From: Bdellovibrionales bacterium | GTDB taxonomy: Bacteria > Bdellovibrionota > Bdellovibrionia > Bdellovibrionales > UBA1609 | Reading direction: 5' to 3' | Assembly (NCBI GenBank): GCA_963692945.1 | Contig: OY843585.1 | Coordinates: 1,500,001-1,532,000, forward strand | Length of the DNA: 32,000 bases | Shown: positions 1 to 32,000 of the stretch, piece after piece | Numbering within the stretch: position 1 is the stretch's first letter | Layout of the letters: every line of letters begins with the position of its first letter | The notes under the pieces: generated by a model | Told to the model about the DNA's origin: nothing | Databases searched by the model: none | Seen by the model: only the letters and a program-made list of their open reading frames with translations | Position numbers and translations under genes: made by a program

Positions 1-1538
1 ATGTATTTTTCTTCTGAAAAAGTTTTTCCATTCAAAGACCAATTGTAACTCCCCATATTTCCATTTAATTTCAAATGTATATTACGGCGAGGATATTTAA
101 CATTGTAATTTGTTTTTTTTGTAGATTTTAACATTTTGTAATCTAATTGTTTTTTCAAATTTCTATCTTTTTTAGAATTGCTTTTTTGGGAATGATGGTT
201 TTCATGATTCATAGAAGCACTGTTTGGCTTTCTATCTTTTTTATGCATCTTGTGCTTCCCATGCATCTTATGCTTCTCGTTCATCTTATGCTTCTCGTTC
301 ATCTTGTGCTTCCCGTGCATCTTATGCTTCTCGTTCATCTTGTGCTTCCCATGCATCTTGTGCTCCCCGTGCATCTTGTGACTCTTATGCATTTTATTCT
401 TCTCATGCTTTTTATGCTTTCTATCTTTTTTAGATTTAGAATTCTTTGAAGAATGATTTTGAGAACCATGACTCATTTCATGATTCATCCCATGCATTTC
501 ATGATCCATTTTATAAGGATTAGGTTTTACAAAATCAGGAGCCTTTTCATAGTCACGATTGTTTCCAAAAATCAAACTTCCATAACCAGTTATATCACTA
601 GCTGTAGCACGAAACTCTAAACTTTTTTTAGTTCTTGGAACAGTAAAAGACAAATCATAAGTCTCTCCCATACCTATAAAAATTTCATTGACTTTAACAG
701 GCTGAACATCCACTCCATCTTTTGAAATGACTTTAAAAAAACGATGGTTACCAAGATTCAAATAGAAATGTGTAGAGGAACCTGCATTGATAACTCTTAA
801 ACGAACTCTATCTCCAGGTCGAATCTTAGAAAGAAAAGATTTTTGTTTTCCATTGATTAGAAAAGCATCGTAACCAACATCACTCAAATCCATAACTCCC
901 ATACCTGTCCATTCCCCTTTTAGAAAATCTTTAAAAGAAGATTTTAAAACAGCATCTAATAAAGATGGGAAAAACTTTTTCTTATAAGAGTAATACTCTC
1001 CTTCTTTTTTGAGATTTGCTAAAACCTGACTTGGTTTTTCATTAGTCCAATCACTAATGACAGCCACAATATCATGATCAAAATGAAATCTTGGTCTAGA
1101 ATCTTCAATAACAATCGCACCATAAAGACCCCTTTGCTCTTGTAAATCAGTGTGAGAATGATACCAGTAAGTCCCTGTATGCCTTATAGGAAACCGAAAA
1201 GTAAAAGTTTCATTAACTTGTATAAGTTTATTATTAGAAAAAGCAGGACCATCCATATTCCAAGGAACAAGAATCCCATGCCAATGGATAGTTGTAGGTT
1301 CATTCGTTTTATTTGTCACATGAATAACAGCTTTATCCCCTTTTTTAAATCTTAAAGTTGGAGCAGGAATAGAATCGTTAATAGCAAGAGCATGCTTAAC
1401 CTCTTCACCTGTAAAATTAACAGTCTTATCTTCAACAACTAAATGATAAGTTATTTCTTTTCCGTAAGAAGAAAAAGAAATAAAAATAGAAAATATTAAA
1501 AAGAAAGTAACTTTTAAAGAATCCATGAAACGATACAT
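1..1538 (-). CDS. Multicopper oxidase, CopA/PcoA-like copper-resistance family (N-terminal ~510 aa; C-terminus lies beyond the window start)
   Basis: Absent from the ORF track because the frame stays open to position 1. Manual minus-strand translation from ATG 1538 (alternative ATG 1526) gives MYRFMDSLKVTFFLIFSIFISFSSYGKE, a Sec-type signal. TIHWHGILVPWNMDG and TYWYHSHTDLQEQRGLYGAIVIED follow; these are the first two HxH copper-ligand motifs of three-domain MCOs. A His/Met-rich insert comes next, then ...LKLNGNMGSYNWSLNGKTFSEEKY at the edge. Confidence 0.8.
   Translation of the reverse strand, partial: MYRFMDSLKVTFFLIFSIFISFSSYGKEITYHLVVEDKTVNFTGEEVKHALAINDSIPAPTLRFKKGDKAVIHVTNKTNEPTTIHWHGILVPWNMDGPAFSNNKLIQVNETFTFRFPIRHTGTYWYHSHTDLQEQRGLYGAIVIEDSRPRFHFDHDIVAVISDWTNEKPSQVLANLKKEGEYYSYKKKFFPSLLDAVLKSSFKDFLKGEWTGMGVMDLSDVGYDAFLINGKQKSFLSKIRPGDRVRLRVINAGSSTHFYLNLGNHRFFKVISKDGVDVQPVKVNEIFIGMGETYDLSFTVPRTKKSLEFRATASDITGYGSLIFGNNRDYEKAPDFVKPNPYKMDHEMHGMNHEMSHGSQNHSSKNSKSKKDRKHKKHEKNKMHKSHKMHGEHKMHGKHKMNEKHKMHGKHKMNEKHKMNEKHKMHGKHKMHKKDRKPNSASMNHENHHSQKSNSKKDRNLKKQLDYKMLKSTKKTNYNVKYPRRNIHLKLNGNMGSYNWSLNGKTFSEEKY
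246..389. repeat. 18-bp tandem repeat, 8 good units (plus ~2 degenerate units to ~425), inside the multicopper oxidase CDS
   Basis: The units catcttRtgcttcYcRtK start at 246, 264, 282, 300, 318, 336, 354 and 372. On the minus strand they encode hexapeptides HKM[H/N][G/E]K: HKMHGEHKMHGKHKMNEKHKMHGKHKMNEKHKMNEKHKMHGKHKMH. Confidence 0.9.
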
Positions 1539-1610
1539 TATATCTACCTAGACATATCATGTTTTTTTAAAAAAAAGTAATTGTTTTTTAAACTTAATAA
1601 AAAAATAAGT

Positions 1611-1638
1611 TATTTAAACGAGGGTGTTGACAGGTCAA
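1611..1638 (-). promoter_or_regulatory. Candidate sigma70-type promoter for the multicopper oxidase gene, with a small palindrome over the -35
   Basis: The minus strand reads TTGACC-16 nt-TAAATA, about 70 nt upstream of ATG 1538. The -35 lies within the near-palindrome TTGACCTGTCAA (plus 1627-1638). This rests on motif matching only. Confidence 0.3.
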
Positions 1639-1661
1639 GATATCCAGATCAGGTTAAAAAA

Positions 1662-3077
1662 TTAACAAGACAATAATTTTTCCATCTCAGGAAAGGTTTT
1701 TTTAAAGTCTGTTTTCCTTATTTTATCCATTTTTATAATATACTCTTGAAACTCTACCATGCGGTTAGACCAATCCTCTGAATGCATAAATTGACACATT
1801 CCTTGAAGTCTTTTAATTCCATAAGGATGCTTTAAAAAGTCTGAATGACCCGACTTATAATTTTTAAGCCAAATGTAAAAATCTTCAAATTTCTTTGTCA
1901 CCTCTTCTTTAAACCACTTAGGGAAAACTTTAACATTCAAATGAGCAGGATGATAAACAAAATGAGTGTCTATAAGCCCTGCACTTTTAGGCCAAACATT
2001 GATTTTTTTAAAATTCTTTCCAATTTTCCATTTTATAAAATCAGGGAGATAATAGATATTTAACATTTGAACGGCACAAGCAATGGTTACAAAAACATTA
2101 TCTGGTGTTTCATCTAACCGTTCTAAATTCTCTTCTAAATGTTGAAACTGACTTGGAAATCTAATGTAATCATTCATTTCAAAAATACTATCTAAAGAAA
2201 AATGAAAAATAACTTTTTCAAAATGATTCCATAAATCAAACAATTTTTCAGGCAATTCAACAGCATTGCTATTATACCTAATCTCAATATTTTTAGCATA
2301 ACCTTTCTCCACACATTTTTCTAAAAGATCATAATGCTCTGGAATAATAGTACTTTCCCCACCTGCAAAGTAAATTTGTTTCATATTTGGAATTTGTTCT
2401 AAAAGTTGTTTCCAAAAAGATTCATTGTCTTTATACCAACTGTAAGAAGCTCCATCAACCTTACCTTTATTATTCCAAACCATAAGTTCTTTAAGAGATT
2501 TATTTTTTATTGTAGGATACAATTTATTCCAATCTTTAACCCACAAAGAACTATCATGAGGGGAACACATTATACATTTTAAATTACATTTAGTACCTAA
2601 ACGAAGATCAACATAGCAGATTTTATCAGGAACAGTTCCATCCTCTTTTGTATTTGTAAGAAGTTCATTCATATCTAAACGATCTATCCATAATTGATTT
2701 TCCCAAGTCCTTTTGGATTGATATCCTGACTTTTCTTCTTTGAAACATTTCGTACAAGAAGGGGGTATTTGACCTCTTAACATATGAGTGCGAATATTTT
2801 TCATATAAGGAGCATTCCAAGCTGTTTTTAAATCCGTATGATTGAAATTAGCAGGTAATCCATCTTTTTTTTTCAAAATACCAACTTCTCCTTTATATTT
2901 TTGATCATTAAATGCATTAGCACTGGAAGCATTGGCCGTGCAGCACACTCTCATATGACCATTAGGGCGAGTGGATAGATGAATCCAAGGTAAAACACAA
3001 AATGTAGGACTTATATCTTCAGAACTAGTAATCTTTTTTTTCATTTTCATAAAATAACCTCTGATTGACTTTAACAC
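1662..3077 (-). CDS. Radical SAM enzyme with an N-terminal Cys-rich (twitch/SPASM-like) auxiliary-cluster module
   Basis: The radical SAM core is LGTKCNLKCIMC (CxxxCxxC) with a GGES SAM-binding-like motif. Upstream of the core are C27-x17-C45C46-TAN and C-T-K-C (PPSCTKCF). The real start may be the ATG at 3050, which is preceded by AGAGG, rather than 3077. With 3077 as start it overlaps the upstream gene by 7 nt. Confidence 0.75.
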   Translation of the reverse strand: MLKSIRGYFMKMKKKITSSEDISPTFCVLPWIHLSTRPNGHMRVCCTANASSANAFNDQKYKGEVGILKKKDGLPANFNHTDLKTAWNAPYMKNIRTHMLRGQIPPSCTKCFKEEKSGYQSKRTWENQLWIDRLDMNELLTNTKEDGTVPDKICYVDLRLGTKCNLKCIMCSPHDSSLWVKDWNKLYPTIKNKSLKELMVWNNKGKVDGASYSWYKDNESFWKQLLEQIPNMKQIYFAGGESTIIPEHYDLLEKCVEKGYAKNIEIRYNSNAVELPEKLFDLWNHFEKVIFHFSLDSIFEMNDYIRFPSQFQHLEENLERLDETPDNVFVTIACAVQMLNIYYLPDFIKWKIGKNFKKINVWPKSAGLIDTHFVYHPAHLNVKVFPKWFKEEVTKKFEDFYIWLKNYKSGHSDFLKHPYGIKRLQGMCQFMHSEDWSNRMVEFQEYIIKMDKIRKTDFKKTFPEMEKLLSC

Positions 3078-3757
3078 TTATCCTTAACATTTTTAATAAA
3101 AAACTTTTTTAACCAATCAAAATTATTAATTTTATTTAAAGCCATTTTATGATCTTTATATTTTCTTCCATATTCTCTACCTTGGTTGGCTCCAAATAAA
3201 ACATAAGAAGCAAAATCTTGATTCTCAGCCTTTTCACACCAAATTTTCAGTCGTTCCTTTGTCTCTGAAGTTTTTTGATGAGAAATATTTTGACTAGAAA
3301 GTTTTACACACTCTCTAAAAGCTCCTCTCCAAGCTTCTAAAGGAGAAGAATTAAACCGAGTGATAGAGGCCATCTGAGAAACAATTTTATAAGGAATTTT
3401 CAAAGAAGTAGAAACATCTAAACTTTTAGCTGCTGACAAAAAAAGCATTTTTGGAAAAAGTTTTATTGCTCCAAAGCCATAAGCCAACCCATTCACAGGA
3501 TTCAAACTTCTCCAAGTGTAAATAGCCTGTTCTATTTTTTGTTCTGGAAGTTGAAATTGAAAATTTTCAAATAAAATCTCATTATCAGCATTCACAACAA
3601 AGAAAAAAGGACTTTGAGAAAGATTGGCACACATTTGATGAGCCAAAGCGATACCTTTAATACCATGAACTCTACGACTTTGAGGAAATTTAAATTTTAA
3701 ATGTTGCCAGTTTTTTTCTCTATAAGTTTCATCAAAAGACAGAAAAAATATATCCAT
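3071..3757 (-). CDS. Hypothetical protein, possibly a GT-A-fold-like nucleotide-sugar transferase
   Basis: A 228-aa ORF tightly packed between the GT2 gene and the radical SAM gene. The N-terminus DIFFLSFDE...RVHGIKGIALAH...FFFVVNADNEI resembles a Rossmann-like beta-strand/DxD-type layout, but I recognise no defined family. Confidence 0.35.
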   Translation of the reverse strand: MDIFFLSFDETYREKNWQHLKFKFPQSRRVHGIKGIALAHQMCANLSQSPFFFVVNADNEILFENFQFQLPEQKIEQAIYTWRSLNPVNGLAYGFGAIKLFPKMLFLSAAKSLDVSTSLKIPYKIVSQMASITRFNSSPLEAWRGAFRECVKLSSQNISHQKTSETKERLKIWCEKAENQDFASYVLFGANQGREYGRKYKDHKMALNKINNFDWLKKFFIKNVKDKC

Positions 3758-3774
3758 ACCCTTACCTAATCATT

Positions 3775-5262
3775 TCATTTGTTATTTATCAAATGCTTAA
3801 ACTCTTCATAACCTTCCAAAGAATGAGTGTTACGAAAAAAAATACCAGCAGACTGACCTAGTAAATAAGACTTTATAAAATGAAAATTCAAAAATTCTGA
3901 AGAACGATACAAATGATAAGTATTGACTTTATTGAAGTGAAATTTACATTTCATCTTAGAAAGCCTCCAACCAAGGTCTGTATCCTCAAAACCATAACAA
4001 GTATAATTTTTACGAAACCAACCTGCTTTTTTAAAAATTTCTTTTTTCAAACATAAAGTATTTGTGGAAATGTATTTCCAAGCCTTGTCTTTCTCATTCC
4101 AATCTTCATCACTTTTATAAAAATCTTCCCAATAGGTATTACCTTTTATAAAAGTATGTGACTTTTTATCTATATCCTCATATTCTTTTGGAGACCTCCT
4201 TTTTAAATGATATCTAGGATGCTGAATAACATCATACCTAGATAATTTTTCACAAATAGAGGAAAGATAATTTCTAGGAATCAAAATATCAGAATCTAAA
4301 AAAGCCAAATACTGACCTTCAGAATTTTTAACACCTACATTTCTAGACAAACCTGCCCTAAACCTATGATCTCCTATACCATATCTTTCTCGCAATCTTG
4401 GAAAATAGAGATATTTAAAATTCATATTAGATAAATAGGTTTGTTTTTTTAAAAGATTTTCTGTCTTATCAGAACTTCCATCATCTACTACAATCACTTC
4501 CCAATTTTTTTTTGGCAAGTCTTGTTTATAAAGATGCTTTAAAACTAAAAGCAAAGATTCCTTACTGTTATAGGAAGGTATAATAACGGAAATATGAATA
4601 TCAGAATGAGGAATGGGGTAAGAAAACACAGGTGTCAATTCGGGTTCCAATTTTAAATCCTCTGGAATAGATAAATTAAATATATCTATTTGAGGTGGAG
4701 GATAATATTTTTCTTTAAGAAGATTATACATATTAACAGAGGTATAGAGCTGAGAGTGTTTCTTATGGTAATAAGGAAAATGAATGTGAAGTTTTTCATG
4801 ATATTTGATAGGCAAAGAATCAATTAAAGATTGAACATCTAAATCCTTATAAGCTGGGATGGTTATCTGAAACTGCGACCTAACCGATTCCAAATAAGAA
4901 AAAGTTTTCGAATCGTAATTTTCCAAGAAAAAATCAACCAATAGATCCGACTCAGAAGTTAGAGAATCTATTATATCTTTCTTAAATTTTAAAGACAAAC
5001 TATGAACTGAAACCACCCAATGAGATGGGGTTTCTTTAATAAAAGAAATTATTTTTTTAATATCAGAATGAAATACAAAATTCCAAGGCAATAGAATCCT
5101 CTCATAATCTAATTTTAAAGATTTTTTAACCTCTTCTTTAAAAGAGAAAAAAGACTTTTCTGAAGAAGATAAACCACCAAATAAAGATAAAGAAACCTCT
5201 TTTGAAAATTGATCACTCAATCTTAAAAGATACCATCTCGGAATTTTTTGAATTTGCTCCAT
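3775..5262 (-). CDS. Two-domain protein: unknown ~220-aa N-terminal domain fused to a family-2 (GT-A) glycosyltransferase
   Basis: The C-terminal half carries GT2 signatures: ISVIIPSYNSKESLLLVLKHL, WEVIVVDDGSSDKT and the DxD motif AFLDSDILIP. I recognise no motif in the N-terminal half. Confidence 0.75.
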   Translation of the reverse strand: MEQIQKIPRWYLLRLSDQFSKEVSLSLFGGLSSSEKSFFSFKEEVKKSLKLDYERILLPWNFVFHSDIKKIISFIKETPSHWVVSVHSLSLKFKKDIIDSLTSESDLLVDFFLENYDSKTFSYLESVRSQFQITIPAYKDLDVQSLIDSLPIKYHEKLHIHFPYYHKKHSQLYTSVNMYNLLKEKYYPPPQIDIFNLSIPEDLKLEPELTPVFSYPIPHSDIHISVIIPSYNSKESLLLVLKHLYKQDLPKKNWEVIVVDDGSSDKTENLLKKQTYLSNMNFKYLYFPRLRERYGIGDHRFRAGLSRNVGVKNSEGQYLAFLDSDILIPRNYLSSICEKLSRYDVIQHPRYHLKRRSPKEYEDIDKKSHTFIKGNTYWEDFYKSDEDWNEKDKAWKYISTNTLCLKKEIFKKAGWFRKNYTCYGFEDTDLGWRLSKMKCKFHFNKVNTYHLYRSSEFLNFHFIKSYLLGQSAGIFFRNTHSLEGYEEFKHLINNK

Positions 5263-5354
5263 AGAAGGCTTTTATTTTATAGTTTTTAAAAAAAATTTCT
5301 AGCTTTTTATAAAAATTATATCTCTTAAACTCTTTTTTATATATAATAACTCAC

Positions 5355-6476
5355 ATGTCTAATCTCTTTTCCAATTACTCTTTTAGTGATATTCCTTTTT
5401 CTGAAATTGAAAGAGTTGGCCAAGCCAGCCTTCTCCATCGGGATTTATTTTGTGTGAGTTGGCTTTTAGGACGCTTTTGTAATTACAAATGCTCCTATTG
5501 TTGGCCTTATGCAAGGTCTTCCAAGCCTGATCATCGCCCTTTAGATCTTCTCATCAAAACAATGACTGATATTAAAAAACAAGCCCGAGAAAGAAATTTT
5601 AATTCTTTCCATTTTTCTTTTAGTGGAGGAGAGCCGACCCTACACAAAGGTTATCTAGATTTACTCCGTTACTATTCAGACGATATATCAAATAGCAATT
5701 ACCAATCTGTTCATATGACAACCAATTTAAGTCCAAGCATAAATTGGTTAAAAAAATATGCTGAGACTGTCAAAAATCTCCATCGTGCAACTATTACAGC
5801 ATCTTTCCATAAAGAGTTTGCAAAAAAGGAAAGTTTTGCAGATAAAATTAATTTTCTTCAAGAACAAGAAATTCATGTGACTATCAATATGGTCATGGTT
5901 CCTGAAAAATTTGATATCCTTTGGGAAGACGCTCTTTACTTTCACGATAGAAAAATAAATGTCACTCTAAAACCTCAAAGTGATGAAAAAGCTCAAACTA
6001 TTGTTTCAGGTTACACAAACACTATGCTTAAACGACTTAAAGAAGGATTGCCTCAAAAAGATTATGTGAATAAGATTTTACAAAAACAAAATAAAAAATC
6101 TTTTCGCCCGAAGGCTCATTTTAAACCTCTGAAACAAAAAGATTCCTCTGGACAAGTGTTTCAAGTAGAACTCACAGATTCTAAAGGAAAAACATGGTAT
6201 ATGGATCAAGCTGAACGATTTAATGCTTTTAATTTTAATCGTTTTCAAGGTTGGGAATGCTCTTCTGGCTATCGCAGCCTAATCATCCGAGAACCCGACG
6301 GTTTTATTAAACGAAGTTACAGTTGTAAAGATTCTCCCTTAGGACATATTGAAAAAGGCTTTCAACTCTTTTCTAAACCTGAACCATGTATAACCAAAAC
6401 ATGTGTTTCTAGTGCGGATAGTAAAATTCCTAAGAGAAAAACAGGAAGTCGTTTAAGTCTCTGGCCATCCAAGTGA
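5355..6476 (+). CDS. Radical SAM enzyme with a C-terminal Cys-containing (twitch-like) extension
   Basis: Contains LLGRFCNYKCSYCWP (CxxxCxxC) and FSFSGGEPTL (the GGE SAM motif). The C-terminus has C-x21-C (CSSGYRSLIIREPDGFIKRSYSC) and CITKTC. The gene sits 92 bp from, and divergent to, the GT2 gene. Confidence 0.75.
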   Translation: MSNLFSNYSFSDIPFSEIERVGQASLLHRDLFCVSWLLGRFCNYKCSYCWPYARSSKPDHRPLDLLIKTMTDIKKQARERNFNSFHFSFSGGEPTLHKGYLDLLRYYSDDISNSNYQSVHMTTNLSPSINWLKKYAETVKNLHRATITASFHKEFAKKESFADKINFLQEQEIHVTINMVMVPEKFDILWEDALYFHDRKINVTLKPQSDEKAQTIVSGYTNTMLKRLKEGLPQKDYVNKILQKQNKKSFRPKAHFKPLKQKDSSGQVFQVELTDSKGKTWYMDQAERFNAFNFNRFQGWECSSGYRSLIIREPDGFIKRSYSCKDSPLGHIEKGFQLFSKPEPCITKTCVSSADSKIPKRKTGSRLSLWPSK

Positions 6477-6480
6477 ATTT

Positions 6481-7560
6481 ATGTATCGTTACTCTGATAT
6501 AAAAGCAGTTCATTTAGAAATCACCTCAAAATGCAATGCCTCTTGCCCTATGTGCTTAAGAAATATATCTGGTGGAAGTACAAACCCTCAACTTCCTTTA
6601 ACAGAACTTTCTTTAAAAGACATCCAACAAATATTTCCTATATCTTTTATTCAACAACTCAACAGGATATATATGTGTGGCAATTATGGAGACCCTATGA
6701 TTGCTAAAGACACTTTAAAAGTTTTTCAGTTTTTTAGAGAAACCAATAAAAATTTAAATCTTTCTATGTTCACAAATGGATCTGGAAGAACAAGAGATTG
6801 GTGGAAGAATCTAGCAAAAGTTATTGATCTTGTCCATTTCAGTATTGACGGTTTAGAAGATACAAATGCTATCTATAGACGAGGAACACATTTTAAAAAA
6901 ATCATGCAAAGTGCTGAAAGTTATATTTCTGCTGGAGGTGATGCCGTTTGGGATTTTATTGTTTTTGAACACAATGAACATCAAATAGAAGAGGCACAAA
7001 AATTATCTCAAAAAATGGGATTCTCTCAATTTATTACAAAAAAGACTGGTCGTTTTTATAGCAATCAAAAATCAAAAGTAAAAACAGAACAATCTGTTTT
7101 AAATTCTAAAAAAGAAATAGAATATTATTTAAGAAGTCCTAAAAATAAAAAATATCAAAATAAATCTCTTCAAAAAGAAGAAGAGTTATCTAAAAAATAT
7201 GGCAGTATTTCTAATTATCTCAATCAAACTCCTATTGAATGTCGTGTTCAAAATGAAAAAAGTATTTATATCAGTGCTGAATCTTTTGTTTTCCCCTGTT
7301 GTTGGACTGCCAATCAACTTTATCCTTGGTATTTTAAAAAAAGGTCTAGTCCTATATGGAATCTTATAGATGAACTCCCTCAAAAAGAACTAAGTCTTTC
7401 TTCAAAAGAAACATCTATTCAAAAAATTGTTGAAGGAGATTTTTTTCAAAAATCAATTCCAAGTAGCTGGTTAGGAAAAAATATTGAAGAAGACAGATTA
7501 AAAGTTTGTGCTAAAACTTGTGGAAAAGAATTCACTCCGTTTTCTGACCAATTCAAATAG
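6481..7560 (+). CDS. Radical SAM enzyme with a C-terminal SPASM/twitch-like Cys-rich domain
   Basis: Contains EITSKCNASCPMC (CxxxCxxC) and CGNYGDPM. The C-terminus has C-x18-CC-WTAN (7297-7314) and KVCAKTCG. The start is 4 nt after the stop of the previous gene. Confidence 0.75.
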   Translation: MYRYSDIKAVHLEITSKCNASCPMCLRNISGGSTNPQLPLTELSLKDIQQIFPISFIQQLNRIYMCGNYGDPMIAKDTLKVFQFFRETNKNLNLSMFTNGSGRTRDWWKNLAKVIDLVHFSIDGLEDTNAIYRRGTHFKKIMQSAESYISAGGDAVWDFIVFEHNEHQIEEAQKLSQKMGFSQFITKKTGRFYSNQKSKVKTEQSVLNSKKEIEYYLRSPKNKKYQNKSLQKEEELSKKYGSISNYLNQTPIECRVQNEKSIYISAESFVFPCCWTANQLYPWYFKKRSSPIWNLIDELPQKELSLSSKETSIQKIVEGDFFQKSIPSSWLGKNIEEDRLKVCAKTCGKEFTPFSDQFK

Positions 7561-7634
7561 AGTAAAAAATAGGGATATGAAACTAATGATTATCTTTATA
7601 GTTTTTTTAGTATAAAAAAAGAGATTTTAATTCA

Positions 7635-8312
7635 TCAATTTTCTATTTTTTCTTTAAAATCAGATAAAAAACCATCCATACTTTTATGTTTTGATATCAT
7701 AGAACCATACACTTCTCTATAATTTCTGATAAGATTCAGATCAAGTACTGTAACACTAAATATTTTATAAACACTTTCTTCCTCTAAAATACCTAACTTT
7801 ACTTCTATTGGTTCTCTGTCTTTAAGAGTTACAAAACCAGAAACACTATGTATAGTTTTGTTTTTTCTTGTGGTAGTATTAACTTTAAATTTAATAAGAG
7901 TATTATCAATTGTATCTTTTGATATATCTTTCATTTGAGAATTTACTGTTCGCACCATGACTATTTCAAGATATGTACAAAATTCTAGAAACTGATCTTC
8001 ATTAAATTTTCTAAAATGTTTAGCAAGAACAAGTTTACAGATTTTTTTAGTACCAAAATATTTTCTACTCAATTCTATTAATCCCTCTTCTCGCTCTTTA
8101 ACAGATAGTTTTTGAGTTTCTAGAGAATTAAGAAAGTTAAAAGATTCATCTATAAAAGAATTTACAAAATCTTCAGGGCTTTCATAAGTTGGCTGCTTTG
8201 TTTCAACAACAGCTTCAGATAAAACATTAGAAGTTTCAACAACAACTTCCTGAGCTTGAACAAAAAACCCTTGCATTGAAAATAGAGATAGGAAAAATAA
8301 CTTTTTAAACAT
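7635..8312 (-). CDS. MlaC/Ttg2D-like periplasmic lipid-binding protein (secreted)
   Basis: The signal peptide is MFKKLFFLSLFSMQGFFVQA. YFGTKKICKLVLAKHFRKFNEDQFLEFCTYLE and the C-terminal YKIFSVTVLDLNLIRNYREVYGSMI match the MlaC-family layout (compare WKVYDV-VEGVSLV-NYR). No mlaDEF genes are adjacent. Confidence 0.55.
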   Translation of the reverse strand: MFKKLFFLSLFSMQGFFVQAQEVVVETSNVLSEAVVETKQPTYESPEDFVNSFIDESFNFLNSLETQKLSVKEREEGLIELSRKYFGTKKICKLVLAKHFRKFNEDQFLEFCTYLEIVMVRTVNSQMKDISKDTIDNTLIKFKVNTTTRKNKTIHSVSGFVTLKDREPIEVKLGILEEESVYKIFSVTVLDLNLIRNYREVYGSMISKHKSMDGFLSDFKEKIEN

Positions 8313-8613
8313 TAACGCCTCTTTATCATGTAATAATATATATTTTAACCTTCTTTTTCAAATCAAAAATAACCCTAAGTGAATTTTTTACATTAAAAAT
8401 ATATCAATTTGTTCCACAAATGTAAATAAAATGAACGAATGGTCATTAAAACGTCATTTGCAATGAATATTTTTCTGCTTCTCCGTTATGATATACAAAA
8501 TTCATAACATTTATTGTTTCAGTCCACACAATCTATTAAATATTTGCTAATTCAATTACAATATCTACTATTTTATATAGTCTTTCTTTTTTATGAATTT
8601 TTATTAACTTTGA

Positions 8614-9156
8614 TCAAAAGAAGAGTATTATGTCGACTGATATATCTGATATTTTATAGCCATCTTTTCTTTTTACAACCACTAAGCTTAAACCAGCTCG
8701 GGGTGGCGATTTACCTTTAATAGTTTTCTTAAAAACTGGTTTAATGTAGCCAGTAAGAGTATAAATTTTACTATCTACATTCACGATGGACTGTGATACT
8801 ACAAGATCCTCAACAACTAAATCTGTAGCACTTGAAGCTATTTTTTTTAAGGATCCAAGACTGCGCAAAACTCTTTCATATTTCTCTTCTATGTCTGATT
8901 CTATATTTTCATACAATATGGCTTTCATTTTTTCCATATCAAAGGTTTCATCATCAAAATAGGCTCTAATTATTGCCATATAATCTTTATTTCTCTCTTT
9001 CACCAATTCTTTTACTTTACCTTTTTTAAACCTATCAACAAATGAAGTTAAAAATGATGATGTAAATTTTCTAATATTTTTATCAGTTCTTTCCTTACTC
9101 GGAGCACAAGATACTGACATTAACAAAATAGATATTAAGAATAATTTTTTAAACAT
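8614..9156 (-). CDS. Secreted protein, probably a lipoprotein; short MlaC-like paralogue (duplication copy 1)
   Basis: The signal MFKKLFLISILLMSVSC has a Cys at a lipobox-like position. The blocks SSFLTS, YFDDETFDM, LTGYI and KRKDGYKISDISV are shared with the 9590-10138 product. An AAGGAG RBS lies upstream. Confidence 0.6.
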   Translation of the reverse strand: MFKKLFLISILLMSVSCAPSKERTDKNIRKFTSSFLTSFVDRFKKGKVKELVKERNKDYMAIIRAYFDDETFDMEKMKAILYENIESDIEEKYERVLRSLGSLKKIASSATDLVVEDLVVSQSIVNVDSKIYTLTGYIKPVFKKTIKGKSPPRAGLSLVVVKRKDGYKISDISVDIILFF

Positions 9157-9207
9157 GGAAAACTCCTTTTTTAAATTTGAACATATAACCAGCCACTCTA
9201 AATTTAG

Positions 9208-9233
9208 AGTTTACCCCCCCCATTTTTTGTCAA
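9208..9233 (-). promoter_or_regulatory. Candidate promoter with a G8 homopolymer in the spacer (copy 1)
   Basis: The minus strand reads TTGACA aaaaat GGGGGGGG TAAACT, a 14-nt spacer. The poly-C on the plus strand is at 9214-9221, about 58 nt upstream of ATG 9156. Confidence 0.35.
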
Positions 9234-9319
9234 TATTAAAATTCATAAATTTATTTTTAATGAAAATTTTTCATTTATATAGATAGATACAGGTCAAAAT
9301 AACCCTTTTTCTCCCATCC

Positions 9320-9580
9320 TTAATCTATATAATCATAGATGTAATTCAAAAAACTTATCAGATTGTTTGAAGTTCCACTCAACATTTTTCCATTAATAAA
9401 AAAAGCAGGTGTTCCAGGAATATCTGCTTTAGCTCCTACCTCAGCCATTTCCTTAACTAGTTGTTTTGTTTTAGAACTCTCTATGCATTTAAAAAAATTT
9501 TGAGAATCAAGATTCACAGTTTGCACCATATCTTTTAAATGTTCAGCGATTTTATCTTTATCAGCTTGAATACTTCTAAA
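9320..9580 (-). pseudogene. Duplicated 3' fragment of the VKOR-DsbA fusion gene (truncated remnant)
   Basis: The segment is near-identical to 10294-10550. The 69-aa ORF MVQTVNLDSQNFFKCIESSKTKQLVKEMAEVGAKADIPGTPAFFINGKMLSGTSN... equals the C-terminal 69 aa of the 395-aa protein except for about 3 residues. Homology stops abruptly at 9580/9581. Confidence 0.8.
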
Positions 9581-9589
9581 ATACTAACT

Positions 9590-10138
9590 TCAATTGAATA
9601 ATAAGGATACCATATTGACTGATATATCTGATATTTTATAACCACTTTTTCTTTTTACAATCTGTAAATTTAAATGAGGTCGGAGTGACTTATCTAGAGC
9701 AGGATTTCCAAGAACTTGAATATAACCAGTAAGAGCATAAACACTTCTATCATTATTCATAATGGACTTCCATGTTACAGGATTCTCAACAACTAAATTT
9801 GTAGCTCCTTCCTTTGAACTCTCTCTACTGATCCATGTTAAAGAGCTCACCTGATAAAGAACTCTTTTAGTTTTACTTTTTATTTTGTCAAGTTCAGTAG
9901 ATTTAATAGCTTCAAACATTTCATCCATATCAAAAGTTTCCTCATCAAAATAGGTTCTAACTATTTCCACTGCATTCTTTCCTCTTTCCAATTTGTTCCT
10001 ATGACCTTTAAAGTTATCAAATACTGAAGTTAGAAATGAAGATGCAAATTCTCTAAGATCTTCATCAACTTTTTTCTCAACTGAAAATGCAGATGCTGAC
10101 ATTAACAAAATAGATATTAAGAATAATTTTTTAAACAT
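9590..10138 (-). CDS. Secreted short MlaC-like paralogue (duplication copy 2)
   Basis: The signal is MFKKLFLISILLMSASA/FS, with no lipobox Cys. It shares the conserved blocks of the 8614-9156 product and is otherwise strongly diverged. A GGAGGGAG RBS lies upstream. Confidence 0.6.
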   Translation of the reverse strand: MFKKLFLISILLMSASAFSVEKKVDEDLREFASSFLTSVFDNFKGHRNKLERGKNAVEIVRTYFDEETFDMDEMFEAIKSTELDKIKSKTKRVLYQVSSLTWISRESSKEGATNLVVENPVTWKSIMNNDRSVYALTGYIQVLGNPALDKSLRPHLNLQIVKRKSGYKISDISVNMVSLLFN

Positions 10139-10181
10139 GGCTCCCTCCTTTTTTTTAAAATCACCACTTTAATTGGGTTAG

Positions 10182-10208
10182 AGTTTACCCCCCCCCATTT
10201 TTTGTCAA
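10182..10208 (-). promoter_or_regulatory. Candidate promoter with a G9 homopolymer in the spacer (copy 2)
   Basis: The minus strand reads TTGACA aaaaat GGGGGGGGG TAAACT, a 15-nt spacer. The poly-C on the plus strand is at 10188-10196, about 50 nt upstream of ATG 10138. Confidence 0.35.
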
Positions 10209-10293
10209 TATTAAAATTCATAAATTTATTTTTAATGAAAATTTTTCATTTATATAGATAGATACAGGACAAAATAACCCTCTTCTCCCATCC

Positions 10294-11481
10294 TTAATCT
10301 ATATAATCATAGATGTAATTCAAAAAAGCCAATAAATGATTTGAAGTTCCACTCAACATTTTTCCATTAATAAAAAAAGCAGGTGTTCCAGGAATATCTG
10401 CTTTAGCTCCTACCTCAGCCATTTCCTTAACTAGTTGTTTTGTTTTAGAACTTTCTATGCATTTAAAAAAATTTTGAGAATCAAGATTCACAGTTTGCAC
10501 CATATTTTTTAAATGTTCAGCGATTTTATCTTTATCAGCTTGAATACTTCTAAATGAAGCTTGCTTTTTAAAAATAAAATCATGAACAAGCCATCCCTTA
10601 CCTTGCTGTTTTGCACAGATAGCTGCTCTACTTAAAATACAAGTTAAACCTGTTCCTCTAAACGATATGATATCGTTGCATGTTTTATCTAAAGGAAAAA
10701 CATAAAAATGAAAAGAAACATCTGGATGATTTTTTAAAAAACTTTTTAAAGCAGGTTGAACTTTTTTACAACTAGGACACATAAAATCAGCAAATTCCAC
10801 AATAGTCATTTTAGATTTGTTAGAACCTGATTTTAAAAGTGGAGGTTTTGAAAAATGAAACACCTCTTCATGTTCCCAATCCAACAAAAGAGCTTCAAAT
10901 TGTTCAACATTATCTTTAATACCAAAATTCACTACAAAAATCATATGTAGAAAAAAAGAAATAACTAAAATAAAAGACCCTAAATAAATACCACTTTTTT
11001 CCCGAACAGAATGAAGGATAACTTTTGTAAAGGACGTGTTTAAAACATCTTTTCTAAAAACCCAAAATAAAGAAGCAAAAGCCACAAAAGACAACAAATA
11101 AGTTATCCAACAGAGAGGACAATAAAGTCTTTCTAAAAAAGAGATAGCCATCATAACTAAAGAAGTAAAAGCAATGAATCCAGACAGATAAACAGAGATT
11201 ATTTTCCAATAAGATGTTTTAAAAAATCCCCATAAGAAAAAAAGTAAAAGGAAAGAAAGGCTGAAATTAAAACCAAATCCAAAATTAGACAAAGAGACAT
11301 TAAAAACTTTAGAATAAGGTGATAGTAAGGCTGAATCACAGTTGATTGTTTCACTGATATTACAAATAGCACTTGCTTGAGCCACACCGGCTGTGAGCTG
11401 GTAGGAACGGTTGGTCAGATAAAAATGTATACAACTTGAAATAAGAGCAGCTACAAAGGCTAAAATGATCCATTTCCTCAT
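10294..11481 (-). CDS. VKOR (vitamin K epoxide reductase homologue) fused to a DsbA/thioredoxin-like domain; disulfide-bond formation
   Basis: The N-terminal half is polytopic membrane. It has the loop cysteines CNISETINC followed by SPYSKVF, and the membrane CxxC LYCPLCW, which together are VKOR signatures. The C-terminal half has the DsbA-type FADFMCPSCKK and GTPAFFINGK. Confidence 0.8.
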   Translation of the reverse strand: MRKWIILAFVAALISSCIHFYLTNRSYQLTAGVAQASAICNISETINCDSALLSPYSKVFNVSLSNFGFGFNFSLSFLLLFFLWGFFKTSYWKIISVYLSGFIAFTSLVMMAISFLERLYCPLCWITYLLSFVAFASLFWVFRKDVLNTSFTKVILHSVREKSGIYLGSFILVISFFLHMIFVVNFGIKDNVEQFEALLLDWEHEEVFHFSKPPLLKSGSNKSKMTIVEFADFMCPSCKKVQPALKSFLKNHPDVSFHFYVFPLDKTCNDIISFRGTGLTCILSRAAICAKQQGKGWLVHDFIFKKQASFRSIQADKDKIAEHLKNMVQTVNLDSQNFFKCIESSKTKQLVKEMAEVGAKADIPGTPAFFINGKMLSGTSNHLLAFLNYIYDYID

Positions 11482-11564
11482 ACTATTTCTTTACTCAATA
11501 AAAGATCATTATGCAAAAGTTTTTTCTTGTTTTCAATCAACACTATAAGTAATAATAACTTAAA

Positions 11565-13277
11565 ATGTCTTTTTCTATCAAAGATCAAGGGTCTTTCTCA
11601 CAAATTAAAAAAGAACTCGCTTCTTCTCTCTCTCAAATTCTAAACTTAGAAGAAAAAGACATTTACTCTCATTTAGAACAACCTATTCAAAAAAAACATG
11701 GTCATTTAGCCCTACCTATATTCCCTTTTTCCAAGCTAAAAAAACAAAACCCAAAAGAATTGGCTGAAGAAATGGCTTTACAAATTAAAAAGAAAAAACC
11801 ACCTACTTTAGAAACCATTGAAACAATTTCTGGTTTCATTAACTTCCATTTTAAGAAAAATTATATAAAATCTCATCTAGAAAAACTTCTCTCTAAAAAA
11901 AATCTAGCCTTTTTTAAAAATTCCAATCAGGAACATTGGGTTATAGATTTTGCTTCTCCCAATGTGGCGAAATACATGAATATAGGACATTTAAGAGCAA
12001 CCGTGATAGGTCAAGCTCTTGTTAATCTATCTCGTCAGTTTGACCATAAAGTCACAACACTGAATCATTTAGGAGATTGGGGAAGTCAATTTGGAAAACT
12101 TTTATGGGCTTATCAAAAATGGCACAAAGAATATGACTTTGAACACAATCCTTTTGAAACTCTTGTTAAACTTTATGTAAGATTTCATAAAGAAGCAGAA
12201 CAAGATCCTAAAAAATTAAAACAAGCTACAGATTTATTTCAAAAATTAGAAGTAGGAGATTCTGTTTTAGAAAAACTTTGGGAAAAATTTGTGGACTTAT
12301 CTTTAAAAAATTATGACAAATACTGGAAATACCTCAATGTAAAACATGATTTAGTCTTAGGAGAATCTTTTTACAGAAAATTTACAGAAGATTTAAAATC
12401 TCGTTTAAAGAAAAAAAATCTACTAGAAAAAAGTGAAGGTGCAGAGGTTGTATTTTTAGAGGATACACCTCCTTGCCTCATTATAAAAAGTGATGGAGCT
12501 TCCACTTATGGAGCAAGAGATTTATCCAGTGCCATTTACAGATTTGAAACTTTAAAAGCTGATAAAAATATTTACATCACAGGAACAGATCAAAAACTTC
12601 ATTTTAAACAAATTTTTCAAACTTTAAAAAAGATGGAGATTCCGAGTGAAAACTGTTTGCATTTATCTTTTGGTATGTATCGCTTTAAGGGTGAAGGTAA
12701 AATGTCCACAAGAAAGGGACAATCTATTTATTTAAAAGATGTCATTCAACAAGCCATTGAAAGAGTACAAAAAATTATTGAAGAACGAAGACCTCAATTA
12801 GACAACAAAGATAAAATTGCGAAACAAGTTGGTATAGGAGCCATTGTATTTAATGATTTGATTAATGACCGTATCAAAGATGTAGATTTTGATTGGAATA
12901 AAGTTTTGGATTTTGAAGGAAACTCTGGCCCCTTTGTTCAATACACCCATGTTCGCTGCCTCAGTTTATTAAAAAAAGTAAAAGGTGATATAAAAAAAAC
13001 ATTTTCTAAAGAACCTTTCACAGAAGAAGAAATGAATTTAATTTGGTTGCTTCTTATCTTTGAAGAATCTGTCTTGCAATCTTTTAAACATTTCAAACCA
13101 CATATTTTAGCAAGGTATCTCTTAGATTTATCTAGAGGGTTCAATCGCTTTTATGCTTCGGAACGCATTTTGGATTCAAATAGAAAAGAAGATCTTATCC
13201 TCCTTGTTGACACTGTTCGTCGCATTCTTCATAAAGGACTGAGTATTTTAAATGTACCAACTCCTTCAGCCATGTAG
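11565..13277 (+). CDS. argS: Arginine--tRNA ligase
   Basis: A 570-aa protein. It has the class-I HIGH-region FASPNVAKYMNIGHLRATVIG, GDWGSQFG, the KMSK-equivalent GKMSTRKG, an anticodon-binding DALR-type C-terminus, and ends in ...PSAM. Confidence 0.9.
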   Translation: MSFSIKDQGSFSQIKKELASSLSQILNLEEKDIYSHLEQPIQKKHGHLALPIFPFSKLKKQNPKELAEEMALQIKKKKPPTLETIETISGFINFHFKKNYIKSHLEKLLSKKNLAFFKNSNQEHWVIDFASPNVAKYMNIGHLRATVIGQALVNLSRQFDHKVTTLNHLGDWGSQFGKLLWAYQKWHKEYDFEHNPFETLVKLYVRFHKEAEQDPKKLKQATDLFQKLEVGDSVLEKLWEKFVDLSLKNYDKYWKYLNVKHDLVLGESFYRKFTEDLKSRLKKKNLLEKSEGAEVVFLEDTPPCLIIKSDGASTYGARDLSSAIYRFETLKADKNIYITGTDQKLHFKQIFQTLKKMEIPSENCLHLSFGMYRFKGEGKMSTRKGQSIYLKDVIQQAIERVQKIIEERRPQLDNKDKIAKQVGIGAIVFNDLINDRIKDVDFDWNKVLDFEGNSGPFVQYTHVRCLSLLKKVKGDIKKTFSKEPFTEEEMNLIWLLLIFEESVLQSFKHFKPHILARYLLDLSRGFNRFYASERILDSNRKEDLILLVDTVRRILHKGLSILNVPTPSAM

Positions 13278-13317
13278 TGCATTTGTGAAATCAATATTTT
13301 TTTGTTATAAGTAGTCC

Positions 13318-14814
13318 ATGAAAAAGCACCACTTAAGAGTTTACTCCTCTAAAGAGAATCTTCCTAAGGAAGAGCAACTGGCATGGAAACTAGCCCAAGT
13401 CGCTCTTGACCCCGCGTCTATTTCCCAAGAGGTCAAAGATATGGTTATCAATCGTATTATTGATAATGCTTCAGTGGCTATAGCCTCTATTCATCGTAAT
13501 CCTGTTTTACATGCCAGAGAGCAGGCTTTAGGACATTTGGTAAAAAAAGGAGCGACTCTTTTTGGTGTTGATAATAAATATCAGTTTAGTGCAGAGTGGA
13601 GTGCTTGGGCTAATGGAACGGCTGTGAGAGAGTTAGATTTTCACGACACCTATTTAGCAGCTGACTACTCTCACCCAGCAGATAATATTCCCCCTATTTT
13701 AGCAGTGGCTCAACAAACAAGACAAAATGGAAAAAAATTATTGGAAGCTCTAGTTGCTGCTTATGAAATTCACATCAGTTTAGTCAAAGCCATTTGTCTC
13801 CATAAACACAAAATAGACCACATTGCTCATCTCTGCCCAGCTCAAGTCGCAGGCTTAGGTGTTTTATTAAAAATGAGTCCTGAACGACTCTATCAAGCCA
13901 TACAACAGGCTGTTCATGTTTCTTTCACCACTCGTCAATCCCGTAAAGGAGAAATCTCTAGTTGGAAAGCTTATGCACCTGCTTTCTCTGGAAAAATGGC
14001 TATTGAATCGATTGACCGTAGCCTTCGTGGAGAAAATTCCCCCTCTCCTATTTATGAAGGGGAAGATTCTGTGATCGCTTGGATGTTGGATGGCTCTCAA
14101 GCTTCCTATGAAGTCCCTCTTGTTGAACAAGGAGAAGAAAAAAGATCTATTTTAGAATCCTACACAAAAGCTCACTCCGCAGAATATCAATCCCAAGCTC
14201 TCATTGATCTGGCTTTTGAGCTGAGAGAAAAAATCAAAGATTTTTCTCAAATCAAGGAAATTACAATACACACATCCCACCACACTCATTATGTGATTGG
14301 AACAGGAGCTGGCGATCCTCAAAAAATGAATCCAAGATCTAGTCGGGAAACTTTAGATCACAGTATTATGTATATTTTTGCTGTGGCTTTAGAAGACGGG
14401 AAATGGCATCATATTGATTCTTACACAAGGCAAAGGGCTACAAAAGACAGTACTGTGCGGTTGTGGCAAAAAATTAAAACCTGTGAAGAAGAAATATGGA
14501 CAAAACGCTACCATGACCCTGACCCACAATCTCGCTCTTTTGGTGGACGAGTGGAGGTGAAACTTCAAGATAATAGTTTGATTACGGGTGAGAAAAAAGT
14601 GGCTGACGCTCATCCTAATGGTAAAAAGCCTTATACCAGAAAAGATTATATCCATAAATTTAAAACTCTAACGGATTCTTTGATTTCTAAAAAAGAAAGC
14701 GAAAGATTTTTAAATTTAGTTCAGGACTTAGAAAAACTAACAACAGATCAAATTTGTGAATTGAATGTGCAAGCAGGATTGCCTATTGTTTCTAAAAGTA
14801 AAGGTATTTTTTAG
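13318..14814 (+). CDS. prpD: MmgE/PrpD family protein (2-methylcitrate dehydratase-like)
   Basis: A 498-aa protein whose full length resembles PrpD: VINRIIDNASVAIAS, ELDFHDTYLAADYSHPADNI, AHSAEYQ and the C-terminal HPNGKKPYTRKDYIHKF. No prpB or prpC is nearby, so the exact activity is uncertain. Confidence 0.75.
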   Translation: MKKHHLRVYSSKENLPKEEQLAWKLAQVALDPASISQEVKDMVINRIIDNASVAIASIHRNPVLHAREQALGHLVKKGATLFGVDNKYQFSAEWSAWANGTAVRELDFHDTYLAADYSHPADNIPPILAVAQQTRQNGKKLLEALVAAYEIHISLVKAICLHKHKIDHIAHLCPAQVAGLGVLLKMSPERLYQAIQQAVHVSFTTRQSRKGEISSWKAYAPAFSGKMAIESIDRSLRGENSPSPIYEGEDSVIAWMLDGSQASYEVPLVEQGEEKRSILESYTKAHSAEYQSQALIDLAFELREKIKDFSQIKEITIHTSHHTHYVIGTGAGDPQKMNPRSSRETLDHSIMYIFAVALEDGKWHHIDSYTRQRATKDSTVRLWQKIKTCEEEIWTKRYHDPDPQSRSFGGRVEVKLQDNSLITGEKKVADAHPNGKKPYTRKDYIHKFKTLTDSLISKKESERFLNLVQDLEKLTTDQICELNVQAGLPIVSKSKGIF

Positions 14815-15100
14815 TTTAACATGAAAATTCTTTTTAATCTATTGATGAACTAAGAGATTATTAACTGACAAAAATATTTTTTATAATGTCTAAAAAAGGC
14901 TAAAAACAATTTTACTAACTATTCATAAATTAAAAAAATCATTTTTATAAATGTAAAGTATTATCTTTGAAGTTTTAATAGTTGCAAAGTTAGATTTGAA
15001 AGAGTAATTTATTTGCTTTTGCGTCATAACAGAAAAATACATTCTTTTCATTTTTTTATAAATTTGGAATAATAATTGCATACTACATGCAGAGGGCTTC

Positions 15101-15685
15101 ATGACGAAAAAAATGATTTATAAAATTTATAAACAAATTACATTTTATCACAAAAAATATTTAAAACAATGTGGTGTAAATCTCCCAAAATTAAAAAACA
15201 ACACAGGTTCTTATACAAAAAATGCCTTAATATTGATTTATTTAAGCCAAGATTACCCTAATACAAAAAAAGTAACAAAGCAGGAATTAACTCAATTCAT
15301 AAGAAAATATTATCCTAATGTAAATGATGTTCAACAAGCAAGACACTTAGGAGCACAACAAGGATGGTGGATTGCGGCAGGAGGAAGAGATAATATTGTT
15401 GTGTCTTTAAAGATAGGAGAATATCAGATTTATACATTGAAAGAACCTTATCCTGGTTTTACAAGAAATAAAAGACAAACAAGCATTTCTAGTTGGGATG
15501 ATATAAAAAAGTATTATTCTTATAGATGTGCAACTTGTGGTTCCAAAGAAAATGAACCTCATTTTCATTGGCCAAAAACAAAAACAAAATTACAGAAAGG
15601 TCACAAAAATCCTGAAAAACCTTTAACTAAACAAAATATTATACCTCAATGTCAAAAATGCAATAGAGCAGATAGAAATAGGTGA
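15101..15685 (+). CDS. HNH (beta-beta-alpha-Me, zinc CxxC...CxxC) endonuclease, putative type II restriction enzyme; possibly C-terminally truncated
   Basis: The C-terminus is YRCATCGSKENEPHFHWP...KGHKNPEKPLTKQNIIPQCQKCNRADRNR, an HNH motif flanked by two CxxC pairs. The gene lies immediately upstream of a DNA methyltransferase. The frame stays open past the TGA at 15683 up to 15829 (see findings). Confidence 0.6.
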   Translation: MTKKMIYKIYKQITFYHKKYLKQCGVNLPKLKNNTGSYTKNALILIYLSQDYPNTKKVTKQELTQFIRKYYPNVNDVQQARHLGAQQGWWIAAGGRDNIVVSLKIGEYQIYTLKEPYPGFTRNKRQTSISSWDDIKKYYSYRCATCGSKENEPHFHWPKTKTKLQKGHKNPEKPLTKQNIIPQCQKCNRADRNR

Positions 15686-15825
15686 GTTTATGACAATAAA
15701 GGAAGAGTCATTAAGCTTGCGAATGCAGATGTATTGAAAAGCTGTTCCAAGTCTGTGCAAAAAAAAACTTATAGAATTTTATATAAAAAATATAAAGGCA
15801 TACACCCCAATAAAATGAGTAAAAA

Positions 15826-16809
15826 ATGAAAAAATACATAAATAAAATTATTCATGATGACTCTCTCAATTTCTTAACAAAATTAAAAGATAACTCTATA
15901 GATATTATACTGACAGATCCTCCTTATTTTTTGGATAAAATGGATCATAAATGGAGTACAAAAAAAGTAAAAAGCCCTAAAAAACCTTATGCTATAAAGC
16001 ACCTACCAGCAGGTATGAAATTTAATAAAGAACAGGGAAAAGTTTTTTATTCTTGGTATCTTAAAATATCAAAAGAATTTTTTAGAGTTTTAAAACCAGG
16101 AGGTTTTTTCTTTTCCTTTTCTAGCCCTAGACTCTATCATAGAATGACCTGTGCTATTGATGACGCTGGATTTGAGATAAGAGATTGTTTTATATGGCTC
16201 TATACACAAAATCAACCTAAAGCGATGAGTCTTCATCATTTTATCAATAAAATGAATAAGTCTAAAAAAGAAAAAGAAAAATTAAATAGACAATTTAAGG
16301 AATGGAAAACTCCACAAGTAAAATCTTGTCACGAACCAATTGCAATGGCTCAAAAGCCCTTAAAAGGAACTTATCTGGAAAATTCAATGAAATACAATGT
16401 GTCTTTAATTAACACAAATATAAAACAAGGACTCCATAAGGATATGTTTGTATCAAATATCATAACAAATGAACTTATTAACCATAGAATAGATAAAGTT
16501 TTTTTAGTGGATAAACCAAAAAAAAATGAAAAAGGATTGTTTAACAATCATAAAACAGTTAAACCTTTATCCCTGTTTAAGTATCTAATTAGTTTAACTA
16601 CAAAGAAAAACAGTATAGTTTTAGATCCATTCACAGGAAGTGGTACAACTGCTGTAGCTTGTAAAGAACTTGGCCGAAAATTCATCGGAGTGGAAATCAA
16701 TAAGCAATATATTGATATTGCCACTAAAAGATTAAATACTTTAAAAGTAAAAAAAGAAAAAAAGAAACAAGAATCTATCTCAGAACAAAGAGAACTTTTT
16801 ATGATCTAA
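15826..16809 (+). CDS. DNA methyltransferase, beta-class (N6-adenine or N4-cytosine; DPPY suggests N6-A)
   Basis: Motif IV IDIILTDPPYF is near the N-terminus. Motif I LDPFTGSGTTAVACKELGRKFIGVEI is near the C-terminus. This is the permuted beta-class order typical of the N6_N4_Mtase family. Confidence 0.85.
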   Translation: MKKYINKIIHDDSLNFLTKLKDNSIDIILTDPPYFLDKMDHKWSTKKVKSPKKPYAIKHLPAGMKFNKEQGKVFYSWYLKISKEFFRVLKPGGFFFSFSSPRLYHRMTCAIDDAGFEIRDCFIWLYTQNQPKAMSLHHFINKMNKSKKEKEKLNRQFKEWKTPQVKSCHEPIAMAQKPLKGTYLENSMKYNVSLINTNIKQGLHKDMFVSNIITNELINHRIDKVFLVDKPKKNEKGLFNNHKTVKPLSLFKYLISLTTKKNSIVLDPFTGSGTTAVACKELGRKFIGVEINKQYIDIATKRLNTLKVKKEKKKQESISEQRELFMI

Positions 16810-16922
16810 TATTTACTTGAAGTAAAATCTAGTATATTATAGTTTAAAAATAAGGCTGTTTATTAATTACGAGATGAGTAAAAAATAATTAAGGTGTGGA
16901 CATCGCGACAAGGCATTAATGA

Positions 16923-18782
16923 ATGAACTCTAATATAGTAAATAGGCATGAAATTCTTGTAAATTTAGCTCTTTTTGAAAGTATAAGACAAGAACAACCT
17001 AATATTTTTTATTTAGATCATTTTGTCTTATTAATGCTATCTTTGCTTTCAAAAAAAAACCAAGTTAGTAATACAGAAATCCAAAAACTTTTTCAAGAAA
17101 ATCTATCTATGAAAATACCTTTAGTATCTGTAAATAAAATTGCTAAAAAAGCTGTTGAAAAAGGCTACTTTCAATTAAACAAAAATAATCATAAAAATAG
17201 TCAACTTCATAAAATTTATACTTTGAAAATTGAAAAGATACAAAAACAAAACAAAAAATTCAATACATTAAAAGATAAAATTAAAACATCTCAAGAAAAT
17301 TTTTATCGAAGATTTAAAAAGTTTATCAAAAATAAATATAAACTTGATATTGATTTAGTTAAATGCAAGAAGTTGTTCTATATTCATTTTCTTAAAAACT
17401 ATAAAGATATTCAAAATGTAGAATACCCTATAAGTCAAAATATTTATAATGAAAATTATGTAGTAAATGATTTTATTCGTTATTTATATGAAAATCAAAA
17501 CAACGAACTTTTAAAATGCTTAGAACAAATAATTAGAGGTAATTGGGTTTCAAATTATTTATTTATGTGGAAGAATGATGCTCATAAAGGAAATTTAAAG
17601 GGAGTTAAAGTTTTTTTTGACACACCACTTATTATATCCTTGTTAGGATTTAATGGTGAGTTTTCAAAAAAAATCACTAAGGAATTATTAGATTTACTTC
17701 ATAAACTCGGAGCTAAAACTTATATTTTTTCTCATAATATTGAAGAAACAAAAATTCTATTGAAGGGATGGGCAGAAGCTGTTAAGCAACAAAATTTTAA
17801 ATACATGAGATTATCAACTATTGAAGAAATTCGTGACAAAGATTATAACTATCAAGACTTAGAAAATTTATCAATTAGAATCAAAAATAATTTATATAGT
17901 TTAAAAATTGAAGAAACTAAAGTTAGAATCAAAGATGAATACAGAATTTCTGAACAAAAGCTTGAAGATAGTATTTCTCATGAAGAAAGTAATTATACAG
18001 GCAAGAAGGTCCATATCGATATAGAAAGTGCTGCATCTATCTTTTCTTTAAGACTAGGATGTCCAACTTTAAATATAACAGATAGACCTTATATTTTTGT
18101 TTCATCTACATTCAAAGTGGTAAATAATATAAATAATTTTTTTAATGACGATTATAATGAGGACAATCCTAAAAATATTCCTATTTTTGTAATGGATAAA
18201 TGGCTTACGAATTTATGTTGGCTCTTGAGTCCTAAACAATCCACTCTTCCAAGAGATTTTTTGGTAGCACACAGTTATGCATCATTAAATACATCGGATA
18301 AGGTTTGGGAAGATTTTAATAAATTTTTAGAAAAATATGAAAAACAACCAGAAATTACAAGTGAAGGTTTAGATGCTATTCGATATGAAAAAGATTTTAA
18401 AAGTTGTGTTGAAGAATATGCCGTTCTCAAAGGAACTATTAAACAAAAAAATATCCCAGATATCATTAAAGAAGGAAGAAAGAAGATATATAAAAACTAC
18501 GAACTAAAAAATAACAAATTAAAATCCGAAAATAAAATATTTAAAGAACGTTCTAAAAAACTCTCTAATATAATGGCTCATACAATTACAGTATCTATAT
18601 CTATAATAATTTTAGTAATAGTTCTTTTTTTCATTTATTATTTGAAAGATACTAAATACTGGTTTTGGGTAGCAATATTAGTTACAATAACTACTAGTGG
18701 TTTTGGTATTAAATATCCATATAAAAAGATACAGAATTTCATATATAAAAAAATATCCAATTATTTATGGAAATCCATATAA
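16923..18782 (+). CDS. Hypothetical 619-aa protein: putative N-terminal wHTH, central PIN-like region, two C-terminal TM helices
   Basis: This is a long ORF in the AT-rich island, downstream of the R-M pair. VKVFFDTPLIISLLG (D233), IFSHNIEET, HIDIESAASIF (D366) and YIFVSST resemble the acidic-residue pattern of PIN-like nucleases; this is inference only. Hydrophobic helices ITVSISIIILVIVLFFIYYL and YWFWVAILVTITTSGFGI lie at ~18580-18715. Confidence 0.5.
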   Translation: MNSNIVNRHEILVNLALFESIRQEQPNIFYLDHFVLLMLSLLSKKNQVSNTEIQKLFQENLSMKIPLVSVNKIAKKAVEKGYFQLNKNNHKNSQLHKIYTLKIEKIQKQNKKFNTLKDKIKTSQENFYRRFKKFIKNKYKLDIDLVKCKKLFYIHFLKNYKDIQNVEYPISQNIYNENYVVNDFIRYLYENQNNELLKCLEQIIRGNWVSNYLFMWKNDAHKGNLKGVKVFFDTPLIISLLGFNGEFSKKITKELLDLLHKLGAKTYIFSHNIEETKILLKGWAEAVKQQNFKYMRLSTIEEIRDKDYNYQDLENLSIRIKNNLYSLKIEETKVRIKDEYRISEQKLEDSISHEESNYTGKKVHIDIESAASIFSLRLGCPTLNITDRPYIFVSSTFKVVNNINNFFNDDYNEDNPKNIPIFVMDKWLTNLCWLLSPKQSTLPRDFLVAHSYASLNTSDKVWEDFNKFLEKYEKQPEITSEGLDAIRYEKDFKSCVEEYAVLKGTIKQKNIPDIIKEGRKKIYKNYELKNNKLKSENKIFKERSKKLSNIMAHTITVSISIIILVIVLFFIYYLKDTKYWFWVAILVTITTSGFGIKYPYKKIQNFIYKKISNYLWKSI

Positions 18783-18940
18783 ATTATATTTCTCTTTAAG
18801 GAATTTAATTCTTTGCACATATAAGACGTAAGAAATCATCTCATTAAAAGAATGCTTTTTTACATCTTATCACTTAGGGAATTGTGATGCAATTACAGAC
18901 ACAGGACTTGTAAGACTAATGAAATCACATCTTAAAAAAT

Positions 18941-20875
18941 CTAATTCAAAATAATGGTTATTGTTTTACTAGGAGGTATAGGCTCTCCTGCAAAAGGGAT
19001 GGTTCTTATAACACGATTGGAACCATAAATTTTTAAATTCAATCCTTTGTTTTGAACCTTGCTCAACACTTCCCTTAAAGTTAAACCCTTAAGATTAGGG
19101 ATTTGATTGGCAAAGGCTAAAGTTCGCTCTACCTTTTGTTCTTTCTTATTATTTTGAGCTAAAATAAAATCCTTTTCTTTAAACAAAATAGGAGAAAGAC
19201 CTGCTTTACGAACAGCATAGGAAGACACTTTAGAAAACACAGGTGCCGCAAGAGTGGAAGCGTAAAAATTGTCTTTTGCTCCATCAATAACAACATAAAC
19301 TACATATTTTGGTTTATGAGCAGGTATAAAACCTATAAAACTTGAAATGTATTCTGAATCCTTATAACCACCTTTTTCTAAATCCACTTTTTGAGCCGTC
19401 CCTGTTTTTCCTGCTGTTAAATAACCAGGGACAACAGCTTGAAATCCTGTTCCGTTTTCTTCAGTTACAGACGTCAACATAAGAGTGATGGTTTGAGCTT
19501 CATCTTCTTCTAAAACTTGGCGAATCACTTCTTCTTTAAAAACTTTCTCTTCTCCGTTGTAAGGATTTCTAATTTGTTTAATCATCCTAGGTCTCTTTAA
19601 AAAACCTCCATTGGCAATAGATGCATAAGCATTAGCCACTTGTAAAGCCGTGCTAGATACTCCATGACCAAAACTAATAGTTGCTGTTTCAATAGGTCTC
19701 CAAGGTAGTTTTCGTAACTTTCCTTTAGATTCTCCTTGAAATGCAATTCCTGTTTTTTGACCAAAACCAAAACTGGATAGAGATCTTCTTAACTTTTCAG
19801 CTCCAATATCAATAGCCATCACAGAAGCACCTATATTAGAAGAATAAGATAAAATTTCTGTCATATTTAAAAACGGATCAAACTTTTTTTTGACTTCTGC
19901 CTCTTTAATAATTTTTCCTCCTATATGAAATTTTCCATTATGAGTGAAATATTTTTTACTAGGAGCAAGACCAGATTGAATAGCAGAAATAACAGTAAAA
20001 GTTTTTAAAACACTTCCTGGTTCAAAAACATCAGTGATAACACGATTCCTTCTGTCATTTTTATTTTCCACTTTATTGGGATAATTAGGATCATAATTAG
20101 GGACATTAATCATGGCTAAAACTTCGGAATTATCAACAGATAAAACCAAACCCATGGCCGACTCAGCCTTAGACAAACGAACGGCTTTATAAAGTTCTTT
20201 TTCAAAATAAAATTGAAGGTCACTGTCTATTGTAAGATAGACATCAAAACCACTCACTTGACTAATAAAAGGTGTAAAGTCAGCAAATAAGGGACGCCCT
20301 CTAGCATCTCTTTTAACTAAAACTCTCTGTTCTTCCCCTTGTAAAATGTCATCATACTTTTTTTCTATACCTTCCAAACCATGACCATCAATATCTGTAA
20401 AACCAAGAACTTGAGACAAAGAATCTCCTTTTGTATAAAATCTTTTAGATTCTTTAATAAAATGGATACCTTCAAATTTAAAAGACTTTACCATTTTCAC
20501 TTCTTGTGCTGTTAGATGTCTTTTGAGCCACATAAATCTTCTTTTTTTATTCAGTAACTTTGAAAGAATTTTTTTTCTTGATAGTTTTAGGGAAGAAGAT
20601 AATTTTTTAGCGATATAATAAGGTTCTTTCACTTTATAAGGATCAGCAAAAAGAGATTGAGAAGATGTAGAAATGGCCAACTCCTTACCATAACGATCAT
20701 AAATAACTCCTCTTCTTGGAGTGACTTTGACTGTTGTTTCAAACAATCTTTCTTTCAATTGAGTGAGTCGATCTTGAGGAAATAACTGTAAAGAAGCACT
20801 TCTTATTATAAGGATACAAAAACTAAGTCCTATAAAATACATTACAAAAAGCATTCTATGTTTTATCAGTTTCAT
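18941..20875 (-). CDS. ftsI: Peptidoglycan D,D-transpeptidase FtsI (PBP3) with a C-terminal PASTA-like domain
   Basis: It has an N-terminal TM anchor, SxxK (EPGSVLKTF), SxN (YSSNIGA) and KTG (AGKTGTAQK). The C-terminal IPNLKGLTLREVLSKVQNKGLNLKIYG is PASTA-like. It follows ftsL and rsmH. Confidence 0.9.
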   Translation of the reverse strand: MKLIKHRMLFVMYFIGLSFCILIIRSASLQLFPQDRLTQLKERLFETTVKVTPRRGVIYDRYGKELAISTSSQSLFADPYKVKEPYYIAKKLSSSLKLSRKKILSKLLNKKRRFMWLKRHLTAQEVKMVKSFKFEGIHFIKESKRFYTKGDSLSQVLGFTDIDGHGLEGIEKKYDDILQGEEQRVLVKRDARGRPLFADFTPFISQVSGFDVYLTIDSDLQFYFEKELYKAVRLSKAESAMGLVLSVDNSEVLAMINVPNYDPNYPNKVENKNDRRNRVITDVFEPGSVLKTFTVISAIQSGLAPSKKYFTHNGKFHIGGKIIKEAEVKKKFDPFLNMTEILSYSSNIGASVMAIDIGAEKLRRSLSSFGFGQKTGIAFQGESKGKLRKLPWRPIETATISFGHGVSSTALQVANAYASIANGGFLKRPRMIKQIRNPYNGEEKVFKEEVIRQVLEEDEAQTITLMLTSVTEENGTGFQAVVPGYLTAGKTGTAQKVDLEKGGYKDSEYISSFIGFIPAHKPKYVVYVVIDGAKDNFYASTLAAPVFSKVSSYAVRKAGLSPILFKEKDFILAQNNKKEQKVERTLAFANQIPNLKGLTLREVLSKVQNKGLNLKIYGSNRVIRTIPFAGEPIPPSKTITIILN

Positions 20876-20894
20876 AAATTCCTCTCTTATAATT

Positions 20895-21197
20895 CTAATC
20901 TATAATCAAAGCTTTTCCATCTATAACTTGTATAATCTGACCTTTTTTCTTTTCATTTAAAGAACCTTTTTTAGCCAAATTCTCTAATCGGTCTGTTCGC
21001 ATAACACGACCATACTCCCTTAAATTAAAATAGTATTCGTCTTGTATCCGATCAAACTTCCTATTCTCCTGATATAAAGAATAACTCAATCGTCTTAAAG
21101 TGATCTTGAAGAAAGCCGTCAAAAATAAAAATAAAATGATTAACAAAATACTGTAAAAAGGTTTTACACCTTTTTTTAAACCTTGTCTCCCTAACAT
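20895..21197 (-). CDS. ftsL: Cell division protein FtsL-like
   Basis: A 100-aa bitopic protein with the TM segment FYSILLIILFLFLTAFF followed by a coiled region. It sits between rsmH and ftsI. Confidence 0.6.
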   Translation of the reverse strand: MLGRQGLKKGVKPFYSILLIILFLFLTAFFKITLRRLSYSLYQENRKFDRIQDEYYFNLREYGRVMRTDRLENLAKKGSLNEKKKGQIIQVIDGKALIID

Positions 21198-21200
21198 TTT

Positions 21201-22109
21201 TTACCCCTTAACAAATATTCTCAACTTCGCACTACGACTTCTAGGATTAGACTGCCTCTCTTTTGAAGAAGGTCGTATCACTTTTTTATTACCCAATTGA
21301 CCTTCCCCTTGAAGAACAAAGTTTTTAAAACCTCTCTTAACTATACGATCTTCTAAAGAATGGAATGTCACAACAATAAGATAAGCTCCTGTTTTTAAAA
21401 TAGGCAGAAAAGATGGCAAACTTTTTTCTAACCCCTCTAGTTCTTGATTTACAAACATACGAAGAGCTAAAAAATAGGGTGTGGCAGGATGACGACCTGA
21501 AAAACCACGAGAGATATGCTTTTGTATCACATTCACCAACTCCCTTGTTGTCTCAAATTTCTTTTTTTGTCTTTCCTTAAAAATAGAGTCTACAACAGCA
21601 AAAGGTCGCTTGATCTCTCCATAATGACAAAATAAATCTTCTAAATCTTTTTTTGAAAAACTATTAATCACATGAGCTGCTGTTAATTTTTGTTCTCTAT
21701 CCATACGCATATCTAAAGGACCATCTTGATAAAAACTAAATCCCCTTTCGGCTTGATCTAATTGAGGAGAGCTTACTCCTAAATCCACTAAAATAATATC
21801 AAATAACCTGGATTGAGAGTGTTGTTTTGAAAAATCATGAAAATTGATTTTTAAAAATTCAATTTGATCTTCAACCCCTAAAGATTTTCCATACTTTATA
21901 GCTTCCTCATCTCTATCTAAAGCCAAGATTTTTAATTTTGGATATTTTTTTAAAAAAGCTAGAGAATGACCTCCTCTTCCAAAAGTACAATCTAAAGCGG
22001 TTTGAGGAGCAAAATCATCTGGAAAAAAAGACAACATGTCAGACAATAAAACAGGGGTATGTTTATTATTTTGAGTGTCTAGATTTTGCTTTTTAGAATC
22101 TATTTCCAT
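21201..22109 (-). CDS. rsmH: 16S rRNA (cytosine1402-N4)-methyltransferase
   Basis: HTPVLL, DCTFGRGGHS, VDLGVSSPQLD, GPLDMRM and FHSLEDRIVK are canonical RsmH/MraW motifs. Confidence 0.9.
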   Translation of the reverse strand: MEIDSKKQNLDTQNNKHTPVLLSDMLSFFPDDFAPQTALDCTFGRGGHSLAFLKKYPKLKILALDRDEEAIKYGKSLGVEDQIEFLKINFHDFSKQHSQSRLFDIILVDLGVSSPQLDQAERGFSFYQDGPLDMRMDREQKLTAAHVINSFSKKDLEDLFCHYGEIKRPFAVVDSIFKERQKKKFETTRELVNVIQKHISRGFSGRHPATPYFLALRMFVNQELEGLEKSLPSFLPILKTGAYLIVVTFHSLEDRIVKRGFKNFVLQGEGQLGNKKVIRPSSKERQSNPRSRSAKLRIFVKG

Positions 22110-22116
22110 TCAAAAG

Positions 22117-22581
22117 TCATAAAGTTTTAAGATAGTCCAAAACCTCTTGTGCATGACCATCCACCTTAACTTTACGCCACTCTTTAATAATAAAACCCTT
22201 TTCATCAATAATAAAAGTACTCCTATCTATTCCCAAAAATTTACGACCATACATGTTTTTCTCTTTTATAACATCAAAAAATTTACAAAGTTTCTCTTCT
22301 TCGTCACTGATTAGATCAAACTTATACTTGTACTTAGACTTAAATTTTTCATGAGAGTTGATACTATCTTTAGACACACCAAAAACTTTTGTATTTAATT
22401 TTTGGATTTTTGAATAAAAAGAGGTAAAGTCCTGTCCTTCTTTTGTGCAACCGGGAGTATCATCTTTAGGATAAAAATAAAGGACGACAGATTGACCCTT
22501 ACAATCTTGTAAGTTGATCTTCTTTCCTCCTGTGACTGGCAAAACCAGAGAAAGAACTTTCTTACCTATAACTTTAGCCAT
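22117..22581 (-). CDS. bcp: Peroxiredoxin, Bcp-type thiol peroxidase
   Basis: Contains VVLYFYPKDDTPGCTKEG, the peroxidatic Cys motif. The protein is 154 aa, and FGVSKDS is also present. Confidence 0.85.
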   Translation of the reverse strand: MAKVIGKKVLSLVLPVTGGKKINLQDCKGQSVVLYFYPKDDTPGCTKEGQDFTSFYSKIQKLNTKVFGVSKDSINSHEKFKSKYKYKFDLISDEEEKLCKFFDVIKEKNMYGRKFLGIDRSTFIIDEKGFIIKEWRKVKVDGHAQEVLDYLKTL

Positions 22582-22699
22582 TTTAAACCTCTTGATTTAC
22601 TTTGAGAAGATTGTATGAAGTTCAAGGAAAAACATCAACTAAAAAACTTGAAAAATAGAAACATCTTTATTAGAATAATTTTCTAGAGGAATAGGTAAA

Positions 22700-23221
22700 A
22701 TGAAAAGTTCTATTATATTTTCAGAAAATGAAATTCAAAAAAAGGTGTCAGAATTGGCTCTTCAAATCAATGATTTTTATGGCTCCAAAGAGATTCTAGC
22801 CATTGGTATTTTAAATGGCGTTTTTATTTTTTATTCTGACCTACTAAAGCATTTGACCCACAATATTGCATGTGACTTTTGCTCTATCTCTTACTATGGA
22901 AGTTCCAATAAAGCTTTGTCAGAAGCCACTATTGATCTTGATATCACCCAAGAAATAAGAGGTAAAAATGTCCTTCTTATTGATTGTATCATTGACTATG
23001 GTTACACAATAGAATTTGCAAAAAAACACATTCAACAAAGAAACCCTACATCCATTCACACAGTTGGTCTTGTTATAAAACCTGCTGCTCATAAAAACAC
23101 AAAAATTGACTTTTCAGGATTTGAAGTAGAACAAGATGTTTTTGTTGTAGGCTATGGGACAGACTATCAAAATCAAGGACGAAATTTACCTCACTTTGCT
23201 CAAGTCGTAGAACTCAATTGA
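22700..23221 (+). CDS. hpt: Hypoxanthine(-guanine) phosphoribosyltransferase
   Basis: A 173-aa protein with the PRPP-binding loop NVLLIDCIIDYGYTI and the C-terminal VVGYGTDYQNQGRNLP. The overall layout is that of Hpt. Confidence 0.8.
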   Translation: MKSSIIFSENEIQKKVSELALQINDFYGSKEILAIGILNGVFIFYSDLLKHLTHNIACDFCSISYYGSSNKALSEATIDLDITQEIRGKNVLLIDCIIDYGYTIEFAKKHIQQRNPTSIHTVGLVIKPAAHKNTKIDFSGFEVEQDVFVVGYGTDYQNQGRNLPHFAQVVELN

Positions 23222-23230
23222 TTTTTTAAA

Positions 23231-24625
23231 TCAGTTCATCAAAAGAATCACAATGCCATCAAAGACTTCTCTCGCTTGTTTTACTTTTTGAGGCGATCCA
23301 TTATAAAGAAAAGTAAAGATTATTTTTTTATTCTTAGATGTAACTCCATAACCTGATAATCCTAGAACACCTAGAATAGAACCTGTTTTTGCCCGAACAG
23401 AAACATTTTGAAATCTTTCCTTCAAAGTCCCTACCCCACCAGAAATAGGATAAGAAGAAAATATCTCTGGATGATAAAACTGAGAAAAATCTTTTAACAA
23501 TAAGGTTTGAAAATGCTTTGCTGAAAAACGATTTTTCCGACTTAATCCCGAAGGTTCAAAAAATTTATAACCTTTCAAACCTACTTTTTTTCTCAAATAC
23601 CTATTGATAAAATAAATGCCCTTATAAAGGTCTCCTCGTTTATTTCCCAAATTTAAAGGCAAATGAGCTGTCAACATACGCGTCACAAAATTGTTAGAAT
23701 ACTTCATCATATTATGAGAATGAAAAACAAGAGGTTTACTTTCAAAACTGGTGAGAACTTTACAAGAAGAACAAGACCCCTTCCGCACTTTTCCTTTTAC
23801 TAAAATACCTCTTTGGTTTAAAAAAGATTTGATATTAAAACCTAACCAAAACAAAGGGTGTTGGATATTACTATATTTTACAATCTCCTTGCTTTTATAA
23901 TGAATCGTTCCCTGCAATACAAAAACCTCTCCCTTGGAAGAGTTCTTAATTCTTTTTAAAGAAATAGAATTTTTGTTTTTTGAAACAGTCCTTACCTTAT
24001 TGACAACTTTTACAAATTCATTTTTAGGGTCTATGTAGATTTGAGCTGGAGAATTTACTTTTTTCCCAGGTCGTATCCAAAAAGTCACAGAATTCCAATT
24101 AAAAGAAGCTGCACTCACTGGAGCTGCATAACTTCTATCTGTATAAGGTAAAAAATAAGATTTTTTATAAAGAGTATCATCTATAACTAAATCTCCTTTA
24201 ATCTCTTTAATCCCTGTCCGAACAAAGTTATTGACTAAATTCCACAGACTTTCAGAAGTAAAACTAGGATCTCCTCCAGCTTTTAAAAATAAATCCCCAT
24301 TTAATTGAGTTTTATTTTTAATAGTCGCTGAAGAAACAAAAGAAGTTTTAAATTTAAAATAAGGAAGATAGTAATAATAGAAAGCGGACAAAGTGGCTAT
24401 TTTTGTTAATGAAGCAGGTATAAAAAGACGATCAGCGTTAAGCTGATAAAGAACTTTCTCTTTTTTTAAGGGACTTTTTTTTAAAATACTAAGACCTAAA
24501 GAGTCAGGATTTAAATTTTTCTGTTGAATAAGTGTATGAATTTCTTTATGAAGCTGATTCTCTCCATAACTCAAGAAAGAAACAAAAAGAGACAGACCAA
24601 AGAAAAAAAGAAGTTTTCTAATCAT
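23231..24625 (-). CDS. dacB: D-alanyl-D-alanine carboxypeptidase/endopeptidase, PBP4 family
   Basis: It has a signal peptide, SxxK (IPASLTKIAT), SxN (YSNNFV) and KTG (AKTGSILGVLGLSGY). The protein is 464 aa. Confidence 0.8.
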   Translation of the reverse strand: MIRKLLFFFGLSLFVSFLSYGENQLHKEIHTLIQQKNLNPDSLGLSILKKSPLKKEKVLYQLNADRLFIPASLTKIATLSAFYYYYLPYFKFKTSFVSSATIKNKTQLNGDLFLKAGGDPSFTSESLWNLVNNFVRTGIKEIKGDLVIDDTLYKKSYFLPYTDRSYAAPVSAASFNWNSVTFWIRPGKKVNSPAQIYIDPKNEFVKVVNKVRTVSKNKNSISLKRIKNSSKGEVFVLQGTIHYKSKEIVKYSNIQHPLFWLGFNIKSFLNQRGILVKGKVRKGSCSSCKVLTSFESKPLVFHSHNMMKYSNNFVTRMLTAHLPLNLGNKRGDLYKGIYFINRYLRKKVGLKGYKFFEPSGLSRKNRFSAKHFQTLLLKDFSQFYHPEIFSSYPISGGVGTLKERFQNVSVRAKTGSILGVLGLSGYGVTSKNKKIIFTFLYNGSPQKVKQAREVFDGIVILLMN

Positions 24626-24681
24626 ATTTCAATTATACCTATTGAAAGTCTAAAAAAAAGCTCTTAGAGTCAAAACTTATA

Positions 24682-26157
24682 ATGAAGCTTTATCTTTATT
24701 TACTTTTATTAGCCTTATCTCATTGTCACACAAAAGAACTTCCTAAAGATACTCTATCCATTGCTTTAGATTCAGAGGTAAAAAACCTAGACCCCCGTAA
24801 AGCAACAGATGCGAATAGTATGAGAATTGTTGACCTTATTTTTTCTGGCTTAGTAAAAATAGGACCAAAACTACATATTCTTCCAGATAGTGCTCAAAAA
24901 TGGGAACAAAAAGACCAAGATTATATTTTTCATCTCAAACCCTTAAAATTCTCTAATGGACGAAAGGTCACCAAAGAAGATATCTCTTTTAGTTTTCAAG
25001 AATTTATGAAAAAAGGAAGTCCTTTTTTCTCAGCTTTTAAAAATATAAAATCTGTCAAAGTTTCAAAAAAGAAAGAAAATTTTATCGTAAAAATTACAAT
25101 GAAACAGTTTTCTGCTACTTTTCTCTCTTCTGACTTACCTGTTATAAAAATTCTACCTAAAAAGGAAATACAGAAATCTGAAAATAAATTTTTAAAACAT
25201 CCAATAGGAACAGGATCCTTTAAATTCATACATAAAAACTCAAGAGAGCTTTTACTAGAACGAGTCATCCATCAATCTGAACGACCACAATATTTATCTT
25301 TTAAATTTATTAGAGATAGTTTTACTCGAACACAAAAAATGCTGATAGGACAAATAGATATAGCCCCTTCTGTTATTCCATTAGATAAAATATATCAATT
25401 TCGTAAAGATCGTTTTAAAGTTTTAACTCAACCTAGCCTATCCACCACTTATCTTCTTTTAAATTTAAAAAATGATCTCCTCAAACAAAAAAAACTCAGA
25501 AAAGCTTTAAGCCTTGCTATCAATAATAAAGAGATCATTAAATACAAACTTAAAAATTATGGAATCCCTGCTCTGTCACTGATTCAACCTAAAAATATAT
25601 TTTTTAATAACCGATTAAAACCCATTCCTTATAATATAGGCAAATCTCAACAAATGATTAAAGAATTGAAACTACAAAATAAAAAATTAACCTTAACAAC
25701 AACTAACAATCAAGACACCATCACTAAAGCAAAAGTTCTTGCGAGCCAAATCAGTCAATCTGGATTAAAAATCAATATTGAAAGTTATGAGTGGGGAACT
25801 TTTTATAAAGACCTCAATCAAGGTCATTATGAAATAGCACTGATGAAATGGGTTGGAGTTACAGACCCAGATATTTATCGCATTGCCTTTCACAGTCAAA
25901 ATCAAGCCCCAAAAGGAAGAAACAGAAGTTTTTATAAAAATCCAAAAGTGGATCAACTTTTAGAAAAAGGCTTAACTCTAAAAAACAACAAGATGAGAAA
26001 AAAAGTTTACGACCAAATTCAAAAATATATTTTTGAAGATATTGCTATCATTCCTCTATGGCATGATATGGAAATATCTATTACGAAAAAAAGTATAAAA
26101 AATTACTTTGTTCCAATGAATGGAAGTTTTAAACCAATTGGAGAAGCCACAAAATAA
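24682..26157 (+). CDS. ABC transporter substrate-binding protein, family 5 (peptide/nickel type); orphan
   Basis: It has an N-terminal signal. LDPRKATDANSMRIVDLIFSGLVK is typical of SBP family 5. The protein is 491 aa. No permease or ATPase genes are adjacent. Confidence 0.75.
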   Translation: MKLYLYLLLLALSHCHTKELPKDTLSIALDSEVKNLDPRKATDANSMRIVDLIFSGLVKIGPKLHILPDSAQKWEQKDQDYIFHLKPLKFSNGRKVTKEDISFSFQEFMKKGSPFFSAFKNIKSVKVSKKKENFIVKITMKQFSATFLSSDLPVIKILPKKEIQKSENKFLKHPIGTGSFKFIHKNSRELLLERVIHQSERPQYLSFKFIRDSFTRTQKMLIGQIDIAPSVIPLDKIYQFRKDRFKVLTQPSLSTTYLLLNLKNDLLKQKKLRKALSLAINNKEIIKYKLKNYGIPALSLIQPKNIFFNNRLKPIPYNIGKSQQMIKELKLQNKKLTLTTTNNQDTITKAKVLASQISQSGLKINIESYEWGTFYKDLNQGHYEIALMKWVGVTDPDIYRIAFHSQNQAPKGRNRSFYKNPKVDQLLEKGLTLKNNKMRKKVYDQIQKYIFEDIAIIPLWHDMEISITKKSIKNYFVPMNGSFKPIGEATK

Positions 26158-26172
26158 TGGTGCTTATTTCTT

Positions 26173-26505
26173 TTAAGAAAAATCTTTTTCTTGCAGAGAA
26201 TTGACAGAAGCCGATAAATCTGGAGAAGCCACATTAGATCTCAAACCTGTGTATTTTTCTAACTGATAAAGGCGACCTTTTATAAGTTCTTGTTCCGTTT
26301 CCATTTTTTTAACTCTTCTATAAATGTCATCGGCTGATTTTTCTAAAGACAACCTGAGGGTGTCAATCATGTGAGACATTCTTTCACTTTGAGTGTTTAA
26401 AGTCCTTAAATTATGAGCAACCCGAGTTTCATAGGTTTGAAAAAATTTCCAAACCAAATAACAAAAAGGAAGCTGAATTGTGATTAAAAATATAATATAT
26501 TCCAA
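26173..26505 (-). CDS. Hypothetical membrane-anchored coiled-coil protein
   Basis: A 110-aa protein with the N-terminal TM segment IIFLITIQLPFCYLVWKFF. The rest is predicted helical. I recognise no motif. Confidence 0.4.
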   Translation of the reverse strand: MEYIIFLITIQLPFCYLVWKFFQTYETRVAHNLRTLNTQSERMSHMIDTLRLSLEKSADDIYRRVKKMETEQELIKGRLYQLEKYTGLRSNVASPDLSASVNSLQEKDFS

Positions 26506-26579
26506 GTTAAAAACCTCTCTGCCCCCTATTATATGCCTAGTAATTATTCTTATTGCACTAAAAAGACACTCTTAACAAG

Positions 26580-27776
26580 CTATGTCAATTCTGAAACAAA
26601 TTCAGAAAGACGGGAAATGGCTTTTTTTAATATATCTTTCTCTAATCCGTAGCTAAATCTTAAATAACCAGAAGTTCCAAATTCCTCACCACTCAAACAT
26701 AAAAGATTCTTTTTAATGAGTAGCTGTTCCATAACATCTCTAGAAGACTTTATTTTAAACTTTTCATGACTTTTCCCAATTAAGTCTTTCACACCCACCC
26801 ATAAGTAAAAAGCTCCCTCTGAAGGAAGACTTCTAAAACCTGGTATTTGATTCACACCTTGTGAAAAAAAATCTCTCAGCTCTTTTAATCTTGAGACCAT
26901 ATTTTGAATATCCTGTTTACAAAGATGAAGACTGTCTTCCATAGCTTTTTGAGCAATAGAGTTTACACAACTGATAGATTGACTTTGAAAAGAAGAAAAA
27001 ACTTTAATGAGATTTTTAGGAGCAATAATCCAACTGATTCTCCAACCGGTCATCAAATGATTTTTAGAACCTCCATTAAGAGCTAAAATTCTATCTTTTA
27101 AATCAGGACAAGCTTCAAAAAAATGAGGAGCCCTCTTTCCAGAAAAAACAATTTGATCATAAATATCATCTGTTACTATAAAAATATTTGGATGATTCCT
27201 AAGTACTTCTCCAAGAGCTTGCAACTCTTCTTTTGTATAAATAGCACTTGTAGGATTGTTGGGAGAATTTAAAAGAAAAATTTTAGTTTTATCCGTAATA
27301 TGATCTTTCAATTGCGAAGCTGTAATTTTAAATCCTGAAGATTCATCAGTAGGAACTTTTATAGATGTAGCTCCACTCAATCCAATAATATCTGGGTAGC
27401 TCATCCAATAAGGAGCTGGAAAAATAACCTCATCATCCCTTTCACAAAGAATCTGAAAAATAACAAACAAAGCATACTTACACCCTGCTGAAATAGCTAC
27501 ATTTTCTAACTCTATATCAAGACCATAAATTTCATGAGCTTCTTGACTGATTTTTTTTCTCAGAGTTTCCCGACCTGCTGATCCTGTATATCTTGTATGA
27601 CCTTCATCAATTGCTTTTTTGCCGGCTTCTTTTATAACATCGTAAGTTCCCCAATCTAATTCACCTATAGATAAACTGATTAGATCTTTACCTTGTCGCT
27701 TCATTTCCTCTGCTTTTTTTAAAAGCTCAAAAACAGGAGAAGGCCTTAAACCAGACACTCTTTTAGAAAAATACAA
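26580..27776 (-). CDS. Pyridoxal-phosphate-dependent aminotransferase, class I (aspartate aminotransferase-like)
   Basis: Contains LNSPNNPTSAIY, the PLP-lysine region GGSKNHLMTGWRISW and the C-terminal LRFSY. The protein is 398 aa. Confidence 0.85.
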   Translation of the reverse strand: MYFSKRVSGLRPSPVFELLKKAEEMKRQGKDLISLSIGELDWGTYDVIKEAGKKAIDEGHTRYTGSAGRETLRKKISQEAHEIYGLDIELENVAISAGCKYALFVIFQILCERDDEVIFPAPYWMSYPDIIGLSGATSIKVPTDESSGFKITASQLKDHITDKTKIFLLNSPNNPTSAIYTKEELQALGEVLRNHPNIFIVTDDIYDQIVFSGKRAPHFFEACPDLKDRILALNGGSKNHLMTGWRISWIIAPKNLIKVFSSFQSQSISCVNSIAQKAMEDSLHLCKQDIQNMVSRLKELRDFFSQGVNQIPGFRSLPSEGAFYLWVGVKDLIGKSHEKFKIKSSRDVMEQLLIKKNLLCLSGEEFGTSGYLRFSYGLEKDILKKAISRLSEFVSELT

Positions 27777-27818
27777 AATCCATTCCCTCCTCTTTAATCC
27801 TATGAAAATAACATCTTG

Positions 27819-28379
27819 TTATTTTTTCACTTTATAAAACCATATCTTTTTATCATTAAAATCTTTTTTTGAAAAGAGATGAAAACAAGAATAATTTTCT
27901 TTTAACTCTTCGTCTCTACTAGTTTCCACAACAAAAAGAGTTCCGACAATATAAAGATGGCTATTAACCACTGCTTCTAATATTTTATCTCCCCATTTTA
28001 GAGGAAAAGGAGGGTCCGCAATAATAATATGAAAGGGTTCTAGCCGAGAAGTTTTCAAAAATTGGAACACATCTTTTTGATGAATAATTAATTTTTTAGG
28101 ATGAATCAACAATTGTCTATTTCTTTTAATAATATCTATAGAAAGTTTATGAGATTCCACAGCATGAGATTCTCTCACACCACGAGAAAGAGCTTCCATA
28201 GACACACTTCCTGAACCTGAAAATAAATCTAAAAACAAAACATTCTTATTTAAATAAGGCTGCAAAACATTAAACAATGTTTCTCTCGCACTATCTGTCA
28301 TAGGACGAATATTAAATTTCTCAGAGGACTTCCAAGAAACCAATTTTAAACTTTTTAACAACCCACCTATAACTCTCAT
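27819..28379 (-). CDS. rsmD: 16S rRNA (guanine966-N2)-methyltransferase
   Basis: Contains RPMTDSARETLFNVL, LDLFSGSGSVSMEALSRG and IIIADPPFP. The protein is 186 aa. Confidence 0.8.
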   Translation of the reverse strand: MRVIGGLLKSLKLVSWKSSEKFNIRPMTDSARETLFNVLQPYLNKNVLFLDLFSGSGSVSMEALSRGVRESHAVESHKLSIDIIKRNRQLLIHPKKLIIHQKDVFQFLKTSRLEPFHIIIADPPFPLKWGDKILEAVVNSHLYIVGTLFVVETSRDEELKENYSCFHLFSKKDFNDKKIWFYKVKK

Positions 28380-28756
28380 TCTTCTTGATCTTTCTGAATT
28401 AAATTCTCCCCTTGTTCTATCAACAAATAAATATTATCAAAAGGTTTTTTAACAAAGAGATCAACTTTTGTCTCTTTTATTTTTTTATCATCAAGTTCAT
28501 CATGAGCAGACATCATAATCAGTTTGGCTTTAGAATTTTTTGGTTTCTTTTTAAGTACAGTAAATCCATCCACATTTGGCATAAGAACATCTAAAAAAAC
28601 CAAATCAGGATTAAACTTTTCCCACATTTGAAGGGCTTCCATTCCATCAGAAGCCACTTTAACATTATGACCTCGACTCTTTGCTGCTAAGGAAAATACT
28701 TTTTGAATAAGAACTTCATCATCTACAATCAAAATATTTAAAGAAGATGATTTCAT
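28376..28756 (-). CDS. Single-domain response regulator (CheY-like receiver)
   Basis: ILIVDDE, the phospho-acceptor region LVFLDVLMPNVDG and FVKKPF are present. There is no output domain. It has 4-nt overlaps with both neighbouring genes. Confidence 0.85.
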   Translation of the reverse strand: MKSSSLNILIVDDEVLIQKVFSLAAKSRGHNVKVASDGMEALQMWEKFNPDLVFLDVLMPNVDGFTVLKKKPKNSKAKLIMMSAHDELDDKKIKETKVDLFVKKPFDNIYLLIEQGENLIQKDQEE

Positions 28757-30231
28757 TCCTTACTTTCCTTAAGTGGAAGATAAACAGAAAAACAGGTGAA
28801 CTTATGAAGCTCACTGGAAACCTGAATCCTTCCTCCATACTGATGAATGATTTGAAGAGAAATACCTAAACCTAAACCTGTTCCACCTTTTTGTTTTTTT
28901 GTAGTCCATAAAGGTTGAAATATTTTCTCTAAATGCTCTTTTTTAATTCCTGGCCCATTATCTCTAACCAGCAAACAAGCTTTATGATCTTTTATTTTTT
29001 TTATAGAAATTGTAAGTGTTGGATTCTTTTGCTGCTCAAATTCTTTAAGAGCCTGACAAGCATTGATTATCAAATTATAGACAACCTGTTGTAATATTGA
29101 AAAACTTCCTACAACCTCTATCTTTTCCAAAGAGATATCTAATTGTAAATTGATTCCTGAAGTTATCGTTTTGAGAAGAGAAAGTGTATCTTTTACAACT
29201 TGATCCAAATAACAACAAAAAGATTCTTGTTTCTTTTGTTGAGAAAAGGTTAGAAGATTTTCTATAATTTTTTGGGAACGTGCTGTTGCCATTTCTACTT
29301 CTTTAAAATCTTCTGCAAATTTTTCTAAATTCTTATCTTGTGATAAAATTTGAGCCATAGAACGAATACCAGTTAAGGGATTATTTAATTCATGAGCTAT
29401 ATTTCTACCAAACTCATAAAAGGCAGACATTTTTTCACTCTGAAAAAACTTTTCTTTCAAAGAGTAATGCTCCGTCATATCTTGACAGTAAAAAATACCA
29501 ATATTTTTTAAATCTCTTAAATGAGAAATAGGATAATAATGAATCTGATAGATTCTATTATTAACATTCAACAAATCTTGCTCGTTTTTTAAATCTAATA
29601 ATTTGGGATAATCTTTTAACAATTGATCGAAAGGTTCATTAGATCTTACCACTTGAGAGTCTTTTAAAATAGCCAATGGCTCTCCACACTTTCCAAAAAC
29701 ATGACTCCATAAATAAGAGATACGAGAAGCACTTATATTTAAAAGAGTACGATTTAAAATAAGATCTAAAACTTCTTGTATTTCACAAAAATACTCTTTA
29801 AGACTTGTGTCTTTTGTTGAGGCATGAAGAATTTCTACAAAAAGAATAGGATAAATTTGACTATTAAAAACAGAGGGATTCCGTTGAGAAAAAGGAACTA
29901 TCATAGCTTTAAAAAAAGGCCTTCCCATTTCTTGAGCAAGATACGCTATATCTTCTCTACGGCTGTACTGAATATCTGAAATGGAAGGCCAGGGACTTTG
30001 AGCCATTTCTTCATAAAAAAGACCTCTTCTAACATAAGCTCTCCTCAATCCAAATTGTCTAGATTCATAAAAAAGAATGATCTCTCCTGTTTTTAATTTT
30101 TTAGGTATATTTGAACTTAAAAAAAGGAGAAGATCCTCAATACTAGAAACTTCACAAATTTTTTCACTAAAGGAAACTAAAGAACGACTAACCTGACGTT
30201 CAAAAGAAATATCTCCTGCAATCCCAGACAT
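28753..30231 (-). CDS. Sensor histidine kinase, cytoplasmic (no TM segment seen), with an N-terminal sensory region
   Basis: It has the H-box IAHELNNPLTGI, an N-box NLIINACQA, and the G-boxes VRDNGPGI and GGTGLGLGIS. Confidence 0.85.
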   Translation of the reverse strand: MSGIAGDISFERQVSRSLVSFSEKICEVSSIEDLLLFLSSNIPKKLKTGEIILFYESRQFGLRRAYVRRGLFYEEMAQSPWPSISDIQYSRREDIAYLAQEMGRPFFKAMIVPFSQRNPSVFNSQIYPILFVEILHASTKDTSLKEYFCEIQEVLDLILNRTLLNISASRISYLWSHVFGKCGEPLAILKDSQVVRSNEPFDQLLKDYPKLLDLKNEQDLLNVNNRIYQIHYYPISHLRDLKNIGIFYCQDMTEHYSLKEKFFQSEKMSAFYEFGRNIAHELNNPLTGIRSMAQILSQDKNLEKFAEDFKEVEMATARSQKIIENLLTFSQQKKQESFCCYLDQVVKDTLSLLKTITSGINLQLDISLEKIEVVGSFSILQQVVYNLIINACQALKEFEQQKNPTLTISIKKIKDHKACLLVRDNGPGIKKEHLEKIFQPLWTTKKQKGGTGLGLGISLQIIHQYGGRIQVSSELHKFTCFSVYLPLKESKE

Positions 30232-30328
30232 TCCTCTATCTTAATAGATTTAAATTATTCCTTCTGCAATAGATAGAATGAGAGACTAAAAAGAAGATAC
30301 AATCAAGACTTTGGACTTAAAAGTTTTA

Positions 30329-31042
30329 TTAGACTAAAAATTTAAAATGCTCTTCTAAGGGAGTTAACAAATGAGAAGGACTCCATCTTTCTTGTAACTG
30401 ATAAGCTTTTATATTGTTAGGATCTAAATCTAGACATCGGTTTAAACAAGCTAAAGCTATTTCTTCATCTCCTAAGAAGTATCTACTAATGGCTAAACCC
30501 AACCAAGCTCTACTCAACTCAGGAGAACTTTTAACAATCTTTTGAAATAAATTTTCAGACTCCTCATAATTCCTTTCTTTTAACTTTAACAGAGCACGAT
30601 GGAATTGAAGAGATAAAGAGTCAGGATTTAAAGTGTGAGCTTTATTGTAATACTCCTCAGCCATAGAATAATTTTTATTAAGAACATATATTTGTCCTAG
30701 ATATTTATTGATCTTAAAAAGAAGAAGACAAGGTTCTGAGATTTGATTAAGAGCTTCTAGAAAACACTCTTCCGCTTCTTTACAACGAAGTTGATTCAAA
30801 AGAGATTCTCCCAAACAAAAAAGATCAATAACTTTTTTCCTTCTCTCTAATAAACAAGAAAAGATATTTTCAGCAATCTCCCAATAATTGTTTTCTAAAG
30901 CAAGACGGCCTCCCCATTCCAAAATACGATCATTTGCTGTTTCATCTTGCAATAAATTTTTTAAGAGTTTCATCTGACTCTCTTGAGACTTCTCTTGCAT
31001 TATTTTCTTATCTTGAAAAAAATTCATACACCTAAGATTCAT
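30329..31042 (-). CDS. Tetratricopeptide (TPR) repeat protein
   Basis: It has repeated 34-aa A/Y/L patterns, for example YSMAEEYYNKAHTLNPDS, YEESENLFQKIVKSSPE and EEIALACLNRCLDLDPNN. Confidence 0.7.
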   Translation of the reverse strand: MNLRCMNFFQDKKIMQEKSQESQMKLLKNLLQDETANDRILEWGGRLALENNYWEIAENIFSCLLERRKKVIDLFCLGESLLNQLRCKEAEECFLEALNQISEPCLLLFKINKYLGQIYVLNKNYSMAEEYYNKAHTLNPDSLSLQFHRALLKLKERNYEESENLFQKIVKSSPELSRAWLGLAISRYFLGDEEIALACLNRCLDLDPNNIKAYQLQERWSPSHLLTPLEEHFKFLV

Positions 31043-31153
31043 GCAATTTTTATGCTAAAAAAATTAAGACTTTGATCTTAAAAATCTATGCTTGATAGAT
31101 AAAAATCATCAAAACTATGACATCTATAAAAAATAATTGACAGTTTAGGCTCT

Positions 31154-31513
31154 TCAAGAAGCAATAGATGGATATTTATTTTGCAGTTTTTCAATTAAAG
31201 AAATAATGACTAGATCTTGATCCAAGATAGATAACACCATATCTTTCTTTAATTTTAAAATTTCCAACAATTTCTTTTTTTCTGCTTTGTTTGCTTTAAG
31301 AAAATCTCCTGATGTGTCTTTTTCAGAAAATTTATGATCTAACTTATCTATAGCATTTAACAAAAGCTCACGACTGTAATAAAAATTTTCAAGATTATCT
31401 ATACATCCTTGATGAAGTCTATTTATTTCATCTATATTGATTTTATGAAACTCCAATAAGTAAGAGTTTTTTTGCTCAAGTAATTCTAATAATGCTATAA
31501 CTTTTTTACTCAT
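31154..31513 (-). CDS. Hypothetical helical protein (119 aa)
   Basis: It has a clean ORF with coding-like composition. It bears a vague resemblance to FlgN-like chaperones, which is not enough for a call. Confidence 0.4.
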   Translation of the reverse strand: MSKKVIALLELLEQKNSYLLEFHKINIDEINRLHQGCIDNLENFYYSRELLLNAIDKLDHKFSEKDTSGDFLKANKAEKKKLLEILKLKKDMVLSILDQDLVIISLIEKLQNKYPSIAS

Positions 31514-31687
31514 AATACAGAACCTCTATAAATTCTATTATGACATAAAAAAAATAAAATAGTTATGTCAATAATATGTCTTGTCTATGGACGGGAAGTT
31601 GAAAAAAATCCTTAAATATCAACTCTTTAGAGAGTGTCACAATTATTATTATTTCGTCAAAATTATTTTTTTATCTTGACCTAATAT

Positions 31688-32000
31688 TTAAGTGTCCCAA
31701 AATGAAACATAATTTTTAAAAACTTTATCTGTACTTTCTTTATCTGGACAAATTTCCACTAAAGAATAAGGCTTACATTCAAAAGCATCAAATTTTTCAA
31801 AATCTTTAAAAGATTCATAATTTAAACCCCATAGTCTAGCAAGAGGAGAAAAAGACAAATTGTGTTTGTTGATAAACATCTCATTTTTAAATAGGTGAGA
31901 AAAAATCTGCCCCCCAGAGTTATTCACTATAAATAAAGTCCAAGGAGGGATATTTTTACTAATCCAAAAAGCACTTAGATCATAAAGGACACTTAAATCC
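31688..32000 (-). CDS. menD: 2-succinyl-5-enolpyruvyl-6-hydroxy-3-cyclohexene-1-carboxylate synthase, C-terminal end (N-terminus beyond the window end)
   Basis: The frame is open upstream of the track's GTG. Manual translation gives ...DLSVLYDLSAFWISKNIPPWTLFIVNNSGGQIFSHL, which matches the ThDP-binding GDLS...NN-GG-IF motif of MenD. Confidence 0.65.
   Translation of the reverse strand, partial: DLSVLYDLSAFWISKNIPPWTLFIVNNSGGQIFSHLFKNEMFINKHNLSFSPLARLWGLNYESFKDFEKFDAFECKPYSLVEICPDKESTDKVFKNYVSFWDT

Follow-up and report, generated by a model that had tools for sequence, protein, structure and literature searches.

A radical SAM and glycosyltransferase gene module shared by Bdellovibrionota chromosomes and large myophages probably makes unusual sugars

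A compact cluster of five genes in the window, by which we mean the whole 32,000-nucleotide stretch of Bdellovibrionales DNA analyzed here, is the chromosomal version of a module that is widespread in large myophages. The cluster encodes three radical SAM proteins (rSAM A, rSAM B, and rSAM C), a GT2 fusion protein (GT2f), and a protein called UNK. This phage-shared module probably makes unusual, radically modified sugars. No characterized pathway fits, as the original prediction held: none of the cluster proteins reaches a curated equivalog cutoff in NCBIfam, PDB sequence searches returned no close relatives, and a search of the literature turned up no characterization. We regard the cluster as an uncharacterized variant of rSAM sugar tailoring.

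Gene layout and conservation

An open reading frame check recovered five close-packed genes in two divergent units (Table 1), with all coordinates as first predicted, including the divergent spacer and gaps of 17 nt between GT2f and UNK and 4 nt between rSAM B and rSAM C. The predicted 7-nt overlap between UNK and rSAM A holds only if rSAM A begins at the GTG at 3077, its longest-ORF start. Initiation at the ATG at 3050, which would instead leave a 20-nt gap after UNK, is more likely because this codon has an AGAGG Shine-Dalgarno motif 7 nt upstream and agrees with the N termini of homologs. Promoters for both units are presumed to lie in the spacer; a consensus promoter scan of positions 5263 to 5354 gave no signal above chance.

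Table 1. Coordinates of the cluster genes, the divergent spacer, and the two GT2f domains in the window
Feature	Coordinates	Strand	Remarks
rSAM A	1662..3077	-	471 aa as longest ORF; ATG start at 3050 gives 462 aa
UNK	3071..3757	-	228 aa
GT2f (GT2 fusion)	3775..5262	-	495 aa
GT2 catalytic domain of GT2f	3862..4599	-	Residues 222-467; PF00535 76 bits vs cutoff 23.3
GT2f N-terminal domain	4618..5262	-	Residues 1-215; cysteine-less, radical-SAM-derived beta/alpha domain
Divergent intergenic region GT2f/rSAM B	5263..5354	.	92 bp, AT-rich
rSAM B	5355..6476	+	373 aa
rSAM C	6481..7560	+	359 aa

The flanks described earlier were likewise recovered: a multicopper oxidase gene on the left, continuing past the left end of the window, and a gene for an MlaC-family protein on the right (7635 to 8312). 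Flanking genes differ between the window and the other core loci. None of the window genes scanned against Pfam encodes NDP-sugar synthesis, a flippase, an exporter, or a peptidase, and no conserved small ORF or precursor peptide accompanies the core across diverse loci, which bears out the absences listed in the original prediction. Also, hydrophobic segments are absent from all five proteins.

Eleven Bdellovibrionota loci (the window, L003, L005, L007 to L012, L021, and L128) each contain UNK together with the three rSAM genes, at 44 to 80% identity and in at least five gene orders or orientations. Because this core recurs in 11 loci, and because L128 carries all five genes in the window's layout, the arrangement is not due to chance; cross-genome comparison thus disposes of the proviso that the genes might simply be adjacent by accident. 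GT2f also neighbors UNK in L128, L129, and L130, and the divergent rSAM B/GT2f pair recurs in L128 and L131. GT2f adjoins the core in the closest clade only and lies 60 to 110 kb distant in other genomes. Hence, the five genes were rightly predicted to be linked, but the conserved core has four members and GT2f is a clade-specific accessory. Natural fusions join several of the components: UNK is fused to a twitch domain and an rSAM in P0381, to an rSAM in P0334, to rSAM A in a 722-aa ORF of L007, and to a GT2 and a GT2f-like protein in L018 and P0290. Because the linkage survives at least five rearrangements and is accompanied by these fusions, comparison of the sequences supports the idea that the genes form a functional unit.

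Three distant radical SAM proteins

All three rSAMs exceed the cutoff for PF04055. Their CxxxCxxC motifs are 100% conserved in homologs, and each has four extra conserved cysteines, which upholds the early observation of cluster motifs with additional cysteines. These extra residues are consistent with one twitch-type, fully ligated auxiliary [4Fe-4S] cluster per protein. As originally noted, the three are not close paralogs. Mutual local identity is at most about 21%, BLASTP finds no significant alignment between A and B, and they are three distinct, mutually distant predicted radical SAM enzymes. By phmmer against the PDB, rSAM A has no match, and rSAM B and rSAM C match only viperin-like proteins and GDGT-MAS.

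rSAM A also passes the PF13186 cutoff and carries its CNLKCIMC motif at residues 164 to 171. The motif cysteines (C164, C168, and C171) and those of an N-terminal twitch domain (C27, C45, C108, and C111) are 100% conserved among 29 homologs. The twitch spacing read from the sequence is C27-x17-C45...C108-x2-C111, which we take to resemble the BtrN twitch pattern.

In rSAM B (51.2 bits to PF04055; every NCBIfam match under its cutoff), the motif is CNYKCSYC at residues 42 to 49. C42, C46, and C49 are 100% conserved in homologs, as are C302, C324, C345, and C350, which make up a C-terminal, four-cysteine twitch-like region. rSAM C directly follows rSAM B in every bacterial core locus, scores 42.8 bits to PF04055 and 81 bits to phrog_21308, and has CNASCPMC at residues 18 to 25. 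Its twitch-like region is C-terminal too; conservation in homologs is 100% for C18, C22, C25, C273, C343, and C347 and 93% for C254.

Two glycosyltransferase-like proteins

GT2f had been predicted to be a two-domain GT2. Its GT2 domain is bona fide: in addition to the Pfam match, 47 homologs show no variation at D323 and D325 (LDSD) or at E426/D427, and Foldseek matches this domain to K4CP (E 4e-15), then TarS, TarP, and RmlT. The N-terminal domain can now be read differently, as a radical SAM domain that has degenerated and no longer has the cysteines for cluster binding. An AF2 model (pLDDT 94) displays six beta-alpha units, and hhalign places the domain in register with the rSAM C profile (P 2.9e-4). 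Moreover, 14 of 120 homologs have CxxxCxxC at the aligned position, whereas the domain in the window copy has no cysteine at all, and PF04055 matches such cysteine-retaining members below threshold but in register (e.g., P0221, E 5e-4).

The label "unknown protein" does not survive for UNK. Although UNK has no match in Pfam, NCBIfam, PHROGs, PADLOC, or, by sequence, the PDB, its AF2 model (pLDDT 91.7) identifies a predicted GT-A-like fold and, thereby, a second glycosyltransferase-like protein in the cluster. Foldseek retrieves SunS, RmlT, WrtF, K4CP, and A64R at probability ~1.0, with the glycocin S-glycosyltransferases SunS and ThuS as best matches, and a BFVD comparison places viral GT-A enzymes among its neighbors. 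The likeness is at the fold level only (TM 0.35 to 0.45). A DxD-like motif reads VVNADNE in the window, with N in place of the first D, and VVDGDNE in the family consensus; D58 is invariant. UNK founds a large unannotated family (649 homologs; 1584 representative clusters) and is the module's hub gene. UNK-UNKp pairs without any rSAM adjoin metH in seven MAGs, and UNK is therefore not strictly dependent on rSAM partners.

A module at home in phage structural regions

Genes of these types are found in at least 579 viral contigs and in the Ralstonia jumbo phage RsoM2USA, where the module spans ORF345 to ORF355, and phage structural regions are the main home of the module. Viral modules are placed downstream of tail-fiber-like genes and have companions that include a GT8 glycogenin-like enzyme (c4, E 7e-8), a member of the UDP-glucose/GDP-mannose dehydrogenase family (c74), and an NAD epimerase/dehydratase (c25). 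A gp15-like gene is present in 11 viral-module loci, and the number of rSAM paralogs in phage modules is hypervariable.

Proposed function and alternatives

We propose, with a probability of about 0.45, that the module encodes a cytoplasmic pathway: GT-A enzymes would transfer sugars, which BtrN-like rSAMs would oxidize, epimerize, or deoxygenate. The GT-A-type proteins would move a housekeeping NDP-sugar onto an acceptor. Each rSAM would reductively cleave SAM, the 5'-deoxyadenosyl radical would abstract H from a sugar C-H bond, and the auxiliary cluster would take up or return an electron. By analogy with BtrN, HygY, and NeoN, the product might be a keto, epimerized, or deoxygenated sugar. 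Tailoring could precede transfer, with the nucleotide sugar as substrate, or follow it immediately, with the transferred sugar as substrate, and the UNK-rSAM A fusions imply a direct hand-over. The cysteine-less domain of GT2f probably serves in binding or docking and not in catalysis. The acceptor would be encoded outside the locus; at the weakest step of the proposal, phage gene position alone suggests a receptor-binding fiber or another surface structure.

A radical tailoring role on a glycan or small molecule fits because UNK has a GT-A-like fold and because the phage companions include GT8, UDP-sugar dehydrogenase, and epimerase genes. Two of the options in the original prediction of a multistep radical modification of a glycan, lipid, or small molecule thus stand, although the chemistry is something that we infer. 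Against the sugar reading, the Pfam scan of the window found neither an NDP-sugar synthesis gene nor a recognizable acceptor. Substrates of twitch/SPASM rSAMs include nucleotides (MoaA), peptides (SkfB), and cofactors, and the fold therefore does not define the substrate. The placement of GT2f outside the widely conserved core, the rSAM-free UNK-UNKp pairs, the likeness of UNK to glycosyltransferases in fold but not in sequence, and the N in the DxD-like motif of the window copy were also counted against sugars.

It is unlikely that the module modifies nucleotides or nucleic acids, yielding either a hypermodified base (glycosylated or radically altered) that shields phage DNA or a viperin-like antimetabolite, with the bacterial copy modifying the cell's own nucleic acids or acting in conflict with phages. 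rSAM B and rSAM C do match pVip/viperin (PADLOC, 48 to 51 bits; NF038283, 43 to 46 bits; PDB 7n7h, E 1e-3), but these weak scores fall far under the cutoff of 180 and mirror the shared rSAM core only. A subthreshold match links the first GT2 in the L018 fusion to a TET-associated glycosyltransferase, and the fold matches of GT2f include AvpGT, a nucleoside glycosyltransferase; nevertheless, base-hydroxymethylase, DpdA, TET/JBP, and kinase genes are not linked to the module. Viral modules repeatedly have ThyX, NUDIX, and a weak QueC-like protein nearby. ThyX and NUDIX are common in T4-like phages, however, and their nearness may therefore be incidental, and the QueC-like match scores 18 bits against a cutoff of 150. 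Campylobacter phage CP220, which has rSAM C-type arrays, has DNA fully modified with 7-deazaguanine, yet QueE alone suffices for that pathway. Also, the phage module is surrounded by tail and tail-fiber genes and accompanied by genes for UDP-sugar dehydrogenase, epimerase, and GT8 enzymes.

A route to a free small molecule (for example, a metabolite resembling aminocyclitols or aminoglycosides, or a cofactor bearing a sugar) in place of surface macromolecule decoration is similarly improbable. In this scheme, a cyclitol or sugar scaffold would be modified by the rSAMs in the manner of BtrN and glycosylated by the glycosyltransferases. The BtrN-like twitch with its four-cysteine auxiliary cluster, the solubility of all the proteins, and the absence of acceptor, flippase, and polymerase genes from the window agree with this idea, and in the analogous modules of CP220 and cyanophage S-SCSM2R, rSAMs occur alongside an amidinotransferase and a gene of the sugar-aminotransferase family. 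The window, however, has no scaffold-forming enzyme (cyclase, aminotransferase, or amidinotransferase) and no exporter or resistance gene. GT2f is weakly similar to the MftF and arsenosugar glycosyltransferase models, but the MftF/MftC and arsenosugar cutoffs are missed widely. Tail-fiber adjacency and the hypervariable rSAM paralog number favor surface diversification.

Maturation of a RiPP or glycopeptide, in which rSAMs cross-link or epimerize a peptide and GT-A enzymes glycosylate it as in glycocins (SunS type), is very unlikely. SunS and ThuS head the UNK Foldseek list, but the likeness to SunS reflects the generic GT-A fold (TM ~0.44). Peptide maturases are common among SPASM/twitch rSAMs, and the cluster proteins have weak NCBIfam matches to such families; RiPP maturase models nevertheless score 17 to 34 bits against cutoffs of 265 to 855. 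No small ORF conserved across core loci was found, and a peptidase, a transporter, and an RRE/PqqD-like domain are absent. rSAM C begins at its cluster motif and the rSAM A N terminus is the twitch domain, which therefore leaves no space for an RRE.

Membrane-lipid modification by tetraether-synthase-like rSAMs and glycosyltransferases, with lipids handled by the adjoining MlaC-like proteins, is highly implausible: the matches of rSAM C to GDGT-MAS (7tol, E 3e-3) and of rSAM B to Tes (28.7 bits; cutoff 450) are weak and at the superfamily level only, the MlaC-family flank varies among other core loci, membrane segments are absent from all proteins, and the module mostly resides in phage structural regions.

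Comparison with known systems

rSAM A is a full-length member of NF033640 (N_Twi_rSAM; the NCBIfam "twitch domain-containing radical SAM protein"), scoring 422.8 bits against a cutoff of 170 over profile positions 1 to 397 of 398 and sharing the N-terminal four-cysteine twitch domain and CxxxCxxC. A literature search found no experimental function for this family and no mention of an N-terminal twitch. NF033640 is defined by sequence alone, and membership therefore gives no reaction for rSAM A.

BtrN, whose auxiliary cluster has four cysteine ligands, oxidizes an aminocyclitol (PMC9012708). Together with HygY and NeoN, it represents carbohydrate and aminocyclitol rSAMs (a dehydrogenase and epimerases; BtrN and HygY are twitch type) that share with the cluster a radical SAM core plus one four-cysteine auxiliary cluster, use small, soluble molecules of a sugar-like kind as substrates, and are clustered with glycosyltransferases. 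They serve as a working analogy: phmmer against the PDB detects no sequence relationship to rSAM A, B, or C, the rSAM A twitch is N-terminal, and the window lacks aminoglycoside scaffold genes.

Mycofactocin (MftC, SPASM type, with MftF) and arsenosugar (ArsS with a TIGR04283 glycosyltransferase) biosynthesis are known rSAM/GT2-type pairings. Scores are far under the cutoffs for MftF (51.7 versus 280 bits) and TIGR04283 (54.6 versus 182), both weakly matched by GT2f, and for MftC (18 to 28 versus 265) and ArsS (20.7 versus 300), and MftA/B/D/E and ArsM are absent. Chlorovirus PBCV-1 A64R, the mycobacteriophage Che8 glycosyltransferase, and giant-virus glycosyltransferase arrays are examples of soluble GT-A enzymes that viruses encode alongside their structural genes. 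Two of them, A64R (2p6w) and the Che8 enzyme, are UNK neighbors at the fold level only (TM 0.36 to 0.37). We know of no radical SAM enzymes in virus-encoded virion glycosylation machineries.

The pelagimyophage host recognition cluster contains GT8 glycosyltransferases, LPS-sugar genes, and "radical SAM cassettes"; Zaragoza-Solas et al. (2020) speculate that the glycosyltransferases modify the host O-chain and mention the cassettes, for which they define no gene families, linkage, or function (PMC7029224). By description, this pelagimyophage/cyanomyophage cluster resembles the viral modules in its order within T4-like myophages (tail-fiber-like genes, then the module) and in its GT8-type glycosyltransferases, UDP-sugar dehydrogenase, and variable rSAM cassettes, whereas the window copy is chromosomal and has no tail-fiber or GT8 genes.

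Campylobacter phages CP220 and CPt10 carry radical SAM gene arrays (Timms et al. 2010, PMC2853527). In CP220, a cultured T4-like phage, five rSAM genes and two GT-A-fold "nucleotide-diphospho-sugar transferase" genes adjoin baseplate genes. The rSAM C profile matches gp083 (103 bits), gp084 (84 bits), and gp080 (68 bits), and gp081 is a weak rSAM B match. Unlike the window, CP220 lacks the N-twitch rSAM A and UNK and has an amidinotransferase and a PAP2 phosphatase, and its GT-A proteins have no detectable relation to UNK, c4, or GT2f. The Bdellovibrionota cluster bears on a long-standing puzzle, the rSAM arrays of T4-like phages.

Cluster layout and chromosomal context

A scan for open reading frames (ORFs) recovered all five genes of the cluster where the original prediction had placed them. 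These encode three radical SAM enzymes (rSAM A, rSAM B, and rSAM C), a 228-aa unannotated protein (UNK), and a 495-aa GT2 fusion (GT2f). The 92-bp divergent spacer, the 17-nt gap, and the 4-nt gap match as well. A 7-nt overlap had also been assigned to rSAM A; it hangs on a GTG start codon at 3077, and an ATG at 3050 is better supported. Because this ATG has an AGAGG Shine-Dalgarno sequence 7 nt upstream and agrees with the N termini of rSAM A homologs, UNK and rSAM A are more likely separated by a 20-nt gap.

Coordinates of the cluster genes and of other features in the window
Feature	Position	Strand	Source
Multicopper oxidase (extends past left end)	1-1545	-	
rSAM A	1662-3077	-	ORF scan
UNK, 228 aa	3071-3757	-	ORF scan
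GT2f, 495 aa	3775-5262	-	ORF scan
rSAM B	5355-6476	+	ORF scan
rSAM C	6481-7560	+	ORF scan
Tandem duplication	8614-10554		
Lipoprotein-like gene, first paralog	8614-9156		
69-aa ORF	9320-9529		
Lipoprotein-like gene, second paralog	9590-10138		
VKOR-DsbA fusion	10294-11481		
N6/N4 DNA methyltransferase	15826-16809		
Methyltransferase/619-aa ORF region	15826-18782		

The GC content of the cluster (29 to 34%) is similar to that of the remainder of the window, and thus there is no sign of recent import. A promoter and terminator scan gave matches below shuffle expectation, and hydrophobic segments are absent from all five proteins. The multicopper oxidase forms the left flank and an MlaC-family protein forms the right. 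Elsewhere, the window reads as ordinary chromosome, with argS, prpD, an FtsI-type PBP, rsmH, and a DD-carboxypeptidase; there are no sugar-nucleotide, flippase, fiber, or flagellin genes among the window genes scanned against Pfam.

The multicopper oxidase carries a long, Met/His/Lys-rich, low-complexity insert with HKMHGKHKMNEK-type repeats, especially at about 147-449, which is typical of copper-binding segments. To the right of the cluster, the tandem duplication has a unit of about 975 bp and includes paralogous 180- and 182-aa lipoprotein-like genes, and the 69-aa ORF is a copy of the C terminus of the VKOR-DsbA fusion (95% nucleotide identity over 284 nt). Farther along, a 619-aa ORF that has no match in Pfam comes after the DNA methyltransferase. 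This region, which contains the most AT-rich part of the window (22% GC at 17-18 kb), could be a restriction-modification or other island.

The radical SAM enzymes

Homolog alignments confirm that the cluster encodes three distinct radical SAM enzymes, each with its own CxxxCxxC and extra cysteine motifs, as first described. Pairwise local identity among them is at most about 21%, and profile comparison reveals a common radical SAM core. rSAM A is a full-length member of NF033640 (N_Twi_rSAM), the NCBIfam "twitch domain-containing radical SAM protein" (422.8 bits; cut-off, 170; E 1.5e-126), with residues 23-468 aligned on profile positions 1-397 of 398. Alone among the cluster's proteins, it fits a named family of this kind, itself without a known reaction, and we found no characterization of N-terminal twitch radical SAM function in the literature. 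The SPASM model PF13186 matches residues 27-111 of rSAM A, ahead of the radical SAM core (22.1 bits; cut-off, 21.5), and C27, C45, C108, C111, and C164/C168/C171 are 100% conserved among 29 sequences.

The general model PF04055 is the only one that rSAM B and rSAM C pass (51.2 and 42.8 bits, respectively; gathering score, 29.5); they miss all curated equivalog cut-offs widely and have no PF13186 match in the Pfam scan. Their CxxxCxxC motifs (C42/C46/C49 in rSAM B and C18/C22/C25 in rSAM C) are 100% conserved, as are the C-terminal cysteines C302/C324/C345/C350 of rSAM B and C273/C343/C347 of rSAM C, where C254 reaches 93%. All three enzymes combine an invariant CxxxCxxC with four additional conserved cysteines, a pattern consistent with a single auxiliary [4Fe-4S] cluster ligated entirely by cysteine, of the kind documented in BtrN (PMC9012708). 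In sequence searches of the PDB, rSAM A found no match, and rSAM B and rSAM C found only marginal ones, to a viperin-like enzyme and GDGT-MAS.

UNK and GT2f as glycosyltransferase-like proteins

The description of UNK as an unknown protein holds for family assignment, since there is no match in Pfam, NCBIfam, PHROGs, or PADLOC, but not for its likely class. A PDB sequence search gave no match and a profile search nothing useful. The AlphaFold model, which is confident (pLDDT 91.7), has PDB neighbors in Foldseek that are all GT-A glycosyltransferases (SunS, RmlT, WrtF, K4CP, polypeptide GalNAc-transferases, and PBCV-1 A64R), with a probability of about 1.0, yet an E value of only about 1e-4 and TM scores of 0.35 to 0.45. 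A viral structure library returned two true homologs, from uncultured Caudovirales, and otherwise viral GT-A enzymes. An alignment of 42 UNK sequences has 26 invariant positions, among them D58 of the family motif VVDGDNE, which reads VVNADNE in the window. By fold and motif, UNK is probably a divergent GT-A-like protein that uses a nucleotide sugar.

The family is large and well conserved, with 649 homologs in a word-indexed search and 1,584 representative clusters in an exhaustive one, of which 1,240 lie at E ≤ 1e-10. It includes repeat proteins with a full C-terminal UNK domain (P0253, 1,735 aa with 16 matched stretches; P0264, 1,524 aa with 10; P0246, 1,225 aa with 7) and "long" phage forms (P0072 and P0091) in which the N-terminal half is duplicated. 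Also, a pair consisting of a UNK paralog and UNK, without radical SAM genes, adjoins metH in seven MAGs.

The C-terminal domain of GT2f is a genuine GT2 with a GT-A fold. It matches PF00535 (76.2 bits; cut-off, 23.3), and Foldseek finds K4CP at E 4e-15 with 21 to 24% identity; D323 and D325 (LDSD), as well as an ED motif, are invariant in 47 homologs. The family numbers 808 homologs, mostly from Bdellovibrionota. The N-terminal domain (residues 1-215) matches no family, and several lines of evidence bear on its origin. The AlphaFold model (pLDDT 94, pTM 0.92) predicts six regular beta-alpha units. A canonical CxxxCxxC is present in 14 of 120 homologs exactly where the window protein has SDQFSKEVSLSLFGG, and in a 1,220-aa protein from locus L018, a complete GT2f-like half has CTSSCSYC in register. 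Comparison of the N-domain profile with that of rSAM C by hhalign gave P = 2.9e-4, in register from the N terminus (controls, P ≥ 0.06), and Pfam Radical_SAM gave subthreshold, in-register matches in three cysteine-retaining homologs (best E 5e-4). On the basis of these predicted-structure and homolog comparisons, we assign a radical SAM ancestry to the N-domain. The window copy has no cysteines and so cannot be an active radical SAM enzyme in this genome. Fused to a GT2, it clearly exemplifies how a radical enzyme domain can be kept after cluster loss.

A conserved four-gene core and its natural fusions

Linkage was assessed on loci around UNK or GT2f by tblastn and ORF clustering. A UNK-anchored scan with one genome per species yielded 42 loci, 29 of them from Bdellovibrionota. 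UNK and all three radical SAM enzymes occur together in eleven loci (L003, L005, L007-L012, L021, L128, and the window), at identities of 44 to 80%. Chance adjacency is excluded, since this core recurs through at least five gene orders or orientations: divergent with GT2f, divergent without GT2f, fully collinear, convergent, and with rSAM A inverted. The rSAM B-rSAM C pair is invariant across core loci. Because linkage survives rearrangement, gene arrangement argues for joint action of UNK and the three radical SAM enzymes.

Natural fusions lend independent support to the core genes acting together. P0381 joins UNK, a twitch domain, and Radical_SAM; P0334 joins UNK and Radical_SAM; a 722-aa ORF in L007 joins UNK and rSAM A in frame; and the L018 protein and protein P0290 fuse UNK, a GT2, and a GT2f-type protein. 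The latter two (L018:9995-13657 and P0290) are megafusions of about 1,220 to 1,250 aa, made up of a UNK domain, a GT2, a hydrophobic linker, a radical-SAM-like domain whose CxxxCxxC is intact, and a second GT2. They would in effect place the pathway's transferases within one polypeptide.

The original prediction had asked whether five genes recur as a unit. The four-gene core does so in eleven loci, and all five recur in L128, which has an identical layout. Only among the closest relatives of the window does GT2f adjoin the core, and therefore the conserved unit is four genes, with GT2f a linked but dispensable accessory. L129 and L130 keep GT2f next to UNK and lack the radical SAM genes, and L131 keeps the divergent rSAM B/GT2f pair. 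Elsewhere, the GT2f ortholog lies amid housekeeping genes, about 110 kb from UNK in L003 and about 60 kb away in the L001 chromosome.

Between rSAM B and UNK, where the window has GT2f, L003 has a 224-aa metallo-beta-lactamase-fold gene (9290-9964), and a UNK paralog lies directly upstream of UNK in L009, L011, and L021; from these arrangements, the slot upstream of UNK seems exchangeable. DUF4953 and ~340-aa neighbors of GT2f were considered as partners and rejected as merely local synteny of two related genomes. In a related Bdellovibrionales chromosome, a Csx12-type Cas protein of more than 1,800 aa is encoded a few kilobases from the GT2f ortholog (L127, 14163-17503).

A related module in large phages

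UNK relatives are encoded by at least 579 viral contigs in IMG/VR. The distant homolog P0072 is on a phage-like contig, directly after tail-fiber genes and followed by an N-twitch radical SAM gene. Co-occurrence with UNK was counted over the 50 viral loci that are 12 kb or longer, with recurrent gene types of the viral module given c-numbers.

Gene types co-occurring with UNK in viral loci
Gene type	Viral loci	Best identity to window protein
rSAM A-type	34/50	62%
rSAM C-type	30/50	47%
rSAM B-type	15/50	56%
c5 (~250 aa)	34/50	not applicable
c4	28/50	not applicable
GT2f	0/50	none

The module has a backbone of fixed order (c14, c15, c4, a UNK paralog, and UNK), in which c14, present in one to three copies, is Gly/Ser/Thr-rich and fiber-like, and the c4 profile matches glycogenin (GT8) at E 7e-8. 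A highly variable tail follows, with c5, rSAM B, rSAM C, and between one and five paralogs of rSAM A. The module sometimes adds c74 (UDP-glucose/GDP-mannose dehydrogenase family), c25 (NAD epimerase/dehydratase), and a 2OG-Fe(II) oxygenase. c14, c15, c4, the UNK paralog, c5, and c16 match no PHROG, Pfam, or NCBIfam family, and a motif-based guess that c5 is a methyltransferase was not borne out by Pfam, NCBIfam, PHROGs, or the PDB. A T4 gp15-like tail-sheath stabilizer recurs in 11 viral loci and thus identifies the contigs as belonging to T4-like myophages. The Ralstonia jumbo phage RsoM2USA is the sole carrier among 50,697 deposited phage genomes, with the module at ORF345-355, all annotated as hypothetical and immediately behind the genes for the tail tube and sheath.

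The viral homologs thus lie beside tail-fiber or tail structural genes of T4-like or jumbo myophages, in the company of GT8 and sugar-nucleotide enzymes. Around the window copy, which sits in an ordinary bacterial chromosome, there are no phage, GT8, or fiber genes. The window locus is, therefore, homologous to the UNK/radical SAM part of the module but is not itself an instance of a phage host recognition cluster.

Two further observations concern the viral loci. A 260-aa protein is common to 11 of them, and the L093 copy (6353-7135) lies inside a run of radical SAM genes. Its assignment as QueC was rejected, as the similarity is subthreshold and covers only the C-terminal part (24 bits in Pfam; 18 bits in NCBIfam, where the cut-off is 150). 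The protein may be a module enzyme of the PP-loop or zinc-ribbon type. Also, a contig labeled as a giant-virus MAG (L091; IMG/VR GVMAG-S-1035414-12_000001) encodes UNK, a UNK paralog, c4, c5, c25, and an rSAM B-type gene in the same layout as phage contig L088; either it is a misassigned phage contig or the module reaches giant viruses.

Proposed mechanism and alternatives

We propose, at slightly less than even odds (probability of about 0.45), that the general mechanism is radical sugar tailoring coupled to GT-A-type sugar transfer. The proposal draws on two proteins of GT-A type (GT2f and, probably, UNK), three distinct radical SAM enzymes (of twitch type in rSAM A and probably so in rSAM B and rSAM C), the coupling of UNK with rSAM A and GT2f, the solubility predicted for the proteins, a phage context with sugar-nucleotide enzymes, and the absence of a precursor peptide. 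UNK, along with GT2f where present, would use a housekeeping nucleotide sugar. Each radical SAM enzyme would abstract a hydrogen from a sugar carbon via the 5'-deoxyadenosyl radical, with the auxiliary cluster as an electron conduit, and the sugar would be oxidized, epimerized, or dehydrated. BtrN, HygY, and NeoN carry out such chemistry on aminocyclitol or aminoglycoside sugars. The existence of UNK-rSAM A fusions suggests direct hand-over between the transfer and radical steps, and the variable number of rSAM A paralogs in phages suggests combinatorial product diversification, which would fit the host-recognition location. Gene position suggests a fiber or surface glycoconjugate as a candidate acceptor.

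A broader version is possible but doubtful. In it, UNK and the radical SAM enzymes, including single UNK-radical SAM or radical SAM-GT2 polypeptides, would form an unrecognized system, common to large myophages and Bdellovibrionota, in which GT-A transfer coupled to radical SAM chemistry produces hypervariable fiber or surface glycans, and this would be the function of T4-like phage radical SAM arrays.

Modification of nucleotides or nucleic acids is an unlikely alternative: the weak viperin-like matches, ThyX and NUDIX genes nearby, and the deazaguanine-modified DNA of Campylobacter phage CP220 would suit it, but none of the linked genes encodes a base-modifying partner, and the surroundings are structural and sugar-related. 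We consider a free aminocyclitol-like metabolite or cofactor to be just as improbable a product. RiPP or glycocin maturation has a slim chance, given that no RRE, peptidase, or transporter domain was found, maturase equivalog scores are all below 35 bits, and no small ORF is conserved over 12 core loci; small-ORF matches in L009, L011, and L021 (L009 and L011 being near-identical) are alternative frames of real genes and were rejected as precursor peptides. Lipid modification tied to the MlaC flank is the least credible, as the flanks are not conserved.

Implications

Read as radical SAM tailoring coupled to glycosyl transfer, the locus would bring several new components: the UNK family, the radical SAM-GT2 and UNK-radical SAM fusion architectures, and the cysteine-less radical SAM relic domain. 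Its distribution is also unexpected, being virus-dominated with a chromosomal foothold in Bdellovibrionota. The radical SAM arrays of large phages (CP220, pelagimyophages, and cyanomyophages) have been unexplained since 2010. The locus supplies a minimal four-gene version conserved in bacterial chromosomes and a hub family, UNK, with about 1,600 representative clusters despite its absence from Pfam, NCBIfam, and PHROGs; natural fusions indicate protein partners, and RsoM2USA is a cultured phage with the module. The question is, therefore, directly testable. If the enzymes tailor sugars radically, the small set of carbohydrate-acting radical SAM reactions would be enlarged, and glycan diversity in recognition between phage and host, and possibly between predator and prey, would have a further, new source.

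Comparison with known systems

The view that the cluster matches no characterized pathway stands, both by curated cut-offs and in the literature. It does not qualify as a viperin, mycofactocin, arsenosugar, STM4011, tungsten-cofactor maturase, or RiPP maturase system. rSAM B scores 58.3 bits against the STM4011 family (cut-off, 200), rSAM C scores 67.0 bits against the tungsten-cofactor maturase (cut-off, 380), and both are well under the cut-offs for MoaA, PqqE, MftC, and other equivalogs. Against prokaryotic viperin (pVip; NF038283; cut-off, 180), rSAM A, rSAM B, and rSAM C score 19.3, 45.7, and 42.6 bits, respectively. A known defense system was likewise rejected, as PADLOC shows only weak pVip similarity, confined to the N-terminal radical SAM core. 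For mycofactocin, GT2f reaches 51.7 bits against MftF (cut-off, 280) and the MftC scores are 18 to 28 bits (cut-off, 265); none of the other genes (MftA/B/D/E) was found, and thus this is not a mycofactocin system.

Phages offer closer parallels, and we found no characterization of jumbo-phage radical SAM enzymes with glycosyltransferases, or of phage radical SAM glycosylation, in the literature. First, the Campylobacter phages CP220 and CPt10 have 11 to 12 radical SAM genes, called "highly unusual," which include an exchangeable five-gene module (PMC2853527). After its baseplate genes, CP220 (L132, 66412-81119) encodes five radical SAM enzymes, an amidinotransferase, two GT-A-fold proteins, and a PAP2 phosphatase. 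By profile, three of the radical SAM enzymes are rSAM C-type (103, 84, and 68 bits); no relatedness of the GT-A-fold proteins gp088 and gp089 to UNK, c4, or GT2f was detected. Cyanophage S-SCSM2R reportedly pairs a radical SAM enzyme with an amidinotransferase and an AHBA-synthase-family aminotransferase, and this pairing and the CP220 cluster may be sister modules. Second, the host-recognition regions of abundant marine myophages repeatedly carry radical SAM cassettes, and the authors of that study speculated that the glycosyltransferases modify the host O-chain (PMC7029224); from the published description, we liken these pelagimyophage cassettes to the module. The closest homologous systems are, then, uncharacterized phage radical SAM/glycosyltransferase cassettes, and the carbohydrate-acting radical SAM enzymes of glycoside pathways may serve as a working analogy for the locus.

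Follow-up and report, generated by a model that had tools for sequence, protein, structure and literature searches.

A large, unannotated bacterial protein family with a PIN-like core and a C-terminal membrane hairpin as a candidate for single-gene immunity

The gene at positions 16923..18782 (plus strand, stop codon included) of the analyzed window, a stretch of 32,000 nucleotides from a Bdellovibrionales bacterium (contig OY843585.1, positions 1,500,001 to 1,532,000), encodes a 619-aa protein which, judged by its homologs, is a member of a large, unnamed, and unannotated bacterial family. According to the AlphaFold2 model (pLDDT 86, pTM 0.78), the protein is predicted to consist of a winged helix (residues 1-101), a helical module (103-214), a PIN-like core (225-436), a second helical domain (440-505), a stalk (508-550), a membrane hairpin (553-598), and a basic tail. 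The explanation that we favor, and for which we regard the chances as about even, is that it is a self-contained membrane-anchored PIN-like metallonuclease, which confers single-gene immunity to phages and other invading DNA; the nuclease activity as well as the defense function are predictions. The gene is a strong defense candidate because it travels alone through R-M islands, plasmids, and prophage hotspots.

Gene, family and locus

The ORF starts with ATG, and its assignment as a complete gene for a wHTH / PIN-like / 2-TM protein was based on the ORF list and translation, on full-length homologs, and on the AlphaFold2 model. At the level of sequence it is a real gene, because it is full-length and has been kept in thousands of relatives. 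A profile search yielded 4,115 cluster representatives, 1,997 of them at E<=1e-30, and nearly all members of the family have a length of 600-690 aa. At 50% identity, the family falls into more than 4,000 clusters from at least 15 phyla, and its distribution is phylogenetically scattered, ranging from CPR bacteria to prophages of E. coli and plasmids of Enterococcus faecium. The RefSeq label of the homologs is "hypothetical protein". The preliminary description had called the protein an orphan, which is wrong because thousands of homologs exist; it is an orphan solely in the sense that it has no annotation. The exhaustive profile search was the step that exposed the family: a word-indexed homolog search gave eight relatives only, its repetition with a 42-sequence profile gave no further relatives, and a locus search with the single 619-aa protein against species-representative genomes found nothing. 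The homolog loci described below stem from a locus search with the main-clade alignment.

Comparison of the window protein and 42 relatives with Pfam, NCBIfam, PADLOC, PHROGs, and PDB sequences gave no meaningful match, and a weak match to DUF2207_C in the transmembrane region was the sole match from the family libraries in direct searches. The window protein had no match in PADLOC-DB 2.0.0 at E<=0.1, and the 42 relatives had three isolated single-member matches with PADLOC 2.0, all with E>0.001. This is in agreement with the earlier statement that no described system fits the protein. A tblastn search of 50,697 phage records with main-clade and E. coli prophage proteins as queries found no homolog, and literature text searches for the architecture of the protein found no description.

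In the window, the gene is preceded on the same strand, with a gap of 113 bp, by a gene for a type II N4/N6 DNA methyltransferase (15826..16809, plus strand; Pfam N6_N4_Mtase, E 1.8e-40; PADLOC MTase_II, E 1.6e-53). A further ORF of 194 aa (15101..15685, plus strand) is a candidate HNH-type restriction endonuclease with the C-terminal motif CATCGS...H..H...N...CQKCN, an HNH-like motif of the form CxxC...H...N...CxxC; it had no match in Pfam and NCBIfam, while PHROGs gave weak matches for endonuclease VII and HNH (E 0.004-0.018). The two genes had been proposed to form an R-M pair. The methyltransferase half of this proposal stands, while the restriction half is plausible and not proven, because it is based only on the motif and on the weak HNH / endonuclease VII matches. 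The methyltransferase is not kept beside homologs, and both genes are cargo neighbors that are not part of the system of the 619-aa protein. Sister genomes keep the gene order argS-prpD-ftsI-mraW and contain different cargo in the same gap, and the GC content of the 619-aa gene is 0.22, compared to about 0.30 in its surroundings. The 619-aa gene and the HNH-type R-M pair are strain-specific cargo at a variable site between prpD and ftsI. In a promoter scan, promoter-like sites were not above the shuffled expectation, and a terminator-like site was not found.

Predicted domain architecture and conserved residues

The N-terminal domain (residues 1-101; 16923..17225, plus strand) was assigned as a winged helix-turn-helix domain from the model, Foldseek, and BFVD. 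The model contains four helices (residues 10-24, 30-41, 50-61, and 67-79) and two wing strands (83-85 and 98-101). In Foldseek, residues ~1-110 matched SarA, RosR, OhrR, PadR-like proteins, BlaI, and RTP with probabilities of 0.96-1.0 and target TM values of 0.46-0.67; for MarR, PadR, SarA, RosR, and BlaI the probability was about 1.0 and the target TM 0.5-0.67. Winged-helix proteins were also matched in the BFVD search. A family motif, LAILKVN..D..DY, is conserved in the domain. The assignment is at the fold level only, because no HTH family of Pfam passed the threshold for the window protein and 42 relatives. The domain is thus modeled as a MarR/PadR-like winged-helix fold, i.e., a three-helix bundle with a beta-hairpin wing, and DNA binding is putative. 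The HTH-like stretch pointed out earlier (residues 49-83) was well placed; it covers the helices 50-61 and 67-79 as well as the wing strand 83-85, and the Foldseek matches of the domain include MarR, PadR, and BlaI. The winged helix is followed by a helical region (residues 103-214; 17229..17564, plus strand), in which a long helix precedes a helical bundle (model helices 103-139, 145-160, 177-190, and 194-214). G206 is nearly invariant (152 of 155 representatives). This region had no structural or family match, and it is a putative sensor or regulatory module.

The assignment of residues 225-436 (17595..18230, plus strand) as a PIN-like alpha/beta nuclease core was derived from the model, Foldseek, BFVD, and weak Pfam PIN matches. 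The strands of the core in the models comprise residues 229-232, 265-269, 329-332, 390-394, and 422-424; these five strands alternate with helices in the domain-only model, and helical insertions are present between beta2 and beta3 and after beta3. The top PDB matches of the domain-only model in Foldseek were 1v8o (PAE2754), 7og5 (HARP), 7vwo (VapC), 2fe1 (PAE0151), Exo1, and Utp24. The PIN-superfamily matches had probabilities of 0.7-0.94 and target TM values of 0.51-0.58, with weak E-values of 0.07-0.4, whereas the probabilities for Rossmann SDRs were 0.1-0.2. The full-length model also matched PIN proteins, and in BFVD a phage 'PIN like domain' protein was matched with a probability of 0.96, together with XPG/FEN1. 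At relaxed thresholds, PF01850 (PIN) was the only Pfam family that recurred among 30 members (4 of the 30), and the best of these matches had an E-value of 0.0091 and 17 bits, compared to a cut-off of 23.6 bits. The best match covers only profile positions 1-48, the aligned positions (1-48/51) fall on the D233-E275 stretch, and the register puts these two residues on the first two acidic positions of PIN proteins. The window protein itself had no match to the PIN-clan families of Pfam. Hence, the Pfam comparison proposed in the preliminary description singled out PF01850 as the recurrent family, in the right register and at relaxed thresholds, and its suggestion of a PIN-like domain is borne out insofar as the best structural matches of the core model are PIN-superfamily nucleases, with weak scores. 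The PIN superfamily is characterized by a three-layer alpha/beta/alpha fold with a five-stranded parallel sheet, and the models and matches support such an assignment of the core at the fold level, with weak statistics.

Conservation was quantified with 155 family representatives. Three acidic residues, predicted to be metal-binding, are invariant in 155 of 155 sequences. These are D233 (codon 17619..17621, plus strand) at the end of beta1 in the motif FFDT, which is located at the start of the PIN profile in relatives, E275 (17745..17747, plus strand) in the helix after beta2 in the motif FSHNIEE, 42 residues past D233, and D366 (18018..18020, plus strand) after beta3 in the motif DIESAxxIFxLRxG. 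Further conserved residues are H271 (147/155), S369 and R377 near D366 (138/155 and 154/155, respectively), and W433 (154/155). The four segments that had been singled out by eye fit into this framework: VFFDTPLI corresponds to strand beta1 and the following D233, IFSHNIEET to strand beta2 followed by H271 and E275, HIDIESAASIF contains D366, and YIFVSST corresponds to strand beta4. Both aspartates nominated for mutagenesis, D233 and D366, are thus among the invariant residues. The codons 394-396 (18102..18110, plus strand) are at the canonical PIN 'T-x-D' position after beta4 and encode SST in the window protein and TTN in most relatives. Position 394 is T or S in all 155 sequences, and position 396 is N in 148 of 155 and T in the window protein; in the alignment, the fourth canonical PIN acid is therefore replaced, by Asn in most relatives and by Thr in the window protein. 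The PIN superfamily is characterized by three to four conserved acids, located where the strands end (C-terminally) or where the following helices begin (N-terminally); D233, E275, and D366 provide three, and the published classification includes families that have three acids (Matelska et al., 2017, PMC5499597).

The core is followed by a conserved helical domain (residues 440-505; 18240..18437, plus strand) with model helices 442-454, 459-473, 480-488, and 490-503. It contains the family motif LPRKRIIADCYAA...W...R, and P443, A449, Y452, A453, W462, and R487 are highly conserved; when the domain was modeled without the remaining protein, the confidence was low. A charged, coiled-coil-like stalk (residues 508-550; 18444..18572, plus strand), which is rich in lysine and glutamate and differs in length among relatives, is continuous with the first transmembrane helix, and residues 508-576 form a single helix in the model. 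Transmembrane helix 1 (residues 553-575; 18579..18647, plus strand) was predicted from hydropathy, with a Kyte-Doolittle 19-residue mean of up to 2.79 (residues 554-572), and it is present in 42 of 42 relatives examined. Transmembrane helix 2 (residues 580-598; 18660..18716, plus strand; model helix 580-593) is weaker in the window protein, and a second hydrophobic segment is found in nearly all relatives. The two hydrophobic C-terminal helices noticed before are thus present, they recur in nearly all of the 42 relatives, and the position of this two-helix anchor is conserved across the family. In the predicted hairpin of these two helices, the outer loop is very short, and the helices are followed by a basic amphipathic C-terminal helix (residues 599-619; 18717..18779, plus strand; model helix 597-618) with the sequence PYKKIQNFIYKKISNYLWKSI. 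Both termini are probably cytoplasmic, because basic residues flank the hairpin at both ends.

Genomic context of the homologs

A total of 141 neighbors of 46 loci were compared by all-against-all BLAST. No conserved partner gene was found among these neighbors; the largest shared cluster had four members, all of which are integrases, and integrases are also the commonest neighbor family. The 619-aa gene has no conserved partner and stands alone. In the window as well as in the loci L001, L002, L003, and L005/6, R-M or methyltransferase genes are found near the gene, and L002 also holds SIR2+DUF87(HerA) and T4SS genes. At least seven of the 141 neighbors are HsdM-like methyltransferases, further neighbors are type IIG enzymes, TdeIII restriction enzymes, integrases, and resolvases, and many are housekeeping genes, e.g., for ribonucleotide reductase, Hsp70, and transhydrogenase. 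The R-M types beside the homologs all differ (type I, IIG, MmeI-like, Pab1, TdeIII, and Mrr fusions), and many loci are without any R-M neighbor. Most copies are chromosomal and lie beside R-M systems with no evident mobile element. A plasmid copy in Sporosarcina adjoins a CBASS operon, plasmid copies in Enterococcus and Klebsiella are bracketed by IS elements and recombinases, and plasmid copies are located near replication and mobilization genes. The expectation that homologs reside near defense genes is supported by R-M systems, SIR2-HerA, CBASS, integrases, and IS elements as neighbors and by the copies on plasmids and inside P2-like prophages. This enrichment is semi-quantitative, because the census had no matched genomic background and relied on naive ORF calling in high-GC loci.

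Two apparent associations were rejected. Seven neighbors matched 'mad2' of PADLOC, which had suggested a link to MADS, but they are ordinary HsdM-type type I methyltransferases that match the MTase_I models far better. The layout of L002 had prompted the idea of a conserved three-gene unit consisting of a small ORF, an ORF of ~300 aa, and the 619-aa gene; it was rejected because the upstream proteins are unrelated, i.e., the genes upstream of the 52%-identical homolog in L002 are unrelated to the R-M pair of the window.

In E. coli, 2 of 5,426 complete genomes carry the gene, in both cases inside P2-like prophages (E. coli prophage copies: WP_204691543.1 from FDAARGOS_1337, and WP_096936374.1). 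One copy is located between the genes for tail sheath and tail fiber assembly, a position that we take to be the Z/fun variable locus of the P2 map. Anti-phage genes are known from two variable loci of P2-like phages, and cargo at such prophage and plasmid sites is usually anti-phage; the systematic study was devoted to the gpA-gpQ (old/tin) hotspot, not to the tail-gene position (Rousset et al., 2022, PMC9122126). Both E. coli homologs are cargo, like old, tin, Z/fun, and the systems described in that study. However, the 619-aa protein is not homologous to the systems validated there, and no Rst_* matches were obtained with PADLOC.

Known systems, alternative explanations and proposed mechanism

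The best structural matches to the core are VapC-type PIN proteins (PAE2754/1v8o, PAE0151/2fe1, and M. tuberculosis VapC 7vwo; PF01850). PIN nucleases and the core have in common 'hhhDT' after beta1, a Glu ~42 residues further on, an Asp after beta3, and 'T-x-(D/N)' after beta4. However, VapC toxins are soluble proteins of ~130 aa that are paired with an antitoxin, whereas the window protein is a multi-domain protein of 619 aa without a partner. It contains, in addition, helical insertions into the core that amount to ~100 residues, the winged helix, two helical modules, the stalk, and the membrane hairpin, it is below every Pfam PIN threshold, and it has Asn or Thr at the position of the fourth acid, unlike canonical PIN proteins. 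It is not part of a VapBC module, which consists of a small PIN toxin and an adjacent antitoxin, in view of its size of 619 aa and with no conserved neighbor in the 46 loci. The longest fold matches, with 217-224 aligned columns and target TM values of 0.53-0.59, were found with HARP/PRORP (7og5, 8kd9, and 7e8j) and FEN/Exo1 enzymes (3qe9 and 3q8m), which also have helical insertions in the PIN core. In contrast to the window protein, these are soluble housekeeping enzymes of RNA or DNA processing, which have no accessory domains in common with it, no membrane anchor, and no mobile-element context, and no sequence similarity was detected between them and the window protein. A PIN-like domain fused to transmembrane helices is also found in COG4956/YacL-type proteins, which contain PIN and TRAM domains and four N-terminal transmembrane helices (Matelska et al., 2017, PMC5499597). 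They match PF01850 and are encoded by conserved housekeeping-type genes of unknown function, whereas the window family is accessory, has its helices at the C-terminus, contains a winged helix and no TRAM domain, and has no above-threshold match to PF01850.

If the favored explanation of a membrane-anchored immunity nuclease is correct, the hairpin would hold both termini inside, and the whole enzyme would therefore be located at the cytoplasmic face of the inner membrane. D233, E275, and D366 would bind Mg2+ or Mn2+ and cut nucleic acid, while the winged helix and the helical modules might have nucleic acid or a phage protein as their ligand and act as a gate for the nuclease. The membrane tether may keep the nuclease off the chromosome and site it where foreign DNA enters, so that the discrimination of self and non-self would be spatial, as has been shown by experiment for the unrelated protein SNIPE. 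In SNIPE, a GIY-YIG nuclease is joined to a DNA-binding domain and a membrane anchor. The protein becomes toxic when the anchor is removed, and in the tested model the tether protects self DNA from cleavage and holds the nuclease where DNA enters the cell (Saxton et al., Nature 2026, PMC13190303). Both proteins would unite an anchor, a putative DNA-binding module, and a nuclease in a single polypeptide, and both occur as sporadic defense-type cargo. However, the order of the parts is opposite: in SNIPE, a single-pass anchor at the N-terminus is followed by DUF4041 and, at the C-terminus, by the GIY-YIG domain, whereas the window family starts with a winged helix, continues with the PIN-like core, and has its two-helix hairpin at the C-terminus. 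The two are not homologous, and the window protein and 42 relatives had no match to DUF4041 or GIY-YIG in Pfam and no match to SNIPE in PADLOC. The resemblance would thus be one of logic only.

In a close variant of this mechanism, infection would release or activate the nuclease, and host as well as phage RNA would be cut, leading to abortive infection. A corresponding abortive-infection toxin, i.e., a VapC-like RNase that is held inactive at the membrane or by the N-terminal modules and, when freed on infection, arrests the cell by cutting tRNA, rRNA, or mRNA, or a protein whose hairpin oligomerizes and damages the membrane, appears rather unlikely to us. The closest structures, including PAE2754, VapC 7vwo, HARP RNase P, Utp24, and Nmd4, would suit an RNase, the occurrence as single-gene cargo in defense and mobile-element settings would suit a toxin, and the stalk and the hairpin could drive oligomerization. 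However, the DNA nucleases Exo1/FEN1/XPG score similarly, winged helices are more often associated with DNA binding, no conserved antitoxin-like partner is present, and the data fit DNA as well as RNA as substrate.

The prophage and plasmid copies also bear on a selfish function for the mobile element, e.g., keeping out competing plasmids or prophages or serving as an addiction/stabilization module that benefits its carrier, which we judge to be distinctly improbable. It would be in agreement with plasmid copies between IS elements and recombinases and beside replication and mobilization genes, with copies inside P2-like prophages and a T4SS-bearing element, and with integrases as the commonest neighbors, but not with the chromosomal location of most copies beside R-M systems with no evident element, or with the lack of an antidote partner. 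In practice, a selfish function overlaps with defense, because such prophage and plasmid cargo is usually anti-phage (Rousset et al., 2022, PMC9122126).

It is very unlikely that the core is not a PIN domain at all and instead represents another Rossmann-like or phosphoesterase domain, catalytic or ligand-binding, with the protein being a membrane-bound sensor or regulator that controls transcription via the winged helix. All Foldseek E-values are above 0.05, SDR and HAD folds were also matched, no PIN model of Pfam passes its threshold, and the fourth PIN acid is missing. However, the probabilities clearly differ between PIN (0.7-0.94) and SDR (0.1-0.2) matches, PIN is the only recurrent Pfam match and has the right register, the succession D...E...D...T-x-N after consecutive strands is the PIN pattern, and the single Asp after beta1 misfits the DxD motif of HAD proteins. 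In addition, a housekeeping regulator would not be as rare as this gene is in E. coli (2 of 5,426 genomes). Finally, it is hardly credible that the 619-aa protein is the regulator, membrane-localizing subunit, or second nuclease of a three-gene unit with the adjacent R-M system, although its gene directly follows that of the methyltransferase on the same strand after a gap of 113 bp and R-M genes are frequent beside homologs, because a fixed linkage to a cognate enzyme family was not observed across the loci, the R-M types all differ, many copies have no R-M neighbor, the upstream genes of L002 (52% homolog) are unrelated to the window pair, and no neighbor family recurs.

The explanation as a membrane-anchored PIN-like immunity nuclease can be extended to the whole family. 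In this extended form, which is possible but doubtful, the family would be an unrecognized, very widespread single-gene immune system, in which a hairpin-tethered PIN-like nuclease cuts phage or plasmid DNA on entry, and the winged helix and the helical modules capture the substrate or gate the enzyme. The spatial way of discriminating self from non-self, which has so far been shown for SNIPE alone (Saxton et al., Nature 2026, PMC13190303), would then have been invented a second time, independently. The existence of natural E. coli copies and of three invariant catalytic candidates makes the hypothesis testable with standard plaque and toxicity assays. The family is large, it is labeled "hypothetical protein" everywhere, and it has been missed by Pfam, NCBIfam, and PADLOC; if the hypothesis is true, a named, mechanistically interpretable system would be added to the catalog of bacterial immunity. 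Because members are present on resistance plasmids of E. faecium and Klebsiella and in prophages of E. coli, the system could affect phage therapy and the spread of plasmids. Membrane tethering of a nuclease would then be a recurrent solution to the problem of distinguishing self from non-self, which does not need the recognition of a sequence or a modification.

Family and predicted architecture

The gene at 16923..18782 encodes a protein of 619 aa, as the preliminary description had stated. It is an ORF on the + strand with an ATG start and is separated by 113 bp from an upstream N4/N6 methyltransferase gene. The preliminary description also called the protein an orphan. No meaningful match was found in Pfam, NCBIfam, PADLOC 2.0, PHROGs, or the PDB sequences, and a word-indexed search of 5.8 billion proteins retrieved only eight relatives, five with about 52% and two with about 25% identity. 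An exhaustive HMMER search of 1.84 billion cluster representatives with a profile built from these eight yielded 4,115 proteins at E ≤ 1e-3, of which 1,997 reach E ≤ 1e-30, and the term "orphan" had to be given up. Nearly all of the best 150 matches are full-length (600-690 aa). None of 42 diverse family members matches Pfam or PADLOC, the exception being a weak DUF2207_C match that covers the transmembrane region, and their profile found nothing among the PDB sequences.

The full-length AlphaFold2 model, calculated with a 42-sequence alignment, is confident (mean pLDDT 86, pTM 0.78). It predicts an N-terminal winged helix (helices 10-24, 30-41, 50-61, and 67-79; wing strands 83-85 and 98-101), a long helix with a helical bundle (residues 103-214), an alpha/beta core (strands 229-232, 265-269, 329-332, 390-394, and 422-424), a helical domain (440-503), a very long single helix (508-576) with a charged stalk at its start and TM1 at its end, a second hydrophobic helix (580-593), and, as last element, a basic C-terminal helix. 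What had been noticed as an N-terminal helix-turn-helix-like stretch falls within the modeled winged helix, for which Foldseek searches of the PDB returned MarR, PadR, SarA, RosR, and BlaI winged helices (probability about 1.0, target TM 0.46-0.67). The proposed pair of C-terminal hydrophobic helices is present in the model as well; residues 554-572 have a mean Kyte-Doolittle value of 2.79, and two such segments occur in nearly all of the 42 relatives. The domain order and the conserved hairpin are shown by these data. In the 619-aa protein just a few residues link the two helices and basic residues lie at both outer ends, and because of this short loop and these flanks both termini and the entire enzyme would be located on the cytoplasmic side.

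The central region had been described as PIN-like. In Foldseek searches of the PDB with the full-length model, the PIN superfamily was represented among the matches by HARP (7og5), PAE2754 (1v8o), AF1683, and FEN1/Exo1, while a comparison with viral models returned a phage protein annotated as "PIN like domain" (probability 0.96 over 299 aligned columns) as well as XPG/FEN1 enzymes. To isolate the signal of the core, residues 218-505 were modeled separately (pLDDT 80.6, above 90 over the core). The best matches of this model were PIN-superfamily members, namely PAE2754 (E 0.07, probability 0.94, target TM 0.54-0.57), HARP (probability 0.93, target TM 0.57), and VapC 7vwo of M. tuberculosis (probability 0.91, target TM 0.58), with PAE0151, Exo1, Utp24, and a K. 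lactis RNA-decay PIN protein as further top matches; Rossmann-type dehydrogenases reached probabilities of merely 0.1-0.2. In a Pfam scan of 30 core-domain sequences at a permissive threshold, PF01850 (PIN) was the sole family matched by more than one sequence (four members, best E 0.0091). In two of these four, the alignment pairs profile positions 1-48/51 with domain residues 13-73, which places the invariant Asp after beta1 at the profile start and the invariant Glu, about 42 residues further on, inside the match.

Across 155 family representatives an invariant triad is seen: D233 and D366, both singled out as key acids in the preliminary description, and E275 are present in 155/155, as is T/S394. 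R377 and W433 are each conserved in 154, E254 and N396 each in 148 (the latter is Thr in the 619-aa protein), and H271 in 147. The resulting pattern has "hhhDT" behind beta1, a Glu in the helix that follows beta2, an Asp behind beta3, and "T-x-(D/N)" behind beta4. It corresponds to the canonical PIN arrangement of VapC-type enzymes, except that the fourth acid is replaced. Based on the models, a PIN-like fold of the core is very probable, and the protein is predicted to work like a PIN-superfamily nuclease; that it is catalytically active seems likely. While fold and active site agree with the superfamily, the sequence profile does not, and therefore we regard the proteins as a new divergent PIN-like family, neither a member of PF01850 nor a VapBC module.

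A variable site in the window genome

The methyltransferase gene (15826-16809, +) is of type II (Pfam N6_N4_Mtase, E 1.8e-40; PADLOC MTase_II, E 1.6e-53), and the convergent neighbor on the other side is ftsI (18941-20875, -). Immediately upstream of the methyltransferase lies an ORF of 194 aa (15101-15685, +) without a match in curated families. Its C-terminus has the HNH-like (beta-beta-alpha-Me-like) motif CxxC...H..H...N...CxxC, and weak PHROG matches are endonuclease VII and HNH. Of the restriction-modification (R-M) pair claimed previously, the methyltransferase is therefore well founded, whereas the restriction half is plausible but putative; judged from its sequence, the ORF probably encodes a small, as yet uncatalogued type II restriction endonuclease of the HNH type.

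The window lies on a contig of 1.56 Mb, and its ArgS is closest to proteins of MAGs assigned to Oligoflexia and Bdellovibrionales (57-61% identity). The backbone of VKOR-DsbA, argS, prpD, ftsI, ftsL, and mraW is common to the window and two related genomes, while the cargo in its gaps differs. The interval at 11565-20875 of the window carries the R-M pair and the 619-aa gene; the first relative (L068 10001-18095, ArgS 83% identical) has unrelated ORFs of 156, 496, and 160 aa in the prpD-ftsI gap; and the second (L069 10001-19866, ArgS 68% identical) has DUF8196, 766-aa, and 187-aa ORFs in the argS-prpD gap. Both the HNH/methyltransferase pair and the gene for the 619-aa protein thus belong to the strain-specific cargo at a variable integration site. 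The unannotated cargo of the two relatives could represent further unknown defence genes. The 619-aa gene is AT-richer than its surroundings (GC 0.22 across 17001-18000 versus about 0.30 for the window).

The PrpD/MmgE gene (13318-14814, +) appeared foreign because of its GC content (0.38, above the roughly 0.30 of the window); it belongs instead to the conserved backbone. Its best NCBIfam match is a "high-GC Gram-positive" PrpD model (E 5e-234, under the cut-off set for this model). Its conservation at the same position in both related genomes suggests that it was acquired horizontally long ago and does not belong to the islet. In each of the three related genomes, a conserved gene for a fused VKOR-DsbA/thioredoxin protein (395 aa in the window; 10294-11481, -) lies beside argS. 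Several ankyrin-repeat and Sel1-repeat proteins surround the syntenic region in the 1.3-Mb genome of the second relative (L069 5397-6958, 7814-8677, and 21105-21716). For this Bdellovibrionota-like lineage with its small genome and low GC, these proteins hint at a lifestyle in association with a host or inside cells.

Mobile and defence-linked distribution of the family

Fifty-five family loci were found in species-representative genomes from a very broad range of taxa, including Coatesbacteria, Chloroflexota, Elusimicrobia, Planctomycetota, Nitrospirae, Acidobacteriota, Actinomycetota (several Arthrobacter), Paenibacillus, Gamma- and Deltaproteobacteria, Spirochaetota, Bacteroidota, and the candidate-phyla-radiation lineages Moranbacteria, Saccharibacteria, and Peribacteria. 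ORFs were called in 46 loci, and the two nearest genes per side gave 141 proteins of at least 125 aa for an all-versus-all comparison. No conserved partner was found among them, and the largest cluster comprised four members, all tyrosine integrases. The 619-aa gene travels alone, and the pair of genes that immediately precedes the 52%-identical homolog (L002) is unrelated to the R-M pair of the window.

According to precomputed annotation, the loci of close and distant homologs contain a methyltransferase-Mrr fusion, a PD-(D/E)XK protein, transposases, and an SMC-like ATPase (L001); R.Pab1 with a methyltransferase, SIR2 with DUF87/HerA, and T4SS genes (L002); an Eco57I-like methyltransferase and a MmeI-type enzyme (L003); NYN and DprA-like genes (L004); two type IIG enzymes and a resolvase (L005/6); and an IS110 transposase and integrases (L007). 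The top Pfam families among the 141 neighbors were Phage_integrase (4), N6_Mtase, N6_N4_Mtase, HsdM_N, and NUDIX (3 each), followed by RE_TdeIII, Resolvase, AAA_21, SMC_N, and AAA_30, which were seen twice. PADLOC recognized HsdM-like methyltransferases seven times and type IIG enzymes four times; its "mad2" label on these seven methyltransferases was discarded, as they are ordinary enzymes of type I. Housekeeping genes are likewise among the neighbors. The expected proximity to defence genes (R-M, SIR2 + DUF87/HerA, CBASS) was observed; the enrichment among the 141 neighbors, counted without a matched background, is semi-quantitative.

Several layouts were observed besides. The L002 homolog lies between a SIR2_2 + DUF87 (HerA-like) pair (2577-6106, -) and a conjugative-transfer block (TrbC, VirB4/TraG-like P-loop; 10050-15274, +), which points to an integrative conjugative element with several defence modules. 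In two separate genomes (L001 10618-12143, -; L004 4455-5962, +) a DprA-like gene (DNA_processg_A) followed by an ORF of about 200 aa without Pfam match is found a few kb from the homolog, a layout resembling the DprA-PRTase defence pair of P2 hotspots. NYN-domain proteins, which belong to another PIN-like branch, are encoded on either side of the L004 homolog (3318-3989, -; 7287-7913, +), one of them immediately upstream with a gap of 88 bp.

The family is accessory, mobile, and defence-linked. Copies are present in 12 of 72,556 plasmid records; these and the E. coli copies carry the RefSeq label "hypothetical protein". The E. faecium copy is flanked by IS30 and IS256 copies with adjoining resistance genes, and the Klebsiella quasipneumoniae copy by a replication gene on one side and a recombinase/IS26 on the other. 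In Sporosarcina (pSporoP37) the gene lies between an integrase and a recombinase gene, the latter alone separating it (by about 1.2 kb) from an operon for a nucleotidyltransferase, ThiF/E1-like, MPN/JAB, and SAVED proteins (L065 9181-13521), which looks like type II CBASS. Two of 5,426 complete E. coli genomes carry the gene, both inside P2-like prophages. The FDAARGOS_1337 protein aligns to residues 45-521 of the window protein (25% identity, E 2e-41), and its gene lies between the tail-sheath and tail-fibre-assembly genes, presumably the Z/fun locus of the P2 map. The MEI7BO1-21 copy is not in this gap; it is part of a rearranged remnant of a P2-like prophage (L066 11166-11756), where it lies between ogr (Ogr/Delta-like) and gpD with a Hok/Gef toxin gene next to it. 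Two variable loci of P2-like phages are known to include anti-phage genes, and many cargo systems of the gpA-gpQ locus have been validated (Rousset et al., PMC9122126).

Predicted mode of action

PIN nucleases, winged helices, and membrane anchors are each familiar in defence. Their combination with a stalk and a C-terminal hairpin in a widespread single-gene module was absent from the family libraries and literature text searched, the protein belongs to none of the systems in PADLOC 2.0, and Pfam and PADLOC profile searches agree with the earlier view that the architecture is tied to no described system. At the level of sequences and models, the preliminary interpretation is supported by every in silico test proposed with it.

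The 619-aa protein may be a metal-dependent nuclease tethered at the inner membrane, in which catalysis would be gated by the N-terminal winged helix and the helical modules through their binding of nucleic acid or of a phage component. SNIPE, a membrane-bound defence protein, combines a membrane anchor, the DNA-binding DUF4041, and a GIY-YIG nuclease; it cuts phage DNA during injection and becomes toxic when the anchor is removed (PMC13190303). The two are not homologous, and the most economical model would be SNIPE-like logic built from different parts in reverse order. The chief alternative reading is a VapC-like RNase that acts by abortive infection; the structural matches span PIN enzymes acting on RNA and on DNA and would fit either substrate. 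In membrane PIN proteins of the YacL/COG4956 type the TM helices are N-terminal, a TRAM domain is present, and PF01850 is matched clearly (PMC5499597); the 619-aa protein is not of this type. A role of the family in conflict is quite likely, and for the reading as a defence nuclease as a whole we see an even chance. The family is large and unnamed, the hypothesis on its catalysis is clear and can be tested, and E. coli prophages and clinical plasmids provide natural copies.
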